Shown here: positions 1 through 41,419 of the stretch, one piece after another
How positions within the stretch are numbered: the stretch's first letter is position 1
How the letters are laid out: each line of letters starts with the position of its first letter
Assembly: GCA_030688205.1 (NCBI GenBank)
Contig: JAUYIQ010000056.1
Span: forward strand, 1-41,419
Direction of reading: 5' to 3'
Source of the DNA: Candidatus Curtissbacteria bacterium
Lineage (GTDB): Bacteria > Patescibacteriota > Microgenomatia > Curtissbacterales > GWA2-41-24
Length of the DNA: 41,419 nucleotides
Notes under the pieces: generated by a model
What the model was told of the DNA's origin: nothing
Seen by the model: only the letters and a program-made list of their open reading frames with translations
The model's database searches: none
Program-made: the position numbers and the translations under genes

Positions 1-86
1 GTGCCGGGAGAGGGACTCGAACCCTCATGAGCGTTAAGCTCTCTCGTTTTTGAGACGAGATCGTATACCAGTTTCGACATCCCGGC
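1..86 (-). tRNA. tRNA-Leu (anticodon CAA); 3' CCA tail cut by window edge
   Basis: The reverse complement folds as a cloverleaf. Acceptor stem GCCGGGA/TCCCGGC. Anticodon stem CTCGT/ACGAG with loop CTCAAAA (CAA). Long variable arm (GAGC..GCTC), typical of Leu. T-arm GAGGG-TTCGAGT-CCCTC. Discriminator A. Confidence 0.85.
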
Positions 87-131
87 GCGCTAGTAATTTA
101 GCTTCAGTTATTATATCATTTCAAATTAGCC

Positions 132-1637
132 ATGCGAGTAAATGTTTTAAAAGGCGTCAAACTTTCTGATCTTAAGTGCGAGGTTTTGGTGGTCGGGGTT
201 TTGCCCGGTACGAAATTTGCATCGGATAAAGCAATTCGGGAGGTTGATGAGCTGACCGATGGTGCAATGCTGAGATATCTTTCGAAAAACGAGAAATTCG
301 GTAAAACTTTAGAGGTAGTTCCTTTTCATATCTCCCCAAAAAAACACAAGTTTGTCGAAAAAGTTATTCTTCTTGGGATGGGGAGTTTTGATAATTTGGA
401 CAATTACAAGCTAAGACAAGTTGCTGCATATGCGGGGAAAAATAAAGGAAAGGACACAAAAAGCGTCGCATTTTCACTTCCTGCTGCGGTATCAGTTGCT
501 GATAAGATTGAACTTTTGGTGATTGGGTTTTTGGATGGGAATTTCGATTCGGGGCATCATAAGACCAAACAGGGACACCACCTTGAGTTTGAAGAGCTGG
601 TAATTTTGAGTGACAAAGCTTCAGGCGACATTCAAAAGAGAGTGGATAGAGCACTTATTATTGCAGATTCCATACACAAAGTAAGAGAAGTTGTGAATCA
701 ACCTGCAAATATTGCAACCCCAGAATATTTGGTCAGTTTTGCTAAAAAGATTGCAGCTTCTGAGCAGCTAAAAATTCAAGTATTTTCAGAAAAACAGGTA
801 AACGAGATGGGTATGGGAATTATGGCATCTGTTGCCAAAGGGTCCGATCAGGATCTTTACTTTGTTGTTATGAGATATTTGGGAGCCGGATCTGCCGGGC
901 CAACACTGGCACTTGTGGGGAAAGGCATCACTTTTGATTCCGGTGGAATTTCAATTAAACCCGGAGAGCAAATGGACTGGATGAAGATGGATATGGCAGG
1001 AGCAGCGAGCTGTTTTGGGGCAATGGAAGCGATTTCTAAGCTGAAACCCAAAGTAAATGTAATTGTTGCATGCCCGCTGACTGAAAACTTGCCATCAGGA
1101 AAAGCATCAAAACCGGGAGATGTGGTAAAGGGGCTTTCCGGAAAAACAGTCGAGATTATAAATACAGACGCAGAAGGAAGACTGGTTCTTTCTGATGCTC
1201 TAACCTATGTTCAAAAAAACTTCAAGCCGGACTACATTGTGGATGTAGCTACCCTGACTGGTGCAGTTGTTGTTGCTTTGGGTAATTTGGCAACAGGAGC
1301 GATGGGCAGACCGCAGGAATTCATTGAAGAGGTAATCAAAGCAGGGGAGGCAACCGGTGAGCGAATATGGCAGTTGCCACTTTACGATGAGTACAAGGAA
1401 CTTATAAAAAGCTACATTGCAGATATTGCAAATCTTTCTTCAGGAAAAGGAGCCGGAGCTCAAACAGCTGCAAAGTTTTTGGAAGATTTTGTTGACAGGG
1501 GTCAAAAATGGGTGCATTTGGATATAGCATCAACTGCTTGGGAAGAGTCTGATAAGCCTTATTGTGCAAAAGGCGCAACAGGATCTTCTGTGACAACGCT
1601 GGTTGAATTGGCGATGAATTTGGAGAGGGGAATATGA
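132..1637 (+). CDS. pepA: leucyl aminopeptidase (M17 family)
   Basis: 501-aa ORF carrying the M17 signature NTDAEGRLVL and the VGKGITFDSGGISIKP metal/substrate motif. Confidence 0.93.
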   Translation: MRVNVLKGVKLSDLKCEVLVVGVLPGTKFASDKAIREVDELTDGAMLRYLSKNEKFGKTLEVVPFHISPKKHKFVEKVILLGMGSFDNLDNYKLRQVAAYAGKNKGKDTKSVAFSLPAAVSVADKIELLVIGFLDGNFDSGHHKTKQGHHLEFEELVILSDKASGDIQKRVDRALIIADSIHKVREVVNQPANIATPEYLVSFAKKIAASEQLKIQVFSEKQVNEMGMGIMASVAKGSDQDLYFVVMRYLGAGSAGPTLALVGKGITFDSGGISIKPGEQMDWMKMDMAGAASCFGAMEAISKLKPKVNVIVACPLTENLPSGKASKPGDVVKGLSGKTVEIINTDAEGRLVLSDALTYVQKNFKPDYIVDVATLTGAVVVALGNLATGAMGRPQEFIEEVIKAGEATGERIWQLPLYDEYKELIKSYIADIANLSSGKGAGAQTAAKFLEDFVDRGQKWVHLDIASTAWEESDKPYCAKGATGSSVTTLVELAMNLERGI

Positions 1638-2194
1638 TTTCTGTTACAGAACTTCGAGCAGGAACTGTTTTTGAGGAACGGGGTGACTTTTTTTTGGTGC
1701 TTTCATACGAGCACATCAAAATGGGTCGCGGAGGAGGGACAATCAAAGTTAAAGTGAGGAATCTAGCAAACGGTGCAACCATTGAAAAATCGTTTCCTAA
1801 TGGAAACAGAGTTCAAGAAGCTTCTATAGATCGAAAGAAAGTGCAATATTTATACAGCGACTCGTCAGGATTTCATTTTATGGACAATGAAACTTACGAA
1901 CAATTTACCTTGGCGGATAAATTAGTCGGTGACTACGCGCCTTACCTGAAAGAAGGGCTGGAGCTTTTGCTTTTTACAATTGGGGACAGGCCAATGTACA
2001 TAGAACTGCCAAAAATCCTGGATTATCAGATTACTCAAACCGGGGGAGCTTCCCGGGGTAACACAGTCGGAGCTGCTCAAAAAGACGCGGTTTTGGAAAA
2101 CGGACTTCGGGTTAAAGTGCCCTTGTTTATAAAAAATGGGGAAGTGGTTCGGGTAGACACTAGATCCGGGGCATATGTAGAGCGGGCGAAGTAG
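1634..2194 (+). CDS. efp: translation elongation factor P
   Basis: 186 aa. EF-P-like N-terminus (ELRAGTVF..., KMGRGGGTIKVKVRNL). ATGA overlap with pepA and a GGAGAGGGG Shine-Dalgarno upstream. Confidence 0.95.
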   Translation: MISVTELRAGTVFEERGDFFLVLSYEHIKMGRGGGTIKVKVRNLANGATIEKSFPNGNRVQEASIDRKKVQYLYSDSSGFHFMDNETYEQFTLADKLVGDYAPYLKEGLELLLFTIGDRPMYIELPKILDYQITQTGGASRGNTVGAAQKDAVLENGLRVKVPLFIKNGEVVRVDTRSGAYVERAK

Positions 2195-2195
2195 A

Positions 2196-2678
2196 TTAAC
2201 GAGTGTTTGCCAGGATTTGGTCGAAGCCAAAGTTTGGTGCTAAGGTAAGAAACAAAACAATTCCCACCACTACAATTTGAGTGACAAGCCCCCAAGGAAG
2301 TTGAAGTCTCCATTGCGTTTTATGGCTAAGCCAGTCAAACCATGAAAATGGAGGGATATGGAAGCCAAAAATATCCGAGGGAGTTTTAAGCCAGTCCGGA
2401 AGCTGAGCCGCAATCACCATAGAAAATAGATAAATTGGCTCGACGGTATTTCTGAAAAGTAAAATGACAAGAGCAAAACCCAAAAGAACATCGAAAGTTG
2501 CCTCTGTTGTCAAGCGGAGTTTTGTTTTTTTCTTATGGTTTGTTCCCGCATCCCAGTGAGGGATCATGTCTGCCACAAAGTGCGAGATGATGGCAAGCGG
2601 GATTCCTAAAAGGGGATTTGCGACTTTAACTGCGATGCTTGCACCAATCAGGGCGTGTGCGGTTGCTGTCATAAACAA
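2196..2678 (-). CDS. integral membrane protein, possibly a DUF457/YdjM-type metal-dependent hydrolase
   Basis: 160-aa multi-TM ORF with a H..G...SHFVADMIPHWD His/Asp-rich pattern. The track start at 2678 is a TTG; an in-frame ATG at 2672 is an alternative start. Confidence 0.5.
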   Translation of the reverse strand: MFMTATAHALIGASIAVKVANPLLGIPLAIISHFVADMIPHWDAGTNHKKKTKLRLTTEATFDVLLGFALVILLFRNTVEPIYLFSMVIAAQLPDWLKTPSDIFGFHIPPFSWFDWLSHKTQWRLQLPWGLVTQIVVVGIVLFLTLAPNFGFDQILANTR

Positions 2679-2799
2679 TTGTCTTAAAACGACAAAAACC
2701 AGTGTTTTTCCTGGTCCATGGCCATAATAACATAGTCTGATATATCACATCAAATGGAATAGCCATTGATGTATATCGATTGTGCGCAGAATTTGGCTG

Positions 2800-2836
2800 A
2801 TATATGTCTTCCTCTGCTTCGCAGAGCGACATATAT
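2800..2836. promoter_or_regulatory. long imperfect hairpin/inverted repeat just upstream of the lgt-like -10 box
   Basis: ATATATGTC-ttc-CTCTGC-ttc-GCAGAG-c-GACATATAT. It is flanked by three direct copies of TGATATAT (2738, 2798, 2838) in the divergent intergenic region. Confidence 0.35.
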
Positions 2837-2837
2837 A

Positions 2838-2848
2838 TGATATATAAT
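2838..2848 (+). promoter_or_regulatory. -10 region (TGATATATAAT) 7 nt upstream of the ATG; leaderless geometry
   Basis: TATAAT at 2843-2848, a 7-nt gap (acctcca), then ATG at 2856. No Shine-Dalgarno. Confidence 0.45.
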
Positions 2849-2855
2849 ACCTCCA

Positions 2856-3713
2856 ATGTCCCAGATCATTTTAGTTCTCGCTCTTTTTTTGGCCATTTTT
2901 TGGTCCGTTTTTTTATTTTGGAGGGCATGCAAACATGAACTTATCGAAAGTGAACAAGTTTTCGATATAACAATAGTGGCTTCAATTGGTGCAATGATTA
3001 CTGCTCGCGTATTTGACTATATTGAAAATATTGATACTCTCGGTCTGTCGGTTGCTAAATTTATTTTTTTTAATGCATATGGAGGTTTTGATTTTCGTGG
3101 TGCAATTTTGGGAGCCGGAGTAGCAATCTTTTTATTTTTGAGACATAAGAGGATTAAAACTCTTCATGTTTTAGATCTTGCTGCTGCCCCTATCGTTTTT
3201 GGGCAGTTTGTGTTTAACCTGGCCTTTCTTTTACAAGAAGGCTGGGAAGGCGGAAAATTGTATGCTTTTTCCACTGTTTCTTATTTTCTGATTTTTGTGA
3301 TTCTTAAAAGACTGGCTTCCAGAAAACGCCATTTGGGATTTATTGTATGTTTTTGGTTAGTCGCCTTCTCAATTGTCGATATTGCAATGCTGACTCTTTT
3401 TGGCGAAAGTAGGTTTTTGAGTGTAGCAGTTGGCTATTTAATTGTTGTGCTTGTTTTGTGGCACATCTTTTCAAAAAGAACTTTTGTGCGTGACATAAAA
3501 AATCTTTTTGCACTTGTTTTGCTTTCGGTGTTCAGGTTTAAGCGAATGACAAGGAGTGCTGATGAGACAGGGAAATTTTCCAGGTCCGTTGTGCTTTTCC
3601 CTTTGTTTGTTTCCAAAGCAGTGCTGTCTGTTATAAAATTGATCATTAAAGAGGCGAGACTCGGACTTTTGGACTTTTTGTATGTTCTCGGCTTAAAGCA
3701 TGATAGATATTAA
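2856..3713 (+). CDS. lgt: divergent prolipoprotein diacylglyceryl transferase-like membrane protein
   Basis: 285-aa polytopic protein. Its N-terminal region resembles Lgt (helix, then ITARVFDYIEN), and it sits in an operon with lspA. The canonical GR.GNF.N.E signature is degenerate (GQFVFNLAFLLQEGWEG). About 80 aa of extra C-terminal sequence. Confidence 0.55.
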   Translation: MSQIILVLALFLAIFWSVFLFWRACKHELIESEQVFDITIVASIGAMITARVFDYIENIDTLGLSVAKFIFFNAYGGFDFRGAILGAGVAIFLFLRHKRIKTLHVLDLAAAPIVFGQFVFNLAFLLQEGWEGGKLYAFSTVSYFLIFVILKRLASRKRHLGFIVCFWLVAFSIVDIAMLTLFGESRFLSVAVGYLIVVLVLWHIFSKRTFVRDIKNLFALVLLSVFRFKRMTRSADETGKFSRSVVLFPLFVSKAVLSVIKLIIKEARLGLLDFLYVLGLKHDRY

Positions 3714-4050
3714 AAATATTTCCAAACGGGTAGAGCTGCAAAGGGATGCAATTGTTGCAATGATAAAAAGGCTTAAGCGTGATGACCCTTTTGCCTCTGT
3801 CGACAGGTCTTTGATTGTGGAACCAGGTACTGATGCAGGAGTGCTTTTTGGGCATGAGCAAGCAGTTGTTATGGAGCAAAGACTAAAAAAAGATCTTTTT
3901 GAAATTGAGTACGCTTTGAAAAAGATAAAAAAAGGCACATACGGACGGTGTGAGAAGTGCGGTAAGGCGATTGAAGCTAAGAGGCTGGAAGTAAAGCCTT
4001 CTGCAATTTATTGTTTTTCCGATGAAAAGAAAATGGAAAAGAAAAGATAG
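3700..4050 (+). CDS. TraR/DksA family C4-type zinc-finger protein
   Basis: 116 aa with a C-terminal CEKCGKAIEAKRLEVKPSAIYC zinc finger preceded by a coiled-coil-like region. Confidence 0.8.
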   Translation: MIDIKNISKRVELQRDAIVAMIKRLKRDDPFASVDRSLIVEPGTDAGVLFGHEQAVVMEQRLKKDLFEIEYALKKIKKGTYGRCEKCGKAIEAKRLEVKPSAIYCFSDEKKMEKKR

Positions 4051-4435
4051 TTTCTTCCTAATAATTCCTTCAATAATTGTTTTAGATCAGATTACAAAAT
4101 TATTGGTTGTTAAATTGGGAATTCAAACTGTTTGTAACAGGGGTTTTGCTTTCGGAATAGCACCGACGTTTTTGAATGGTTTAATTTCGATTTTAGTTTT
4201 AGGAGTCGTTGCTTATCTGGCAATTAAAGAGACCAGAGGCATTTTTTTGCTTGGATATTTTTTAATTATAGCCGGAGGATTGTCGAATTTTTTTGACAGA
4301 CTCGCTCGAGGATGCGTTTTGGATTTTGTTGATTTAAAAATTTGGCCAGTTTTTAACTTGGCAGATAGTGCGATTAGTATTGGAGTTTTTGTATTGGTTA
4401 TATTTGGGATTTTCAAATTCAAAATTAATGCTTAA
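4022..4435 (+). CDS. lspA: lipoprotein signal peptidase II
   Basis: 137 aa, 4 TM segments. LspA motifs NRGFAFG and FNLADSAISIGV. Confidence 0.87.
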   Translation: MKRKWKRKDSFFLIIPSIIVLDQITKLLVVKLGIQTVCNRGFAFGIAPTFLNGLISILVLGVVAYLAIKETRGIFLLGYFLIIAGGLSNFFDRLARGCVLDFVDLKIWPVFNLADSAISIGVFVLVIFGIFKFKINA

Positions 4436-5270
4436 AAAATTAAAAGTAGTTTTTGAAGACAATTGGATACTGGTAGTTGATAAACCGGCAGGGCTAGTGG
4501 TAAACCGTTCCGAAACAGTTAAGGAAGCAACTTTGCAGGATGAGCTTTCAGAGTATTTTGGACTTGCTGAGGGCGACTTAGGTTTGGGAGACCGGGCAGG
4601 AATTGCTCATAGGCTAGACCGCGAAACATCGGGTCTGTTGGTTGTTGCAAAGACAAAACAAGCCTTTGAAAGTCTTCAAGCTCAGTTTAAAGAGCGGGAA
4701 GTTGTAAAAAAGTATATTGCTCTGGTTCATGGAAAGGTGGGAAGCAGTGAAGGGGTGATAAGCGGAACTTTGCTTCGAATAGAGTCGAAAATTGCAAGAG
4801 TAGGCCACTTTGGGAAATTTGGAATAGTTGACCGGAGGTCCAGTGAGGGACGTCCCTCCTTCACTAAAGTTTCGGAGGGTAAAGAAGCTGTGACAGATTA
4901 TGTCGTTCGTGGCGTATATAGTTTCCGGGAAGAAAAGTTTAAGAAGATAATAGATGGTATGAGAAATACAAAAGCAAGATTCAATTATCTAAAGAAGAAT
5001 GCCCGAGAGTACACGCAAGTTGGCGTTTATCCAAAAACCGGGCGTACACATCAGATCCGCGTACATTTGAAAAGCATTGGTCATCCTGTAGTTTCAGATT
5101 TAATTTACGGTCCAAACAAGTTAATAAATTTTGATCTTTTGTGGTGCCCGAGGCTATTTTTGCACGCTTCGTCAATTGAGTTTACTCATCCAAAGACTAA
5201 AAAGAAGGTGCAATTTTCTTCTGAGCTGCCTGCTGATCTTGAGAAGGCGCTTCTCTTGCTTGAGAAATAG
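4428..5270 (+). CDS. RluA-family 23S rRNA pseudouridine synthase
   Basis: Catalytic motif HRLDRETSGLLVVAK and GRTHQIRVHL. I chose the ATG at 4428 (MLKKLKVVFEDNWILVVDKPAGL), which overlaps the lspA stop by 8 nt. The longer track ORF from 4368 overlaps lspA by 68 nt. Confidence 0.88.
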   Translation: MLKKLKVVFEDNWILVVDKPAGLVVNRSETVKEATLQDELSEYFGLAEGDLGLGDRAGIAHRLDRETSGLLVVAKTKQAFESLQAQFKEREVVKKYIALVHGKVGSSEGVISGTLLRIESKIARVGHFGKFGIVDRRSSEGRPSFTKVSEGKEAVTDYVVRGVYSFREEKFKKIIDGMRNTKARFNYLKKNAREYTQVGVYPKTGRTHQIRVHLKSIGHPVVSDLIYGPNKLINFDLLWCPRLFLHASSIEFTHPKTKKKVQFSSELPADLEKALLLLEK

Positions 5271-5289
5271 TAATTAGCCTTGGTAGAAT
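5260..5289 (+). promoter_or_regulatory. sigma70-like promoter: TTGAGA-18 nt-(TGg)TAGAAT
   Basis: A -35 TTGAGA (5260-5265) and an extended -10 TGGTAGAAT (5281-5289), overlapping the last codons of the pseudouridine synthase gene. Confidence 0.5.
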
Positions 5290-5302
5290 GAGGGTATAGG
5301 TG

Positions 5303-5346
5303 ATATTTTATGTCTTTCTCTCTTGCGAGAGGGACATAAAATTTAT
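5303..5346 (+). terminator. strong stem-loop: either the terminator of the upstream operon or the 5' leader structure of the small ORF
   Basis: ATATTTTATGTC ... GACATAAAAT outer stem with an inner CTCTC-ttgc-GAGAG stem. No clear U-tract follows. Confidence 0.4.
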
Positions 5347-5369
5347 CAGAAAGAAGTGAGGTAAATTTT

Positions 5370-5513
5370 ATGGGTGGCGTATACGGCGGTTTTTTTAAAG
5401 GTGATAAGAAGAAAAAGAAGAAGGAATATTTAGAGAAGCAAGCTTTAAATATTCCAAAAGTTTACTCGGTGCCAAAAGTCGAGATTATTGGTAAAGGCAA
5501 AAGGGACAAATAA
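5370..5513 (+). CDS. candidate 47-aa highly basic small protein
   Basis: ATG preceded by GTGAGGT (Shine-Dalgarno-like) at 8-nt spacing. Translation: MGGVYGGFFKGDKKKKKKEYLEKQALNIPKVYSVPKVEIIGKGKRDK. Below the ORF-track size cutoff. Confidence 0.45.
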   Translation: MGGVYGGFFKGDKKKKKKEYLEKQALNIPKVYSVPKVEIIGKGKRDK

Positions 5514-5576
5514 ATTTTAATTCTCCAAAAGGTGTAAGGAAAGTAGATTTGAGAGTGGCTAGGCAAAGTCTAGCTT

Positions 5577-6554
5577 GTGACAGATTATCATAAAAAACGT
5601 ACGGGTTTTGGTCAGTCGGAAACTTTAAATAAGTGGCGCAGAATGCTGGCTGTTTTTGTCCTGGTCACTTTGGTTTTTGCAATAATTTCCGGAATTGGCA
5701 AAACTATTGCCTTTGGGAAAATTTTAGGTACATCAACGTGGGATGGAAACTCTTCAGTTTCTATAATCAGAAACACAAACCCTCCATCTATTTTGATTTG
5801 GCAGACTTATCCCAAGCGCCTGATAGTGCTTACTCTGGATTCTGATTTGAAACTGGTTATTGGTGATACTTGGCGAGGAGTAAAAGGTGTGGGAGAGATT
5901 TTTGAAAAGCTTAGCGGAGCTGAGGCACGAAAGGTTGTTGCAAGCGGTATTCATGTCCCTATTACCAACTATGTATATTTTGAAAAAGATGAAAACCGTC
6001 ATCGTGATAATTTCGAAGACGAATTTAGGCGGTTCGCCGCAATAACAACACCGCTTTCAATTCTAGTTTATGGAGTGGGTGACGTAGATACCGATATTGC
6101 TCGAATGGATATAATTAGATTGTGGTGGCAGGTGAAATCCTTAAGTGTAGATGATATAGAAATTGTAGATTCAACAGCAATGACAGAAAATGTTGCTCTT
6201 TCCGGCGGCCAAAAGGTTTTAGGGGTTGACGATGTTTCCATGCATGCACTGCTTTCAAAATATATGGAAAACCGCAAGATTTTAGAGTCTTCCCAAAAAG
6301 TTACTATTATTAACGCATCCGGAGTGTCCGGAACAGGTAAGCTTGCATCTGATTTTGTTTCTGCTGTAGGCGGAACGGTTGAATCTGTTGAGGCTGCAGA
6401 CGTTGTTGATGTGACTAGCATGATAGCTGAAAAGTCTTATACCTCAACATATTTGGCAAAGCTGTTCGATTGTGTTATAACTTCTGGACCGATTAATAGT
6501 CGCGGGTCAATAAGAATAGTCATTGGACGCGATTTTGCCCAAAAATACTTTTAA
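5577..6554 (+). CDS. LytR/CpsA/Psr (LCP)-like protein with a LytR_C-type C-terminal domain
   Basis: 325 aa. GTG start, short cytoplasmic tail plus one TM. The C-terminus (VTIINASGVSGTGKLASDF...IRIVIGRDF) matches the LytR C-terminal domain pattern. The central region is only weakly LCP-like. Confidence 0.6.
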   Translation: MTDYHKKRTGFGQSETLNKWRRMLAVFVLVTLVFAIISGIGKTIAFGKILGTSTWDGNSSVSIIRNTNPPSILIWQTYPKRLIVLTLDSDLKLVIGDTWRGVKGVGEIFEKLSGAEARKVVASGIHVPITNYVYFEKDENRHRDNFEDEFRRFAAITTPLSILVYGVGDVDTDIARMDIIRLWWQVKSLSVDDIEIVDSTAMTENVALSGGQKVLGVDDVSMHALLSKYMENRKILESSQKVTIINASGVSGTGKLASDFVSAVGGTVESVEAADVVDVTSMIAEKSYTSTYLAKLFDCVITSGPINSRGSIRIVIGRDFAQKYF

Positions 6555-6559
6555 TAATT

Positions 6560-7042
6560 ATGTATGTAGTATTTGGAATAATTATCCTGATAGCTTCATT
6601 TATTATTGCCCTTATATCACTAATCAGTGAGCAGAAAAAAAACGAGCAGTTTCATTCTGCCATAGATGAAGAATCTAAAGATGCAGTAGCCTCTGAGGAA
6701 GAGCAACAGACTTTGCTGAAGGAAGAAGCGGTAAAGCGGCAAGGTGAAGCTGCTAAACGTCTCGAAGAAATGGTTAAGAAGCAGGAAGCTGCAAATGTTG
6801 CGGATGAGGCCCAGAATTTGGAAAACAGAGATGTGGATCAAGAAATGTTTCCGTGGGAGAAGCCGATTGAGGAGCAACTTAACGAAACAGTAGGTGATTC
6901 GACTGAGGAAATAAAGGTGGAGGAAAAAAGCCCCGCTGAAACATTTGATGATATCACCGCATCTTCTGTTGACGACAGCAGAACTCTAACAGGTGTAATT
7001 GAGATTAGGAGACAGGCAAAGGAAAAGAAAAAAGCAGCTTAA
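6560..7042 (+). CDS. hypothetical membrane-anchored acidic, coiled-coil protein
   Basis: 160 aa with an N-terminal TM (VVFGIIILIASFIIALISLI) followed by E/K/Q-rich low-complexity sequence. Confidence 0.65.
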   Translation: MYVVFGIIILIASFIIALISLISEQKKNEQFHSAIDEESKDAVASEEEQQTLLKEEAVKRQGEAAKRLEEMVKKQEAANVADEAQNLENRDVDQEMFPWEKPIEEQLNETVGDSTEEIKVEEKSPAETFDDITASSVDDSRTLTGVIEIRRQAKEKKKAA

Positions 7043-7740
7043 GCTGTACCGTCTGTGTCCACGTAGTTGGAGTTTTGAGTTTGAAATGAAGGCTGGTTGG
7101 CAAACTTCTCAGATCTTTGTGTTTCTTTTATAAAAATAGTCAGTGACTTTAGACCTGCGCTTTTGACGTATGCCTCGTACTCGTTACCCCCCGAAATTAG
7201 AGATAACACGCGATGGGCTAAATCATCCGGAAAAGCCCCAAGATATGTGCCGTTGTCCCCAGAGACAGTGATTGAATGGTTTTTGGGGTTGATTTGGACC
7301 TGGTCCCCGCAGTTTAGGGAAGCAAGGACAGACGGCGGGGCCAAGTTTAGCAAATTGACAATTTTGGTTTTGCCGGGTTCGTAGAGAAATACTTGGGATA
7401 AATTGACATATGGTGTCGTGCCAACCGGTTTTGAGAGACCGTTACTTGTTGAGTGACCATCCGTTTTTGCCAACTTCGCTATGTTTTTGAGAGCAATTAT
7501 ATTGTATGGGTCAACCTCAAGCACTTTTTTGTATGTTTTGGTGGCTTTTGTGAGTTCACCCAGACATAAGCAGGCACGGGCAAGACGATTAAGGGCTTCT
7601 ACATTATCCTTTGTACTTCGGAGAATTTTTTCGTTGATTTTAACTGCTTCTTGCCAATCGGAGCATAGAGCTGCAGTTATTGCTGCCTGTGCGAGCGATT
7701 CGGCGTCAGAATCTTGTCTTGCGGCGCCGTATGAATGCAT
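7039..7740 (-). CDS. TPR-repeat protein
   Basis: Start set at the ATG at 7740 (MHSYGAARQD...). TPR-like repeats (AEALNRLARACLCLGELTKATKTYKKVLEVDPYN). The upstream 107 codons of the track ORF overlap yebC and its promoter, so I discarded them. Confidence 0.75.
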   Translation of the reverse strand: MHSYGAARQDSDAESLAQAAITAALCSDWQEAVKINEKILRSTKDNVEALNRLARACLCLGELTKATKTYKKVLEVDPYNIIALKNIAKLAKTDGHSTSNGLSKPVGTTPYVNLSQVFLYEPGKTKIVNLLNLAPPSVLASLNCGDQVQINPKNHSITVSGDNGTYLGAFPDDLAHRVLSLISGGNEYEAYVKSAGLKSLTIFIKETQRSEKFANQPSFQTQNSNYVDTDGTA

Positions 7741-7747
7741 GCATCCA

Positions 7748-7776
7748 ACATTATGATAGTAGTGAAAGTTAGTCAA
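7748..7776 (-). promoter_or_regulatory. promoter TTGACT-17 nt-TAATGT, 7 nt upstream of the TPR gene ATG (leaderless geometry)
   Basis: On the minus strand: -35 at 7771-7776, -10 at 7748-7753, then 7 nt (tggatgc) before ATG at 7740. Confidence 0.6.
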
Positions 7777-7838
7777 TGGGTGAAAAAAATGAAACAATGT
7801 TAAAAAAATTGGGGTGATTTTATGTTCAAAAGACTTTG

Positions 7839-7867
7839 TTGAAAATTTTCTGAAATAAACATAAAAT
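7839..7867 (+). promoter_or_regulatory. promoter TTGAAA-17 nt-TAAAAT, 9 nt upstream of the yebC ATG (leaderless geometry)
   Basis: -35 at 7839-7844, 17-nt spacer, -10 at 7862-7867, ATG at 7877. No Shine-Dalgarno. Confidence 0.65.
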
Positions 7868-7876
7868 TGGCACAAT

Positions 7877-8617
7877 ATGAGTGGACATTCAAAATGGTCG
7901 ACGATTAAGCGCCAAAAGGGTGCTACAGACGCCAAACGCGGACAGGTTTTTACAAAGCTTGGAATGGCGATTGCTATTGCAGCGCGTGAGGGTGGAGGAG
8001 GAGATCCGGCTAGCAATTTCAAGCTGAGGCTTGTTATGGAGCAAGCAAGAGCTGCCAACATGCCTAAGGAAAATATTCAGAGGGCTGTTGACAGAGGACT
8101 AGGTAAGGGAGGAGCTGGTCAGTTGGAGTCGGTGGTTTATGAGGGTTATGGTCCCGGAAAGGTAGCTTTTATAGTTGAGGCGGCTACCGATAACAAAAAT
8201 AGAACTACCGGAGAAGTTAAAAGTACGATTGAAAAGTCAGGCGGAAGCTTTGTTTCTCCAGGAACTGTTTCCTGGATGTTTGTTGATGAAGGGGTAATTG
8301 TTATTCCAAAAGAGGAGCGGGCAATGGATGAATTTCTGGATTTGGCAATTGAAGCTGGAGCAGAGGATGTTGCAGACATAGGAGAAGTTGTAGAGATCTA
8401 TACAAAACCTACTACGCTCGAGTCGGTTAAGAGGGTTTTGGAAGAAAAAGGGCTTGTTATACAAAGTGCGGAAATTTCCAAAAAACCTACAACGACGGTT
8501 GAAATTACAGATGAAGCTATTGCCAGGCGAATTGTTGATTTGATGGATAAACTGGAAGAAATGGGTGATGTGGTTCGGGTTCACTCCAACGCAGATTTTG
8601 AAGATAACGTTTTTTAG
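7877..8617 (+). CDS. yebC: YebC/PmpR family DNA-binding transcriptional regulator
   Basis: The N-terminus MSGHSKWSTIKRQKGATDAKRG is diagnostic of the family. 246 aa. Confidence 0.95.
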   Translation: MSGHSKWSTIKRQKGATDAKRGQVFTKLGMAIAIAAREGGGGDPASNFKLRLVMEQARAANMPKENIQRAVDRGLGKGGAGQLESVVYEGYGPGKVAFIVEAATDNKNRTTGEVKSTIEKSGGSFVSPGTVSWMFVDEGVIVIPKEERAMDEFLDLAIEAGAEDVADIGEVVEIYTKPTTLESVKRVLEEKGLVIQSAEISKKPTTTVEITDEAIARRIVDLMDKLEEMGDVVRVHSNADFEDNVF

Positions 8618-8817
8618 CCTTGTGGCAATGCGAGCTCTGCAGGGTCAGGAATTATTCTTATTTTTCTTCCAGTCCGAGTTGTTAGGAAGGGTTTATATCC
8701 GCTTACATCGAATAGGTTTGTGGGATTGGTTAGGTCGGGTTTTGTCCCAGTTTCGACTTTTTGGCCATTACCAATAGCCATTCTTTTACCACCGTCGCCG
8801 TTAGCTTCTGGTGTCAT
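8614..8817 (-). CDS. hypothetical 67-aa protein
   Basis: An ORF lying downstream of the hexokinase-like gene on the same strand. A TATCAT box (8825-8830) sits exactly 7 nt upstream of its ATG, as at other genes here. No recognisable motif. Confidence 0.4.
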   Translation of the reverse strand: MTPEANGDGGKRMAIGNGQKVETGTKPDLTNPTNLFDVSGYKPFLTTRTGRKIRIIPDPAELALPQG

Positions 8818-8898
8818 GGCTTTTATGATAAAGAAAAAAAGGGCTGTTTGCTTGACATGAAGCTAACAAAGTCATGACCTAAATCAGACGAATTTTTG

Positions 8899-9966
8899 CT
8901 AGCTGACAAGTTTGGCGGCCCCCAGTATTTCACTGTCTTCAATTTTGGCGAATTTAGTTCTGTATTCCGGCGCGAGTTGCTTTAAATACCTTTCTATTTT
9001 TGGTCTGAGGCTGTGCCAGAACAGGCTTCCTTCCATAACAAAAACGAGGTCTCTTTGGGAAAAATCGGTGATTGCTGCCATTGCCGAAGCAACGAGTCCT
9101 GCAGATTTCTCAAAAAGATAACGGGCGATTTCTGAAGGCTCGCCCAGGTTTTTGTTGGCAAGGGCATTTAACTGAGCGGTTGAGGTAATCTGTTTGTGCT
9201 GTATGTTTTTGTTTTTGAGGATTTGGTCAAATTGCTTAAAAAGATAAGCACCCGCAGTTTCTTTTTCAAAAAGATATTTGTTTTTTTGTGTTGACTGGCG
9301 GTCAATCTGTTTTGTTTCTTCGCTGACTGGGAATTTATCGAAATTACCGGACTCCAAGTTTACGAGCTGTTCACTATCTAAAAAGATTGAAAAGTTAATA
9401 CCTGTGCCTACAACGCCTGCCGCAATCTGATTCCATGAATATTGGGTAAGCGCGGAGAGTAATAAGGCTATGGTGTCGTTGGCTACTGCCACTTTAATTG
9501 CCTTTTTTGATTTTTGAAGAATATAGTTTTCAATTTCTTCGCCAACTTTTTTTCCTGTAAGACCATCGAACAGATGTTCTTTCGTGCCGGAGATAAGAAC
9601 TCCGTCAAGTCGACTGTCTCGAAGAATTGGTTTTATGGGAAAGGTGAAATTGAGAGCAAGAGTTTTTGTTTCCTCATCGAGATTTTTCCTGATAAACTCT
9701 AAAAAATCAGCCTTCGTTTTGAAAGTACTTGCGTACATTTCCTGTTTTTGCAGAATTTTTAATTTTCCACTTTGGTATTTAACTTTTGCTTCTTTGCAGA
9801 CCGTACCGCCAGTTACAATCACTTGAAAAATTTCGTTTTCTTTCACTATTTTTGTTTGTGGAAGCTGATGAACTATAAAGGCAAGGCTGGTTTCTTTGCC
9901 TGTTTTGGCTGCCTTTAATTCTTTAAGGAAATTATTACGGACTGTTTTTAATGTTTTGATGTCCAT
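8899..9966 (-). CDS. hexokinase-family sugar kinase (eukaryote-type hexokinase fold)
   Basis: Matches the hexokinase motif series: LALNFTFPIKP (LGFTFSFP), VANDTIALLLS (NDTVGTL), GVVGTGINFS (GTGTNA), FEKETAGAYL (FEKMISGMYLGE), VMEGSLF (DGSVY). Confidence 0.75.
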   Translation of the reverse strand: MDIKTLKTVRNNFLKELKAAKTGKETSLAFIVHQLPQTKIVKENEIFQVIVTGGTVCKEAKVKYQSGKLKILQKQEMYASTFKTKADFLEFIRKNLDEETKTLALNFTFPIKPILRDSRLDGVLISGTKEHLFDGLTGKKVGEEIENYILQKSKKAIKVAVANDTIALLLSALTQYSWNQIAAGVVGTGINFSIFLDSEQLVNLESGNFDKFPVSEETKQIDRQSTQKNKYLFEKETAGAYLFKQFDQILKNKNIQHKQITSTAQLNALANKNLGEPSEIARYLFEKSAGLVASAMAAITDFSQRDLVFVMEGSLFWHSLRPKIERYLKQLAPEYRTKFAKIEDSEILGAAKLVS

Positions 9967-9968
9967 AT

Positions 9969-10745
9969 TTAATATATTCTGGCTGTTTGTGGAACGTTAT
10001 TTGTATATTCAGCAGTTCTAACTGGTGAAAAGTCAACGTCTATTCCTTGTTGTAGAAGACCAAGCCAAACTCCGCCTACACAGCCTTGTGTTACCAGATC
10101 CTGATTTGCTAAAAAGTTATCAACTGCAAGTCGGGCGTCTTGTCCAATTTTATCTCTTATTCTGTCTGCATAACATCTTATACTGTCGTGGAATTGTTCG
10201 AAAGGCAGAGATTTATTTTGTGGGTCTAGAGGGTTGAATACTGAAAAAAATCTTGAGTACTCGGTATCAGCTGAATCAAAGTGAAGTCTAAGTCCTCCAA
10301 CTTGGGCAGTTTTGGTACCAGCCTGTTTTAATATGTCTCCTATTTCTTGCCATGTTAGATCTGGTCTTGCCCGATAGATACCGTCCTCGTCTTTGTGCAG
10401 TAGGCTTATGGGTTCTGGAGTGCAGTAGTAAGTTTTAACAAAATAAAGCGTTCCGGAATGGGGTATTCTAATAGGTAGCTCGTCGATATCGCGGGATGCT
10501 TCAAACACTAAAAGCGGACTTCCATTTGCCAAGCTGCTTGCAATAAATTCGTCCCTTTGTTGTTGGTAAGCTTGCGGGCTTTCGTATTTTCCTGCGAAAA
10601 GACCATCAGTGTTGCTTGCAAAAAAAGGATGAACAAGAACTTGGAGCGTGCCATCGGTATTCTGAAGTCCACTTTTAAGAGGTGTGAGTTCTTCTGCAGA
10701 TGCTTTTTGTAAATCGACTAGTGTTAGTTGGGAAAGTTTTTCCAT
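9969..10745 (-). CDS. hypothetical protein
   Basis: 258-aa ORF only 2 nt upstream of the hexokinase-like gene. No recognisable motif. Confidence 0.65.
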   Translation of the reverse strand: MEKLSQLTLVDLQKASAEELTPLKSGLQNTDGTLQVLVHPFFASNTDGLFAGKYESPQAYQQQRDEFIASSLANGSPLLVFEASRDIDELPIRIPHSGTLYFVKTYYCTPEPISLLHKDEDGIYRARPDLTWQEIGDILKQAGTKTAQVGGLRLHFDSADTEYSRFFSVFNPLDPQNKSLPFEQFHDSIRCYADRIRDKIGQDARLAVDNFLANQDLVTQGCVGGVWLGLLQQGIDVDFSPVRTAEYTNNVPQTARIY

Positions 10746-10776
10746 TGACTGTTTCTATATTTAAAATATTTGCTTT

Positions 10777-11862
10777 TCAAGCGCGGGTGCTATAAGAGAG
10801 TGATTGTGAGGGGAATCCTTCTACATATTGTCCAACAGCTGGAACTTTTTGGGAGATTTCACGAAGCTTATTTTTAATATCGTACCAATCTTCATAAGTA
10901 AAATATAATGCACCGGCTGCTCTTCTAAGTTCTCTTTCAAAACGGCTGTCTTTTAAGGCAAAGTAAAAAGCAATTTGATCTTTGGCATCAATTGCAGCTT
11001 TATCCGATGCGCCGTCGCCTATGTATATTACTGCTCTTTCGGGATCGTCAACTGCTTCTTTCTGAATGACTGCTGCTTTTTCCGCAGATATTACAGAGTC
11101 AGCTTCAATACCCCAGATTTTGAAGTCATGGGGGATTGGAATACGTTCAAAAGTGCCTTTAACAGATAAAGCGGCGTTTGCGGTTATGATTCTTACCGGT
11201 ACGTCTTCTTCTATAAAGCCTGTGAATGATTCTTGGACTCCGTTACGCAGGTGTGAAATCCGGCCATAGTTTAAATATTGTTCGGGGTAATTGGTTATAG
11301 TTGGTTTGAATGTGGCCGGGTGCATGTTGATTAAGGCTGTTTTGAACTCAATGTCTTTAACTGCCTGAAGGGCTACATCAAAGGTAAAGGCTACGGGAAA
11401 CCCTGGTTTTACTCCGTCTACCATCTGAATTACGTCCTCATCGGTTATCGTGCCGTCGAAGTCGGAAACAATCTTTATCCCGTGCAGAGATGTTGCGAGT
11501 CTTGAAGCTGCTCTTTGTTCGGGAGTGCGTGCAGGTAGTTGGTCTGCAATTTCATATCTATCTTTAATTCTGGCTAGCAGTTTTTGGCTTTCGGGTGTTT
11601 GAAGTCCTTCCACAAACTCTTTGTTTGCGGCAAACAGCGTTTCTGCAGCATCACGTAAGTGAGGCATAACAACTTTACCTGTGAGGTGTTCCTGGAGCTG
11701 CTGGGCGCTTGCATGAGTTCGTACAAGCCAGCCCGTAAGCCTTAAAATGTTGTTATAGTGTGCCTGGATAGCGTCAGGATGATATGGGTCGATTTCCGTA
11801 AGACCTATTAAATCGGCTCCTTGTGGGAGCCCATCTGACGTACCTGTGTTACGTTCGGTCAT
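10777..11862 (-). CDS. HAD-superfamily (subfamily IB, PSP/MtnX-like) phosphatase with an unknown ~120-aa N-terminal extension
   Basis: HAD motif I DFDGTITDED and motif IV GDGASDKAAI. Confidence 0.75.
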   Translation of the reverse strand: MTERNTGTSDGLPQGADLIGLTEIDPYHPDAIQAHYNNILRLTGWLVRTHASAQQLQEHLTGKVVMPHLRDAAETLFAANKEFVEGLQTPESQKLLARIKDRYEIADQLPARTPEQRAASRLATSLHGIKIVSDFDGTITDEDVIQMVDGVKPGFPVAFTFDVALQAVKDIEFKTALINMHPATFKPTITNYPEQYLNYGRISHLRNGVQESFTGFIEEDVPVRIITANAALSVKGTFERIPIPHDFKIWGIEADSVISAEKAAVIQKEAVDDPERAVIYIGDGASDKAAIDAKDQIAFYFALKDSRFERELRRAAGALYFTYEDWYDIKNKLREISQKVPAVGQYVEGFPSQSLSYSTRA

Positions 11863-11954
11863 GTATAACTGTGGTAATGATACTGTAGGCTGAACATTTG
11901 CGCTTGACGATTCTCTGATTTAATCCTGACAAAATGAGGCTAGTTTAAGCTGAC

Positions 11955-13310
11955 ATGGCTTTGTCTTGCGCGTATCTGCTCATAAGAAGTATGATTGTGA
12001 GTGTGCACAACACACCGGTTGAGGCCTCATACCCTTTAGAATTTCGTGTGGAAGAAGCAAAAAACCTTGGAGAGCAGCTCAGGTTCAGGCATAACGTCGA
12101 GCTTGTGGGTATGAAGCACGTTGGAATCGGTAACTTCCTGAGCTATTTTCTCAACCATGCCGGGGTTGTAGACAGGTTTATAAACCACGGAGAAAAACAC
12201 CTTTTTATCACGGTAGACCTCAATGATCTGGTTGAGCGTGAAATTCATCCCTTTTGGGTTCTTTTATTTAAGCGAGTTGTAGATAGCTGCGAAAGCATTG
12301 AAATTGATCTTGCTGACAAAAAAGAAATTTCCTCGCTGTTTTTAAGTTCTATCCAGTCCCAAGACTTGTTTTCAACCATTGAAAATTTGAAAAAATCCTT
12401 GAATCTTATTGTCAAAAACGATTTTCTGCCGACTATTTTCTTGCTTCGTCTTGACAGGCTCAAAGACGTATTTAACGAGGAGTTTTTTAGCAATTTGGAA
12501 GGGCTTGTCGATGCAACCGGCCAAAAGCTAGCGTATGTTTTTACAAGTTACAGATCTTTAGGAGAAATAGCACAACCTTTTTTCGAAAAGAAATACCCGA
12601 CGCTTTTTCCAAATAAGATTTATGTGAAACCTGCAGGGGAGAGTGATACACAAATCATATTTAAAACATTTGAGAAAAAATATGAACTTGTATTAGATAA
12701 GGTCATTTTAAAGAAAATTTTTGATCTTTCTGCGGGTCATGTTCAGTATCTTCAGCTTTCGCTTCTGATACTCAAGCAAAAAATCGGAGATAATTCGGTA
12801 GATGCCAGTCGCCTGATGGCAACTATTGCAGCCGACGAAAGAGTCAATTTGCTTTCAGAGGAAATCTGGGAAAGTTTGACACGGGAAGAGCAAGAAGTTC
12901 TGAAAAAAATAAGGACGGGGAAAAGTATCGGTGAGCTGGAGAAGAAAAAAGCGCAGTATTTATGGGATTGTGGAGTTGTGAGTGCAAAAAACAGTCAGAT
13001 AGCAATTTTTAATCCCTTGTTCGAAAATTATCTTAAAGGAAGTGATGTTAAAGGGGATCGAATTGAGGCTGTTGAATTTACCAAAAAAGAGAATTTACTT
13101 TTTCTTCTTTTGAAGGAGTCTGTAGGTGAAGTATGCGAGAGGGAAAAAATAATAAAGACTGTTTGGCCGGAATATGAAGAAGTGGGAGTTTCCGATTGGA
13201 CAATAGACAGGCTAGTTGCAAGACTGAGGAATAAATTGAAGCAACAAAATAGTCCGTACACAATTAAAACCATCAAAACAAGAGGTTATATGTTGGTTGA
13301 GGAGAGTTAA
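11955..13310 (+). CDS. transcriptional regulator: degenerate NTPase-like N-domain plus C-terminal OmpR/PhoB-type winged helix
   Basis: The C-terminus (VCEREKIIKTVWPEYE...DWTIDRLVARLRNKL...IKTIKTRGYML) is a trans_reg_C fold. The N-terminal VELVGMKHVGIGNF resembles a Walker A that lacks the Lys. Start uncertain; an alternative ATG lies at 11991. Confidence 0.68.
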   Translation: MALSCAYLLIRSMIVSVHNTPVEASYPLEFRVEEAKNLGEQLRFRHNVELVGMKHVGIGNFLSYFLNHAGVVDRFINHGEKHLFITVDLNDLVEREIHPFWVLLFKRVVDSCESIEIDLADKKEISSLFLSSIQSQDLFSTIENLKKSLNLIVKNDFLPTIFLLRLDRLKDVFNEEFFSNLEGLVDATGQKLAYVFTSYRSLGEIAQPFFEKKYPTLFPNKIYVKPAGESDTQIIFKTFEKKYELVLDKVILKKIFDLSAGHVQYLQLSLLILKQKIGDNSVDASRLMATIAADERVNLLSEEIWESLTREEQEVLKKIRTGKSIGELEKKKAQYLWDCGVVSAKNSQIAIFNPLFENYLKGSDVKGDRIEAVEFTKKENLLFLLLKESVGEVCEREKIIKTVWPEYEEVGVSDWTIDRLVARLRNKLKQQNSPYTIKTIKTRGYMLVEES

Positions 13311-13317
13311 ATATGCC
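13296..13317 (+). repeat. copy 1 of a perfect 22-nt direct repeat, GTTGAGGAGAGTTAAATATGCC
   Basis: Spans the regulator stop codon, a GAGGAGAG Shine-Dalgarno and the methyltransferase ATG. Identical to 14073-14094. Confidence 0.95.
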
Positions 13318-13996
13318 GAAAGAAACGATAGTTGATATAGGTTGCGGACAAAAAAATAACTTATGGCTTTACGGGTTTTATGAAGAGCCAACAGTAGGTG
13401 TAGATTTCTGTAGGGAATTTCTTCAAAGGAGGGCTGGAGACGGAAATCTTGTAACTGGAGATAGTGCAAATTTGCCACTTGTTTCTAATTGTGCCGACAA
13501 GGTTTTTGTCATCCACGTTTTAGAGCATGTTGATGCGCTTAGTGGTACATTAGACGAAATCGGCCGTGTTTTAAAATCAGGAGGGGAGCTTACTGTTGCT
13601 GTACCGCATAAACGCTTTGAAAGAGTCATGGGTAGTATAGATCCAGATTACCATGGGCCGAATATGCATTTGAGAATAGTGAAAGAAGAAGATTTAACTG
13701 AAGAACTTCAGAGTAGAGATTTTGAAATAGAAGAGGTAAAAACGAGAGGCTTTTGGGGAGCTGCTTATATAACAGCTGCGTCATTCCTACATCTTAAGAT
13801 CCTGAAAGACAGGAAGATGGAAGCGCAGAGCGGGTACCTTGTGAAAGGTGATGATGGACAAATAACAGAAGGAGTGAGGGGAGAAACCGGGAAAATGTTA
13901 AAGTTTGCTAGAAGTTTTTTAACAAAAAATCCCATATTTTCAATATTGGACAAAGTTTATCCGTTTGAAACTTACGTTAGAGCAGTAAAGAGGTAG
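13313..13996 (+). CDS. class I SAM-dependent methyltransferase
   Basis: Motif I VDIGCGQ. Methyltransf_11-like FVIHVLEHV...LDEIGRVLKSGGEL. Confidence 0.85.
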   Translation: MPKETIVDIGCGQKNNLWLYGFYEEPTVGVDFCREFLQRRAGDGNLVTGDSANLPLVSNCADKVFVIHVLEHVDALSGTLDEIGRVLKSGGELTVAVPHKRFERVMGSIDPDYHGPNMHLRIVKEEDLTEELQSRDFEIEEVKTRGFWGAAYITAASFLHLKILKDRKMEAQSGYLVKGDDGQITEGVRGETGKMLKFARSFLTKNPIFSILDKVYPFETYVRAVKR

Positions 13997-14072
13997 ATGT
14001 GAGCGATTTAGTTTCTAACTATAAAAAAGATTTATGTTTAGCTTAATGGTTGAAAGGTTTTGCGATAAGGGA

Positions 14073-14094
14073 GTTGAGGAGAGTTAAATATGCC
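14073..14094 (+). repeat. copy 2 of the perfect 22-nt direct repeat, GTTGAGGAGAGTTAAATATGCC
   Basis: Identical to 13296-13317. Here it ends a 17-codon relic ORF (...GVEES*) and supplies the Shine-Dalgarno and ATG of the 14090 ORF. Confidence 0.95.
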
Positions 14095-14635
14095 TGCTGA
14101 AATTTTGACGGAATCAGGGACATTGTTGCTACCACCTCAGGAGGCTCTTGCGCATATATCCTCGACAAATCGCTTTGCCAGAATTGTCATTGAAGTTTTA
14201 AGAAAAGGAGCTGAATTCAAGGACCAGACAGCAGAGTTGACCAGACATTACAATCGAAGTATCAGGAATTTTCGTGATTTGTTACGTTTTGATTGCGAGG
14301 TGCCGATTGGAGACTCGGATCAAACCGCACATATTGCCATTGTTTCTGAGAGAACACCAAAAGAATCGAAATCGTTTCCATTGACAGATGGCGTTGTGGA
14401 TTTTTTCTTATCTCCGACTAAATCTGCCGGGTTTCGCGGTAGCCACAAGTTAGCCCAAATAACAACTTCGCCGGATAAAATTTCCCTTCCGGAATTTAGA
14501 TTTGATTTGTCATCGAATTTTGGCAAATTCGCAACGGATTTTATTGCGAGGCTTGCTGCCAGGCTGAATGAAATTAGAGAAGATATTTCGGGTGATCCTA
14601 CCCAGACGCCTCTTGCGGAGCCAAATCCATCCTAA
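14090..14635 (+). CDS. hypothetical protein
   Basis: 181-aa ORF with a strong Shine-Dalgarno (GAGGAGAG). No recognisable motif. Its 3' end overlaps the convergent GNAT gene by 38 nt. Confidence 0.6.
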   Translation: MPAEILTESGTLLLPPQEALAHISSTNRFARIVIEVLRKGAEFKDQTAELTRHYNRSIRNFRDLLRFDCEVPIGDSDQTAHIAIVSERTPKESKSFPLTDGVVDFFLSPTKSAGFRGSHKLAQITTSPDKISLPEFRFDLSSNFGKFATDFIARLAARLNEIREDISGDPTQTPLAEPNPS

Positions 14636-15044
14636 ACTCAAGCCCCCATTTTTTGAAGCCAAGATTTTCGTAGAATTTGTGAATATCGGCGCGGTCCATG
14701 CCTGAAGTAAAAATTATTTTGTAACAGTTTTTTCCTTTTGCAAGTTCTACAATTTTTTTGGAAAGAGCAGTGCCTATTCCTTTGCCCCTTTGTTTTTCGT
14801 CTACGATCATTCCTTCCAACAAGGCATAAGATTGACCGTGAGCAGGGATAGGCAGGTAAAAAATTGTGGCGGTACCAACAACTGTGCCGTCAATTTTGGC
14901 AACAAGTACACTGCAGTTGTCGTTTGCTATTAATTTTTCCAGTATTTCTGCGGCATTTGACGCAATATTTTCGACTCTGTAAATTTGCAACTGAAGCAGC
15001 AAAATGCCTTCGATGTCGTTTTTTGTGGCGAAGGTTATTTCCAT
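14598..15044 (-). CDS. GNAT-family N-acetyltransferase
   Basis: Acetyl-CoA binding motif QRGKGIGTAL. 148 aa. A TACAAT box lies 6 nt upstream of the ATG. Confidence 0.85.
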   Translation of the reverse strand: MEITFATKNDIEGILLLQLQIYRVENIASNAAEILEKLIANDNCSVLVAKIDGTVVGTATIFYLPIPAHGQSYALLEGMIVDEKQRGKGIGTALSKKIVELAKGKNCYKIIFTSGMDRADIHKFYENLGFKKWGLEFRMDLAPQEASG

Positions 15045-15075
15045 ATAAGTATTGTACTGGAAAATGGCTTCTTTG

Positions 15076-15084
15076 TGCTACAAT
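15076..15084 (+). promoter_or_regulatory. extended -10 (TGcTACAAT) 7 nt upstream of ATG 15092 (leaderless geometry)
   Basis: TGCTACAAT at 15076-15084, then ttggtca, then ATG. A mirror-image TACAAT on the minus strand (15051-15056) serves the GNAT gene. Confidence 0.5.
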
Positions 15085-15091
15085 TTGGTCA

Positions 15092-16309
15092 ATGAAGCTA
15101 TACGAATTTGAGGGGCATAAGATTTTTTCCAAGGTGGGCATTGAAAGCCCTTTTTTTGTGGTTATCTCTAAAGTTGAAGAGCTAGAGCAGGCCAGACGGC
15201 GGCTTAAATTCCCCATTGTTTGCAAGGTTCAGGTTCTTTCCGGCAAAAGAGGGAAAAGCGGTGGGGTCAAAGTTGCTATGAATGAAAAACAGCTGAAGGA
15301 TTTTGTCGGAGAATTTTTGGGAAAAGATTTCAATGGTGAAGAAGTCCGGTTTATTGAGCTTTGCAAAAAAGTTGATATTGAGGCTGAGAACTACATTTCT
15401 ATTACATACGACACTGTTTTGAAATCTCCATTTTTGCTTTTTTGTGCTGCGGGAGGTGTTGATATTGAAGAAGTTAAAAAAACAGATCCACAAGCGATTA
15501 TTAGATACGATTTTGACGTTTTTGCTGGACCCGTAAAAAAAGAGCTTGAAAAGCTTGGGATACCCTCGGACTTTGCAATGAGGCTTTGGGATGCTTTTTC
15601 CAAATATGATTGCCGGTTGGTTGAAGTGAATCCCTTCGCTCTTTGCAGAGCTCAGGGTAAACCACCTAAGTATGTGGCAGTTGATTCAAAGATAATTCTG
15701 GATGATGCAGGAGTTTCCCGTCATAGGGACTTGAACGTTTTGCCAAAGGGTGAAGTAGGAGCAGTTCCAACAGTGCGAGAGCTACAGGCTCGTGAAATAG
15801 ATGCTGAGGATTACAGAGGTACGGCCGGATCAAAATTTATTGAGTTTGATGGAGATATCGCGGTTCTTGCGTCTGGCGGTGGAGCGTCACTTCTTGTAAT
15901 GGACTCGATGTTTGCAGCAGGTGGAAAGCCGGCGAACTATACGGAATATTCCGGGAATCCGCCGAGAGAGAAGGTTGAAAAGTTAACGAAGATTGCTTTA
16001 TCTCGTGAGGGGCTTCGTGGTTGCTTAGTTGCGGGGGCTGTTGCTAACTTTACTGATATTTTTGAAACTCTATCCGGTTTTGTTGACGGTTTAGTTCAGG
16101 TTAAACCAAAGCCTGCTTATCCTATTGTGATTAGGCGCGGAGGGCCAAGATTGAAAGAGGCATATGAGATGCTTTCGCTTTTATCCAAAAAAGAAGGTTT
16201 TGACATTCATTTGTATGGACCGGAGACGCCAATTTCTGTCGCTGCGAAAAAGATGGTGGAACTGTCGGAGAAATTTAAGAAGTCGCAAGTTAAAAGTGCT
16301 AAGTTATAA
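15092..16309 (+). CDS. ATP-citrate lyase beta / citryl-CoA synthetase large subunit-like ATP-grasp protein (SucC homolog)
   Basis: Start at MKLYEFEGHKIF; the track ORF's upstream 76 codons overlap the GNAT gene. It has ACL-type motifs SGGGASLLV, ANYTEYSGNPP, VANFTDIF and IRRGGP instead of the SucC NGAGLAM / ANFLDVGGGA motifs. Confidence 0.82.
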   Translation: MKLYEFEGHKIFSKVGIESPFFVVISKVEELEQARRRLKFPIVCKVQVLSGKRGKSGGVKVAMNEKQLKDFVGEFLGKDFNGEEVRFIELCKKVDIEAENYISITYDTVLKSPFLLFCAAGGVDIEEVKKTDPQAIIRYDFDVFAGPVKKELEKLGIPSDFAMRLWDAFSKYDCRLVEVNPFALCRAQGKPPKYVAVDSKIILDDAGVSRHRDLNVLPKGEVGAVPTVRELQAREIDAEDYRGTAGSKFIEFDGDIAVLASGGGASLLVMDSMFAAGGKPANYTEYSGNPPREKVEKLTKIALSREGLRGCLVAGAVANFTDIFETLSGFVDGLVQVKPKPAYPIVIRRGGPRLKEAYEMLSLLSKKEGFDIHLYGPETPISVAAKKMVELSEKFKKSQVKSAKL

Positions 16310-16316
16310 ATTTAAA

Positions 16317-16344
16317 ACTTATGACTTGTAACTTATAACTTCAC
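16317..16344 (+). repeat. heptamer tandem array ACTTATG-ACTTGTA-ACTTATA-ACTTCAC
   Basis: Four 7-nt units filling the spacer immediately upstream of ATG 16347. No Shine-Dalgarno. Confidence 0.7.
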
Positions 16345-16346
16345 AT

Positions 16347-17237
16347 ATGGCAATTCTAGTAAATCGCGAAACAAGAATTTTAATTCAAGGCATTACAGGC
16401 AAACAGGGGAGCAGGGCTTGTTCGGAGATACTTTCTTATGGTGGGAATGTTGTCGGTGGCGTTACACCCGGCAAAGGTGGTCAGGAAGTTAGCGGACTGC
16501 CTGTTTTTAACACCGTTGGAGAAGCTTTGACTGCCCTTGGTGCTGTAGATGTTTCGATGGTTTATGCGCCGCCACTTATTGTTTTGGAGGCGGCTTGCGA
16601 AGCAGTAAATTCTAAAGTTCCACTTGTTCATATTTTTGCGGAAAATGTTCCCATTTTGGATGTTTGCAGAATTTTAACTCTTGCATCAAAGGCGGGTGTT
16701 CGTGTTTTGGGACCAAATTCTGTTGGTGCGATTTCACCAGGCGAAGGAAAGATCGGCTCAATAGGCGGACCGGATCCGGACGCCGTTTTTTCAAGAGGTC
16801 CTGTTGGTGTTATTTCCAAATCCGGCGGGATGTGTAGCGAACTCGGAAACTTGATAACAAGCGGTGGGTTTGGCCAGTCTACAGTTGTAGGTGTAGGTGG
16901 CGATTTGCTTATTGGAATAAGCTTTTCTGACCTTCTTTTAGAGTTTGAGAAGGATAGACAAACTAAATGCGTTGTTGCGTTTGGGGAAGTAGGGGGCAGT
17001 TCCGAAGTTGAGGCGGCAAAATTGATGAAAGAAGGGAAGTTTACGAAACCCTTTATTGTTTATTTGGCGGGTCGTTTTGCCGAAAAGTTGCCGAAAGATA
17101 CGGCGCTTGGACATGCCGGTGCAATTGTCGGGCTTGAAGCTACTATGGATGAGAAAATCAAAATTTTAAAAAATGCCGGAGCTGTAGTTGCTGAGAATTT
17201 TGAGGATATCCCGGGTTTGATTAAATCCGCGATTTAA
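16347..17237 (+). CDS. succinyl-CoA synthetase alpha-like / citryl-CoA synthetase small subunit-like (CoA-binding, phosphohistidine)
   Basis: GGVTPGKGG...GLPVFNTV CoA-binding motif, SKSGGM, and the phosphohistidine loop LGHAGAIV. 296 aa. Confidence 0.9.
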   Translation: MAILVNRETRILIQGITGKQGSRACSEILSYGGNVVGGVTPGKGGQEVSGLPVFNTVGEALTALGAVDVSMVYAPPLIVLEAACEAVNSKVPLVHIFAENVPILDVCRILTLASKAGVRVLGPNSVGAISPGEGKIGSIGGPDPDAVFSRGPVGVISKSGGMCSELGNLITSGGFGQSTVVGVGGDLLIGISFSDLLLEFEKDRQTKCVVAFGEVGGSSEVEAAKLMKEGKFTKPFIVYLAGRFAEKLPKDTALGHAGAIVGLEATMDEKIKILKNAGAVVAENFEDIPGLIKSAI

Positions 17238-17252
17238 CTATATACTTAAGGC

Positions 17253-17990
17253 ATGGCTCGAGCTTATCGCACCGCAATTACCACTCACGTTGACGGAGGG
17301 CTTTACGTTTACGGACACAATTTAGTCGATCTTGCCGGAAATACTTCTTTTGCAAAAGCTATTTTTCTAATTTTAAAAGGCGAAATGCCGGATAAGTCTT
17401 CCGAGAAGATGTTCGAGGCAATTTTGACTGTTGCCATAGATCACGGTGTAGAACCAGCTTCCGTGGTGGCCGCAAGAAATATTTATTCGGGTGGAAGTCC
17501 GGTTCAGGCTGCGGTTGCGGGGGGAATTTTGGCGCTGGGTGAATTTCATGGCGGTGCAATTGAGGCTGCGATGGAGAACTTCAAAAAATACGAATCGGTG
17601 GGAGTAAAAAGGTTAGTTGAGGATTTTGCAAAAAGCGGTACGCGGGTTGCAGGATTCGGACATAGACTATACGACACCGATCCAAGAACGCAGAGACTTT
17701 TGGAAGTTGCAAAACAAAACGGATTTTTTGGTAAATATGTTAAGTTTGCACTTTTGTGCGAAGGGGAGATATCTAAGGGTGGTAAGAAATTACCATTGAA
17801 CATAGATGGTATTGTCGCTGCACTTTTACTGGAGATGGATTTTAATCCGAAAGTAGGAAAAGGTGTTTTTATTATCGCCAGAACTCCAGGACTTGTTGCT
17901 CATGTTGTGGAGGAAGCGCTTCGCGAGAAACCTGTTCGCAGGCTTTTGGAAAAAGACGTTGAGTACGATGGGCCAAGGCCACGGAAATGA
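17253..17990 (+). CDS. short citrate-synthase-fold protein, citryl-CoA lyase-like
   Basis: 245 aa. Carries the catalytic-type motifs EFHGGA and GFGHRLYDTDPR but lacks the N-terminal half of a true citrate synthase. Confidence 0.8.
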   Translation: MARAYRTAITTHVDGGLYVYGHNLVDLAGNTSFAKAIFLILKGEMPDKSSEKMFEAILTVAIDHGVEPASVVAARNIYSGGSPVQAAVAGGILALGEFHGGAIEAAMENFKKYESVGVKRLVEDFAKSGTRVAGFGHRLYDTDPRTQRLLEVAKQNGFFGKYVKFALLCEGEISKGGKKLPLNIDGIVAALLLEMDFNPKVGKGVFIIARTPGLVAHVVEEALREKPVRRLLEKDVEYDGPRPRK

Positions 17991-18505
17991 TAATCTTCGG
18001 CATAGATCCCGGTACGGCTACCACTGGCTATGGGATAATAAAGTCTGATTCCGACAGGACGAAAAACGGATTCGAACTGGTAGAATACGGATGTATAGTC
18101 ACCCCCAAAGAGCAGGAAATGCCTCTGAGGCTTTATAGTATCCAAAAAGAGTTATCTAAGCTGTTGAAATTGCATAAACCTGATTGTGTAGTGGTTGAAC
18201 AATTGTTCTTTGGCGTTAATTCCAGAACAGCTATGACTGTTGGCCAGGCCAGGGGAGTAGTGCTCTCAACGGCTGCTGGCTATAGGCTTCCCATTTTTGA
18301 ATATCAGGGATTGCATGTAAAGCGTACGTTAACCGGTAGTGGCAAATCTGATAAACGCGAAATACAAAAATACGTAATGAAATACTTGAACAAAAGGAAG
18401 TTAAAAAAGCCCCTTCTGATAGGAAAGGGCAAAGGGTATATTGATGATGCTGCGGATGCACTTGCTGTTGCTATTTGTCATGTAATTAAAATCAGTGTAG
18501 CGTGA
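17987..18505 (+). CDS. ruvC: crossover junction endodeoxyribonuclease RuvC
   Basis: N-terminus IFGIDPGTATTGYGII and a C-terminal DDAADALAVAICH acidic catalytic motif. Confidence 0.92.
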   Translation: MIIFGIDPGTATTGYGIIKSDSDRTKNGFELVEYGCIVTPKEQEMPLRLYSIQKELSKLLKLHKPDCVVVEQLFFGVNSRTAMTVGQARGVVLSTAAGYRLPIFEYQGLHVKRTLTGSGKSDKREIQKYVMKYLNKRKLKKPLLIGKGKGYIDDAADALAVAICHVIKISVA

Positions 18506-19311
18506 AATTACCTGATCTTCACAAAATTACTTCATACGAGATAACTAAGCGTCAAAAGATAGTTTTGATGGCGCTTTTTTTAACGGTTGTTTTAATTACT
18601 ACCCAGACAGTGGGGGAATCAGTAAGATATCAGACTATTGGTTTCCTGACTCTAGCTACTGTTTTACTTTCGATTTTTGCATTGTGGGGAGAATTGTCGG
18701 GAGTCAAATACTTTTTGCTTCTTTTGTTACCGGCGTATTTTGTTGCGGGTGCTTCGCTTTTTTACTTTTTACTACCGGTGAGATGGCTGACCAGGTTGCC
18801 GTTTGCAGCTTTATTTGGGGTTTCGGTGTACTTACTGATGCTTACGTCAAACATTTATAACGTTGCGTCCATTCGAACAATTGCACTACTTCGGGCAGCA
18901 AATGCTGTTGGCTTATTGTTTTCACTTGTTTCTACTTTTTTTCTTACAAACGTACTATTTTCTCTTCATTTTCCGTTTTACCTTAATGTTATTGGAATAG
19001 CTTTAATAACCGGCCCACTGTATTTGGTGGGGGTTTGGGCGAGTGAACTTGAGGATTATATTTCCCAACGGGCTTTTTGGTACGCTGTTGTATTTACTAT
19101 GGTAACTTCTCAGGTGGGGCTTGTACTTTCTTTTTGGCCAATCGTACCCATAAACGGAGCTTTGGCAATTGCGACTGTTATGTATGCACTGTTGGGGCTT
19201 TCTCAGCTTTATTTGGAAGATAAACTCAAAAGCAGAGTGTTATGGGAACATATAGGTGTGGCACTTTTGGTTTTTGTGATTATCACAATTTCAACAAGGT
19301 GGGGCGGATAG
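18502..19311 (+). CDS. hypothetical polytopic membrane protein
   Basis: 269 aa with about 8 predicted TM helices. GTG start overlapping the ruvC stop (GTGA). Confidence 0.7.
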   Translation: MKLPDLHKITSYEITKRQKIVLMALFLTVVLITTQTVGESVRYQTIGFLTLATVLLSIFALWGELSGVKYFLLLLLPAYFVAGASLFYFLLPVRWLTRLPFAALFGVSVYLLMLTSNIYNVASIRTIALLRAANAVGLLFSLVSTFFLTNVLFSLHFPFYLNVIGIALITGPLYLVGVWASELEDYISQRAFWYAVVFTMVTSQVGLVLSFWPIVPINGALAIATVMYALLGLSQLYLEDKLKSRVLWEHIGVALLVFVIITISTRWGG

Positions 19312-19348
19312 AGGAGACCTATAGTTAATATAGGGGGAGAGGGTTAAG

Positions 19349-19383
19349 TAGTGATTAGTGCGTAGTGATTAGTGATTAGTTAG
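19349..19383 (+). repeat. heptamer array TAGTGAT-TAGTGCG-TAGTGAT-TAGTGAT-TAGTTAG
   Basis: Five 7-nt units. Followed by a TTAGCTTCA(A/G)A x2 direct repeat at 19380-19401. Confidence 0.8.
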
Positions 19384-19420
19384 CTTCAAATTAGCTTCAG
19401 AAATATCTGCAAAAAAGAGT

Positions 19421-19455
19421 AGGACAGAGGAGACAGGGTAGAGGAACAGGTGATA
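19421..19455 (+). repeat. degenerate purine-rich heptamer array AGGACAG-AGGAGAC-AGGGTAG-AGGAACA-GGTGATA
   Basis: AGG recurs with a period of 7. Confidence 0.5.
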
Positions 19456-19561
19456 TAGTCTGATACTGTTATAGCAATGTGAAAAAAATGGGGCAGTAGC
19501 GTGAAAAGAAATTATGGGTCATAAGTCCGAAGATTTTCCGAAGGCCTGTTTTTGAGGTTTG

Positions 19562-19705
19562 ATGAGTCAAGAGACAGACAAAATATTGACAGACATATTA
19601 TCGGGTAGAGTTGAGGTTCTTTCTCTTCTTACAATTGCTCAAAGAAAAACCGAATGTTTTGGCGGTTTCGTGAAAAGAGTGCTAAACGGAAAAGCGACGT
19701 ATTGA
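19562..19705 (+). CDS. candidate 47-aa ORF inside the noncoding island
   Basis: ATG preceded by TTGAGGTTTG (GAGG at 4-nt spacing). Translation: MSQETDKILTDILSGRVEVLSLLTIAQRKTECFGGFVKRVLNGKATY. No homology recognised. Confidence 0.25.
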   Translation: MSQETDKILTDILSGRVEVLSLLTIAQRKTECFGGFVKRVLNGKATY

Positions 19706-19747
19706 GATGTTTTGGGAGAAGAGGTCTATTAGGGTAGAAACAGTGAT

Positions 19748-19775
19748 AAATTTTCAATTTCCAATTTCCAATTTC
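19748..19775 (+). repeat. heptamer array AAATTTT-(CAATTTC)x3
   Basis: Three perfect CAATTTC units at 19755-19775. Confidence 0.8.
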
Positions 19776-19892
19776 CACTGAATTTGTGACACACAATTCT
19801 CCGGGGAGGGTCATATCTCCTTTTATCTAATGCGTCGCACAATGATACTTTTGCGACGTAAGCCGAGGCTAGGTAGGGAGTGTAGGCTAATT

Positions 19893-19927
19893 AATTCAAA
19901 ATTCAAAGTTCTAATTTCAAAGTTGTA
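19893..19927 (+). repeat. heptamer array AATTCAA-AATTCAA-AGTTCTA-ATTTCAA-AGTTGTA
   Basis: Five 7-nt units, two of them perfect. Confidence 0.7.
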
Positions 19928-20232
19928 TTTTCCCCAATTTACCCCTTTTGTCGTTGTTATTCTTCGCTTATTTGTCGGTCCATATTGATGCACTTATCCC
20001 CTGTTAATACCAATAAGATTTTTTAAGCCTCTGTTTGAACTCAATTTCACACTTCGCTTTTTGGAAATAAGCTCAGTAAAAACACTTTGGATGACTGTTT
20101 GGCCTTAGTGAAACGCAGGATAAACGACTGTTTATCCTATTGGGGCAGCAAAAAGGCGTTGTAGGGGCTCTGGCGGGCTTGTAGGTTTAAAAATGTTTAA
20201 GGTAAAATATTATTTCTGCCAAATATTGCTGT

Positions 20233-21732
20233 ATGGATATACTAGACTTAGAAGATCAGCTTTCCAAATTTATTTATGAACTTGAAACCGAAGACCGTTT
20301 GGTTCGAGTTGGTTTAAAAGATACTGCCGAAAGTTCTAAGATTTACAAAAAATACAAAAGTATATTCACCGAAAAAAATCTTTCTGAGATTCAGGCACTG
20401 ATTTCAAAAACAAAAAACCCCGGGACACGTGATATATATAAGCGAATTTATTTCACGATAGCAGGAAGTTTTATCGGGCTTGCAACCGCTTCATCAGAAG
20501 ACCAGATAACCACTTATTTTTCGGGTGCAAAAGTTAAGGTTGCGGGCGAAGAAATTCCATACTATGAGCTGATGCCTAGAATTTCAAAAGACACGGTATT
20601 TGAAAAACGAGAGAGACTGGACGACGCAGGAACTTCTGTGGTTTCAAAAGTTAATTCTAAACGATTAAAACTTGTGCAAGATGAATTGAAACTAATCAAG
20701 AAGCTTGGATTTTCAGACTATGTTGATTATTTTTCCAAAGGGAAAAAGATGGATTATGCGAAGTTTTACAAAGTTGTGAATAAGATTACGAAGGAAACGG
20801 ATAAGATCTGGAATAAGGTTATGTTTCAGGTGTCTCAGGAGGTTTTCAAGAGGCCTTTTGTCAATATTCGCTCATGCCACCTGGCATATTTAAGGTCTAT
20901 CTCGATGTATGACAATTATTATCCAAAAGAAAAAGTTGTGCCAACATTTTTAAAATGGACGCAAGATATTGGTTTAGCCGATTTGATTCCTTCAATTCAG
21001 ATTGATGACCGCGACAGGCCAAAGAAAAATCCAAGGGCCGTTTGCTATTGGCCAAAGCCACCGGAGGAGATTCATTTGGTTATAAAACCCATCGGTGGCG
21101 AACAGGATTTTGAGGCTTTATTTCATGAAGGTGGTCATGCTCTGCATGGGGCGTCTGTTTCTGTAAAACTCCCTTACACCCTTCGCGCACTCGCCCACTC
21201 TAATGCACTCACCGAAACATATGCGTTTTTATTGGAAGACATGGTTTTTGATCCCGATTTTCTGACCTCTTACCTGAACGTAAGCTCTTTTACCGGCAAT
21301 AAAATCAAATGGCAGGCATATTTTGTAAACCTTATGATGCTCCGGCGTTATTTGGGAAAATTCTCATATGAATATGAAATGTTTTCAAAAGGTGCAATTT
21401 CTAAAGGTCCGCTTCTCTACTCTAAGAATTTACAAAGAACTACCGGATTTATAACTAAGCGCGAAAATTGGCTTGCCGATATGGATGGTGGATTTTATAG
21501 TGCGGATTATCTACGTGCCTGGATATCTGCCGCTCAGATTCACGATTATATCAAGAGAAAATTCGGTAAGAAATGGTTTGTTAACGGGAAGACCGGAGAG
21601 TTTTTGCGAAAACTCTACTCACGAGGGGTTACGGATGAGATTGAGGATGTGGTGACAAGATTAGGATACAAGCCTTGGGATACGAGTTATTTGATTAGCG
21701 GCTATCGAGACGTTCTTGGTAAGGGTGAGTAA
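20233..21732 (+). CDS. M3-family (oligoendopeptidase F-like) zinc metallopeptidase
   Basis: HExxH motif in the context FHEGGHALHG. 499 aa. Confidence 0.68.
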   Translation: MDILDLEDQLSKFIYELETEDRLVRVGLKDTAESSKIYKKYKSIFTEKNLSEIQALISKTKNPGTRDIYKRIYFTIAGSFIGLATASSEDQITTYFSGAKVKVAGEEIPYYELMPRISKDTVFEKRERLDDAGTSVVSKVNSKRLKLVQDELKLIKKLGFSDYVDYFSKGKKMDYAKFYKVVNKITKETDKIWNKVMFQVSQEVFKRPFVNIRSCHLAYLRSISMYDNYYPKEKVVPTFLKWTQDIGLADLIPSIQIDDRDRPKKNPRAVCYWPKPPEEIHLVIKPIGGEQDFEALFHEGGHALHGASVSVKLPYTLRALAHSNALTETYAFLLEDMVFDPDFLTSYLNVSSFTGNKIKWQAYFVNLMMLRRYLGKFSYEYEMFSKGAISKGPLLYSKNLQRTTGFITKRENWLADMDGGFYSADYLRAWISAAQIHDYIKRKFGKKWFVNGKTGEFLRKLYSRGVTDEIEDVVTRLGYKPWDTSYLISGYRDVLGKGE

Positions 21733-22141
21733 TTGTTACCAGGTCATTTATAAATTTGATTCTTATGTCTGGTAACCCTCGCATATTTTCCTTTCTGTCG
21801 AACCTATAGAGATCCATAGTTTTGCCTTGAGCATAAGGGATATATTCGGGAATGAAAATGGAAAAAAGGGTCAATGCCATCTGATCTGGTGTGGGATTAT
21901 CTGACAGAATCGGTACAATTGGTTCATTGAGATAGGATGCTTTCTGTTCCTCTTGAAGTGTTTTAATTGTAACAAGTTTGGCAGGTAATGCTATTGCGAG
22001 CCATCGGCGTGGTTTCTTGCTAATATAAATCCGAAACCTTCCATCTTCTTCCTGACGAAAATATAGATTTAAACGCTGACGTCTTTCGACGTCTGCTTCT
22101 ATTTCTTCCTGAAACGCTACAAACGGGCCTAAATTTTCCAT
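21695..22141 (-). CDS. hypothetical protein
   Basis: 148-aa ORF with TGaTAAAAT 6 nt upstream of the ATG. Its 3' end overlaps the convergent peptidase gene by 38 nt. Confidence 0.6.
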   Translation of the reverse strand: MENLGPFVAFQEEIEADVERRQRLNLYFRQEEDGRFRIYISKKPRRWLAIALPAKLVTIKTLQEEQKASYLNEPIVPILSDNPTPDQMALTLFSIFIPEYIPYAQGKTMDLYRFDRKENMRGLPDIRIKFINDLVTITHPYQERLDSR

Positions 22142-22147
22142 GGCTGA

Positions 22148-22156
22148 ATTTTATCA
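22148..22156 (-). promoter_or_regulatory. extended -10 (TGaTAAAAT) 6 nt upstream of ATG 22141
   Basis: Minus-strand TGATAAAAT within the 39-nt spacer after pyrH. Confidence 0.45.
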
Positions 22157-22180
22157 CAAATTGGCTATAATTACTATGGG

Positions 22181-22891
22181 TTAGGAAATGAGGGTGCCGA
22201 CTTGCTCGCCTGACGAAGCTTTTGCGATGTTGCCTTCTTTGGCAAGATCAAAAACCATTATTGGTATTTTGTGGTCCATGCAAAGTGAAAGTGCGCTGTT
22301 GTCCATAATCCCGATGTCGCGACTTGCAATTGCTTCGTTATACGATAGATGGTCGAATTTTTTAGCATCCTTGTTTTTTGTTGGGTCGCGGTCATATACC
22401 CCATCGACTTTAGTTGCTTTTAGGATTATTTCGCATTCGGTTTCTAAGGCTCGTAGTGAGGCTGCTGTGTCTGTTGTGAAATAAGGATTCCCTGTTCCTC
22501 CTGCAAATATGACCACTCTCCCCTTTTCCAGGTGCCTTATTGCCCTTCTTCTTATATAAGGTTCGCAGACATCTTTGATTTCTATTGAAGAAAGCACTCT
22601 TGCCGGTTGTTTTTCCTTTTCTAATGCTGCTTGGAGAGCAAGCGAGTTCATGATTGTTGCAAGCATACCTATGTAGTCCCCGACTGTGCGTTCGAGGCCG
22701 TGCTCTTCTGCTGATGTTCCACGAAAGATGTTTCCGCCTCCAACCACGATTGCAATTTGCGTTCCGTCTTTTTGCGCTTTAATGATTTCTCTTGCAAGCC
22801 ACTCTGTGAATTTGGGGTCAATGCCGTATTCTCTTTCGCCAAGAAAAGCTTCGCCGGAGAGTTTTAGAAGTATTCTTTTGTATTTGGTCAT
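22181..22891 (-). CDS. pyrH: UMP kinase
   Basis: KRILLKLSGEA..., VVGGGNIFRG and TTDTAA motifs. 236 aa. Confidence 0.96.
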   Translation of the reverse strand: MTKYKRILLKLSGEAFLGEREYGIDPKFTEWLAREIIKAQKDGTQIAIVVGGGNIFRGTSAEEHGLERTVGDYIGMLATIMNSLALQAALEKEKQPARVLSSIEIKDVCEPYIRRRAIRHLEKGRVVIFAGGTGNPYFTTDTAASLRALETECEIILKATKVDGVYDRDPTKNKDAKKFDHLSYNEAIASRDIGIMDNSALSLCMDHKIPIMVFDLAKEGNIAKASSGEQVGTLIS

Positions 22892-22898
22892 TTAAAAT

Positions 22899-22907
22899 AT
22901 TGTAACA
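22899..22907 (-). promoter_or_regulatory. extended -10 (TGtTACAAT) 7 nt upstream of the pyrH ATG (leaderless geometry)
   Basis: Minus-strand TGTTACAAT, then attttaa, then ATG at 22891. No Shine-Dalgarno. Confidence 0.5.
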
Positions 22908-22940
22908 GCCGGTTTTTTAGTTGTCGATAATTAAACTTTT

Positions 22941-23528
22941 TCAAACAGTAATGGCTGTTCGGATTTCAACAAATCGCGGTGTAGGTTTGATGGAATTAAA
23001 ATGATAAAGGATAACTATTCCATTGATAACCGTAGGGAAAATTAGTTCTCTGCCTCTGTTGACTCTAATTTTGGCCAGTCCGTCTATAGATAAGTCAAGA
23101 GCTTGTTTGATAATTGGTCTAGGGTTTCCGGTAAGATTCAGATTCATTCCTGGAGTGAGGGCTTTTAGAAGTGCATCGGCAGCCGCAAGCGTTTGGGTAT
23201 TGTGGTTGCGAGTTCCTGATTCGTCCAAAGTTTTATAATCTACACTATGTTTTTGATCGATTGCTGCCAGATCAACAGCCATTGGTTGATCATTAGACTG
23301 TTTTTTGTGAATTGTGCCGGCTTTAAGTTTGCAGATTGCTTCAAGCATTTTTAGCCTGTCGATTAAAAATCCTTGTCCTTCCGGGGATAACCTTTGTGCT
23401 TTATCAGCGATGGATCTGGCAATTGATTGAAATTGAAGAGTTCTTCTCCTATATTTTTCATCCCACTCTGCAAGACTTATAGTAAGAGGTTCCCTATCCT
23501 TTTCGACTTGTTGCTTTTCAGGCGTCAT
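22941..23528 (-). CDS. hypothetical protein
   Basis: 195-aa ORF with a consensus promoter upstream. No recognisable motif. Confidence 0.62.
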   Translation of the reverse strand: MTPEKQQVEKDREPLTISLAEWDEKYRRRTLQFQSIARSIADKAQRLSPEGQGFLIDRLKMLEAICKLKAGTIHKKQSNDQPMAVDLAAIDQKHSVDYKTLDESGTRNHNTQTLAAADALLKALTPGMNLNLTGNPRPIIKQALDLSIDGLAKIRVNRGRELIFPTVINGIVILYHFNSIKPTPRFVEIRTAITV

Positions 23529-23541
23529 TTATACCCTATAG

Positions 23542-23570
23542 AGTTTAATGCAAATTGAGCACTTTGTCAA
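23542..23570 (-). promoter_or_regulatory. promoter TTGACA-17 nt-TAAACT, 13 nt upstream of ATG 23528
   Basis: Perfect -35 at 23565-23570, 17-nt spacer, -10 at 23542-23547. Confidence 0.55.
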
Positions 23571-23629
23571 TTAATTGTTAATATTTAAAGAAGTATGTCG
23601 CACAATTTTGGGGTTTGCTTCCCTGTTGT

Positions 23630-23659
23630 TTGATTTTGAAGTTGGGAGCGTCGTAGAAT
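23630..23659 (+). promoter_or_regulatory. candidate promoter TTGATT-18 nt-TAGAAT for the recombinase gene
   Basis: -35 at 23630-23635 and -10 at 23654-23659. This would place the heptamer array in the ~45-nt 5' UTR. Confidence 0.4.
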
Positions 23660-23664
23660 AGAAT

Positions 23665-23699
23665 TAGTGATTAGTGCCTGGTGGTTAGTGATTAGTCAC
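23665..23699 (+). repeat. heptamer array TAGTGAT-TAGTGCC-TGGTGGT-TAGTGAT-TAGTCAC
   Basis: Five 7-nt units ending 10 nt before ATG 23710. Same unit as at 19349 and closely related to the one at 37231. Confidence 0.8.
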
Positions 23700-23709
23700 T
23701 ACATAAATT

Positions 23710-24645
23710 ATGATTTTTAGTCTGTCCGATTTGATTGAAGAATTTCTGGAATATTTGGAAGTTGAGCGCAACCTTTCTCCTCTAACCATCCGCGATTACA
23801 AACATTACCTGAATTTTTTTAATGATTGGTCTCGTGCAAACGCGCCGGTTTCTAAACCATCGGATATTACTCTTGAACTGGTCCGCAAGTATAGAGTCTA
23901 TTTAGCCCATTTTAACAGTCCAAACGGTAATTTACCGCTCAAAAAAGTGACACAGAATTATTATGTGATTGCTCTGCGCTCTTTTCTCAAATACCTAATA
24001 AGGAAAGATATTGCCGTTGTTTCTCCGGACAAGATTGAATTACCAAAGACCGAATCGAGATCGCTTAAGTTTTTGGATCGTGAACAATTGGAGAGACTTT
24101 TAGCACAACCCGATATGTCCCGCGACCGCGGCGTAAGAGACAAAGCGATTATGGAGATGCTTTTTTCGACGGGTCTTCGTGTTTCTGAACTTTGCAAACT
24201 GGATCGGGATCAGGTAAATATCGACCGGAAGGAATTCGGAGTGATTGGCAAAGGCGGACGTGCAAGAGTTGTCTTTTTATCGGATCGAGCTGCCATTTGG
24301 CTGGAAAAATACGTAGCGAGACGTGCGGATAGTTTTAAGCCACTTTTTATTCGCTATTCAGGGAATCAAGAACCGACTGTAAATGGTGAGCAGATGAGGC
24401 TGACTTCCCGTTCGGTGCAGCGATTAGTTGATAAATACTGCCGTCGTGCACGCTTGCCTGTGAAGATAAGCCCCCATGGTATCCGCCATTCGTTTGCAAC
24501 GGATTTATTGTTAAACGGTGCAGATTTGAGGAGCGTTCAGGAGATGCTTGGTCATAAAAATGTTTCCACGACGCAAATATACACTCACGTTACCAATGCA
24601 CAACTTCGGGACGTGCATAGGGCATTTCATGGTGGAAACAAATAA
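23710..24645 (+). CDS. xerC: site-specific tyrosine recombinase, XerC/XerD family
   Basis: SAM-like N-domain. Catalytic region RDKAIMEMLFSTGLRVSEL ... HGIRHSFATDLL ... LGHKNVSTTQIYTHV. Confidence 0.9.
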   Translation: MIFSLSDLIEEFLEYLEVERNLSPLTIRDYKHYLNFFNDWSRANAPVSKPSDITLELVRKYRVYLAHFNSPNGNLPLKKVTQNYYVIALRSFLKYLIRKDIAVVSPDKIELPKTESRSLKFLDREQLERLLAQPDMSRDRGVRDKAIMEMLFSTGLRVSELCKLDRDQVNIDRKEFGVIGKGGRARVVFLSDRAAIWLEKYVARRADSFKPLFIRYSGNQEPTVNGEQMRLTSRSVQRLVDKYCRRARLPVKISPHGIRHSFATDLLLNGADLRSVQEMLGHKNVSTTQIYTHVTNAQLRDVHRAFHGGNK

Positions 24646-24663
24646 TTTCTAAATCTTTGCTTT

Positions 24664-25491
24664 TTAGATTCCGTATGCTGAAAGCTGGGAGTTACCGACG
24701 CGGGTTCGGTTAAGAGACATAATGAAAGAATCGCACTGCGTTTGGCCCTGAATTGTGGAAAGAGCTGCAATATAGTCGTTTTCCTGTAAGAACTTTGTTG
24801 CAGTGACTGCTCCATATGGATATCCAAAAATAGTAGTGTTTTGGCCAATATCCGCAAGTTGTTTTTTGGCTGTGAGAACCTCAAAGGAAATTTTTTCTTG
24901 ATTAACCGCGCCCAGATTTGTATGTGAATATGTGTGGTTTATTGTCGATATTAGTCCAGTCGATAATGCTGCTTTGAGCTGGTCGCCTGACATGTAATCG
25001 GGATTATTTAAGAGTCCGGTTGGTATTAAAAAATCTGCGTGCATTTGATATTTTTGCAGGATTGGCAGAGCGTAAGTATATGCGTCCTGGTATCCGTCGT
25101 CTAAGGTGATTACGATACTTTTTGCGGGGGGTGAACTGTGGTTGATTAGAGATTGTGCAAGTTGACTGGTACTGATGGTTGTGTAGCCTTTTGATTTTAA
25201 GTAGGCCAAATGGGCATCGAATGTGTCGCTGTCAACGGTGAAAGCTGTTTGCCACTTAGCTTTCGCTTGCGACCACGGTTGAATGTGATGATACATGAGG
25301 ATGGGTACTTGTAGACAGAAGCCCGTGAATTCAGGTTCCGGTGAAGGGCTGGGAGCAGTTGAGGGCTCCACGACAGGTTCTTTTTGGGCTAAAACTTCCG
25401 AAGGGTGCGGGTTTGCGGAAGCGTTTAATAAGCTGACGAGAGACAATATTGATAAGAAGACGGGCAGGAAGTAAATTAACTTCCTGTTCAT
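24664..25491 (-). CDS. secreted polysaccharide deacetylase (NodB/CE4 domain)
   Basis: Signal peptide/TM, then VPILMYHHI and ITLDDGYQDAY (NodB motif 1). Confidence 0.85.
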   Translation of the reverse strand: MNRKLIYFLPVFLSILSLVSLLNASANPHPSEVLAQKEPVVEPSTAPSPSPEPEFTGFCLQVPILMYHHIQPWSQAKAKWQTAFTVDSDTFDAHLAYLKSKGYTTISTSQLAQSLINHSSPPAKSIVITLDDGYQDAYTYALPILQKYQMHADFLIPTGLLNNPDYMSGDQLKAALSTGLISTINHTYSHTNLGAVNQEKISFEVLTAKKQLADIGQNTTIFGYPYGAVTATKFLQENDYIAALSTIQGQTQCDSFIMSLNRTRVGNSQLSAYGI

Positions 25492-25499
25492 GATGCTGG

Positions 25500-25528
25500 A
25501 TTATGCCTGAACGGACTACAATTTGCAA
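25500..25528 (-). promoter_or_regulatory. promoter TTGCAA-17 nt-CATAAT, 8 nt upstream of ATG 25491 (leaderless geometry)
   Basis: The -35 at 25523-25528 abuts the carB stop codon. -10 at 25500-25505. Confidence 0.55.
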
Positions 25529-28500
25529 CTAGTTTCTATGGGTGACGTATGAGCTCCATGGTAGGGCTTTTAGGTCCTCGAGTTTTTTCTCGGAGATGCT
25601 TCTTGCGAAAAGTTCTGCGGTTTGCATGTTTGTCAGAAGCGGAATGCCAAAATCCACTGTTGTACGTCTTATTACATAGTCGTCGTCAAATTCAGTTTTA
25701 AAGTACGGGTCGACGACGTTTATGACAAGGTCGATTTTCTTTTGAAGAAGATAGTCCAGAACATTTGGTTTTTTCTTTTCGTGGATTTTATGAAGTTTTT
25801 CAGACATAATTTTATGTGAATTTAGAAAAGCTGATGTGCCTTCTGTTGCATATATTTTTAGACCCATTTGATCAAGAATCTTGGCACTTGTGAGGAACTT
25901 CAATTTATTCTCTTCGCCGGCAAGGGAAATAAAAACTGATTTTTTGGGCATTTTTACCCCGGTTGCAATTATGGATTTAAGAAATGCTTCAGAAATATCA
26001 TTTCCAAAACATGCGACTTCACCGGTTGATGACATCTCGACTCTCAGAATCGGGTCTGCGCCTTTCACCCTTGAAAAAGAGAACTGCGGAGCTTTGACAC
26101 CAACGTAAGAAATTCCATTAGTAGCATTGGCAACGTCGCTCGGGGTCCTGTCATCAGTTTCCATCCCGCCAGTGCTCGTCGACTTAACGCTTGATGTGTT
26201 AGGTTGATTCCATTTGGTTGACTGCGCGCTGTCGGGAGCCCTCCCACTGATGCCACCCCTCGCGAGAATTGCTTCAGTTGCGATTTTTACGAAGTTTACT
26301 CCGGTTACTTTTGAAACAAATGGCAGGCTTCTTGATGCACGAAGATTGCACTCAATTACCATTACCTTGTTGTCTTTTGCAAGGAATTGAATGTTGAAAG
26401 GGCCCGTTATTTTAAGAGAGCTTGTAATTTTTTCGGTGATTGCCAGTATTTGCTTTTCTGTTTCGAGATAAATCTTCTGTGCCGGTAGAACCATTGTTGC
26501 GTCCCCTGAATGAACCCCGGCATTTTCTACGTGTTCTGAGATTGCATAGGTTAGCACACTTCCTCTGTTTGCGATGGCGTCTATTTCGATTTCTTTAGTA
26601 TTTTCAAAATACTTTGAGATAACAACCGGATATTTTTCTGAAATGTTCGATGCAAGTTTGAGATAGTTTTTGAGGTCTTCCTCGTTAAAGGCGACATTCA
26701 TTGCTGCTCCTGAAAGAACATATGACGGTCTAACCAGAACGGGAAAACTAACTTTTTGGGCAAAGCTTATTGCTTCTTTTATGTTTTTAAGCATGGCCCA
26801 CGGAGGTTGATCTATTTCCAAAGTATCGCAAAGTTTAGAAAACTTATTGCGGTCTTCTGCCTGGTCGATAGAGCCTGGGCTTGTCCCTAAAATTCTGGCA
26901 CCGGCAGCTGCAAGATCCATCACCAAATTGTTAGGAGTTTGGCCTCCCATTGAAACTATAATGCCTTGCGGGTTTTCCTTTTTGTATATTTCCATAACCG
27001 CTTCTTTAGAAAGTTCTTCGAAGTAAAGTTTTTTAGCCATGTCAAAATCTGTTGAAACAGTTTCCGGATTGCAATTGATGATAATTGGAGAAAACCCAAG
27101 ACTTTGTGCCGTTTGGGCGCAGGTTACGCTACACCAATCAAATTCTACGGAGGAGCCAATTCGGTAAGGTCCGGAGCCAAGAACAATAATAGATTTTGGA
27201 TTTTGGATTTTGGATTTTGGATCTATGTCGTCACAGTCCCCGTTATATGTGAGGTATAGATAATTGGTTTCTGCAGGATATTCTGCAGCAAGGGTGTCGA
27301 TTTGTTTTGCCGCGGGGTGAATGTTAAATTTATGTCTTTGTTCTCTTATGTTTCCTTCAGTGGTGTTTTTTAACTGTGCAAGTCGCATATCGGCGAAGCC
27401 GTATTGTTTTGCTTTTTGCAAAAGTTCTCTGTCCAGTTTGGATTTTTGGATTTCTTTTTCTAAATTAGCGATGTTTTTAATTTTTTCCAGAAAGAAAGGA
27501 TCTATGCCGGTTTTTTTGTATATATCTGGAATTTGTATGCCCGTCTTAATGGCTCTTGCTACGGCGAACAGTCTTGTTGGTGTAGGAGTTTCCCAGTCAT
27601 CTTCCTGATTCTTTTCGTCTAAGAGTCCCGTAAGACCAAGATCGAGCATGCGTACTGCTTTTTGAAGCGCTTCTTCAAACTTTCTTCCAATTGCCATAAC
27701 CTCACCTACTGATTGCATATAGGAGCCTATTCGATAATCGCTTTTTTGGAATTTGCCAAGATCCCATCTGGGGAATTTAACGACTATGTAATCGAGGGCC
27801 GGTTCGAAAGCGGCTGTAGTCTTTTTGGTGACTGAGTTTTTAAGTTCGGTTAAGCCATATCCGAGCCCGAGTTTTGCTGCAATGTATGCTAGTGGATATC
27901 CGGTGGCTTTTGATGCCAAAGCTGAGCTTCTGGATAAGCGGGCGTTGACTTCAATGATACGGTAATCAGGAGAATAGTTGCCAGTATCCAGGGACCAGTC
28001 ATGACTTTTTTTCTTTCCGGTCTCTGGTCTCTGGTCTCTATTTACTGGCTGTGGATTCAAAGCGAATTGGATATTGCACTCGCCTACTATTCCCAAATGC
28101 CTTATTACTTTTATGGCAATTTCCCGAAGCGTGTGATATTCGTTGTTGTTTAGTGTTTGTGAGGGGGCAACTACGATAGATTCACCGGTGTGGATTCCCA
28201 TCGGATCGACGTTTTCCATGTTGCAGACCGTTATGCAGTTATCGTATTTGTCCCGGACTACCTCGTACTCTATTTCTTTCCAGCCGGCTAGGTATTCTTC
28301 GATTAAAACCTGTGGAGATTTGGTAAGCGAACGGGTTATCGCTTCTTCCAAATCATTCATATTTGTAAAGACCCCTGAATCCTGTCCGCCGAGAGAGAAA
28401 GCGCTTCTTACAATAACCGGGAAGCCTATTTTTTTAATTGCTTCTTTGGCTTTTTGAATTGAATGTACGGCAGCGCTTTTTGGGATTGCCAGATCAATAC

Positions 28501-28891
28501 TTTGCAGCATTTTGGCAAAGAGCGCGCGGTCTTCTGTTATTTCGATTGCAGAGATCCCGGTTCCCAGAACTTTTACGTTATATTTTTTCAAAACTCCTGA
28601 TTTTGCAAGAGCAAGGCCGCAGTTAAGAGCTGTTTGACCGCCAAAAGAAAGCAGGATTCCATCTGGTTTTTCGCGCTTTATTACCTCTTCTACAAAGTGT
28701 GGTTCGACGGGAAGAAAGTAAACCTGGTCGGCAAAATCTTTTGAAGTTTGGATGGTTGCTATGTTTGGATTGATTAGAATTACTTCGGCCCCCTCTTCTT
28801 TCAAAGCTTTAATAGCTTGCGAGCCGGAATAATCGAATTCTCCGGCTTGGCCGATTTTCAAGGCACCTGATCCTAGTAATAAAACTTTCAT
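25529..28891 (-). CDS. carB: carbamoyl-phosphate synthase large subunit, with lineage-specific insertions
   Basis: 1120 aa. Two ATP-grasp halves (IEVNARLSRSSALASKATGYPLA; ECNLRASRSLPFVSKVTG). ATGA overlap with carA. Confidence 0.96.
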   Translation of the reverse strand: MKVLLLGSGALKIGQAGEFDYSGSQAIKALKEEGAEVILINPNIATIQTSKDFADQVYFLPVEPHFVEEVIKREKPDGILLSFGGQTALNCGLALAKSGVLKKYNVKVLGTGISAIEITEDRALFAKMLQSIDLAIPKSAAVHSIQKAKEAIKKIGFPVIVRSAFSLGGQDSGVFTNMNDLEEAITRSLTKSPQVLIEEYLAGWKEIEYEVVRDKYDNCITVCNMENVDPMGIHTGESIVVAPSQTLNNNEYHTLREIAIKVIRHLGIVGECNIQFALNPQPVNRDQRPETGKKKSHDWSLDTGNYSPDYRIIEVNARLSRSSALASKATGYPLAYIAAKLGLGYGLTELKNSVTKKTTAAFEPALDYIVVKFPRWDLGKFQKSDYRIGSYMQSVGEVMAIGRKFEEALQKAVRMLDLGLTGLLDEKNQEDDWETPTPTRLFAVARAIKTGIQIPDIYKKTGIDPFFLEKIKNIANLEKEIQKSKLDRELLQKAKQYGFADMRLAQLKNTTEGNIREQRHKFNIHPAAKQIDTLAAEYPAETNYLYLTYNGDCDDIDPKSKIQNPKSIIVLGSGPYRIGSSVEFDWCSVTCAQTAQSLGFSPIIINCNPETVSTDFDMAKKLYFEELSKEAVMEIYKKENPQGIIVSMGGQTPNNLVMDLAAAGARILGTSPGSIDQAEDRNKFSKLCDTLEIDQPPWAMLKNIKEAISFAQKVSFPVLVRPSYVLSGAAMNVAFNEEDLKNYLKLASNISEKYPVVISKYFENTKEIEIDAIANRGSVLTYAISEHVENAGVHSGDATMVLPAQKIYLETEKQILAITEKITSSLKITGPFNIQFLAKDNKVMVIECNLRASRSLPFVSKVTGVNFVKIATEAILARGGISGRAPDSAQSTKWNQPNTSSVKSTSTGGMETDDRTPSDVANATNGISYVGVKAPQFSFSRVKGADPILRVEMSSTGEVACFGNDISEAFLKSIIATGVKMPKKSVFISLAGEENKLKFLTSAKILDQMGLKIYATEGTSAFLNSHKIMSEKLHKIHEKKKPNVLDYLLQKKIDLVINVVDPYFKTEFDDDYVIRRTTVDFGIPLLTNMQTAELFARSISEKKLEDLKALPWSSYVTHRN
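27192..27219. repeat. perfect (GATTTTG)x4 heptamer array inside the carB coding sequence
   Basis: Read on the coding strand as (CAAAATC)x4, encoding DPKSKIQNPKS in the inter-domain linker. Confidence 0.9.
28019..28039. repeat. perfect (GGTCTCT)x3 heptamer array inside the carB coding sequence
   Basis: Coding strand (AGAGACC)x3 encodes RDQRPET, within an ~30-aa insert relative to the canonical F.LNP...IEVN.R block. Confidence 0.9.
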
Positions 28892-29931
28892 TTGAATTGC
28901 TCCATAAAGCGGTCGAATAAAAATTCGGTGTCTTTTGGGCCAGGGTTGTTTTCTGGGTGAAACTGAACTGAAAAAAATGGCAGTTTTTTGTGGATGATGC
29001 CTTCGTTTGTGTTGTCATTTGCGTTATAAAACCAGCGTTTGAAATCTTTGGGAAGTTTTTTTTCGTCAACTGCAAAACCGTGATTCTGGGTTGTAATGTA
29101 GCAGCGTTTTGTCCCAACTTGGATTGTCGGTTGGTTTTGAGCACGGTGTCCAAATTTGAGTTTGTAAGTATCGCCTCCTGCAGCAAGGGCTAAAAGTTGG
29201 TTGCCAAGACAAATCCCGAATGTAGGTATTTTGCGAGAGAGCGATTTTTTGATGATTGCAATTGATTCATCTGCCTTTTTCGGATCTCCGGGTCCGTTTG
29301 AAATCATAAGACCATCAATTGGTAAATTGTTTTCGAAAGGGTCGTAGTTCCATGGAAGTTCGAAAACGGTAGCTTCTCGAGATAGCAAGCTGCGAAGAAT
29401 ATTTTTCTTGGCACCGCAGTTGAGAAGTCCTATTTTTACTCTTCCTCCTTTGTGGATTTTTAAACTTTTTGGTGAAACTTGACTGACTAGGTTTTGTTCG
29501 TTAGGATCTGTGAGTTTGACATCATGGTCTACTACAATTTTCCCGAGCATTACGCCCTTTTCTCGCAGCTTTTGCGTGAGAGCACGGGTATCTATGCCGA
29601 AAATACCTGGGACACCTTCATCTTTTAGCCACTTATCTAATGTTCTTTCCGATTGCCAGTGAGACGGATGGGTTGTAAGGTCGCTTATTACTAGTCCCGC
29701 GACATGGATTTTTTCAGATTCCCAGACTTCTTTTGGCGGAACTCCCCAGTTTCCGATCAGGGGATATGTAAACGTTAGGATCTGTCCCGCGTAAGAAGGG
29801 TCTGTAAGTGAGAGATCGTAGCCAACCATTCCTGTTGCGAAAACGACTTCCCCTGCTTGAGATTTTGGTGCACCGAAGGATTGGCCTTCGAATATTGTAC
29901 CGTCTTCCAGAATTAGTTTGGCTTTTTTCAT
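28888..29931 (-). CDS. carA: carbamoyl-phosphate synthase small (glutaminase) subunit
   Basis: 347 aa. Class I amidotransferase motifs GICLGNQLL and FSVQFHPE. Confidence 0.96.
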   Translation of the reverse strand: MKKAKLILEDGTIFEGQSFGAPKSQAGEVVFATGMVGYDLSLTDPSYAGQILTFTYPLIGNWGVPPKEVWESEKIHVAGLVISDLTTHPSHWQSERTLDKWLKDEGVPGIFGIDTRALTQKLREKGVMLGKIVVDHDVKLTDPNEQNLVSQVSPKSLKIHKGGRVKIGLLNCGAKKNILRSLLSREATVFELPWNYDPFENNLPIDGLMISNGPGDPKKADESIAIIKKSLSRKIPTFGICLGNQLLALAAGGDTYKLKFGHRAQNQPTIQVGTKRCYITTQNHGFAVDEKKLPKDFKRWFYNANDNTNEGIIHKKLPFFSVQFHPENNPGPKDTEFLFDRFMEQFK

Positions 29932-29970
29932 TGGTTTAATCCCGTCACGAGATTTTTTGGTTGTGAGCTC

Positions 29971-29995
29971 AAAAAAAGAAGCCCCGAGAGGCTTC
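29971..29995 (-). terminator. intrinsic terminator downstream of gyrA
   Basis: Minus strand: GAAGCC-tctcgg-GGCTTC followed by T7. Confidence 0.7.
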
Positions 29996-30048
29996 CTATC
30001 TTTATACCAACTTCCTTAATATCTATGCGCATTTATTAAACATAGATT

Positions 30049-32568
30049 TTAACTTTTTTTGGCATTTTTGACAACTTTTGGTGGGGTTGGAATCTGCGCT
30101 TTCACTTCTTCTTCGTCTTTCCTTTTCTGGATAACAGTTGTTGCTGCCACTTTGTCTGCAAGCCCAAGTCGCATAACAATGACTCCTTGCGTGTCTCGGG
30201 TTAAGCGTGGAATTGAACGCAGAGTTGTTCTTATCACTTGACCTTTTTGTGAAGTGATAATGAGGGCTTCGTCGTCTTTTGTTAGGACTTGTGCCGTTAC
30301 AATGTCACCCGTTTTTTCTGTAAGGTTTGCAACTTTTACTCCAACGCCTCCGCGCAGTTGTTTTGGCCAGCCAATGACCTGGGTCTTTTTGCCTATTCCT
30401 TTTTCTGTAACTACGAGTAAATCCGCTTTGTCATCGTCTCGGGATATTACGTCCATTCCAACTAACTCGTCTCCGGCTTTAATTTTAATGCCACGAACTC
30501 CCATTGTGTCTCGGGCCATCGGGCGTACGTCTTTCTCGTCGAATTTAATAGATAGTCCTTTTTTGGAAACCATAAAGACTAAATCCGAGCCGGATGTCAT
30601 TTTTGCCCATCTGAGCTTGTCACCTGGAACTAGCTTAATTGCAATTATTCCGGTTCTTCTTATTGCCTCGTACGCGGTGATCGCAGTTTTTTTAATAGTG
30701 CCGTTTTTGGTGGCCATCATCACAAAGTTTGCCTCCGTTTTTTGCTGGTTTTTAGATTTTTTGACAGGTAAAATCGAAAGAATTTTTTCCTCTTGTTGAA
30801 GTTCCAGGAGATTAACAACAGCAACACCTTTGGCAACACGGGAAGAATCCGGGAGCTCATACACTTTTAATTGGAAGACACGGCCGCGGTCGGTAAAGAA
30901 AAGAAGGTTATCGTGGGCATTGGCTACGAAAAGCTGGGCAACTACATCTTCTTCTTTGGTTGTTATTCCGGTTACTCCTTTACCGCCTCTTCGCTGAGTT
31001 CTAAAAGACCCAATGTCCTGCCTTTTTATATATCCACCTTGAGTGATGGTAACTATCGTTGGTTCGTTAGGGATTAAGTCTTCTTCCGAGAACTCACCTA
31101 TTTTTTGTTTGTAAACTTTTGTTCTTCTCTCGTCTCCGAAGCGTTCTTTTAATTTTAATAGTTCGCTTTTGGCAACTTCTAAAATCTTTTCGGGATGCGC
31201 AAGCAGATCTTCCAGGTATGCAATTTCTTCTCTTGTCATAGCCAACTCCTCTTCTATTTTTTGTCTTTCCAATGCTGCCAGACGTTTGAGCTGCATGTCC
31301 AAAATTGCCAGAGATTGAAGTTCCGACAACTTGAACTTGCGCATGAGGTTTTCTTTTGCGTCACTTTGGTCTTTACTCTTTTTGATTGTTTCGATAACTT
31401 CGTCAATGTTGTCGACTGCGATTTTCAATCCTTCCAGGATGTGTTCTCTGGCTTTTGCAGAGTCGAGGTCAAATTGGCTCCTTCTGGTGATTACACTTTG
31501 TCTGTGCTTTATAAACTCTTCCAAAATCATCTTGAGGGTAAGAGTTTGTGGTATGCCTTTTACGAGGGCGACCATGTTGACAGAGAAGGAACCTTGCAGT
31601 GCAGTGTGTTTGTAGAGATTATTCAAAACAGACTGTGGTCTAGCATCTCGTTTGAGTTCGACGACTACTCGAAGGCCTTTTCTGTCGGATTCGTCGCGAA
31701 GATCTGAAATGCCTTCCATTTTCTTGTCTTTAACTAGCTCTGCAATTCTGGTTACAAGAGTTGCTTTGTTCACCTGATACGGAATTTCGGTGACTATGAT
31801 TTGGAACTTGCCGCTTATTGATTCTTCAATTTCTGCTTTTGCTCTCATCAAGACTCTCCCTCTGCCAGTTGCGTAGGCTGCCGTTATTTCTGATGCGTCA
31901 TAAATCTGGGCGCCTGTCGGGAAATCAGGGCCTTTGACAAATTGCATAAGGTCTTCGACTGTTGCTGCCGGATTCTTTATCAAGTGAATTGTGGCGTCGA
32001 CGATTTCGTTTAGATTGTGAGGAGGTATGTTTGTTGCCATGCCGACTGCGATTCCCGAGGTGCCATTAACTAAAAGATTTGGAAGGGCTGAGGGCATAAA
32101 CGTTGGTTCTTTGAGGGTGCCGTCGAAATTGTCCACGAAGTCGACTGTGTTTTTGTCCAAGTCGTAGAGGAGGGTTTCTGAAATCAAGGCTAGCCGACAT
32201 TCTGTATAACGCATTGCTGCCGGCGGATCTCCGTCGACAGATCCGAAGTTGCCTTGACCGTCTATTATGGGGTTTCGCATAGCAAAACTTTGGGCCATGC
32301 GGACTAATGCTTCGTAAACAGGAGCATCTCCGTGAGGGTGGAATTTTCCGAGGACTTCACCGACCACCTTGGCGCTTTTGCTGTAATGTGCGCTGTGGGC
32401 CAGCCCGAGACGATGCATGGCATAGACAATTCGACGGTGAACCGGTTTTAAGCCGTCGCGCACATCAGGCAGTGCTCTTGCGACTATTACCGACATTGCG
32501 TAGTCCAGGTAGGACTTTTGCATCTCGTCGATTATTTCTACTTGTTGGATTTTACCGATATCAGCCAT
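30049..32568 (-). CDS. gyrA: DNA gyrase subunit A
   Basis: 839 aa. [16 protein letters not shown] and AAMRYTE (active-site Tyr) motifs, plus a C-terminal beta-pinwheel. Confidence 0.97.
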
Positions 32569-32569
32569 T

Positions 32570-33064
32570 TTAAGAGTTCATTGGTTTTAAGGTTTCGTCT
32601 AATGCATCAGTAAATTCAAATACCATTCCTGGAAGCCTTTCTTTGTCTTCAATAAGAGGATTCGTAATCGTTGTGGTTTTATGAGAGCTAAGCAGATATG
32701 TCTCTCTCACACCGAAGATGATTTTTGGTCCTTCTATCTCCGCATTAAGGTAAATCGTCTGATTGTTTCTTACTTCGACACTTACTTCTATGCGCATAGC
32801 CATATTTTCTACTTCCTCCGGTGGTGTATCCTCTGGGAGGGATAGTTCGACCCAAACTTTTCTTGGGTCTTTAAAAAGTTTTGAAGTGTCAATTTGCCCG
32901 ACGTTTGGAGAGGCATAGAATGTTAAGTCTCCAGTTCCTGAGAGATGTATACACTCAGACCTAATTTTGCCCGAAGCGCCCTCTATTGCTTGATTAAAAG
33001 GCATAACTGGGTAATAAAAGCCAATTTCTTTTTGAGTCTGACTAGATTTTTCCGATTGATCCAT
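32570..33064 (-). CDS. hypothetical protein (gyrB-gyrA intervening gene 3)
   Basis: 164-aa ORF whose stop lies 1 nt before the gyrA ATG. No recognisable motif. Confidence 0.65.
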
Positions 33065-33066
33065 AG

Positions 33067-33390
33067 CTATACTAATTTTTTAAGTAATAAGCCGGATGTA
33101 GAGAGCAAAATCAGACCGATAACGATTTCTATGTATGGTGACGAAAGTCCTATTACGTTTGTGATGAAGTTTTCGACACCTAGTGCAAACATGACAAGGC
33201 CGACAGTTCCCATAATGCCGGCAACTACTTGGCTGTTTTGAATTGTATAGACAGGTTTTTTTGCAAACTCGAGTGATTTAGTTGTAGCTTGGTCTACTGT
33301 AGTTTTTGAAAGCAGACCTGTGAGTCTTTTAGCTGTCTGTTCGGTTATTGGTTTTTGCTGTAAATCGTGTTGCATTTTATTTCTCATCAA
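33067..33390 (-). CDS. hypothetical small membrane protein (gyrB-gyrA intervening gene 2)
   Basis: 107 aa. Polar N-terminus and two C-terminal TM helices (VVAGIMGTVGLVMFALGV; IEIVIGLILLSTSGLLL). Overlaps the upstream ORF by 14 nt. Confidence 0.6.
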   Translation of the reverse strand: MMRNKMQHDLQQKPITEQTAKRLTGLLSKTTVDQATTKSLEFAKKPVYTIQNSQVVAGIMGTVGLVMFALGVENFITNVIGLSSPYIEIVIGLILLSTSGLLLKKLV

Positions 33391-33993
33391 TAGTGTTTCC
33401 TTTTCTTACCTGATCAAGCATGTAATTTAGTCTTTCGAAGTTTTGTCCATTTAATGGTCCTGTTGGTTCAATTATGCGTTCTGATGCCAGCTCAGGTTCT
33501 TTTTCAATAATTGTTACGTCTTCGTTTGGATATGCTTTAAGATACGACCATGAAGGGTGTTGTACTCTGTCAATGTCTGGTTCAAGAATTTGACGCCATT
33601 CTGTGACTTGAAAAGCTCTTCCCCGATTGGATAAGTACATAGTCAAAGCTTCGGTGTAGTAAAAGTCTCCATGCAGTGTGAGCTTGGCTATTTTTGGTCG
33701 GTAAGGATCTTTGGGATTTATTTCGATGGTCAGCCATCTTTCTCCCTTGTAAGATTTAAAGTTTGATGGAAATTCGTCCGTGTATTCTTCTAGTGGTTCT
33801 CGAATTTCATCAATCAATACTTTATCAGCTGTAACAAGTGAATATTCATCGTTTCTTCTGTCTGTTGTAAAAGCGTACTTTTTGCGATCTAATCCGTAGT
33901 CTATTGCTTTTTCTCTGAAGACTGCTGACCATGCTTTGAAATGGGCTTTCATGATATCTGGTTGTATTTCTAAATTTTCAGGTGACCTGTCCA

Positions 33994-33994
<1 letters not shown>
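33377..33994 (-). CDS. hypothetical protein (gyrB-gyrA intervening gene 1)
   Basis: 205-aa ORF. Its ATG overlaps the gyrB TAA by 1 nt (TAATG). No recognisable motif. Confidence 0.65.
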
Positions 33995-37265
<3,271 letters not shown>

Positions 37266-37289
37266 GTCAGGGAATTAGCTCAGAATCTA

Positions 37290-37317
37290 GTTTTACAGAA
37301 GCGGGCCATTCTGTCAA
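37290..37317 (-). promoter_or_regulatory. candidate gyrB promoter TTGACA-16 nt-TAAAAC
   Basis: Perfect -35 at 37312-37317 and -10 at 37290-37295 (minus strand), between the holB-like stop and gyrB. Confidence 0.5.
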
Positions 37318-37347
37318 TTTTACCAGATTTAGTGAGGCTATTGCAAG

Positions 37348-38007
37348 CTATTTTGAAGCTAGATTTGTGAATATAATCAGGTTTGTCAGAACAAATGTTG
37401 GGTTGACATTTTGGTTTATCATTAGTTTTGCTTCCTTATATTGTTCTATTAATCCACTGGTATAAACTGATTTAGGCTGATTTGCGCTGATATTTGTTAT
37501 CAATTGTTCGGTGAGTGCAATTATCTGAGTGTCCAAAAACTGTTTTGGGTCTTCTGTTTGGGTAATTTTTGATAAAGATGTTTCGAGGTTGTTGTTGGAA
37601 ACGATTTTTTCTAAGGGTTTTTGATCCTCTTTCACTTTTACCGTTACAACTCTAGAAATTATCGTTGGCAGTAAACCTGCTTTGTTTCGCGATTCTAAAA
37701 CAATTATTGCATGCGTTGGTGGCTCTTCGAGGATTTTCAAAATAGAATTTTGAGCTTCTATTTTTGCAGAATCTGCTTCCTCGATAATAATAAATTTGAA
37801 CTTTTGGGCAAGAGGTTTTTGGAATATATGTGCTTTTAATTCGCGAATCTGGTCAATTGCAATTGAATTCTTGAGTGGTTTTAAAAAAAAGACATCAGGA
37901 GAAGCTTTTGAAATGTCTATATTATTTTGAAGTGCAAGATCTGACGTTTTTTTTCTAATGGAATCTGCAGATGTGCCTATAATAAGGTAGCTTTGGAATT
38001 GAGACAT
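37348..38007 (-). CDS. holB: DNA polymerase III delta-prime-like clamp-loader subunit (short form)
   Basis: FIIIEEADSAKIEAQNSILKILEEPP and LLPTIISRV (SRC-like) motifs. Only 219 aa. The N-terminal P-loop is degenerate (IIGTSADSIRKK). Confidence 0.75.
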   Translation of the reverse strand: MSQFQSYLIIGTSADSIRKKTSDLALQNNIDISKASPDVFFLKPLKNSIAIDQIRELKAHIFQKPLAQKFKFIIIEEADSAKIEAQNSILKILEEPPTHAIIVLESRNKAGLLPTIISRVVTVKVKEDQKPLEKIVSNNNLETSLSKITQTEDPKQFLDTQIIALTEQLITNISANQPKSVYTSGLIEQYKEAKLMINQNVNPTFVLTNLIIFTNLASK

Positions 38008-38016
38008 GATGAAGTT

Positions 38017-38045
38017 ATTCTACCGTTGATATCCCCTATTTTCAA
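38017..38045 (-). promoter_or_regulatory. promoter TTGAAA-17 nt-TAGAAT, 9 nt upstream of the holB-like ATG (leaderless geometry)
   Basis: -35 at 38040-38045 and -10 at 38017-38022 (minus strand). ATG at 38007. Confidence 0.6.
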
Positions 38046-38113
38046 TCTGTACTTTTTGTTGCTATTATCGAGATAGTAGCCAAACAAATAGCCGCTTTCG
38101 GTGCGGTTGTTTT

Positions 38114-38122
38114 TGGTATAAA
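38114..38122 (+). promoter_or_regulatory. extended -10 (TGgTATAAA) 9 nt upstream of the pilB ATG
   Basis: TGGTATAAA, then aaaaatcaa, then ATG 38132. No Shine-Dalgarno. Confidence 0.45.
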
Positions 38123-38131
38123 AAAAATCAA

Positions 38132-39880
38132 ATGGCAGATGCTGCCCCAAACACAAACACGAGCGCTTCAAAAGTAGCTCATTCTCGTGCTACATACATT
38201 GAGGATGTACTAGCCGCTAAAGGTCTTTTAACCACTCAGCAACTCACTTTTATTAAGAGTGAGTCTAAAAGAAGACAAGAACCACCTGAAAAAATTCTGT
38301 CTCAAATGGGGTGGGTATCTCAAGAACAATTAGCCTCTGCAAGAGCAGATGTCATTGGTGTTCCTTACGTGGATCCTTCTACAGCGCCAATTTCGCCTGA
38401 AGTTCTAGCTTTTTTGCCCGAAGAAGTTGCGAAAAGATTTGTGGTCATTCCTACTGCAAAAGAAGGTGATACTTTGTCTGTAGCCATGGTAGATCCTTTG
38501 GACTTGCAGGTTTTGGAATTTATCGAGAAAAAAAGTGGTTATGCTGTCAGGCCTTATATTGCTACTGCCGACGCTATAAATCGCGCAATTGCCGAACAAT
38601 ATACGAGAGGGCTTTCTTTCGAGGTTGGAGAGGCTTTAAAAGAAGCTTCTACGAATGTAATCATGCCTCTAACCGGTCCAGAGTCGATAACAGGAGTATT
38701 GGGAGAAGCACCTATTGCCCGAATAGTTTCAACGCTTTTGGAGTATGGCATTCGCGTTCGGGCGTCGGACATTCATATTGAGCCTCTGGAGAACGAGACC
38801 AGAATTAGATATAGAATTGACGGAATTTTACACGAGAAGTTGATTCTACCGAGGCGTATTCACGATGCAATCGTTTCCAGAATAAAAATTCTTGGAAATA
38901 TGAAGATTGATGAAAGGCGTTTGCCGCAAGATGCCCGGTTTAATTTTAAAATTGGGCAAGAAGATATTGATTTACGTCTTTCAACAATGCCAACTGCTTA
39001 CGGTGAAAAAATTGTAATGAGGCTTTTGAAAAAGTCCGGCGGAGTACCTACTCTACCCGAACTTGGACTTCGTGGAATGGCACTTAAGCATCTTGAAGAA
39101 AATATTGCAAGGCCGCACGGGATTATTTTGATTACAGGTCCGACCGGGAGTGGAAAAACTACTACTCTTTACTCTATTTTGTCCAAGTTAAATTCGACAA
39201 GAGTGAATATTGTAACGCTTGAAGATCCAATTGAGTATCAAATTGCGGGCGTGAATCAGGAACAGATTAATCAAAAGGCCGGGTTGACGTTTGCTTCAGG
39301 ACTTAGGTCTTTTTTACGTCAGGACCCGAACATTATTATGGTTGGAGAGATTCGTGATAATGAAACCAGTGATCTTGCGATTCAAGCTTCCTTAACCGGA
39401 CATTTGGTGTTTTCTACTTTGCATACGAATAATGCTGCAGGTGCTTTGCCCAGGCTTCTGGATATGAAAGCCCAGCCGTATTTAATTGCATCAACAGTTA
39501 CATGTGTTGTTGGCCAAAGGGTAGTCAGGATGATTTGCCAAACGTGTAAGGGGCCAAAAGTTATGAGTGAGGAAATTCTTGCTACAATAAAGAAAAGCTT
39601 GGGTAGTCTCTATAACTTTGATAAAGCTAAGGTCTCTCTTTATATTGGCCGCGGATGCAAAGAGTGTAACAATACAGGCTATTTGGGACGTATTGCTATT
39701 TTTGAGGTTTTAGTTGTTTCGGTGAAGGTTGCTGAGCTTATTTTGACTCATGCAACATCGCAAAATATTGAAAAGCAGGCAATTTCTGAAGGAATGATTA
39801 CAATGAAACAAGATGGGTTTTTGAAGGTTTTGGAAGGTGTCACATCAATTGAGGAGGTTTTGAGAGTAGCCGAAGAGTAA
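38132..39880 (+). CDS. pilB: type IV pilus assembly ATPase PilB / GspE family
   Basis: 582 aa. N-terminal T2SSE_N domain. Walker A GPTGSGKTTT, Asp/His boxes, and a C-terminal CxxC...CxxC zinc motif. Confidence 0.92.
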   Translation: MADAAPNTNTSASKVAHSRATYIEDVLAAKGLLTTQQLTFIKSESKRRQEPPEKILSQMGWVSQEQLASARADVIGVPYVDPSTAPISPEVLAFLPEEVAKRFVVIPTAKEGDTLSVAMVDPLDLQVLEFIEKKSGYAVRPYIATADAINRAIAEQYTRGLSFEVGEALKEASTNVIMPLTGPESITGVLGEAPIARIVSTLLEYGIRVRASDIHIEPLENETRIRYRIDGILHEKLILPRRIHDAIVSRIKILGNMKIDERRLPQDARFNFKIGQEDIDLRLSTMPTAYGEKIVMRLLKKSGGVPTLPELGLRGMALKHLEENIARPHGIILITGPTGSGKTTTLYSILSKLNSTRVNIVTLEDPIEYQIAGVNQEQINQKAGLTFASGLRSFLRQDPNIIMVGEIRDNETSDLAIQASLTGHLVFSTLHTNNAAGALPRLLDMKAQPYLIASTVTCVVGQRVVRMICQTCKGPKVMSEEILATIKKSLGSLYNFDKAKVSLYIGRGCKECNNTGYLGRIAIFEVLVVSVKVAELILTHATSQNIEKQAISEGMITMKQDGFLKVLEGVTSIEEVLRVAEE

Positions 39881-39883
39881 GAA

Positions 39884-39911
39884 AATTTTCAATTTGCAAT
39901 TCTCACTTTTC
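39884..39911 (+). repeat. heptamer array AATTTTC-AATTTGC-AATTCTC-ACTTTTC
   Basis: Four 7-nt units starting 4 nt after the pilB stop. Confidence 0.65.
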
Positions 39912-39927
39912 ATTGAATTTTCAATGA
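39910..39927. promoter_or_regulatory. perfect palindrome TCATTGAA-tt-TTCAATGA in the pilB-pilT spacer
   Basis: 8-bp arms with a 2-nt centre. Could be an operator or a small hairpin. Confidence 0.35.
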
Positions 39928-39963
39928 GTTAATTTTCAAATTGAGACATTGTTAATTGATTGA

Positions 39964-39991
39964 AAATTGTAAATTAGAAATTGTAAATTAA
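39964..39991 (+). repeat. heptamer/14-mer array AAATTGT-AAATTAG-AAATTGT-AAATTAA
   Basis: Two 14-nt units (four heptamers) ending 4 nt before the pilT ATG. Confidence 0.7.
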
Positions 39992-39995
39992 ATCA

Positions 39996-41051
39996 ATGTC
40001 GATACAAGAGTTCTTAGAGATTGTTGTTAAAAAAGAGGCTTCGGATTTACACTTGGTTGTGGGAACTCCTGCAATGGTAAGAGTGGACGGGCAGTTAATG
40101 CCGGTTTCTGCCGCAGCGCTTACTCCTGAAGAAACAGAGACTTTGGTTTTTGAACTTCTTTCGCCTGAACAAAAAGAATTACTTTTGGTAAACAAAGAGC
40201 TGGATTTTTCATTCGCCTTGGGAGATGTAGCGAGATTCAGGGTAAATGCTTATTACCAAAAGGGATATTTGTCCGCAGCTTTGAGGTTAATCCCCTCTTA
40301 CATAAAGACTATTGAGGAATTGAATCTGCCGAGAATTTGCCATAAATTTGCTAAACTGCGACAAGGTTTTATTTTGGTTACCGGTCCGACTGGTCACGGC
40401 AAATCTACTTCGATTGCTTCCATGATAAACGAGATTAACCAAACCAAAGCGCTTCATATTGTAACTATCGAAGATCCAATTGAATACGTGTATCCTAAGG
40501 CTAAGTCATTGGTTTCGCAGAGGGAAATGCATTTAGACACGCATTCGTGGGACGTTGCACTCAGGTCGGTTTTGAGGGAGGACCCCGATGTTGTTCTGGT
40601 CGGTGAAATGAGAGACTTTGAAACTATAGCGTCTGCAATTACTGTTGCTGAAACCGGGCATTTGGTTTTTGCAACGTTGCATACAAACTCTGCTGCGCAG
40701 TCAATTGACAGAATCATCGACGTTTTTCCGGAAAATCAGCAGGCGCAGGTGAGGATGCAATTGGCGTCAACTATAGCAGGTATAGTTTCGATAAGACTGG
40801 TAAGCGCAATAGGTGGAGGCAGACTTCCGGCAGTTGAGATACTTCTGGCAAGCTCTGCGGTACAAACGTCGGTGCGCGAAGGTAAAACTCATATGATTGA
40901 TAACATAATACAAACATCCGGTGCTGAAGGCATGATTCTTATGGATGCATCTCTCGCGTATTTAGTGCGCGCCGGACGAATTTCACTTGATGTTGCCCAA
41001 ACTTACTGTGTGAGGCCTGAAGAGCTTGATCGGATGATCGGAGGGGAATGA
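39996..41051 (+). CDS. pilT: type IV pilus retraction (twitching motility) ATPase PilT
   Basis: 351 aa. ASDLHL motif, Walker A GPTGHGKST, and GHLVFATLHTNSA. Confidence 0.93.
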   Translation: MSIQEFLEIVVKKEASDLHLVVGTPAMVRVDGQLMPVSAAALTPEETETLVFELLSPEQKELLLVNKELDFSFALGDVARFRVNAYYQKGYLSAALRLIPSYIKTIEELNLPRICHKFAKLRQGFILVTGPTGHGKSTSIASMINEINQTKALHIVTIEDPIEYVYPKAKSLVSQREMHLDTHSWDVALRSVLREDPDVVLVGEMRDFETIASAITVAETGHLVFATLHTNSAAQSIDRIIDVFPENQQAQVRMQLASTIAGIVSIRLVSAIGGGRLPAVEILLASSAVQTSVREGKTHMIDNIIQTSGAEGMILMDASLAYLVRAGRISLDVAQTYCVRPEELDRMIGGE

Positions 41052-41419
41052 GCTTATACAGTTTTAGTGCAAAAGATATTAACGGTAAGAAGTATATAGG
41101 TGAGGTTGAGGTTTTAGATGAAAGGGTTCTTGTTACTACTCTTCAAAAACAAGGTTTAACGCCGATTTTTATAAAACCGAAAAATACGTTTTCGGTAAAG
41201 ATTTCGTTCATTCCTAAATTTGGAAGATCTGTTTCGACTTCTGATGTAGTGGGTTTTACAAGACAGCTATCTACGATGATTTCTGCCGGTCTGCCTCTTA
41301 CGGATTCGCTGGTAATTCTTGAAAAACAATCCAAAAATGGATATTTTGCCAGAGTCATCGGTGAGGTTGTTGCAGATGTTGAGGGAGGAATGTCACTTTC
41401 TTCGGCTTTAGCCAAACAC
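41048..41419 (+). CDS. pilC: type IV pilus platform protein PilC/GspF, N-terminal fragment (runs off the window)
   Basis: ATGA overlap with pilT. Open frame to the window end, translating MSLYSFSAKDINGKKYIGEVEV...FTRQLSTMISAGLPLTDSLVILEKQ, which is typical of the PilC N-domain. Missing from the ORF track because it has no stop. Confidence 0.85.
   Translation, partial: MSLYSFSAKDINGKKYIGEVEVLDERVLVTTLQKQGLTPIFIKPKNTFSVKISFIPKFGRSVSTSDVVGFTRQLSTMISAGLPLTDSLVILEKQSKNGYFARVIGEVVADVEGGMSLSSALAKH

What the first reader, a model, noticed from the sequence alone, without database searches (positions are those of the whole stretch)
13296..14094. A perfect 22-nt direct repeat brackets the SAM-methyltransferase gene, duplicating a gene junction
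GTTGAGGAGAGTTAAATATGCC occurs at 13296-13317 and again at 14073-14094. A perfect 22-mer is far beyond chance in 41 kb.

Each copy contains the codons ...VEES, a stop, a GAGGAGAG Shine-Dalgarno and an ATG. Copy 1 joins the wHTH regulator to the methyltransferase. Copy 2 terminates a 17-codon relic ORF (MFSLMVERFCDKGVEES, 14034-14087) and starts the 181-aa unknown ORF.

The simplest reading is that the methyltransferase gene was inserted precisely into an original regulator/14090-ORF junction, or can be excised by recombination between the repeats. In other words, it behaves as a cassette delimited by a duplicated translational-coupling site.
Basis: seen in the sequence. Interest (0 to 1): 0.6.

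Follow-up and report, generated by a model that had tools for sequence, protein, structure and literature searches.

The report
Duplicated gene junction flanking a methyltransferase
A 22-base stretch holding the end of a regulator gene, a ribosome-binding site and a start codon occurs twice, on either side of a methyltransferase gene, in a tiny groundwater-type bacterium (Candidatus Curtissbacteria); it looks like the scar of an ordinary recombination event in a gene slot that varies among relatives, not a new mobile-cassette system.

Summary
GTTGAGGAGAGTTAAATATGCC lies at 13296-13317 and 14073-14094. There are no other copies, even with 3 mismatches, in the 969-kb assembly.

Copy 1 is the ordinary, conserved junction at the end of the wHTH regulator. 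Copy 2 is an extra copy placed directly in front of the 181-aa orphan gene, here called Z.

The interval between the regulator and the convergent GNAT gene is a variable slot in Curtissbacteria. At least nine different gene contents were seen among relatives.

The sister contig L029 (about 90% nt identity) has the regulator followed directly by Z, with no methyltransferase. A distant relative, L031, has an orthologous methyltransferase (53% aa) in the same position.

On the regulator tree, a recent gain in this lineage is the most parsimonious reading.

L029 is not an exact empty site, because it carries 14 extra bases. No other slot shows a duplicated junction. No integrase, transposase or inverted repeats mark the boundaries.

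The 76-nt spacer also holds an older, decayed copy of the regulator tail plus the start of another slot gene (Y).

Best reading: a homology-anchored recombinational insertion displaced and duplicated the recipient junction, so both genes share one stop/SD/start module.

The parts
11955..13310 (+). Conserved wHTH regulator: a Trans_reg_C winged helix at the C-terminus and a degenerate AAA-like N-terminal region. It is the left anchor of the variable slot.
   Evidence: Pfam PF00486 2e-14 and a weak AAA_35 hit. More than 1000 homologues at E<1e-30. Syntenic in all relatives examined.
13296..13317 (+). Repeat copy 1 (J1): the last 4 regulator codons (VEES), TAA, the SD GAGGAGAG, then AT and ATGCC, which starts the methyltransferase.
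   Evidence: The same junction is present in orthologous form in L029, G001, L041 and L031, so this is the original copy.
13313..13996 (+). Class I SAM-dependent methyltransferase, 227 aa. Motif I starts at residue 7. It is an accessory gene of the slot.
   Evidence: Pfam Methyltransf_11 2.4e-13, above cut-off. NCBIfam DVU_1556-like 5.5e-12, below cut-off. PDB 3l8d 5e-5. The only close relative is P0004 in L031, 53% identical and in the same position. No orthologue in 31 other family genomes.
14017..14072 (+). Decayed older junction copy (J0): regulator-tail-like 14017-14039, stop-like AGCTTA 14039-14044, then ATGGTTGAAAGG... (14046-14072), which resembles the start of the gene (Y) that follows the regulator in methyltransferase-less relatives.
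   Evidence: The spacer was aligned to [own regulator tail + L041 Y start]: p=0.009-0.03 by dinucleotide shuffles, and 2 of 1062 other window pieces score as well. AATGGTTG occurs once in the 41-kb + strand, here. ATGNNNGARMGR occurs twice in the window, once here. Support is moderate, not conclusive.
14034..14087 (+). 17-codon ORF (MFSLMVERFCDKGVEES) that runs from the decayed junction into copy 2. It has no SD of its own and is probably not a gene.
   Evidence: Read directly from the sequence. The in-frame ATG at 14046 is the Y-start relic.
14073..14094 (+). Repeat copy 2 (J2): a perfect duplicate of J1. It gives the 181-aa gene the same SD, stop codon, 2-nt spacer and ATGCC start.
   Evidence: It is absent from the corresponding place in L029 and from the methyltransferase-to-next-gene spacer of L031.
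14090..14635 (+). 181-aa orphan gene (Z). Its 3' end overlaps the convergent GNAT gene by 38 nt.
   Evidence: No Pfam, NCBIfam or PADLOC hit. Only itself among 1.84 billion representatives. 83% identical in L029. Homologous to the second slot gene of L041, E=2e-10. The AF2 model is weak (best model pLDDT 71, the others 36-50) and has no significant fold match.
14598..15044 (-). Conserved GNAT acetyltransferase, convergent with the slot genes. It is the right anchor of the variable slot.
   Evidence: Pfam Acetyltransf_1 2.3e-17. Syntenic in relatives.

Best explanation
The 22-mer is the native junction between the regulator and the 181-aa gene Z: the regulator's last 15 nt including the stop, with the SD embedded in its last codons, then a 2-nt spacer and the ATG. 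After this lineage split from its sister L029, a segment of about 0.75 kb was recombined into that junction. The segment carried a promoter-less methyltransferase gene. It came from another Curtissbacteria lineage in which the methyltransferase already sat directly behind the same regulator. The left end of the event was anchored by homology in the regulator's 3' end. The right end joined 15 nt upstream of the recipient's stop codon. This could have happened by a single crossover of a circularised fragment, by homology-facilitated illegitimate recombination, or by a replicative template switch. The result is that the recipient's own junction was displaced downstream and now stands as copy 2 in front of Z, while copy 1 serves the methyltransferase. 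Both genes therefore use the same stop/SD/start module and can be translationally coupled to what lies upstream. The decayed junction copy between the methyltransferase and copy 2 would be the scar of an older event of the same kind, carried in with the donor segment.

Shown: the repeat, the variable slot, the methyltransferase-less sister, the orthologue in the same position in a distant relative, and the absence of mobile-element features. Inferred: the direction (gain), the donor, the mechanism of joining, and the function of copy 2 as Z's ribosome-binding site.
For: - The repeat is perfect, unique in the genome and ends abruptly at both sides.
- Copy 1 is orthologous to the regulator end in all relatives. 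Copy 2 has no counterpart in L029 or L031.
- L029 is the sister on the regulator tree (support 100/99). It is about 90% nt identical across the regulator, Z and GNAT, and has the regulator directly followed by Z without the methyltransferase.
- The next outgroups, G001, L041, L042 and G017, also lack the methyltransferase. That means 1 gain against 5 or more losses.
- L031, in the other regulator clade, has a 53%-identical methyltransferase immediately after the regulator stop (TAATG overlap). Lineages that could serve as donors, with a homologous left anchor, therefore exist.
- The slot holds at least nine different gene contents between conserved flanks.
- Mosaic tracts in L029's regulator show that these lineages recombine.
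- RecA is present.
- The spacer holds a decayed regulator-tail plus Y-start copy, much more degraded than copy 2. This fits two events of different age.
- Aligning copy 2 plus Z to L029's junction needs one 14-nt indel. The alternative alignment needs several.
- A single crossover of a circular molecule is documented to leave the homologous segment duplicated on both sides of the insert (PMC3240628). Homology-anchored insertion that displaces older genes downstream of a conserved gene is the model proposed for Vibrio T6SS and Rhs arrays (PMC5361080).
Against: - No exact empty site was found. L029 has 14 extra bases at the junction, so an extra small deletion must be assumed in this lineage.
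- Donor and recipient would have had to be identical over all 22 nt including ATGCC, although this stretch differs among genus-level relatives. Alternatively, both copies were made from one template.
- There is no significant excess of lineage-specific substitutions in the regulator's last 100 nt: 6 against a mean of 3.2, not significant.
- Methyltransferase GC is the same as its neighbours.
- Methyltransferase divergence from L031 (53%) equals regulator divergence (55%), which also fits long vertical co-inheritance.
- 22 nt is at the lower limit for RecA-type homologous recombination (general knowledge).
- Only two methyltransferase-bearing lineages are known, so the gain/loss count rests on sparse sampling.
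Confidence: 0.5

Rival explanations
1. Secondary local duplication. The methyltransferase entered the slot between the regulator stop and the relic of gene Y, or was inherited there, by ordinary double-crossover recombination. This cut Z off from the SD embedded in the regulator's last codons. Later, a 17-22-nt copy of junction J1 was written in front of Z's ATG by template switching or short-patch conversion, and it was kept because it restored a ribosome-binding site. A sub-variant: the methyltransferase is ancestral to this genome and L029, and L029 lost it by recombination between J1 and the then less decayed J0.
For: AATGGTTG directly follows the regulator stop in L029 and L041. In the window it lies between the methyltransferase and copy 2, so relative to L029 the methyltransferase indel could be bounded by TAAA|...|ATGGTTG rather than by the 22-mers. 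Z in L029 and the next gene after the methyltransferase in L031 have no SD of their own. L029 instead uses a 4-codon mini-ORF with a TAATG overlap. Methyltransferase and regulator divergence from L031 are equal. Perfect identity follows automatically if both copies come from one template.
Against: It needs more events: the insertion, the duplication and at least two more indels in a 27-nt relic between genomes that are only about 10% diverged. If the decayed junction J0 were the recipient's own displaced tail, it would be far too degraded for an event after the split from L029. There is no microhomology at the left edge of copy 2. The loss sub-variant needs five or more independent losses on the tree.
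Confidence: 0.3
2. Active cassette. The 22-mer is a recombination site at which the methyltransferase gene is inserted and excised repeatedly in present-day populations, either by a dedicated recombinase or by frequent repeat-mediated deletion.
For: Direct repeats of 22 nt bracket exactly one gene. Recombination between them would give a clean regulator-Z junction. Methyltransferase-less relatives exist.
Against: No other copy of the site exists in the genome. No duplicated junction was found in six other slots. The only tyrosine recombinases are Xer-type, one of them 10 kb away and one on another contig. There are no inverted repeats or folding signal at the site. Both assemblies carry the filled form. 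The methyltransferase-less L029 junction is not the product of recombination between the 22-mers.
Confidence: 0.07
3. Chance, convergence on an optimal ribosome-binding site, or an assembly chimera of two strain variants joined through a shared 22-mer.
For: Part of the repeat (GGAG, spacing, ATG) is under the same functional constraint at both places. The genome is a metagenome-assembled draft of 105 contigs.
Against: None of 100 shuffles gave any match. No other gene start in the genome comes within 3 mismatches. The identity includes unconstrained bases: GTT, TTAAAT, CC. The same arrangement is present in a second assembly that differs by 5 SNPs. A chimera would still need the 22-mer to exist downstream of the methyltransferase in a real molecule.
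Confidence: 0.04

Closest known systems
Campbell-type single-crossover integration and homology-facilitated illegitimate recombination (HFIR) in bacteria (de Vries & Wackernagel 2002 and Prudhomme et al. 2002, as cited in PMC5361080; E. coli data in PMC3240628)
   Same: Foreign DNA enters next to a homologous anchor. With a single crossover, the homologous segment ends up as a direct repeat on both sides of the insert. No mobile-element genes are needed.
   Different: The duplicated segment here is only 22 nt. In the E. coli experiments the duplications were 109-950 bp. The donor, the anchor length and the joining step are all inferred, not observed.
Sequential displacement arrays downstream of a conserved gene: Vibrio cholerae T6SS effector-immunity modules and Rhs/CDI orphan arrays (PMC5361080)
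   Same: A conserved upstream gene serves as the anchor. New modules are inserted directly behind it and older ones are pushed downstream. Displaced units keep a short piece of the conserved gene's 3' end.
   Different: No toxin or immunity genes are involved. The anchor is a transcription regulator. The retained piece is a stop/SD/start junction and not a coding tip. Only one clear and one decayed displaced junction are present.
Flexible genomic islets (variable slots between conserved core genes) in streamlined bacteria
   Same: The flanks are conserved and syntenic (regulator; GNAT and the citrate-cleavage operon). The number of accessory genes between them ranges from 0 to 3, and the same gene families recur in distant lineages.
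   Different: The slot is very small (0-1.7 kb). It is not next to a tRNA gene, and no integrase is adjacent.
Integron gene cassettes
   Same: Promoter-less single genes sit in one orientation behind a fixed upstream element.
   Different: There is no attC, no attI, no IntI, and no repeated boundary in relatives.

Membership tests
Integron gene cassette | An attC site (imperfect inverted repeats able to fold) at the cassette boundary | tested here: not met
   No inverted repeat at or near 13296-13317 or 14073-14094. Folding of both junction regions is no better than shuffles, z = 0.01 and 0.73.
Integron gene cassette | An adjacent integron integrase (IntI) and attI | tested here: not met
   The assembly has only two tyrosine recombinases. 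The one in the window (23710-24645) is 10 kb away and is XerC/D-type (246 bits). It scores 105 bits against an integron-integrase cut-off of 265.
Integron gene cassette | The same boundary sequence recurs between successive cassettes and in related arrays | tested here: not met
   No junction duplication in the slots of L029, L004, L041, L042, L044 or L031. The longest match is 7-8 nt, p = 0.4-0.8.
Insertion sequence / transposon with target-site duplication | A transposase gene and terminal inverted repeats inside the direct repeats | tested here: not met
   The 755 nt between the repeats encode only a Methyltransf_11 protein. There are no inverted repeats at the ends. A 22-nt duplication is longer than the usual 2-14 bp (general knowledge).
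Flexible genomic islet (variable slot between conserved genes) | Conserved syntenic flanks with different gene content among relatives | tested here: met
   The order regulator, [slot], GNAT(-), citrate-cleavage genes, RuvC is kept throughout. Slot contents seen: empty (L005, L045-47); Pterin_4a (L044); Pterin_4a + 173 aa (L042); 140 aa (the P0023 contig); Y306 (L004); Y + Z + one more gene (L041); Z (L029); MTase + Y343 (L031); MTase + Z (window, L030).
Homology-anchored insertion with junction duplication (single crossover / HFIR) | A direct repeat of recipient sequence flanks the insert | tested here: met
   A perfect 22-nt repeat brackets the methyltransferase segment.
Homology-anchored insertion with junction duplication (single crossover / HFIR) | A relative with the uninterrupted site whose sequence equals one repeat copy plus both outer flanks | tested here: inconclusive
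   L029 has the regulator next to Z, but with 14 extra bases and 3 substitutions at the junction. No closer relative is available.
Homology-anchored insertion with junction duplication (single crossover / HFIR) | Potential donors that carry the inserted gene next to the homologous anchor | tested here: met
   L031 has the regulator, a TAATG overlap and then the methyltransferase (53% aa identity).
Homology-anchored insertion with junction duplication (single crossover / HFIR) | A donor-derived tract in the anchor, or population reads that show both forms | not testable with these tools
Class I SAM-dependent methyltransferase (Pfam Methyltransf_11) | A profile match above the curated cut-off, including motif I (VDIGCG) | tested here: met
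   PF08241 at 51 bits against a cut-off of 21.2. Motif I lies at residues 7-12. The substrate is unknown.

The most novel reading that the evidence does not exclude
The regulator's last codons, stop codon, SD and start codon act as a reusable, integrase-independent docking site. Promoter-less genes are captured there one after another, each taking over the shared start region. The three nested junction copies (functional J1, decayed J0, perfect J2) would record two successive captures. The common ATG-NNN-GAA-AGA start of unrelated regulator-proximal genes (the methyltransferase in L031 and the window; Y in G001 and L041) would be the captured start. This would be a minimal cassette system in CPR bacteria.
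Probability: 0.12. Interest if true: 0.6.

Novelty: new member of a known kind. Interest (0 to 1): 0.3.

Why it matters
This is a clean, dated example of how an ultra-small CPR genome with few mobile elements gains a gene. The gene is slotted directly behind a conserved regulator in a tiny variable islet, and the translation-initiation module is duplicated so that neither gene loses its ribosome-binding site. It illustrates homology-anchored gene gain and displacement outside the toxin/immunity loci where that model was developed. It also marks the regulator-GNAT interval of Curtissbacteria as a place to look for lineage-specific accessory genes that the regulator may control. It does not reveal a new mechanism.

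Tried and rejected
Only the window could be scanned, and nothing similar was found.
- Composition test: the methyltransferase has GC 0.399 and GC3 0.32, against 0.387 and 0.39 for the regulator. This is not informative.
- Methyltransferase phylogeny: only one orthologue exists besides near-identical copies, so no tree could be built.
- Wider search for Z: only itself among 1.84 billion representatives. The AF2 model is weak and the PDB fold search found nothing significant; the best hits are START/helix-grip-like at E=0.1 and TM 0.33.
- Defence-system reading of regulator, methyltransferase and Z: no PADLOC system.
- I first thought Z was a homologue of the 306/343-aa genes of G001 and L031. 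BLASTP does not support this (E=6.5). Z instead matches the second slot gene of L041, and the 306/343-aa genes form a separate family, Y.
- RNA structure, terminator or promoter at the repeats: none.
- Imported tract in the regulator's 3' end: not significant.
- Simple local alignments of the spacer to relatives' junctions were individually weak, p = 0.02-0.5. Only the pre-specified composite test and the motif-occurrence tests gave moderate support.
Full report
**Observation.** The 22-mer GTTGAGGAGAGTTAAATATGCC lies at 13296-13317 and 14073-14094, 777 nt apart.
- With up to 3 mismatches there are no other matches in the window, and none in 100 dinucleotide shuffles.
- There are none elsewhere in the 969-kb, 105-contig assembly.
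- It is the only perfect direct repeat of 16 nt or more within 4 kb in the window.
- Similarity ends abruptly at both edges.
- Copy 1 holds the last four codons and the stop of a 451-aa regulator, a GAGGAGAG Shine-Dalgarno and the ATG of a 227-aa methyltransferase.
- Copy 2 ends a 17-codon ORF (14034-14087) and starts a 181-aa ORF.
- A second assembly of almost the same strain, L030 (GCA_034372645.1), differs by 5 SNPs in 8155 nt and has both copies.

**The genes.**
- The regulator has a C-terminal Trans_reg_C winged helix and a weak AAA-like N-terminal region. It has more than 1000 homologues at E<1e-30 in Patescibacteria-type genomes.
- The methyltransferase is a generic class I SAM enzyme: Methyltransf_11 above cut-off, DVU_1556-like below cut-off, PDB 3l8d at 5e-5. 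Its motif I starts at residue 7.
- The 181-aa gene, called Z here, has no family in Pfam, NCBIfam or PADLOC. It finds only itself among 1.84 billion representatives. Its predicted structure is weak and has no significant fold match.
- Z's 3' end overlaps a convergent GNAT gene.
- Record titles of the nearest genomes name the organism as Candidatus Curtissbacteria.

**Comparative picture.** The order regulator, slot, GNAT(-), citrate-cleavage genes, RuvC is conserved. What lies between the regulator and GNAT varies:

| Slot content | Where seen |
|---|---|
| Nothing | G017/L005, L045-47 |
| Pterin_4a gene | L044 |
| Pterin_4a + 173-aa gene | L042 |
| 140-aa gene | P0023 contig |
| 306-aa gene | G001/L004 |
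| Three genes, the second a Z homologue (E=2e-10) | L041 |
| Z alone | L029 |
| Methyltransferase + 343-aa gene | L031 |
| Methyltransferase + Z | window, L030 |

The 306-aa and 343-aa genes are homologous to each other (E=5e-5) and are called Y here. This interval is therefore a small flexible islet.

**Direction of change.** A maximum-likelihood tree of the regulators gives clade A as (P0010,(G017,(L042,(L041,(G001,(window,L029)))))). A separate clade B holds L031, L044, L045 and others.
- Only the window (clade A) and L031 (clade B) carry the methyltransferase.
- L029 is the sister of the window (support 100/99). It is about 90% nt identical across the regulator, Z and GNAT.
- One gain after the split from L029 is more parsimonious than five or more losses.
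- Sampling is thin, however. Methyltransferase identity to L031 (53%) matches that of the regulator C-terminus (55%), which also fits long co-inheritance.
- Composition does not mark the gene as foreign. If it was transferred, the donor was another Curtissbacterium.
- L031 shows that such lineages exist: there the methyltransferase starts at a TAATG overlap with the regulator stop.

**Junction anatomy.** Sequence after the regulator stop in each genome:
- Window: TAA at ATGCCGAAAGAAACG (methyltransferase)
- L031: TAAtgATTGAAAGAGAAATAG (methyltransferase)
- L029: TAA a ATGGTTGCGAATTA ATGACTTCTGAAAATTTGACGG (Z)
- G001: TAA ATGGCCGAAAGACCC (Y)
- L041: TAG a ATGGTTGAGCGAAATTTTGG (Y)
- Window copy 2: ...GATAAGGGA GTTGAGGAGAGTTAA AT ATGCCTGCTGAAATTTTGACGG (Z)

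Four points follow.
1. Copy 1 is the orthologous, conserved regulator end.
2. Copy 2 is an extra copy. It has no counterpart in L029, or in the spacer between the methyltransferase and the next gene in L031.
3. L029 has regulator-Z adjacency but is not the exact empty site. Fourteen bases (ATGGTTGCGAATTA) sit between the stop and Z's ATG. They form a 4-codon mini-ORF whose TAA overlaps Z's ATG.
4. Those bases resemble the start of Y in L041 and G001.

**A third, decayed junction.** The 76-nt spacer between the methyltransferase stop and copy 2 contains AATGGTTGA at 14045.
- AATGGTTG, its first eight bases, is the sequence that directly follows the regulator stop in both L029 and L041 (L029 then reads C where the window and L041 read A). 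It occurs only once in the 41-kb + strand.
- The pattern ATG-NNN-GAR-MGR, shared by the regulator-proximal genes of L031, G001 and L041, occurs twice in the window, once here.
- Upstream of it lies a gapped match to the regulator's own last 28 nt (p=0.053).
- A pre-specified alignment of the spacer to [own regulator tail + L041 Y start] is better than 97-99% of dinucleotide shuffles. It is also better than all but 2 of 1062 other window pieces.

I read 14017-14072 as an old, degraded copy of regulator tail, stop and Y start. Support for this is moderate.

**Mechanism.** No mobile-element machinery is involved.
- The insert encodes only the methyltransferase.
- There are no inverted repeats at the ends and no folding signal.
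- There is no terminator or good promoter.
- The only tyrosine recombinases are Xer-type, one of them 10 kb away and the other on another contig.
- None of six other slots has a duplicated junction. This is a one-off scar and not a recurrent cassette boundary.

RecA is present. No ComEC domain was found in this 87%-complete draft, which proves nothing. A divergent patch in L029's regulator (12255-12455) shows that these lineages exchange DNA by homologous recombination.

Two families of explanation remain.

(a) Insertion with simultaneous duplication.
- The recipient had regulator, 22-mer and Z.
- The donor segment (methyltransferase, decayed junction, first 27 nt of Y) was anchored by homology at the regulator end.
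- It was joined 15 nt upstream of the recipient's stop, which displaced the recipient junction downstream.
- This explains the perfect copy 2 next to a much older decayed copy, the primitive state of L029, and the simplest alignment to L029 (one 14-nt indel).
- It has precedent. Single crossovers of circular molecules leave the homologous segment duplicated around the insert (PMC3240628). Homology-anchored displacement downstream of a conserved gene is the model for T6SS and Rhs arrays (PMC5361080).
- Its weak points are the missing exact empty site, the very short repeat, and the need for donor and recipient to agree over all 22 nt. A replicative template switch that copied the recipient junction twice would remove that last difficulty.

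(b) Later local duplication.
- The methyltransferase entered between the regulator stop and the Y relic, or was inherited there.
- A 17-22-nt copy of J1 was subsequently written in front of Z and kept because it restored an SD.
- This needs more events, and it makes the decayed junction too old for its supposed age. It cannot be excluded.

I give (a) 0.5, (b) 0.3, an active excisable cassette 0.07, and artefact or chance 0.04. The remainder is unassigned.

**Function of the duplicate (inferred).** In copy 2 the GAGGAGAG lies 6 nt upstream of Z's ATG. The TAA of the upstream frame lies 2 nt before the ATG. This is the same geometry that couples the methyltransferase to the regulator. L029 and L031 have no SD in front of the corresponding gene. 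The duplicate plausibly gives Z a ribosome-binding site after the methyltransferase separated it from the one embedded in the regulator's last codons.

**Verdict.** The repeat is real and non-random. The cassette and excision reading is not supported by anything beyond the repeat itself. The finding is a neat recombination scar in a variable islet of a CPR genome: a new member of a known kind, of modest interest.

Noticed in passing
window 14194, 14214, 14229: The window and assembly L030 differ by 5 SNPs over 8155 nt. Three of them fall within 36 nt of the orphan gene Z. This may be a local hot spot of variation or a small recombination patch.
   Followed up: no
window 12255-12455 (compared with L029 4900-5110): L029's regulator has a divergent patch: 27 L029-specific and 24 unpolarised differences in 200 nt. 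The rest of the gene is 90-97% identical. This is a mosaic tract that points to homologous recombination with a more distant lineage.
   Followed up: partly
window 10777-11862 (-) compared with L029 3424-4536: The HAD-like gene just upstream of the regulator is only about 40-50% nt identical between the window and L029. The regulator next to it is about 90% identical. The left neighbour is therefore also replaced or fast-evolving.
   Followed up: no
window 13313, 14046; L031 510; L004 2910; L041 2593: Unrelated genes that sit directly behind the regulator all begin ATG-NNN-GAA/G-AGA/CGA. This holds for the methyltransferase in L031 and, shifted by one base, in the window, and for Y in G001 and L041. 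GAAAGA has a per-position frequency of only 6.6e-4 in the window. Either the start region is captured and shared, or it is under a common constraint.
   Followed up: partly
window 12599-12620 and 15590-15611: A second 22-nt direct repeat, 20 of 22 identical (GAYGCTTTTTCCAAATAWGATT). One copy lies inside the regulator gene and the other inside the ACL-type ATP-grasp gene, 2991 nt apart. It may be chance, given the T-run and A-rich content.
   Followed up: no
window 39207-39237 and 40456-40486: A 31-nt direct repeat at 87% identity, 1249 nt apart. It probably marks a conserved motif of two paralogous neighbouring genes.
   Followed up: no
window 14598-14635: Z and the convergent GNAT gene overlap by 38 nt at their 3' ends. 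The slot genes of G001 and L031 also end in ...DPS over the GNAT tail. The last residues of slot genes are therefore dictated by the conserved GNAT end on the other strand.
   Followed up: no
window 23710-24645: A Xer-type tyrosine recombinase, XerC/D-like at 246 bits (below the equivalog cut-offs). It is one of only two tyrosine recombinases in the assembly.
   Followed up: partly
L029 5986-6003: In the methyltransferase-less sister, a 4-codon mini-ORF (ATGGTTGCGAATTAA) sits between the regulator stop and Z. Its stop overlaps Z's ATG (TAATG), which looks like a translational relay built from the relic of another gene's start.
   Followed up: no

Follow-up and report, generated by a model that had tools for sequence, protein, structure and literature searches.

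CPR bacteria and DPANN archaea are regarded as dependents of partner cells, with next to no central carbon metabolism of their own. A set of three genes in a Candidatus Curtissbacteria bacterium, initially annotated as a two-enzyme citrate cleavage system like CcsAB plus Ccl of Hydrogenobacter thermophilus, raises the question of which reaction such an organism catalyzes with it and what the products are used for. The window, i.e. the whole stretch of DNA that was analysed, comprises 41,419 nucleotides. Three co-oriented open reading frames (ORFs) of 405, 296 and 245 aa were found on the plus strand at positions 15092-17990, where the initial annotation had placed three consecutive genes. The features of the locus are as follows.

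14598..15044, minus strand: GNAT-family acetyltransferase, 148 aa (Pfam Acetyltransf_1, 63.8 bits)
15092..16309, plus strand: ccsA-like gene, 405 aa, predicted large (beta) subunit of citryl-CoA synthetase (EC 6.2.1.18); N-terminal ATP-grasp, C-terminal ACL-type citrate-binding domain
15869..16147, plus strand: codons of the ACL-type substrate-site motifs of CcsA, ASGGGAS (aa 260-266), ANYTEYSGNPP (281-291), VANFTDI (317-323) and VIRRGGP (346-352)
16347..17237, plus strand: ccsB-like gene, 296 aa, predicted small (alpha) subunit; CoA-binding Rossmann domain and CoA-ligase domain with phosphohistidine loop
17112..17114, plus strand: codon of His256 in the ccsB-like gene, predicted catalytic phosphohistidine of GHAGA
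17253..17990, plus strand: ccl gene, 245 aa, predicted citryl-CoA lyase; citrate-synthase fold without the N-terminal half

The start of the ccsA-like gene at 15092 is an internal ATG inside a longer ORF that begins with TTG, and the public gene call of an identical 405-aa protein uses the same start. The ccsA and ccsB genes are separated by 37 nt and ccsB and ccl by 15 nt, and ccl overlaps ruvC by 4 nt. The spacing of the three genes is operon-like.

Domain content and closest relatives

The 405-aa protein had been described as a SucC homolog with ACL-type rather than SucC motifs in its C-terminal half. This was confirmed by Pfam, which assigns an ATP-grasp_2 domain (PF08442, E 4e-38) and a Citrate_bind domain (PF16114, E 2e-25, 89.8 bits against a cut-off of 26.8), and by the motifs ASGGGAS, ANYTEYSGNPP, VANFTDI, VIRRGGP and LYGPETP; SucC has NGAGL, NFLD.GGG, FGGI and VR..G at the same alignment places. 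The motifs align to G281-G283, G309, N346/T348 and R379 of human ACLY, which are reportedly its citrate-contacting residues (Sun et al. 2010). Among PDB sequences, H. thermophilus CcsA was the best match (6hxq_B, 204.7 bits), followed by Chlorobium AclB (155.5 bits) and the best SucC (114 bits). With the C-terminal half alone, 102 bits were obtained for CcsA, 95 for AclB and 32-35 for SucC. An NJ tree placed the protein in a clade with CcsA and AclB (63% bootstrap), with the SucC references in a clade of their own (88%). NCBI names an identical protein 'ATP citrate lyase citrate-binding domain-containing protein [Candidatus Curtissbacteria]'.

Pfam CoA_binding and Ligase_CoA domains were found in the 296-aa protein, in line with its initial description as SucD-like with the phosphohistidine loop GHAGA. 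LGHAGA occupies aa 254-259 and includes His256, and its GHAGA aligns with GHAGA of SucD. In sequence, this subunit resembles SucD more than CcsB, its PDB matches being Aeropyrum SucD (254 bits), CcsB (187) and AclA (118). The initial caveat that the subunit sizes are closer to SucCD than to Ccs holds for this protein, which is clearly SucD-sized, but not for the other two (the PDB chains of CcsA, CcsB and CCL have 429, 353 and 268 aa).

The 245-aa protein passes the NCBIfam citryl-CoA lyase model NF004869 with 274.8 bits (cut-off 212), and its residues 1-244 of 245 align to residues 1-250 of H. thermophilus CCL (6hxp_A, 231.6 bits, E 1e-67). The best solved citrate synthase reached 92 bits and the ACL C-terminal module about 53 bits. 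Both FHGGA and GFGHRLYDTDPR are present, and the Pfam citrate-synthase match is confined to profile positions 162-353 of 357; the protein had been characterized beforehand as a citrate-synthase fold with HGGA and GFGHRLY..DPR but without the N-terminal half. A full-length citrate synthase was rejected as an assignment, as 245 aa compare with about 370-430 aa, the N-terminal half is missing and all NCBIfam citrate synthase models score the protein far below their cut-offs. With citrate synthase and 2-methylcitrate synthase it shares the C-terminal catalytic fold and the two histidines and one aspartate of the active site; Ccl H99, H137 and D185 are assigned to the positions of the catalytic triad of pig citrate synthase. 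The NCBI name of an identical protein is 'citryl-CoA lyase'. Every motif quoted in the initial annotation was found in the three proteins, and the profile matches of all three are far stronger than chance would give.

The proposed likeness to the H. thermophilus system (PDB 6hxq and 6hxp) is supported by PF16114, by CcsA and CCL as the best solved matches of large subunit and lyase, by NF004869 and by the full-length CCL alignment. Both systems consist of three separate polypeptides with matching domain content, and the phosphohistidine loop and the His/His/Asp triad occur in both. They differ in the small subunit, since H. thermophilus CcsB is a 353-aa chain, and in the substrate-site motifs, which are of the ACL type in Curtissbacteria (ANFTDI, RRGGP, EYSGNP) and ANNTRI, RRNGP and DIGGNP in H. 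thermophilus CcsA. The Curtissbacteria genes also form one tight three-gene operon in a CPR host, and no genes of a reductive TCA (rTCA) cycle turned up in the window or in the flanks examined at related loci. ATP-citrate lyase (EC 2.3.3.8; Chlorobium AclBA, PDB 6hxj; human ACLY) shares the overall chemistry, and in the citrate-binding motif blocks its beta part is identical, or almost identical, to Curtissbacteria CcsA. However, in ATP-citrate lyase one polypeptide combines the alpha subunit with the citryl-CoA-lyase module, whereas a stop codon and a 15-nt spacer separate the corresponding ORFs in Curtissbacteria, where the lyase is much nearer to stand-alone CCL than to the fused module.

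Conservation and linkage of the three genes

In sets of 69-81 orthologues, whose lowest identities are only 32-47%, the catalytic and ligand residues of all three proteins are conserved to at least 97%. In CcsA (81 sequences), G262-G264, S266, N282, T284-P290, A318-T321, R348, R349, G351 and P352 are conserved to this degree, as is Lys45 of the ATP-grasp domain. The same applies to G255, H256, A257, G258 and A259 in 69 orthologues of the small subunit and to H99, H137, D185, R145 and R210 in 72 orthologues of Ccl. dN/dS was about 0.06-0.12 in the comparisons that allowed an estimate of dS, and dS was saturated in the others; the cassette proteins are under purifying selection.

Linkage of the three genes is strict. 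No cassette gene intervenes between ccsA and the following ccsB in any of 80 related loci, although a small ORF is inserted in a few, and all 72 loci in which ccl was found have the order ccsA-ccsB-ccl on one strand. In the remaining loci, ccl was missed only where the contig ends. The ccsB and ccl genes are separate in all related loci, and the genes around the cassette vary by lineage. The related loci come from Microgenomates and from DPANN archaea, and the cassette is widespread in both. The enzyme type is not new, as the NCBI name of the third protein indicates, and CCS/CCL homologues in CPR and DPANN were noted in a 2022 preprint. The database labels of relatives vary between succinyl-CoA synthetase (beta subunit), CoA-binding protein, 'acetate--CoA ligase family protein' and citrate synthase.

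These data bear on whether the locus encodes an ordinary SucCD beside a truncated, decaying citrate synthase. SucCD belongs to the same superfamily and shares the two-subunit architecture and the phosphohistidine mechanism; SucD has about the same length as the small subunit and provides its top matches, and in several databases relatives carry the label succinyl-CoA synthetase or citrate synthase. However, both subunits score far below the curated equivalog cut-offs (179.6 against 370 bits for SucC, 271.5 against 336 for SucD), the large subunit has an ACL citrate-binding domain instead of the SucC motifs, and a citryl-CoA lyase always accompanies the pair. The initial annotation had considered that the ATP-grasp subunit might fall inside SucC and that the third protein might be a pseudogenised citrate synthase. 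The former is contradicted by the SucC score, the CcsA match and the position in the tree, the latter by the end-to-end alignment with solved CCL, the triad kept at 72 loci and the purifying selection. An ordinary SucCD with a decayed neighbor is thus barely credible.

A different substrate, such as another hydroxy-polycarboxylate, e.g. 2-methylcitrate (yielding propionyl-CoA and oxaloacetate), or another acyl-CoA, is improbable. Arguments in its favor are the many specificities within the NDP-forming acyl-CoA synthetase superfamily, the changed motifs of sister clades in the NJ tree, the varying names of relatives and the absence of an obvious need for citrate metabolism in the host. On the other hand, all four ACL-type motif blocks match those of Chlorobium AclB and human ACLY and are at least 97% conserved; they resemble the ACL pattern more than do the motifs of H. 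thermophilus CcsA, whose function is proven, and the lyase passes a curated citryl-CoA lyase model.

Genomic neighbourhood and reaction direction

The GNAT gene is divergent from ccsA and lies 47 nt upstream of it. Depending on the method, about 16-19 of the 25 Curtissbacteria-clade loci have this gene in the same divergent position upstream of ccsA; phmmer counted the window plus 15 such loci. The PDB matches of the 148-aa protein are weak (glucosamine-6-P N-acetyltransferases, 30 bits), and we tentatively regard it as a candidate functional partner of the cassette that consumes acetyl-CoA.

Across the related loci, the cassette is found repeatedly among genes for UDP-GlcNAc and peptidoglycan synthesis (glmS, glmU, yvcK, murA-E) or beside GNAT acetyltransferases. 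A GlmU-type gene lies no more than 6 kb away in 31 of the 80 loci and directly upstream on the same strand in 20, with a spacing of -41 to +7 nt in 10 of these. The upstream position is taken by three GlmU families (TIGR03992-like, TIGR01173 C-terminal domain and TIGR03991). The gene order is kbl-glmS-glmU-yvcK-ccsA-ccsB-ccl in locus L049 and murE-glmU(AT)-ccsA-ccsB-ccl-murC-murB-murA in L043. In L033, ddl, murI, murB/D and murC lie to one side and yvcK, murE and murA to the other. L075 and L081 have the order glmS-yvcK-GNAT-methyltransferase-ccsA, with a HAD phosphatase-like gene after glmS in L075 only. Kbl, which produces acetyl-CoA, is encoded beside the cassette in L049 and L064, the latter with a Tdh-like gene as well. 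The association with glm and mur genes comes from the orthologous loci; within the window, the neighbouring GNAT is the only hint.

As the initial annotation had stated, no other TCA cycle genes were detected in the 41-kb window when most ORFs of 110 aa or more were scanned with Pfam and NCBIfam, and none were present among the conserved gene clusters or inspected flank ORFs of the 80 loci (about 12 kb each). Within this scope, neither 2-oxoglutarate:ferredoxin oxidoreductase, fumarate reductase and MDH nor the oxaloacetate-forming or citrate-consuming enzymes aconitase, IDH, PEPC and PYC were found. A citrate transporter was not identified in the window either, and no CitDEF-type genes were seen. 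The rTCA cycle of Aquificaceae and Leptospirillum is the sole experimentally established context of CCS/CCL. Participation in such a cycle for CO2 fixation is nevertheless very improbable, as no other rTCA genes were found among the scanned window ORFs or the conserved and inspected genes of the 80 loci; moreover, the TCA cycle and autotrophic pathways are absent from the CPR genomes studied so far, and complete cycles occur in few CCS/CCL-bearing taxa (2022 preprint).

Kbl could also feed the cassette if the same enzymes ran in reverse, with Ccl condensing acetyl-CoA and oxaloacetate to citryl-CoA and CcsAB converting citryl-CoA, ADP and Pi to citrate, CoA and ATP. The ATP-citrate lyase reaction is near equilibrium, so its direction is not fixed by sequence alone. 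CPR bacteria rely on substrate-level phosphorylation, and the ATP-citrate lyase of Desulfobacter postgatei has reportedly been proposed to act as an ATP-conserving citrate synthase. The reverse reaction would, however, require stoichiometric oxaloacetate, for which the scanned window and inspected flank ORFs offer no enzyme, and the commonest neighbors (GlmU-type and GNAT) are acetyl-CoA consumers, which fits supply of acetyl-CoA rather than its removal. We therefore consider operation as a citrate synthase unlikely.

Proposed mechanism and biological role

From these features we infer the substrate, the reaction direction and the physiological role of the cassette. The operon probably encodes a two-enzyme, ATP-dependent citrate cleavage that provides citrate-derived acetyl-CoA for the N-acetylation of amino sugars and for other acetylations. 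His256 of the 296-aa subunit would receive a phosphate from ATP bound by the ATP-grasp domain in the 405-aa subunit, and the phosphohistidine loop would then move the phosphate to a site to which the C-terminal citrate-binding domain contributes. At this site, citryl phosphate would arise and be attacked by CoA on the small subunit to give citryl-CoA, ADP and Pi. With His99, His137 and Asp185, Ccl would perform a retro-Claisen cleavage of citryl-CoA to acetyl-CoA and oxaloacetate.

Imported citrate would be the source of acetyl-CoA, with oxaloacetate as a by-product available for aspartate or PEP and with no use in CO2 fixation. The main use of the acetyl-CoA would be the N-acetylation of amino sugars for UDP-GlcNAc and peptidoglycan precursors, in addition to other acetylations. 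The citrate may be scavenged from a host or partner, as the initial annotation had suggested; the neighbourhoods in related genomes point that way, towards acetyl-CoA production. Other sources of acetyl-CoA such as PFOR, which has been reported in another Microgenomates genome, may be present in the host.

Two known systems offer functional parallels. CitDEF citrate lyase splits citrate outside the TCA cycle in citrate-importing anaerobic fermenters; it is an analogue of unrelated sequence whose product is acetate instead of acetyl-CoA and which, once activated, needs no ATP. Cytosolic ACLY of eukaryotes supplies acetyl-CoA outside the TCA cycle, and the proposed role of the cassette resembles this function.

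More tentatively, and with considerable doubt, the cassette may be a dedicated source of acetyl-CoA for amino-sugar N-acetylation (UDP-GlcNAc, peptidoglycan) throughout Microgenomates and other CPR bacteria, making wall building in these episymbionts dependent on citrate from the host or the environment, and may have been exchanged between CPR and DPANN as a self-contained unit. In this role it would be a bacterial counterpart of eukaryotic cytosolic ACLY. To our knowledge, DPANN archaea have no peptidoglycan, so the role of the cassette would not be identical everywhere.

The assignment corrects the inconsistent database labels of the first two subunits (succinyl-CoA synthetase, CoA-binding protein, acetate--CoA ligase family). 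With their ACL-type substrate motifs, these unfused enzymes are useful for studying the origin of ATP-citrate lyase and citrate synthase from CCS/CCL. A strictly conserved and selected citrate-cleavage cassette in hundreds of CPR and DPANN genomes would represent a concrete, testable metabolite link, with citrate entering and acetyl-CoA and oxaloacetate leaving the pathway. If the link to glmS, glmU and the mur genes is functional, citrate would be a molecule on which wall synthesis depends, which may aid cultivation of these organisms, for example by citrate feeding.

Operon layout and identity of the cassette proteins

The cassette consists of three co-oriented ORFs between 15092 and 17990 on the plus strand, as the initial annotation had observed, and is directly followed by two further genes.

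15092-16309, plus strand: ccsA, ORF of 405 aa
16347-17237, plus strand: ccsB, ORF of 296 aa
17253-17990, plus strand: ccl, ORF of 245 aa
17987-19311, plus strand: ruvC, then a gene for a DUF5656 membrane protein, directly 3' of ccl

The spacers measure 37 nt between ccsA and ccsB and 15 nt between ccsB and ccl. The ccl and ruvC genes overlap by 4 nt at the ccl stop codon; the recombination gene is putatively co-transcribed with the metabolic operon. Downstream of the cassette, the ruvC and DUF5656 genes recur as a pair in about 23-24 related loci, which belong almost entirely to the Curtissbacteria clade. Scans for promoters and terminators near the operon returned no more sites than shuffled sequence, so neither is assigned here. 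Rfam and tRNA scans of the window yielded a tRNA-Leu at the window edge and nothing else. The large-subunit protein is present with identical sequence in GCA_034372645.1.

Several other genes of the window were recorded. A 355-aa protein (8899-9966, minus strand) matched the eukaryote-type Hexokinase_1 and Hexokinase_2 families (Pfam) and no NCBIfam model; it is predicted to be a sugar kinase of a type unusual for a bacterium. The 499-aa ORF at 20233-21732 (plus strand) contains an HEGGH motif of the HExxH type, matched neither Pfam nor NCBIfam, and may represent an undescribed metallopeptidase family. DNA gyrase subunit B (33994-37224, minus strand) has a length of 1076 aa because of an inserted intein; the Pfam Intein_splicing match covers residues 449-873 and separates the GyrB domain from the Toprim domain. 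The region 38132-41051 (plus strand) encodes a PilB-like (582 aa) and a PilT-like (351 aa) type II/IV secretion ATPase, both typical components of the CPR pilus apparatus.

All motifs quoted in the initial annotation were found at the expected residues of the three cassette ORFs. The large subunit combines an ATP-grasp_2 domain with a following ACL citrate-binding domain (PF16114, 89.8 bits at a Pfam cut-off of 26.8) and scored well under the SucC equivalog cut-off (179.6 vs 370). Compared with solved structures, it was closer to the large subunit of H. thermophilus CCS (6hxq_B, 204.7 bits) than to Chlorobium AclB (155.5 bits) and SucC (≤114 bits). With the C-terminal half only, the gap was wider, at 102 and 95 bits for CcsA and AclB, respectively, vs 32-35 bits for SucC. 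The small subunit contains CoA-binding and CoA-ligase domains and, at 271.5, also remained below the SucD cut-off of 336; its similarity decreased from SucD (254 bits) over CcsB (187 bits) to AclA (118 bits). The third protein exceeded the cut-off of the NCBIfam citryl-CoA lyase model NF004869 (274.8 vs 212). It aligned over residues 1-244 of 245 with the solved H. thermophilus CCL at 231.6 bits, vs 92 bits for the best citrate synthase, and the NCBI name for the exact protein is already "citryl-CoA lyase."

By the tests available, the three-gene system appears to function like the CCS/CCL type of H. thermophilus and to belong to it. The comparison with CcsAB plus Ccl, drawn in the initial annotation for a split ATP-citrate-lyase-like system, is supported by domain content, the nearest solved structures, the NF004869 match, and the placement outside SucC. 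A SucCD pair followed by a pseudogenised citrate synthase was rejected, since the SucC and SucD cut-offs were missed and the lyase is full-length relative to CCL, conserved, and under selection. An identity as ACL was likewise rejected, because the fusion that defines ACL is absent from the Curtissbacteria cassette. Unlike the H. thermophilus system, the cassette has a short, SucD-like alpha subunit and ACL-type substrate motifs, its genes form a single three-gene operon, and the host is probably non-autotrophic.

Substrate-site residues and selection

In an alignment with human ACLY, the large subunit retained GGGAS (human 281-285), EYSG (G309), ANFT (N346, T348), and RRGGP (R379). We take these human positions to be citrate-contacting, as reportedly described by Sun et al. 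in 2010. SucC sequences have NGAGL, NFLD.GGG, FGGI, and VR..G at these columns. H. thermophilus CcsA departs from the ACL pattern with ANNTRI and RRNGP, so the CPR protein is more ACL-like at the substrate site than the only characterised CCS.

Conservation was evaluated over 81 CcsA, 69 CcsB, and 72 Ccl orthologues, whose lowest identities to the window proteins were 41, 45, and 32%, respectively. Conservation of at least 97% was found in CcsA for K45, R53, E178, N180, D198, and all four motif blocks; in CcsB for QGxTG, P41, K43, GE214xGG, and G-H256-A-G-A; and in Ccl for H99-G-G-A, G-x-G-H137, D143-P-R145, N183-x-D185-G, and R210. The dN/dS values against three Curtissbacteria orthologues were 0.06-0.12, counting only unsaturated dS. 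As read from their sequences, the cassette genes are working genes and not relics.

Phylogeny and distribution

Among 1.84 billion cluster representatives, 273 relatives of the large subunit were found at E < 1e-30. A neighbor-joining tree was calculated from 132 sequences including five PDB references, and bootstrap values were obtained on a 46-taxon subset. The SucC references were basal, and intermediate clades carried other motifs. The window protein fell into a large clade characterised by the motifs RR.GP and ANF/NT, which also contains CcsA and AclB. In the subset, the SucC group received 88% bootstrap support and the citrate clade 63%. With this moderate support, the tree is adequate to reject a position of the large subunit inside SucC and cannot resolve the branching among CcsA, AclB, and the CPR clade. 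Three relatives are far longer than 400 aa (P0124, 561 aa; P0178, 602 aa; P0232, 1023 aa) and may include other subunits as fusion partners, with architectures intermediate between CCS and ACL.

A pattern scan derived from a 12-sequence alignment, with one genome per GTDB species, detected a relative in 380 genomes. The best 80 of the 380 were examined and came from Curtiss-, Davies-, Woese-, and Woykebacteria, Magasanikbacteria, unnamed Patescibacteria, and DPANN archaea. At 40-48% identity, the named representatives were Woesearchaeota and Diapherotrites. Complete Microgenomates genomes with the cassette include CP066686.1, OY970314.1, and OZ246414.1. In the CcsA tree, archaeal sequences were interspersed with bacterial ones, which suggests inter-domain transfer, with the caveat that some MAG labels are probably unreliable. 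Public taxon labels look wrong for many of the 80 loci, among them L039, L006, and L009. The "Nanoarchaeia" contig L039 clusters with Woykebacteria and carries ftsL-, mraW-, and mraZ-like clusters (read by eye), which also occur in Woykebacteria loci. The title "uncultured Gammaproteobacteria" is attached to many CPR-like contigs.

In every locus extending far enough, ccsA, ccsB, and ccl lie on one strand in constant order, with ccl detected in 72 of the 80 loci; the surrounding genes vary by lineage. Small ORFs are inserted between cassette genes, mostly between ccsB and ccl, in L005, L009, L011, L019, L021-L023, L030, L044, L053, L057, L059, L068, L070, and L076. Read by eye, they comprise toxin-antitoxin-like pairs, four-helix-bundle proteins of the "rRNA intervening sequence" type, YerC/Trp-repressor-like proteins, and GIY-YIG nucleases. 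On this reading, those between ccsB and ccl resemble small selfish or toxin-antitoxin-type genes and probably do not belong to the pathway.

Gene neighborhood and proposed role

TCA, rTCA, anaplerotic, and citrate-transport genes were absent from the window ORFs scanned, and the same four classes were absent from the conserved clusters and inspected ORFs in ~930 kb of related flanks. TCA, anaplerotic, and citrate-transport genes were not found in the flanks of either archaeal or bacterial relatives. Published CPR genomes lack the TCA cycle. CO2 fixation is very unlikely, because cycle genes are missing from the window and flanks as well as from those genomes, and an rTCA role was rejected as no rTCA genes occurred among the scanned window ORFs or inspected flank ORFs.

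A GlmU-type gene was located within 6 kb of the cassette in 31 of the 80 loci. In 20 it was the next gene upstream on the same strand, half of these (10) at -41 to +7 nt from ccsA. Three kinds of GlmU occupy this position, an archaeal-type bifunctional protein, a stand-alone bacterial acetyltransferase domain, and the "alt_bact_glmU" type, which argues for repeated recruitment and not inherited synteny. Locus L049 has the order kbl-glmS-glmU-yvcK-ccsA-ccsB-ccl, where all four upstream genes pass their NCBIfam cut-offs, and L043 has murE-glmU(AT)-ccsA-ccsB-ccl-murC-murB-murA. In L033 the cassette is flanked by ddl, murI, murB/D, and murC at one end and by yvcK, murE, and murA at the opposite end; L064 has Tdh- and Kbl-like genes in addition. 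The 730-aa protein at L033:2476-4668 (minus strand) matches UDP-N-acetylmuramate dehydrogenase in its N-terminal and MurD ligase in its C-terminal part and appears to be a MurB-MurD fusion. Magasanikbacteria loci show glmS-yvcK-GNAT-methyltransferase-ccsA, and in L075 glmS is followed by an additional HAD phosphatase-like gene.

In Curtissbacteria, including the window, a divergent GNAT acetyltransferase gene lies upstream of ccsA. Tested as a GNA1-type glucosamine-6-phosphate acetyltransferase, the window GNAT gave weak matches (30 bits), behind an uncharacterised acetyltransferase. A gene for a 451-aa protein (11955-13310, plus strand; cluster c16) precedes the GNAT/ccsA pair in conserved synteny in eight Curtissbacteria loci; the protein, a possible regulator, has an OmpR-type winged-helix domain at its C terminus and a region with weak similarity to AAA_35.

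The CCS/CCL enzyme type itself is known and already annotated. According to a 2022 bioRxiv preprint, CPR and DPANN contain homologues of CCS/CCL that carry wrong annotations as SCS or CS; in its supplementary table, the taxa labelled CPR are only Magasanikbacteria and Candidatus Ozemobacter, the latter with a doubtful CPR label. DPANN MAG papers mention CCS/CCL genes in passing. We found no literature on a Microgenomates-wide cassette operon or its glm/mur association, and nothing specific tying Curtissbacteria or Microgenomates to citrate, citrate lyase, or succinyl-CoA synthetase, or joining citryl-CoA and N-acetylglucosamine.

The simplest reading of the gene context in orthologous loci is a role of the cassette in acetyl-CoA supply; in the window, the basis is the neighboring GNAT as putative partner only. 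GlmU and GNATs use up acetyl-CoA, and Kbl makes it. These neighbors argue for the cleavage direction, in which the cassette would provide acetyl-CoA for amino-sugar acetylation. Oxaloacetate would be the second product of citrate cleavage. The window also contains a complete carbamoyl-phosphate synthase pair (25529-29931, minus strand; carB, 1120 aa, and carA, 347 aa) and therefore points to some pyrimidine or arginine synthesis, which needs aspartate. Speculatively, this aspartate could derive from the released oxaloacetate. The strict conservation of the cassette in ultra-small organisms without a TCA cycle, together with its recurrent location within gene clusters for cell-wall precursors, offers a specific and testable hypothesis on what their partners supply.

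Follow-up and report, generated by a model that had tools for sequence, protein, structure and literature searches.

Heptanucleotide tandem arrays in gene leaders, intergenic spacers and protein linkers of Candidatus Curtissbacteria and related CPR bacteria

In the window considered here, i.e. the whole 41,419-nt stretch of Candidatus Curtissbacteria DNA that was analysed, a Pfam search attributed the genes neighbouring the arrays described below to gyrB with an intein, gyrA, carA, carB, an integrase-family (XerC/D-like) recombinase, a DUF5656 protein, type IV pilus ATPases and an ATP-citrate-lyase-like cluster. The N-terminus of GyrB is 92% identical to that of a Candidatus Curtissbacteria MAG, and the next ~20 matches belong to Curtissbacteria or Patescibacteria. 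GGAG/GAGG-type Shine-Dalgarno (SD) sequences precede only a minority of the window genes. To our knowledge, nothing experimental is known about gene expression in the CPR/Patescibacteria.

A first-pass annotation of this DNA had described a heptamer close to TAGTGA(T/A), tandemly repeated at three unlinked sites. The three arrays are present, with exactly the coordinates and unit parsing then given, and all are recovered by TRF:

19349-19383, plus strand: TAGTGAT array of five units (TAGTGAT TAGTGCG TAGTGAT TAGTGAT TAGTTAG; TRF start 19347)
23665-23699, plus strand: TAGTGAT/ATTAGTG array of ~5 units (TAGTGAT TAGTGCC TGGTGGT TAGTGAT TAGTCAC; TRF start 23663)
37231-37265, minus strand: gyrB leader array, (AGTGAAT)x4 at 37231-37258 with a degenerate AGTCATA after it (TRF)

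A two-unit probe, TAGTGATTAGTGAT, allowing up to 3 mismatches, found 14 matches in the window (11 of them inside these three arrays) against 3.5 +/- 1.8 in dinucleotide shuffles, with a maximum of 8. The recombinase array at 23665 has the same sequence in the independent Logan contig L001, and the 19349 array is unchanged in L162, an NCBI assembly 99.94% identical to the window. Since they are identical in independent assemblies, the arrays are not assembly artefacts. The idea that they arose by chance or misassembly can hardly be correct, being contradicted by the shuffle controls, by these assemblies and by the occurrence of the same phenomenon in 100 further contigs from different projects. 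The 19349 and 23665 arrays have their first 13 nt in common, with a TAGTGC variant as unit 2 in both. Their flanks show no similarity, and dispersal by a mobile element was rejected on that ground.

The recombinase array lies, as originally proposed, between a promoter and the recombinase ATG, and fills nearly all of the stretch from the -10 element (23654-23659) to the start codon (23710):

23630-23664, plus strand: recombinase promoter found by consensus scan, TTGATT-18-TAGAAT at 23630-23659 and an overlapping TTGAAG-17-TAGAAT at 23636-23664

The GCGTCGTAGAAT block around this promoter is conserved in the orthologues L084, L086, L088, L089 and L096. In four close orthologues (L084, L088, L089 and L096) the -10 element ends 6 nt before the ATG, a spacing from which these recombinase genes look leaderless. 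The window, L085, L086 and L087 have the same -10 element, with 37-85 nt of heptamers between it and the recombinase ATG. The 6-nt spacer of L084 and L089 reads ATTAGT and matches the window unit ATTAGTG, which fits expansion or contraction of the array in place. Arrays occur in the recombinase leaders of L085 (CTGATAA x4), L086, L087, L090, L091, L092, L101 and L105. The local fold of the window array has a z-score of -1.2. Transcription starts were placed solely from consensus promoters throughout this work, and we infer from them that the leader arrays are transcribed.

In the mRNA sense the gyrB array reads (ACTATTC)x4.4, without any G, and 6 nt separate its end from the gyrB ATG (37224). 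TAGTGA is thus antisense at gyrB and sense at the recombinase, in agreement with the opposite orientation noted at the outset. The region upstream of the array contains several conserved elements:

37266-37346, minus strand: gyrB promoter and 5' leader, conserved across Curtissbacteria
37341-37346, minus strand: -35 element TTGCAA, conserved
37317-37325, minus strand: extended -10 element TGGTAAAAT, conserved
37312-37317, minus strand: TTGACA, conserved promoter element
37295-37314, minus strand: inverted repeat ACAGAA-N8-TTCTGT, conserved, preceding the variable array-bearing segment

An array is present in the gyrB leader of ~10 of 19 Curtissbacteria species. Its unit is ACTATTC in the window and L002, ACTATGC in L005, ACTTTTC in L011, AACTCTA in L024, GTCAAAT in L003 and TGTCAAA in L028, and degenerate heptamers are found in L004, L006 and L017; the more distant Curtissbacteria L008-L010, L012, L013, L015 and L016 have no array in this leader. 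Between the window and L002, the one species pair on which this rests, a 38-nt block, TGACTATTC(x4)ACTTA, is identical, copy number included, with gyrB itself at 80% nucleotide identity and at 51% in third-codon positions, and the leader adjacent to the array has diverged. Concerted evolution cuts the effective number of independent sites in this comparison to ~7. The gyrB leader forms almost no structure (MFE -1.4 kcal/mol over 96 nt, z = +1.7), 197 of 200 shuffles folding at least as well. A search for further assemblies of the gyrB array through look-ups of the holB-like and pilB-like proteins returned nothing on record.

The description of all three arrays as parts of 5' leaders is correct for the recombinase and gyrB but not for the 19349 array, which lies 37 nt past the DUF5656 stop codon. 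This array stands at the head of a 920-nt region free of ORFs, and the next ORF follows after ~850 nt. In the same way, the genes downstream of the two leader arrays do lack an SD sequence, as had been stated, but this is not distinctive, since most window genes lack one. A leader role does not suit the 19349 array or the ORF-free region; the local RNA fold at 19330-19400 has a z-score of -2.9. Further arrays were found in this region, in two intergenic spacers and within carB:

16300-16341, plus strand: degenerate TAACTTA array filling a 37-nt spacer (TRF)
19749-19777, plus strand: AATTTCC x4.1 array in the ORF-free region (TRF)
19893-19932, plus strand: AATTCAA / 14-nt TTCAAAGTTCTAAT array in the ORF-free region (TRF)
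27192-27222, minus strand: (CAAAATC)x4.4 in carB, encoding DPKSKIQNPKS in the linker that joins the two synthetase halves
28019-28039, minus strand: (AGAGACC)x3 in carB, encoding RDQRPET in a lineage-specific insert of variable length
39881-39995, plus strand: spacer from the pilB-like gene to the following T2SSE ATPase gene, almost all heptamers

The spacer filled by the 16300 array runs from the stop codon of an ATP-grasp/citrate-binding gene (16309) to the ATG of a CoA-ligase alpha gene (16347), and the array is unchanged in L162, L163 and L164. In the pilus ATPase spacer, AATTTTC-type units are followed by inverse-oriented ATTGAAA/ATTGTAA units (TRF 39959-39989), and the array ends 6 nt before the ATG at 39996. 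Orthologous spacers bear arrays of other units in L002, L004, L007, L009, L012, L014, L017, L018 and L028, and the spacer is heptameric in ten species (TTGAAAA, ACTTTCC, TAGTTAG with 8.6 copies, TTTGAAA, GTTTTGC, AATTTCT and others). The orthologous leaders and spacers of gyrB, the recombinase and the T2SSE-family pilus ATPase therefore keep an array across species, and its unit changes. A search with Rfam 15 against the whole window at gathering scores yielded a single tRNA only, and nothing significant was found in 19250-20300 at E <= 1; an Rfam family was accordingly discarded as an explanation of the arrays or of the ORF-free region.

The 28019 insert lies between 'ALNP' and 'DYRIIEVNARL' of CarB, and both carB arrays are unchanged in L166. 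The two CarB sites are hypervariable in length across species and hold low-complexity inserts of widely differing length, several of which are heptamer arrays at the DNA level, such as AAATTGG encoding NWKLEIGN in L003 and L011; AAATTGG is also the canonical unit of the 19749 array in the ORF-free region. In CarA of L002, (ACAGTTC)x5.3 encodes TVHSSQFTVHSS between the conserved N- and C-terminal parts, presumably in an inter-domain linker. The presence of in-frame arrays at these hypervariable CarA/CarB linkers indicates that the array-forming process acts everywhere and that selection filters its products.

A dispersed family defined by TAGTGA(T/A), as first described, is too narrow for this population, whose units are highly diverse and mostly AT-rich (AAATTnn types). 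In the 41-kb window, TRF detects about 10 period-7 arrays with about 8 different units, among them AGTGAAT at 37231 and, in at least six further arrays, TAACTTA at 16300, AATTTCC at 19749, AATTCAA at 19893, GATTTTG at 27192, GGTCTCT at 28019 and ATTGTAA at 39959. A strict period-neutral scan of the window gave 5 period-7 arrays against 0.03 in shuffles, and no arrays at period 6 or periods 8-15. The signal is period 7 itself, not the TAGTGA word.

The excess extends to the lineage. The following counts include arrays with at least 3 copies and a TRF score >= 30, and the enrichment is based on the 41 kb of the window genome together with ~1.2 Mb of related contigs rather than on a complete genome:

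Curtissbacteria gyrB loci, 353 kb: 59 period-7 arrays; 10, 9 and 6 arrays at periods 6, 8 and 9
Other CPR loci, 314 kb: 19 period-7 arrays; other periods lower
Non-CPR loci (Chlamydiae, Verrucomicrobia etc.), 663 kb: 9 period-7 arrays; other periods lower
Recombinase loci of the closest relatives, 204 kb: 51 period-7 arrays; other periods at most 5 each
More distant recombinase loci, 702 kb: 79 period-7 arrays; other periods at most 13 each

The recombinase loci are a separate set: 80 metagenome contigs, retrieved with the recombinase and independent of the other loci. Comparison of period 7 with other periods, suggested in the first-pass annotation as a check, favoured period 7 in both sets (in Curtissbacteria 59 arrays, with no other period above 10; in the independent set 51, with none above 5), and its density reaches 113-249 arrays per Mb across 1.26 Mb of related loci versus 14 per Mb in the non-CPR loci. 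The units form a continuum in which AT-rich AAATTnn-type heptamers dominate, with a mean array GC content of 24% versus 41% for the genome; 14-nt super-periods are also present (TRF; lag identity). Among 227 arrays the TAGTGA type is a minor, mostly genome-local group, and the three TAGTGA(T/A) arrays are simply the locally commonest unit of the window genome.

These observations bear on the hypothesis that the TAGTGA(T/A) arrays constitute a regulon of sequence-specific operator or RNA-binding sites read by one protein or RNA, for example a HutP-like one. The TAGTGA core is found in 3 of about nine window arrays, the 19349 and 23665 arrays agree over 13 nt down to their variant second unit, and the UAG-N4 periodicity may by analogy recall the site architecture of HutP, which binds UAG-N4-UAG repeats. 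The gyrB unit, however, is antisense to the mRNA (ACUAUUC, without UAG), unrelated units stand at the orthologous sites of sister species, and, same-genome copies apart, the exact 12-mer TAGTGATTAGTG is missing from every other locus fetched; in addition, the TAGTGA type is minor among the 227 arrays and one array adjoins no gene start. Such a regulon is poorly supported and we consider it highly unlikely. More generally, the sequence-specific binding site mooted at first is unlikely in view of the unit turnover at orthologous sites and the lack of strand bias reported below. A HutP-like UAG-N4 site was rejected because most arrays, including the gyrB array in the mRNA sense, lack UAG. An insulator providing a stop codon in three frames was likewise rejected: it holds for TAGTGAT, but ACTATTC, AATTTTC and GTCAAAT contain no stop triplet.

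Across the 1.26 Mb, 113 of 198 arrays lie in the non-coding 12.7% (the part without long ORFs), which corresponds to a ~9-fold higher density. For 42 of the 107 intergenic arrays, at most 12 nt separate the end of the array from a start codon. Arrays placed at random in their own spacers would give 19.7 +/- 3.0, and a count of 42 was attained in 0 of 2000 trials. Genes were called by a crude longest-ORF, first-ATG rule that can put a start just past a stop-containing array; the gene starts of gyrB, the recombinase and the pilus ATPase were confirmed by orthologue alignment. The positional bias to gene starts for which the annotation had proposed to look is hence present, and it persists when the three orthologous sites and duplicate loci are removed (24 of 75 versus 13.8 +/- 2.4; 0 of 5000 trials reach 24). 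Proximity to stop codons is marginal, with 21 intergenic arrays versus 15.8 expected. In these lineages base identity at lags 7 and 14 peaks at -45 to -3 of genes, a peak that is absent in the non-CPR loci. The start-proximal enrichment could be passive if promoters and terminators exclude arrays and leave only the ATG-adjacent stretch free.

In assemblies that match the window at 99.9-100% identity (L001, L162-L164 and L166; 2-4 genomes sampled), seven arrays keep their copy number. The comparison of copy number for which the annotation had called thus showed no variation in these contigs, and the proposed tuning of expression by copy number is not supported, the arrays being invariant at >=99.9% identity and the genes involved being housekeeping genes. 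All-against-all BLAST of the loci revealed no moderately diverged locus pairs sharing an array. In Logan contig L165 the 39996 gene is 99.86% identical, but its spacer array is completely different (CCACTAG x3, GTACTAG x2 ...); this contig begins just 66 nt upstream of the gene, and its spacer may represent a real strain-level replacement or a chimeric contig.

L165 is also the one case that would suit phase-variable contingency loci, in which fast copy-number change tunes or switches expression, as at hmw1A/hmw2A of Haemophilus influenzae. According to the hmw report (PMC8262952), those repeats share with ours a 7-nt unit and a location between promoter and start codon, and rapid change in their copy number modulates adhesin expression. 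In contrast, the near-identical genomes compared here show no such change, their arrays are short (3-6 units), and the gyrB copy number is the same across species. The downstream genes are moreover housekeeping ones (gyrB, the xerC/D-like recombinase, CoA ligase) and not the surface or host-interaction genes expected of an hmw-type system: the arrays are before gyrB, before the integrase-family recombinase, after the DUF5656 gene and before the CoA-ligase gene, with one preceding a pilus ATPase. Given that L165 itself may be chimeric, phase variation is poorly supported and, in our judgement, extremely improbable.

In the mRNA sense the start-proximal arrays contain A 0.37, U 0.43, C 0.11 and G 0.09. 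There is no G/C asymmetry relative to gene sense in these arrays, and array orientation shows no bias with respect to local GC skew (46 vs 52), for which reason a strand-specific function and a replication-strand origin were both set aside. A G/C strand bias is something that an RNA-level function might produce, and its absence counts against a leader role. Array leaders fold with an MFE of -6.1 versus -7.6 kcal/mol for other leaders, with the same z-scores; as these equal the controls, the weaker folding is an effect of composition (lower GC), and array leaders are no less structured than their composition predicts. The role in leader structure suggested earlier finds no backing in these z-scores, and the single folds are inconsistent, from -2.9 at 19330-19400 and -1.2 at the recombinase to +1.7 at gyrB.

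With head-to-tail 7-nt units, lengths beyond chance and an over-represented period 7, the window arrays fit the class of heptanucleotide long simple sequence repeats (SSRs). As cited in two later articles (PMC4679880, PMC4692102), Mrazek, Guo & Shah 2007 (PNAS 104:8472) found heptamers to be the commonest long-SSR class in most prokaryotes and hypothesised polymerase-contact slippage in a 7-nt register as their origin. The same accounts describe repeats which, like ours, are dominated by period 7, mainly intergenic and diverse in unit. That survey predates CPR genomes; the density reported here for ~1-Mb genomes was obtained under a looser threshold (TRF score >= 30) and is not directly comparable with it, and start-codon proximity and in-frame linker arrays are features additional to those in the accounts cited.

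Likeness to the STRR heptamers of heterocystous cyanobacteria had been noticed from the start, and rightly so, since both consist of tandem heptamers at many non-coding sites. These short tandemly repeated repetitive heptamers (Mazel et al. 1990, J Bacteriol 172:2755), like the heptamers found close to start codons or promoters in Nostoc PCC 7120 (bioRxiv 10.1101/2022.06.06.494920), are dispersed in non-coding DNA with several unit families per genome, and many are located within 30-100 nt of the starts of genes with a weak SD or none. The present arrays differ in belonging to another phylum, Candidatus Curtissbacteria not being a heterocystous cyanobacterium, in having AT-rich rather than G-rich units, and in being short (3-13 units); STRR1 CCCCAGT, STRR2 TTGGTCA and STRR3 CAACAGT are absent from the units of the window and the first 80 loci. 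The GGGAATC / GGGGA(T/C)T repeats that Rehm et al. 2015 (PMC4692102) describe from Xanthomonas and Nostoc show a similarly extensive variation in length and sequence, but they are G-rich and able to form G-quadruplexes, which units of 24% GC cannot.

Like the Nostoc heptamers, the TAACTGA direct repeats that MacGregor 2015 (PMC4679880) described in marine Beggiatoaceae and in some Cyanobacteria and Bacteroidetes take the same place as our arrays, on the ribosome-binding region of SD-less genes. These occur as 2-6-copy arrays a few nt upstream of start codons, over the expected ribosome-binding site, in genomes with few canonical ribosome-binding sites; some downstream genes are essential, some repeats lie within ORFs, and a part in translation, by way of S1, Csp or leaderless-like initiation, has been suggested for them (PMC4679880). 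Our arrays likewise end a few nt before starts in SD-poor leaders. The TAACTGA repeats are, however, built on one dominant unit, related heptamers being rarely repeated, and have a forward orientation bias (PMC4679880), whereas here dozens of units occur with no orientation bias and with unit turnover at orthologous sites. The exact TAACTGA unit is found in none of the 227 arrays, and 9 of 227 come within one mismatch, most of them with other sequences; the only such array in the window is TAACTTA at 16300. The repeat class and its association with start codons are, then, already known from cyanobacteria and sulfur bacteria. The annotation knew of no such family in this kind of genome, and we found no paper linking heptamer or simple sequence repeats to CPR, Patescibacteria or Microgenomates in the literature searched, in part among the best-ranked matches, so that the arrays are apparently as yet undescribed in this group.

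A strong rival to any functional interpretation is that the arrays are neutral slippage debris, their location reflecting tolerance of insertions and their persistence self-renewing hot spots. The extreme diversity and turnover of units agree with it, as do the lack of strand bias, a structure signal that does not go beyond composition, the arrays in protein linkers and in the ORF-free region, and the attribution of the prokaryote-wide heptamer excess to polymerase slippage in the accounts cited above. It accounts poorly for a 38-nt gyrB block whose sequence and copy number are identical despite 51% synonymous-site identity and a diverged adjacent leader, for start-proximal enrichment above random placement within the same spacers, and for a gyrB leader array in ~10 of 19 species. 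We hold wholly neutral arrays to be a serious possibility, if a somewhat unlikely one; some arrays appear to be under selection as leaders or spacers.

The explanation that we favour, with moderate confidence, combines an origin by slippage in place with retention mainly between promoter and ATG and a role as AU-rich, weakly structured, SD-free leaders, at least the gyrB array being under purifying selection. Slippage in a 7-nt register would create arrays in place, unusually abundantly in Candidatus Curtissbacteria and related CPR bacteria. They would survive where constraint is least, chiefly between the promoter or transcription start and the start codon of SD-less genes, with further refuges in short intergenic spacers and in permissive protein linkers or loops when the total length keeps the frame. 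Leader arrays would there form an AU-rich, weakly structured and SD-free 5' UTR. AU-rich leaders of this kind serve SD-independent initiation, which is tied to ribosomal protein S1 and to leaderless-like initiation. What the data show is that period 7 is in excess, that arrays are enriched in non-coding DNA and close to starts, that they persist at orthologous sites as the unit turns over, and that they are inserted between -10 and ATG; slippage and any part in translation are what we infer.

A bolder proposal would make the arrays a selected, lineage-wide 5'-leader device of SD-poor CPR bacteria. An array would be kept over long periods before gyrB, the pilus ATPase and the recombinase as its unit drifts, and growth between -10 and ATG would turn a leaderless gene into a leadered one; the array might act as a landing pad for the ribosome or S1, or might be bound by a periodic nucleic-acid-binding protein for which spacing and composition matter rather than sequence. 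We regard this device as unlikely.

A functionally unexplained class of heptamer microsatellites, known to sit over the ribosome-binding region in Beggiatoaceae, Bacteroidetes and cyanobacteria, pervades a CPR lineage as well. What is new is the comparative signal, in which arrays persist at orthologous sites with changing units, grow between -10 and ATG and, in one case, are conserved at near-saturated divergence; the in-frame linker arrays are a useful addition. Together they offer a clean data set for judging functional leaders against the footprint of a 7-nt slippage bias. In practical terms, such arrays give enzymes such as CarA and CarB inserts with a 7-residue period and can mislead the calling of gene starts. 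They may also break short-read assemblies, and L165 starts inside such a spacer.

Alternation of two unit variants, giving a super-period of 14 nt, was found in many of the period-7 (heptamer) arrays. These include three in the window, with others at several further loci:

19347-19380, array with 14-nt super-period
19902-19932, array with 14-nt super-period
39964-39990, array with 14-nt super-period

Upstream of gene starts, the identity peak at lag 14 (0.316) is as high as that at lag 7 (0.320). Together, the alternation and the lag-14 peak suggest that the arrays grow in two-unit steps. Heptamer arrays also lie in frame within coding sequences:

25529-28891, - strand, carB, whose arrays encode RDQRPET and DPKSKIQNPKS
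16018-16054 of L002 (a related Curtissbacteria gyrB locus), carA, whose array encodes TVHSSQFTVHSS

Both CarB array sites hold inserts that are hypervariable across Curtissbacteria and differ widely in length. In the Logan contig L165 (SRR26726065), the T2SSE ATPase gene is 99.86% identical to that of the window, whereas the sequence upstream of it (1-66) consists of CCACTAG/GTACTAG heptamers and is shorter than, and different from, the window spacer (39881-39995). This spacer represents either a strain-level replacement of the array or a chimeric contig.

Three heptamer arrays are found in a region devoid of evident genes:

19312-20232, ORF-free stretch of 920 nt

This region is G-rich, its longest ORF does not exceed 61 aa, a comparison with Rfam gave no match to it, and it is kept at 99.94% in GCA_034372645.1. 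The stretch may represent an RNA gene that has so far escaped recognition, or else the remains of a decayed gene.

Two leaders carry conserved elements, and one of the two genes concerned, gyrB, contains an intein:

23597-23606 and 23650-23659, motif CGTCGCA(C/A/T)AAT or CGTCGTAGAAT, upstream of the XerC/D-like recombinase gene
37295-37325, - strand, gyrB leader element TTGACAGAATGG...TTCTGTAACACT, conserved upstream of gyrB in L002-L028
33994-37224, - strand, gyrB, 1076 aa, intein included

The first motif occurs in one to three copies 5' of the recombinase gene in nearly all of the 49 orthologous loci inspected (L082-L130); it is often followed by TTGACA, and the -10 box sits inside one of its copies. 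Possibly it serves this gene alone, as an operator or promoter module. The gyrB element consists of an inverted repeat (ACAGAA-N8-TTCTGT) whose loop varies, and a conserved promoter (TTGCA-N18-TGnTAAAAT) is located upstream of it. The element would act either as a second promoter (TTGACA-17-TAAAAC) or as a hairpin that regulates the gyrase gene. In the GyrB of the window, the intein (Pfam Intein_splicing) spans residues 449-873, inserted ahead of the Toprim domain; it appears to be absent from the close relative L002, because gyrA begins there about 2.9 kb past the gyrB start.

One gene cluster is unusual for a CPR genome of limited metabolism:

14864-17990, + strand, ATP-citrate lyase-like gene cluster

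Its products are a protein with ATP-grasp_2 and ATP-citrate-lyase citrate-binding domains, a CoA-binding/CoA-ligase protein and a short protein of the Citrate_synt family, an arrangement resembling ATP-citrate lyase or citryl-CoA synthetase/lyase. Finally, GC skew is positive over almost the entire window (1-41419; 0.02-0.27 per 2 kb) independently of gene orientation, the exception being one slightly negative 2-kb bin (-0.03) at 30-32 kb; this near-uniformity recalls the strand composition disparity described for a Microgenomates genome (PMC7143001).

Follow-up and report, generated by a model that had tools for sequence, protein, structure and literature searches.

What allows perfect arrays of a seven-base unit to persist, in frame, within the gene of a core enzyme? 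Essential genes are expected to be cleared of microsatellites whose unit length is no multiple of three, and CPR bacteria are known for odd inserts in their proteins and rRNAs. The window, i.e., the whole stretch of 41,419 nt analysed here, belongs to a short-read metagenome-assembled genome of an uncultured Candidatus Curtissbacteria bacterium (CPR; 105 contigs), and it contains carB with two such arrays, for which an on/off switch by slippage had been considered in a preliminary description.

Two heptamer arrays within an intact carB

25529 to 28891, minus strand: carB, carbamoyl-phosphate synthase large subunit, 1120 aa, unbroken ORF
28888 to 29931, minus strand: carA, small (glutaminase) subunit (Pfam CPSase_sm_chain 2.2e-52, GATase 5.7e-53)
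27192 to 27222, minus strand: array 1, a perfect (CAAAATC)4.4 run of 31 nt in the coding direction, encoding D557-S567 (DPKSKIQNPKS)
28019 to 28039, minus strand: array 2, a perfect (AGAGACC)3.0 run of 21 nt in the coding direction, encoding R285-T291 (RDQRPET)
27974 to 28048, minus strand: site-2 insert, aa 282-306, a gap against human CPS1

The ORF scored 1444 bits against TIGR01369 (cut-off 1027) and 1286 bits against NF003671, and its product could be aligned end-to-end with human CPS1 (E = 0) and E. coli CarB (4.5e-244), exhibiting two ATP-grasp halves with catalytic motifs that are invariant across 64 relatives. carA overlaps the start of carB by 4 nt, and gyrA lies upstream. Because the frame is intact, the catalytic motifs are invariant and carA is adjacent, carB looks functional, as judged from its sequence.

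Both arrays are real, as Tandem Repeats Finder and the translations, identical to those first proposed, confirmed. On the forward strand array 2 is exactly three copies of GGTCTCT, whereas array 1 reads GATTTTG four times followed by GAT (4.4 copies, 100% matches); the four copies at 27192-27219 were thus described correctly, except that the array extends 3 nt further, to 27222. Among 5000 codon shuffles of carB none contained a perfect period-7 run of at least 21 nt, the longest being 20 nt and more than 80% of the shuffles reaching 13 nt or less. In carB itself, the longest perfect runs at the other periods from 4 to 12 measured 10-20 nt, compared to 31 nt at period 7. With a 7-nt unit inside a CDS, gain or loss of a single unit would shift the frame, precisely as had been pointed out.

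The alignment to CPS1 and the lengths found in relatives agree with the earlier view that both arrays occupy segments variable or inserted with respect to canonical CarB. Site 1, which holds array 1, is the linker from the oligomerisation domain to the second synthetase half and is 5 aa longer here than in human CPS1. The site-2 insert forms the tip of a beta-hairpin (strands 270-278 and 310-316) in the first ATP-grasp domain, directly followed by YRIIEVNARLSRS; its presence and location were correctly recognised, but its size is 25 aa (query 281 to 307 while CPS1 proceeds from 695 to 696) instead of the approximately 30 aa initially estimated. In an AlphaFold model (pTM 0.86) the site-2 insert lacks secondary structure, with pLDDT below 50 at 291-304, and the array 1 region reaches a pLDDT of about 75, which is moderate confidence. 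The inserts are probably surface loops, as had been expected, that of site 2 being disordered in the model.

Permissive sites across CarB relatives

Length variation among the 64 CarB relatives concentrates at three sites, namely the beta-hairpin tip of ATP-grasp domain 1 (site 2), the linker leading into the second synthetase half (site 1) and a loop shortly ahead of the C-terminal (allosteric) region (site 3), which span 6-70, 12-65 and 15-56 aa, 6-70 aa being the range of the site-2 loop. Many of these inserts are 7-aa periodic, for instance NWKLEIG, STVNCQL and QRPETRD. An alignment of orthologs, proposed at the outset, indeed revealed that the variable sites of 19 family orthologs are made of period-7 DNA, as self-match within the inserts was 0.44, 0.40 and 0.34 at lags of 7, 14 and 21, versus 0.27 in conserved carB DNA. 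When the CarB tree was computed with the insert columns removed, given insert types were polyphyletic, and individual types recurred at different sites among the three. For instance, the RDQRPET...W.L.TGN module occurs in P0001, P0002, P0006 and the P0005/7/37 clade, with sisters carrying other inserts or none, and at site 2 most family members have no module or an unrelated insert, several retaining only a minimal loop of 6-10 aa.

26114 to 26257, minus strand: site-3 insert (aa 879-926), a copy of a dispersed GC-rich element and no heptamer array, read in frame

The site-3 insert is absent from 18 orthologs and, like the one at site 2, was modelled without secondary structure (pLDDT below 50 at 878-923). 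Two further copies of the element were retrieved by blastn, at C86:4643-4758 (76%) and C33:5642-5765 (74%), and both lie in frame within ORFs, the C33 copy in radA and the other in an ORF of 285 aa. It can form one long hairpin, the stability of which is no better than that of shuffles (z +0.28).

Array 1 has a counterpart of equal length in the carB gene L101, matching at 27 of 31 nt, and its unit, read likewise, also appears in a 996-aa ORF at C91:7296-7316. No RNA structure was detected for array 1 (z -0.62).

Array 2 and the site-2 hairpin

27973 to 27998, minus strand: right arm, the decayed remnant of a period-7 array with CTGG core, (CTGGTCC)(CTGGATA)(CTGGCAA)CTAT, pairing with array 2
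27973 to 28042, minus strand: imperfect hairpin of two inverted heptamer arrays, about 70 nt, from RNA folding

Array 2 forms the left arm of this hairpin, and the right arm encodes approximately D298-Y306 (DWSLDTGNY). CCAG:CUGG helices of 4 bp recur each 7 nt, AAUAG:CUAUU closes the structure around an A-rich loop, and none of 200 dinucleotide shuffles was as stable as the predicted RNA (MFE -23.9 kcal/mol, z -2.88). Five of six related copies likewise fold at z -2.4 to -5.4, whereas the L005 copy folds no better than shuffles. The stable ones include an intergenic copy at C33:5229-5300, directly upstream of the radA start. Partial copies of the site-2 type reside in C41, C50 and C61, and the right arm resembles intergenic sequence at C33:5274-5298 (22/25), C41:4349-4375 (24/27) and C50:1636-1660 (22/25). 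Further copies were found in other genes of relatives by a composite pattern search, in which about 1.7 chance hits are expected and which is hence only supportive. While AATAG...CTATT closes the hairpin of the element in carB, no target-site duplication was identified there. Since scattered lineages share the module in their carB genes and an intergenic copy is similar to it, array 2 is, on this comparative reading, an arm of a shared hairpin module that would not simply have arisen in place.

Arrays of (AGAGACC)n are present in 8 of the 32 family genomes, the reversed control here, as in the composite search, being for AGAGACC a rotation of the same unit and thus uninformative. The ten inspected in relatives belong to several genes, among them folD-like and Mur-ligase-like ORFs; all lie within ORFs of at least 290 aa and are read in the RDQRPET orientation. 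Among this genome's arrays in general, reverse-complement matches in the flanks were no better than a reversed-sequence control, and because such an inverted-partner signal is missing, the hairpin is specific to the CCAG-class module.

Conservation within the module is uneven. Compared with the carB counterpart in L022 (genome G034), array 2 is identical at 21 of 21 nt and belongs to only 4 of 1090 seven-codon windows with full identity, even though four-fold sites between L001 and L022 carB are saturated (identity 0.37). Synonymous third positions in the two hairpin arms agree at 12 of 12, while about half of the loop between them has diverged; this comparison was made after the pattern had been seen, and on few sites. 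Such identity of the arms despite saturation may reflect selection acting on either the hairpin or the peptide. Furthermore, synonymous identity with L022 in the flanks is 0.56 versus 0.45 elsewhere (p = 0.037), and a recombination tract is weakly suggested as the cause of the DNA identity.

Consequently, one might view the site-2 hairpin, possibly together with array 1, as an element kept for a function, either through RNA or DNA structure (an intragenic pause, processing or protein-binding site) or as a functional surface peptide. The conserved arms around a diverged loop, the significant stability of six of the seven copies, the intergenic copy ahead of radA and the shared reading orientation of all ten inspected arrays speak for such a role. 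Nevertheless, we consider it rather unlikely, as most family members do without the module or have unrelated inserts, one copy folds no better than shuffles, array 1 has no RNA structure, and inverted partners are no general feature of the genome's arrays. No compensatory changes are seen, since CCAG/CTGG is invariant; the conservation test was post hoc, and the orientation bias would follow equally well if selection disfavoured the reverse reading, the hydrophobic GLWSLVS.

Array lengths and the frameshifted miaA

Both carB array lengths recur in an independent second assembly, GCA_034372645.1, whose contig JAXMKS010000141.1 matches without gaps over 3963 nt at 99.975% identity; within the gene, it differs only by one SNP elsewhere. 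An assembly error at these repeats, against which the preliminary description had cautioned, is therefore unlikely. More generally, the suspicion that the arrays or their copy numbers stem from faulty assembly or binning would be natural for a short-read genome in 105 contigs, as repeats are a classic source of error; it is nonetheless extremely improbable, given that arrays of 21-31 nt are below any read length, that the frame of 1120 aa is unbroken, that two assemblies agree base for base apart from that SNP, and that equal-length counterparts exist in independent assemblies from other genera. A search for strains with near-identical CarB yielded a 90% cluster of one member, the next relative being 77% identical.

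A different fate is seen in miaA of this genome (G000), the frame of which breaks precisely at a heptamer array, (CCGTCTA)3.1, the N-terminal part covering positions 1-177 and the C-terminal part positions 188-286 of TIGR00174. The gene is intact in relatives, and in the congener G001 the array is exactly 14 nt (2 units) longer and in frame. In a search for near-identical intact MiaA the best match had at most 69% identity, and the truncated product had no record. Because miaA is broken at a heptamer array in the same genome, each carB array is predicted to be a real frameshift hazard, currently unrealised, and with no sign of regulatory use.

Could the carB arrays still constitute a contingency locus, in which slippage toggles carB and thereby pyrimidine and arginine precursor synthesis? 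Seven is not divisible by three, neuO of E. coli K1 works exactly so, being ON only at multiples of three AAGACTC units (PMC3046976), and the frame of miaA is lost here at a heptamer array that differs from the congener's by whole units. Yet the carB arrays comprise no more than 3.0 and 4.4 units and lie mid-gene, at codons 285 and 557 of 1120, in a housekeeping enzyme rather than a surface or host-interaction gene. Their lengths are the same in both assemblies, family counterparts from other lineages have equal insert length, and to leave an off state the tract would have to slip again in the correct direction, which is slow in such short tracts. The on/off switching initially entertained for carB is thus not borne out, and we regard it as very unlikely.

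Heptamer arrays in the genome

Period 7 stands out genome-wide, with 27 perfect arrays of at least three copies versus 9, 1, 6 and 1 at periods 4, 5, 6 and 8, respectively. Altogether, 52 perfect period-7 arrays of at least 18 nt were found, with recurrent units such as AAACTGG, AAGTATC and AAAATTG (four times each). They are not predominantly intergenic, about half being in long ORFs: 24 lie within uninterrupted open frames extending 40 aa or more to either side, and 6 more coincide with frame changes or gene junctions. These counts, along with the lag-7 excess in the CarB inserts, substantiate the other earlier proposal, that the repeat process seen in intergenic regions also populates coding DNA and creates peptide loops. 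The genome additionally encodes, on C100, a Y1_Tnp/RAYT-like ORF with an upstream palindrome having 25-nt arms.

Origin and persistence of the arrays

Altogether, the two arrays are probably translated, in-frame members of a population of heptanucleotide tandem repeats found throughout Curtissbacteria genomes, that is, tolerated passengers and not a device. According to this model, heptamer arrays would enter or grow at permissive CarB sites by whole-unit slipped-strand events, and some would also arrive as ready-made modules, that of array 2 being a hairpin of two inverted arrays with a CCAG/CTGG core. Such modules may pass between lineages via recombination or transposition. Selection on the essential enzyme would then purge net lengths that are not multiples of three or that disturb the fold, and the survivors would be hydrophilic, disordered, 7-aa-periodic loops like RDQRPET or PKSKIQN.

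A bolder, and in our view unlikely, scenario assumes that the arrays, rather than being passive remains of slippage, are modules which a sequence-specific process both writes and spreads (CCAG/CTGG hairpins being acted on, for instance, by template-switch repair or a HUH/RAYT-like enzyme) and which are kept at the DNA level since the hairpins act inside operons, with slippage providing the host-dependent CPR population with on/off housekeeping alleles, of which miaA would be off now and carB potentially so.

If the arrays are passengers, a whole bacterial lineage would tolerate such repeats in core enzymes, where they would become fast-evolving surface loops, and heptamer arrays would represent a concrete and datable source of CPR protein insertions. 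At the same time, they would expose very small genomes to a lasting risk of frameshifts, as exemplified by miaA, and offer a tractable system for the old question of why prokaryotes favour seven-base units. On the practical side, gene calling and completeness estimates may go wrong for such genomes, and 7-aa-periodic segments can mislead alignments and phylogenies.

Comparison with known systems

Heptanucleotide simple sequence repeats (SSRs) are known from Calothrix and Nostoc (STRR), Xanthomonas (GGGAATC) and marine Beggiatoaceae (TAACTGA), and a 2007 survey covered SSRs in prokaryotic genomes, as far as it is summarised in the same articles (PMC4692102, PMC4679880). The arrays described here resemble them in consisting of head-to-tail 7-nt units in few to several copies, with many arrays and several units per genome, in the excess of period 7 over neighbouring periods, and in the turnover of length and sequence between relatives. 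However, the known heptanucleotide SSRs are overwhelmingly intergenic, and their preference for seven is unexplained, polymerase slippage having been proposed (PMC4692102, PMC4679880), whereas about half of the perfect arrays here are in frame within ORFs, including those of essential enzymes. Our literature search retrieved no paper linking heptanucleotide repeats with CPR/Patescibacteria.

A coding counterpart is the (AAGACTC)n repeat (poly-psi) of neuO, the O-acetyltransferase gene of prophage CUS-3 in E. coli K1 (PMC3046976). There, too, a 7-nt repeat is translated into 7-aa heptads (RLKTQDS) and the frame is kept only at multiples of three units, and slipped-strand changes of single units occur (PMC3046976). 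In contrast, the 2-93 copies of neuO are placed two nucleotides downstream of the ATG, and this gene for capsule modification has been shown to undergo phase variation at high frequency (PMC3046976), while the carB arrays comprise 3-4.4 units in the middle of a core enzyme gene and are invariant between the two assemblies available.

The Rickettsia palindromic elements (RPEs), in turn, are families of about 150 bp with a conserved peptide, regarded as in-frame intragenic MITEs (reviewed in PMC10969869). Unlike them, array 1 is a plain microsatellite with no palindromic character, and the site-2 module comprises only about 70 nt built from two inverted heptamer arrays. What is shared with RPEs is the nature of dispersed, hairpin-capable elements that are inserted in frame into unrelated housekeeping genes, translated and compatible with the protein fold, a description that suits the site-2 module and, even more so, the site-3 element with its copies in radA and the 285-aa ORF.

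Heptamer arrays in the carB reading frame

The carB gene, whose start is overlapped by carA and which has gyrA upstream, holds two perfect heptamer arrays, (CAAAATC)4.4 and (AGAGACC)3.0 on the coding strand. It is identified as carB by TIGR01369 (1444 bits, cut-off 1027) and by matches to human CPS1 (E = 0) and E. coli CarB (4.5e-244).

Arrays in carB and their gene (copies and matches from Tandem Repeats Finder)
25529-28891, minus strand: carB ORF, 1120 aa, enclosing both arrays
27192-27222: array 1, on the plus strand gattttg four times followed by gat; 4.4 copies, 100% matches
28019-28039: array 2, on the plus strand ggtctct three times; 3.0 copies, 100% matches

Array 1 encodes D557-S567 (DPKSKIQNPKS) and array 2 R285-T291 (RDQRPET). 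The in-frame arrays of the preliminary description are confirmed. A perfect period-7 run of at least 21 nt arose in 0 of 5000 codon shuffles of carB; in carB itself, the longest runs of other periods measure 10-20 nt. Furthermore, the copy numbers are not assembly noise, because a second assembly (GCA_034372645.1) carries carB at 99.975% identity without gaps.

The host genome (969 kb in 105 contigs, 40% G+C, 87% complete) contains 27 perfect period-7 arrays of at least three copies, compared with 9, 1, 6 and 1 of periods 4, 5, 6 and 8. Its 52 perfect heptamer arrays of at least 18 nt draw on a limited recurring set of units; 24 are embedded in uninterrupted open frames that extend for 40 aa or more to either side, whereas 22 lie between genes or at their edges. 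Among 32 family genomes, (AGAGACC)n with at most one mismatch is present in eight, and all ten arrays inspected in relatives fall within ORFs of at least 290 aa and read RDQRPET, their hosts including folD-like and Mur-ligase-like genes and another CarB site. (CAAAATC)n was found in five of the 32, and also in a 996-aa ORF of the host genome, read as PKSKIQN. As a separate observation, GC skew is positive in nearly all 2-kb bins of the window (1-41419; maximum 0.27), a strong strand asymmetry of a kind reportedly present in a complete Microgenomates genome.

Length-variable inserts of CarB

Three places in CarB vary in length: the linker that precedes the second synthetase half (site 1, with array 1), a beta-hairpin tip in the first ATP-grasp domain (site 2, with array 2) and a loop before the C-terminal region (site 3). 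Across 64 family CarBs the three span 6-70 (site 2), 12-65 and 15-56 residues, while the remainder of the protein is highly conserved. Alignment with human CPS1 places array 2 in an insertion immediately N-terminal to YRIIEVNARLSRS, in keeping with the earlier placement, its length being 25 aa (residues 282-306) rather than about 30; at site 1, CPS1 is shorter by 5 aa. AlphaFold2 modelling from 64 relatives (pTM 0.86) puts site 2, without secondary structure, between strands 270-278 and 310-316, with pLDDT <50 at 291-304; site 1 is modelled as a linker at pLDDT ~75. A third insert, 878-923, likewise has pLDDT <50. In the published E. coli CarB structure, the equivalent of the site-2 hairpin reportedly bears the metal ligands on its strands and a four-residue turn at its tip.

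Many CarB inserts show an evident 7-aa periodicity (GNWKLEIGN, STVNCQLSTVN, QRPETRDQRP). Insert DNA of 19 family carB genes matches itself at 0.44, 0.40 and 0.34 for lags of 7, 14 and 21, against 0.27 for conserved carB DNA, so that inserts do coincide with period-7 DNA among orthologs. A small number of insert families turn up at two or more sites, and they are scattered over a CarB tree built with insert columns left out. For instance, the RDQRPET...W.L.TGN module is carried by P0001, P0002, P0006 and the P0005/P0007/P0037 clade, and sisters of these proteins have unrelated inserts or a minimal loop. Another recurrent family, ...NPKQYQNSNDKNSKRFEHLNLENSDLFRNSDLEIRN..., is found at sites 1 and 2 alike and in distant clades, and SGESTKNSLLEPSMNNSEKAKGKNGW represents one more with a scattered distribution. 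The carB of the window has neither.

Scattered insert-family examples
L016, L018 (carB loci): sites 1 and 2
CarB relatives: P0021, P0025, P0038, P0043, P0053, P0072, P0084

Site 3 holds a GC-rich dispersed element of ~125 nt.

Copies of the GC-rich element, all in frame
Window 26114-26257 (carB aa 879-926)
G000:C33:5642-5765 (host genome)
G000:C86:4643-4758 (host genome)

Its hosts are carB, radA (past the Walker A motif, in opposite orientation) and a 285-aa ORF. In other genera, related peptides (GRAPDSAQ...RALAGGK..TGP) occupy each of the three CarB sites; the stability of its hairpin is not above that of shuffles. Upstream of one relative's carB (JGI contig, L135:1-185), a neighbouring ORF matches 23S_rRNA_IVP and, weakly, bAvd, which by these domain matches hints that a diversity-generating retroelement accessory gene may lie beside carB there.

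A hairpin module at site 2

On its 3' side, (AGAGACC)3 is followed by an A-rich stretch and then by (CTGGTCC)(CTGGATA)(CTGGCAA)CTAT, a period-7 array in decay, with a CTGG core complementary to the CCAG of array 2. Over 91 nt, this segment forms a single imperfect hairpin with CCAG:CUGG helices at 7-nt spacing (-23.9 kcal/mol, z -2.88), a stability matched by 0 of 200 shuffles. Counterparts at four relatives' loci (L022, L134, L135, L136) fold with z of -2.4 to -4.1, and an intergenic CCAG/CTGG copy in the spacer that separates an S1-domain gene from radA (C33:5229-5300) with z -5.4; the L005 copy folds no better than shuffles. Sequences on contigs C33, C41 and C50 share 88-89% identity with the right arm. 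Such pairing is no general property of this genome's heptamer arrays, and array 1, with no RNA structure, looks like a plain microsatellite. The earlier proposal that a repeat-generating process seeds coding DNA and creates loops is supported, and is refined by the hairpin module.

Several side observations concern the same genome. The inverted arrays at C33:5229-5300 occupy the whole gap, reaching the radA start codon, and radA has a GAAACTT-type heptamer array downstream of its zinc finger (C33:5425-5460; KKLETRNLKLEE). The sole Y1_Tnp (PF01797) match (G000:C100:234-973) is a 235-aa, HUH/RAYT-like ORF with motifs MPNHFHLL and YIHLNP; a palindrome whose arms measure 25 nt (ACCAGGTCGGACC...) lies ahead of it. 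Its product is a candidate for mobilising hairpin elements.

Conservation of the arrays and probable slippage in miaA

The carB of relative G034 (L022) has a total insert length equal to the window's, with 27 nt of perfect ACCAGAG repeat, and array 2 is identical at 21/21 positions. This stands against saturated four-fold sites (identity 0.37) and only 4 of 1090 fully identical seven-codon windows between the two genes. Synonymous third positions agree at 12/12 in the two hairpin arms, the loop is about half diverged, and synonymous identity in the flanks is slightly raised (0.56 vs 0.45, p = 0.037). Array 1 has an equal-length counterpart in L101 (27/31 nt matching), and is absent from relatives closer than L101. 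We read this pattern as module exchange or as retention under some constraint; it is compatible alike with recombination, hairpin selection and peptide selection. In L101 (P0019), units 1 and 4 of the decayed counterpart share the variant ATCAAAA at a spacing of 21 nt, which is what copying through an in-frame duplication of three units would give.

Whole-unit slippage appears to occur in this genome. Outside the window, its miaA breaks precisely where a perfect (CCGTCTA)3.1 array lies (G000:C44:16057-16078): TIGR00174 is matched at 1-177 by the upstream frame and at 188-286 by the downstream one, which is shifted by one; the gene is intact in five relatives (322-359 aa), and in the congener G001 the decayed array is 14 nt (two units) longer and in frame. 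In G013, a different heptamer array sits at the corresponding spot. The on/off switching of carB proposed earlier is unlikely. The carB arrays are short and mid-gene, have equal lengths in two assemblies and have equal-length counterparts in other family lineages.

Relation to known repeat classes

Our literature search found no paper connecting heptanucleotide repeats with CPR bacteria. In prokaryotes at large, heptanucleotide SSRs are over-represented; those of cyanobacteria, Xanthomonas and Beggiatoaceae are described as lying chiefly between genes, and their proposed cause is polymerase slippage (PMC4692102, PMC4679880). The heptanucleotide switch of neuO comprises 2-93 units starting two nucleotides past the start codon (PMC3046976), unlike the short, mid-gene arrays of carB. 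Rickettsia is known to carry palindromic insertions in frame (PMC10969869), and the GC-rich element of site 3 is RPE-like in its behaviour. The carB arrays are a variant of known repeat classes.

Follow-up and report, generated by a model that had tools for sequence, protein, structure and literature searches.

What are three small genes doing inside a gyrase operon, and do they work with the enzyme? The question arises from a Candidatus Curtissbacteria MAG contig (CPR/Patescibacteria) – hereafter the window, meaning the whole 41,419-nt stretch that we analyzed – on whose minus strand three open reading frames follow gyrB and precede gyrA in the order gyrB, ORF1, ORF2, ORF3, gyrA. Gyrase is essential and a heavily studied drug target, and in an uncultivated CPR lineage the proteins co-translated with it are candidates for new regulators or protectors of the enzyme. 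A sequence-only reading of the window had suggested that the trio could be a gyrase-associated module or a membrane tether for gyrase and had seen a hint of distant paralogy between ORF1 and ORF3. We examined the genes, their families, and the corresponding gyrB–gyrA spacers of relatives. The features of the operon are collected in Table 1.

Table 1. Coordinates of the gyrase operon and its predicted signals in the window, listed in the order of the minus strand.
Feature	Position (nt)	Strand	Description
Promoter-like site upstream of gyrB	37346..37317	(-)	TTGCAA, 18-nt spacer, TAAAAT, with TG
gyrB	33994..37224	(-)	1076 aa; DNA_gyraseB, Toprim, DNA_gyraseB_C (GyrB_C), Intein_splicing (Pfam)
gyrB intein	roughly 34606-35880	(-)	~aa 449-873, ~425 aa (Pfam)
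ORF1	33377..33994	(-)	205 aa; acidic soluble alpha/beta protein
ORF2	33067..33390	(-)	107 aa from TTG start; basic, two TM segments
ORF3	32570..33064	(-)	164 aa; acidic soluble protein
gyrA	30049..32568	(-)	839 aa; DNA_topoisoIV and 6 DNA_gyraseA_C repeats (Pfam)
Terminator-like hairpin	29997..29976	(-)	just 3' of gyrA; 9-pair stem, then T-run

The ORF list and the sequence agree with the five-gene geometry that the sequence-only reading had described. The ATG of ORF1 shares 1 nt with the gyrB TAA (TAATG), ORF2 overlaps ORF1 by 14 nt when its TTG start is used, a 2-nt gap follows the ORF2 stop, and a 1-nt gap separates the ORF3 stop from the gyrA ATG. That reading had also placed a single terminator after gyrA. 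The hairpin found there is indeed the best terminator-like candidate on the minus strand and is taken as the operon end, and no terminator-like site was seen among the three ORFs (positions 32570–33994). Upstream of gyrB, the promoter-like site amounts to no more than a consensus match, and such matches are no more numerous in the region than in shuffled sequence. The region has no Rfam matches. From this layout, transcription of the three ORFs together with gyrB and gyrA, and translational coupling to them, are almost certain; the geometry of the stop/start junctions would permit coupling by termination and reinitiation on the gyrase transcript. The intein in gyrB is a separate element within this operon, and the gyrB of intein-free relatives can be aligned across the intein junction.

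ORF1, ORF2, and ORF3 are genuine genes and not chance ORFs, because each has homologues, each has a dN/dS below 1 (0.18 for ORF1, 0.15–0.18 for ORF2, and 0.35 for ORF3), and ORF1 is confidently modeled. As expected from the sequence-only reading, none of the three has a credible family in Pfam, NCBIfam, PHROGs, or PADLOC. They are three separate families, new at the family level, and we found no description in full-text literature of genes between gyrB and gyrA in Patescibacteria. Word-indexed protein searches found almost nothing (no ORF1 relative and one ORF3 relative) because the families have few exact 5-mers in common, and ORF1 seemed an orphan until a full HMMER search was run. This search identified 44 cluster representatives of the ORF1 family, which thus has at least 44 clusters. 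Thirty-five of the 44 have E<1e-10, and these members are all ~200–220 amino acids long.

An AlphaFold2 model of ORF1, built from an alignment of 35 family members, has a pLDDT of 94.1 and a pTM of 0.89 and consists of an N-terminal helix, eight strands, and a C-terminal helix. Foldseek comparison of this model with PDB and BFVD returned nothing at E<=0.001 (TM-scores <=0.26), and the family profile matched neither PDB sequences nor Pfam. We thus describe ORF1 as a confidently predicted fold without a match in PDB or BFVD. Seven residues are invariant or near-invariant in the family (W87, G125, E85, P94, S122, P156, and R188). Cysteine and histidine are absent from these conserved columns of the alignment, and this speaks against ORF1 being a metal-dependent enzyme or nuclease. 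A match to SMI1/KNR4 (SUKH) was seen in one ORF1-family member only (E=0.027), without support from a PDB fold, and was discarded. PADLOC gave no match for any of the three ORFs and only scattered single matches, with E>0.007, among 35 ORF1-family members.

The two-transmembrane character attributed to ORF2 was borne out by two hydrophobic segments, centered near residues 63 and 90–98. These form the hairpin, ending in KKL, that follows a conserved polar N-terminal region of ~50 amino acids, and the distribution of charges suggests an N-in/C-in topology. Ten aligned ORF2 homologues have 20 invariant columns, and the ORF2 proteins are 45–67% identical to the window copy. A match to PHROG phrog_5483 (E=4e-4) came from only one of the 10 family members and was taken as noise; a pattern-based scan found no ORF2 relatives on viral contigs.

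ORF1 and ORF3 have no hydrophobic segments. ORF3 belongs to a fast-evolving family of about 150–180 amino acids with two subfamilies, A and B, that are linked by profile-profile comparison (hhalign probability 87.6%, E=3.5e-6, 146 columns). The AF2 model of ORF3, for which only two sequences were used, has a pLDDT of only 29.6, too low for a usable fold. The suggested paralogy of ORF1 and ORF3 did not survive comparison of the two proteins (BLASTP E=12) or of their family profiles (hhalign probability 0.16%, E=0.38), and the stretch that they have in common is, on these alignments, a chance resemblance.

To place the three genes in a broader context, we surveyed 80 gyrA loci from species-representative genomes, six metagenome loci found with the ORF2 alignment, and the contigs encoding ORF1-family members. 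Only in close relatives does gyrB lie directly upstream of gyrA with ORF1–3 families between; ~70 other Patescibacteria gyrA neighborhoods yielded no member of the three families. The GyrB C-terminal region of the close relatives is 75–90% identical to that of the window, and their GyrA N-terminal region is 76–94% identical. Since all three families are limited to one narrow clade, synteny alone is no proof of a functional link to gyrase.

We compared 15 Curtissbacteria gyrB–gyrA spacers, which range from 231 to 1499 bp and have at least nine different contents. With the families denoted by their numbers, the 1-2-3 arrangement occurs in only one of the 15 spacers – that of the window. Two spacers hold 2-3 (L001 and L082), four hold 2-3B (L002, L085, L086, and L087), and others hold 1-2 (L083/L084) or 1-3B (L091/L092). 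A 42-aa relic precedes 1-2 in L094 and precedes 3-2, in swapped order, in L004. L003 combines family 1 with a TrpR/YerC-like gene, L005 has a 153-aa ORF3-like gene alone, and the 231-bp spacer of L030 is empty. Relatives can thus carry any subset, another order, another gene, or nothing, which indicates that ORF1–3 are dispensable and mutually independent. A single gene order kept by nearly every gyrase-encoding genome of the clade is not what these spacers show; the same core flanks enclose a variable content in close relatives, the empty site included.

The proposed link between the trio and gyrase stands in part. In pattern-limited searches, the ORF2 family was seen only in the gyrB–gyrA spacer, at 10 of 10 loci, and the same is true of the ORF3 family. 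The ORF1 family is strongly enriched after gyrB, with relatives directly after this gene in 7 of 14 distinct contexts; one of these (L099) continues with murC, and gyrA is not adjacent. What fell away is the conserved module, given the subsets, swaps, and empty site described above, and half of the sampled ORF1-family contexts (7/14) lie elsewhere and are unrelated to gyrase (L089, L090, L093, L095/L096, L097, L098, and L100). In a neighbor-joining tree of the ORF1 family, gyrB-linked members occupy the core and most unlinked members are peripheral. As a counterpoint to hitch-hiking, the restriction of ORF2 and ORF3 to the spacer and the frequent position of ORF1 after gyrB, L099 included, could reflect a functional tie to gyrase. 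Separately, we observed that the ORF1 homologue in L093 adjoins a serine-recombinase fragment and an XRE regulator, the single case of this kind.

Two lines of evidence suggest that genes in the spacer have been exchanged between lineages. The first is divergence. The cassette proteins diverge far faster than the gyrB/gyrA flanks: the protein at position 3 is 19–71% identical to window ORF3, and in L082 it is 27% identical despite gyrase being 90–94% identical. Comparison of the window with L001 shows a mosaic. The codons of conserved residues are identical in 75% of cases in ORF3 versus 48% in the gyrB tail, ORF2, and the gyrA head (Fisher p=2.7e-6), and dS is 0.54 in ORF3 versus at least 1.7 in its surroundings. 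This mosaic divergence implies that the ORF3 allele was shared more recently than the sequence around it.

The second line of evidence comes from the ends of the flanking genes. In several relatives, relic copies of the last 8–9 gyrB codons (AKNATLD[IV]*) lie beyond the true gyrB stop. There are two extra tail copies in L003; L004 and L094 have one each, which closes a homologous 42-aa mini-ORF; and in L088 a copy is fused to the C-terminus of an ORF1 homologue. L003 also carries a duplicated gyrA head of 12 codons, which brackets the TrpR-like cassette. Traces of recombination are thus found at both flanks as well as in the ORF3 codons. Most differences between the duplicated and the resident ends are at third codon positions, as expected if the duplicates were derived from other gyrB/gyrA alleles. 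We considered whether the mini-ORF of L004 and L094 duplicates the entire last ~120 nt of gyrB, but only the last 8–9 codons are recognizably duplicated. In the spacer of the window itself, we found no mobile-element gene, integrase, transposase, att site, or direct repeat, so the recombination model rests on the relatives.

On balance, we favor the reading that the gyrase operon of Curtissbacteria contains a variable cassette site, the gyrB–gyrA spacer. The site would be a small variable islet carrying as many as three mutually independent, lineage-restricted accessory genes, all three of which are present in the window. The conserved 3' end of gyrB and 5' end of gyrA may act as homology arms for recombination. 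As the relic ends and the mosaic divergence suggest, recombination at these arms would gain, lose, reorder, and exchange cassettes between lineages, and imperfect events would leave duplicated gyrB/gyrA ends behind. The cassettes would be dispensable add-ons that obtain guaranteed expression from an essential operon. On this reading, the proteins are not stoichiometric gyrase subunits. Our best guess is that the cassette proteins are fast-turnover accessory or conflict-type proteins. A role directed at gyrase or at DNA-binding proteins is possible for the acidic ORF1 and ORF3 and is the leading specific candidate.

A variable cassette site of this kind has partial parallels elsewhere. Enterobacterial pan-genomes contain defense and accessory islands in variable hotspots flanked by conserved core genes. 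The Curtissbacteria spacer resembles such islets in its fixed site between core genes, its variable content, its empty site, its mosaic divergence, and exchange attributed to homologous recombination in the flanks. It differs in that the site is inside an essential two-gene operon, the content consists of single small cassettes translationally coupled to gyrB and gyrA, the window has no integrase, transposase, or att-type repeat, and the host belongs to the CPR (Patescibacteria). In T-even phages, the seg and mob genes are free-standing homing-endonuclease genes located between conserved genes, where they spread by intronless homing. Here the likeness lies in small optional genes wedged between conserved essential genes, footprints at the ends of the flanking genes, and spread by recombination that co-converts the flanks. 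However, no GIY-YIG, HNH, or LAGLIDADG motif was detected in ORF1–3, and the separate gyrB intein is the sole nuclease-like element in the vicinity. Whatever the function of the genes, the locus shows that an essential two-gene operon can accommodate a mix-and-match cassette site, apparently serviced by recombination via the ultra-conserved ends of gyrB and gyrA. It thereby illustrates in compact form how accessory genes may be gained and traded by reduced CPR genomes that lack dedicated mobility genes for the purpose.

Among the other explanations, the one that fares best is that ORF1 and/or ORF3 are acidic factors directed at gyrase – DNA mimics that bind the basic GyrA C-terminal domain, or proteins that act at the GyrB–GyrA interface. 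Such factors would modulate gyrase or protect it, for example against poisons from phages or competitors, with ORF2 as a possible membrane anchor and the variability of the spacer as the mark of an arms race. The acidity of the two proteins fits this idea. ORF1 has a pI of 5.1 and its family a median net charge of -15, and the pI of ORF3 is 4.7; across the 37 ORFs of the window the median pI is 8.8, and ORF1 and ORF3 are among only four with a value below 5.2. The values for GyrA and GyrB are 9.2 and 9.4. The acidity of ORF1 and ORF3 is compatible with binding to basic DNA-binding surfaces, though it is only suggestive. Also in keeping with a gyrase-directed role are the position of the genes inside the operon and their translational coupling, the occurrence of the ORF2 and ORF3 families at gyrase spacers only, and the presence of an ORF1 homologue after gyrB even where gyrA is elsewhere.

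A further point in favor of such factors is that the best-conserved ORF1 motif, FLSNxGRAFQxxxW, resembles a blade of the GyrA C-terminal domain. This likeness is not significant, and although it recurs in many gyrA ORFs, these are not independent. The derivation of ORF1 from such a blade found no support (hhalign probability 7%, hmmsearch E 0.1–1, and no Pfam DNA_gyraseA_C match). Other findings weigh against gyrase-directed factors. The three genes are dispensable and freely combined, and the ORF1 family has its seven contexts without gyrase. The identity of ORF3 can fall below 30% where gyrase is ~90% identical, which is unexpected for the partner of a conserved surface unless a third party drives the divergence.

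The lack of homology to any known gyrase modulator also counts against such factors. In their acidity ORF1 and ORF3 recall the acidic DNA mimics MfpA and Qnr; like the known modulators, ORF1–3 are also small. To our knowledge, none of the known gyrase modulators has its gene between gyrB and gyrA. No homology to any of them was found, in line with the sequence-only reading, which had set the three proteins apart from YacG, GyrI/SbmC, pentapeptide proteins, and CcdB/ParE. Pentapeptide families (Qnr/MfpA) gave no match at E<=1 for ORF1–3, nor at E<=10 in 35 ORF1-, nine ORF3-, and four ORF2-family members. Qnr and MfpA are right-handed beta-helices of tandem A(D/N)LXX pentapeptide repeats, whereas the ORF1 model is helix, sheet, and helix. 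GyrI/SbmC, recognized by a GyrI-like small-molecule-binding or SHS2 domain, had no Pfam match in ORF1–3, and the Foldseek search of PDB with the ORF1 model, described above, likewise found no relative. YacG, a GyrB-binding protein of ~60 amino acids with a Cys4 zinc finger, had no Pfam match either, and the cysteine counts are zero for ORF1, zero for ORF2, and one for ORF3. CcdB and ParE toxins had no match to ORF1–3 in Pfam or PADLOC.

Taken together, we consider gyrase-directed acidic factors a real but doubtful alternative to a variable cassette site. The fuller proposal – that the ORF1 and/or ORF3 family is a new class of acidic gyrase-binding proteins, with ORF2 as a possible tether, cassettes swapped in a gyrase arms race, and ORF1 a new fold – seems to us unlikely. 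If the cassettes are unrelated to gyrase, they carry a caution: within a narrow clade, sharing an operon says little about whether proteins are functional partners.

A toxin-antitoxin or abortive-infection pair parked in the gyrase operon, with ORF2 as a membrane-hairpin effector and ORF3 as its sensor or antidote, is improbable. A small basic two-transmembrane protein does sit beside a fast-evolving soluble protein in nine loci, and the content of the spacer is variable and horizontally exchanged, as such a pair might be. However, ORF2 occurs without an ORF3-like gene in L083/L084 and L094, and L091 and L005 have an ORF3-like gene but no ORF2. Because the three genes are found in all combinations, there is no obligate toxin-antitoxin pairing. 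Neither PADLOC nor Pfam gave a toxin-antitoxin or defense match. Moreover, fairly strong purifying selection acts on ORF2, whose expression always accompanies that of essential genes.

The idea that the ORFs are non-functional – chance frames or remnants decaying within an extended intergenic spacer – could appeal to the lack of a database family for any of the three and to the decaying relics in the spacers of relatives (the mini-ORF in L004 and L094 and the gyrB tail copies in L003), but it is effectively refuted by dN/dS values well below 1 for all three, a deep and confidently modeled ORF1 family, the invariant columns of ORF2, intact reading frames, and tight junctions.

The start of ORF2 can be placed at more than one codon. 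In addition to the TTG listed in Table 1, ATG codons at 33387 and 33375 would give a protein of 102–106 amino acids. Starting at 33387 reduces the overlap with ORF1 to 11 nt, and starting at 33375 (102 aa) produces a TAA-A-ATG junction like that at ORF3/gyrA. Most ORF2 homologues are 87–102 amino acids long, nearer to the length from the ATG at 33375.

Relatives of the window carry short copies of the gyrB 3' end. The copied unit comprises the final 8-9 gyrB codons, 'AKNATLD[IV]' plus the stop, lies downstream of the genuine gyrB stop, and differs from the resident gyrB tail mostly at synonymous positions. At locus L088 the copy is joined in frame to the end of an ORF1 homologue, and at L004 and L094 two mutually homologous 42-aa mini-ORFs terminate in it. 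The L003 spacer has a 185-aa TrpR/YerC-like gene standing where ORF2 and ORF3 would be, bracketed by a duplication of the gyrA start and by a pair of 31-nt palindromic direct repeats.

The ORF1 family also occurs away from gyrase. P0007, a family member 43% identical to ORF1, is not beside gyrB at L093: a serine-recombinase fragment adjoins it there, as does an XRE-type HTH regulator – neighbors that hint that the ORF1 family is able to move with mobile elements. Because two Berkelbacteria genomes hold a different conserved ORF between gyrB and gyrA, small lineage-specific genes in this spacer may occur more widely among CPR bacteria.

Coordinates of features in the window and compared loci
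Feature	Position	Strand	Remark
Extra gyrB tail copies	L003 8479-8630; L004 9105-9131; L094 716-742; L088 665-691		Beyond true gyrB stop
gyrA start duplicate, 12 codons	L003 9266-9300 vs 10001-10035
Palindromic direct repeats, 31 nt	L003 9379-9409 vs 9872-9902
Serine-recombinase fragment	L093 3-395	-	Neighbor of P0007
XRE-type HTH regulator	L093 682-888	+	Neighbor of P0007
Conserved basic ORF, 69-72 aa	L031 9566-9775; L061 9549-9767		gyrB-gyrA spacer; Berkelbacteria, 2 genomes
GyrB intein, ~425 aa	Window 34606-35880	-	Pfam Intein_splicing and weak HNH_3 matches
tRNA gene	Window 2-86	-	Rfam match

The window GyrB contains an intein inserted directly behind the GESAGG motif, where the Toprim region begins. 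Most close relatives lack it (L002-L005, L082-L085, L087 and L091), and the L086 gyrB has an insertion matching it in size and position.

The ORF2 start (33373-33390, minus strand) is ambiguous among three candidates: TTG 33390; ATG 33387, with AGGA ~10 nt upstream; and ATG 33375, which forms the same TAA-A-ATG junction as that between ORF3 and gyrA and gives a 102-aa protein of homologue-like length. Across the entire window, the tRNA gene was the sole Rfam match.
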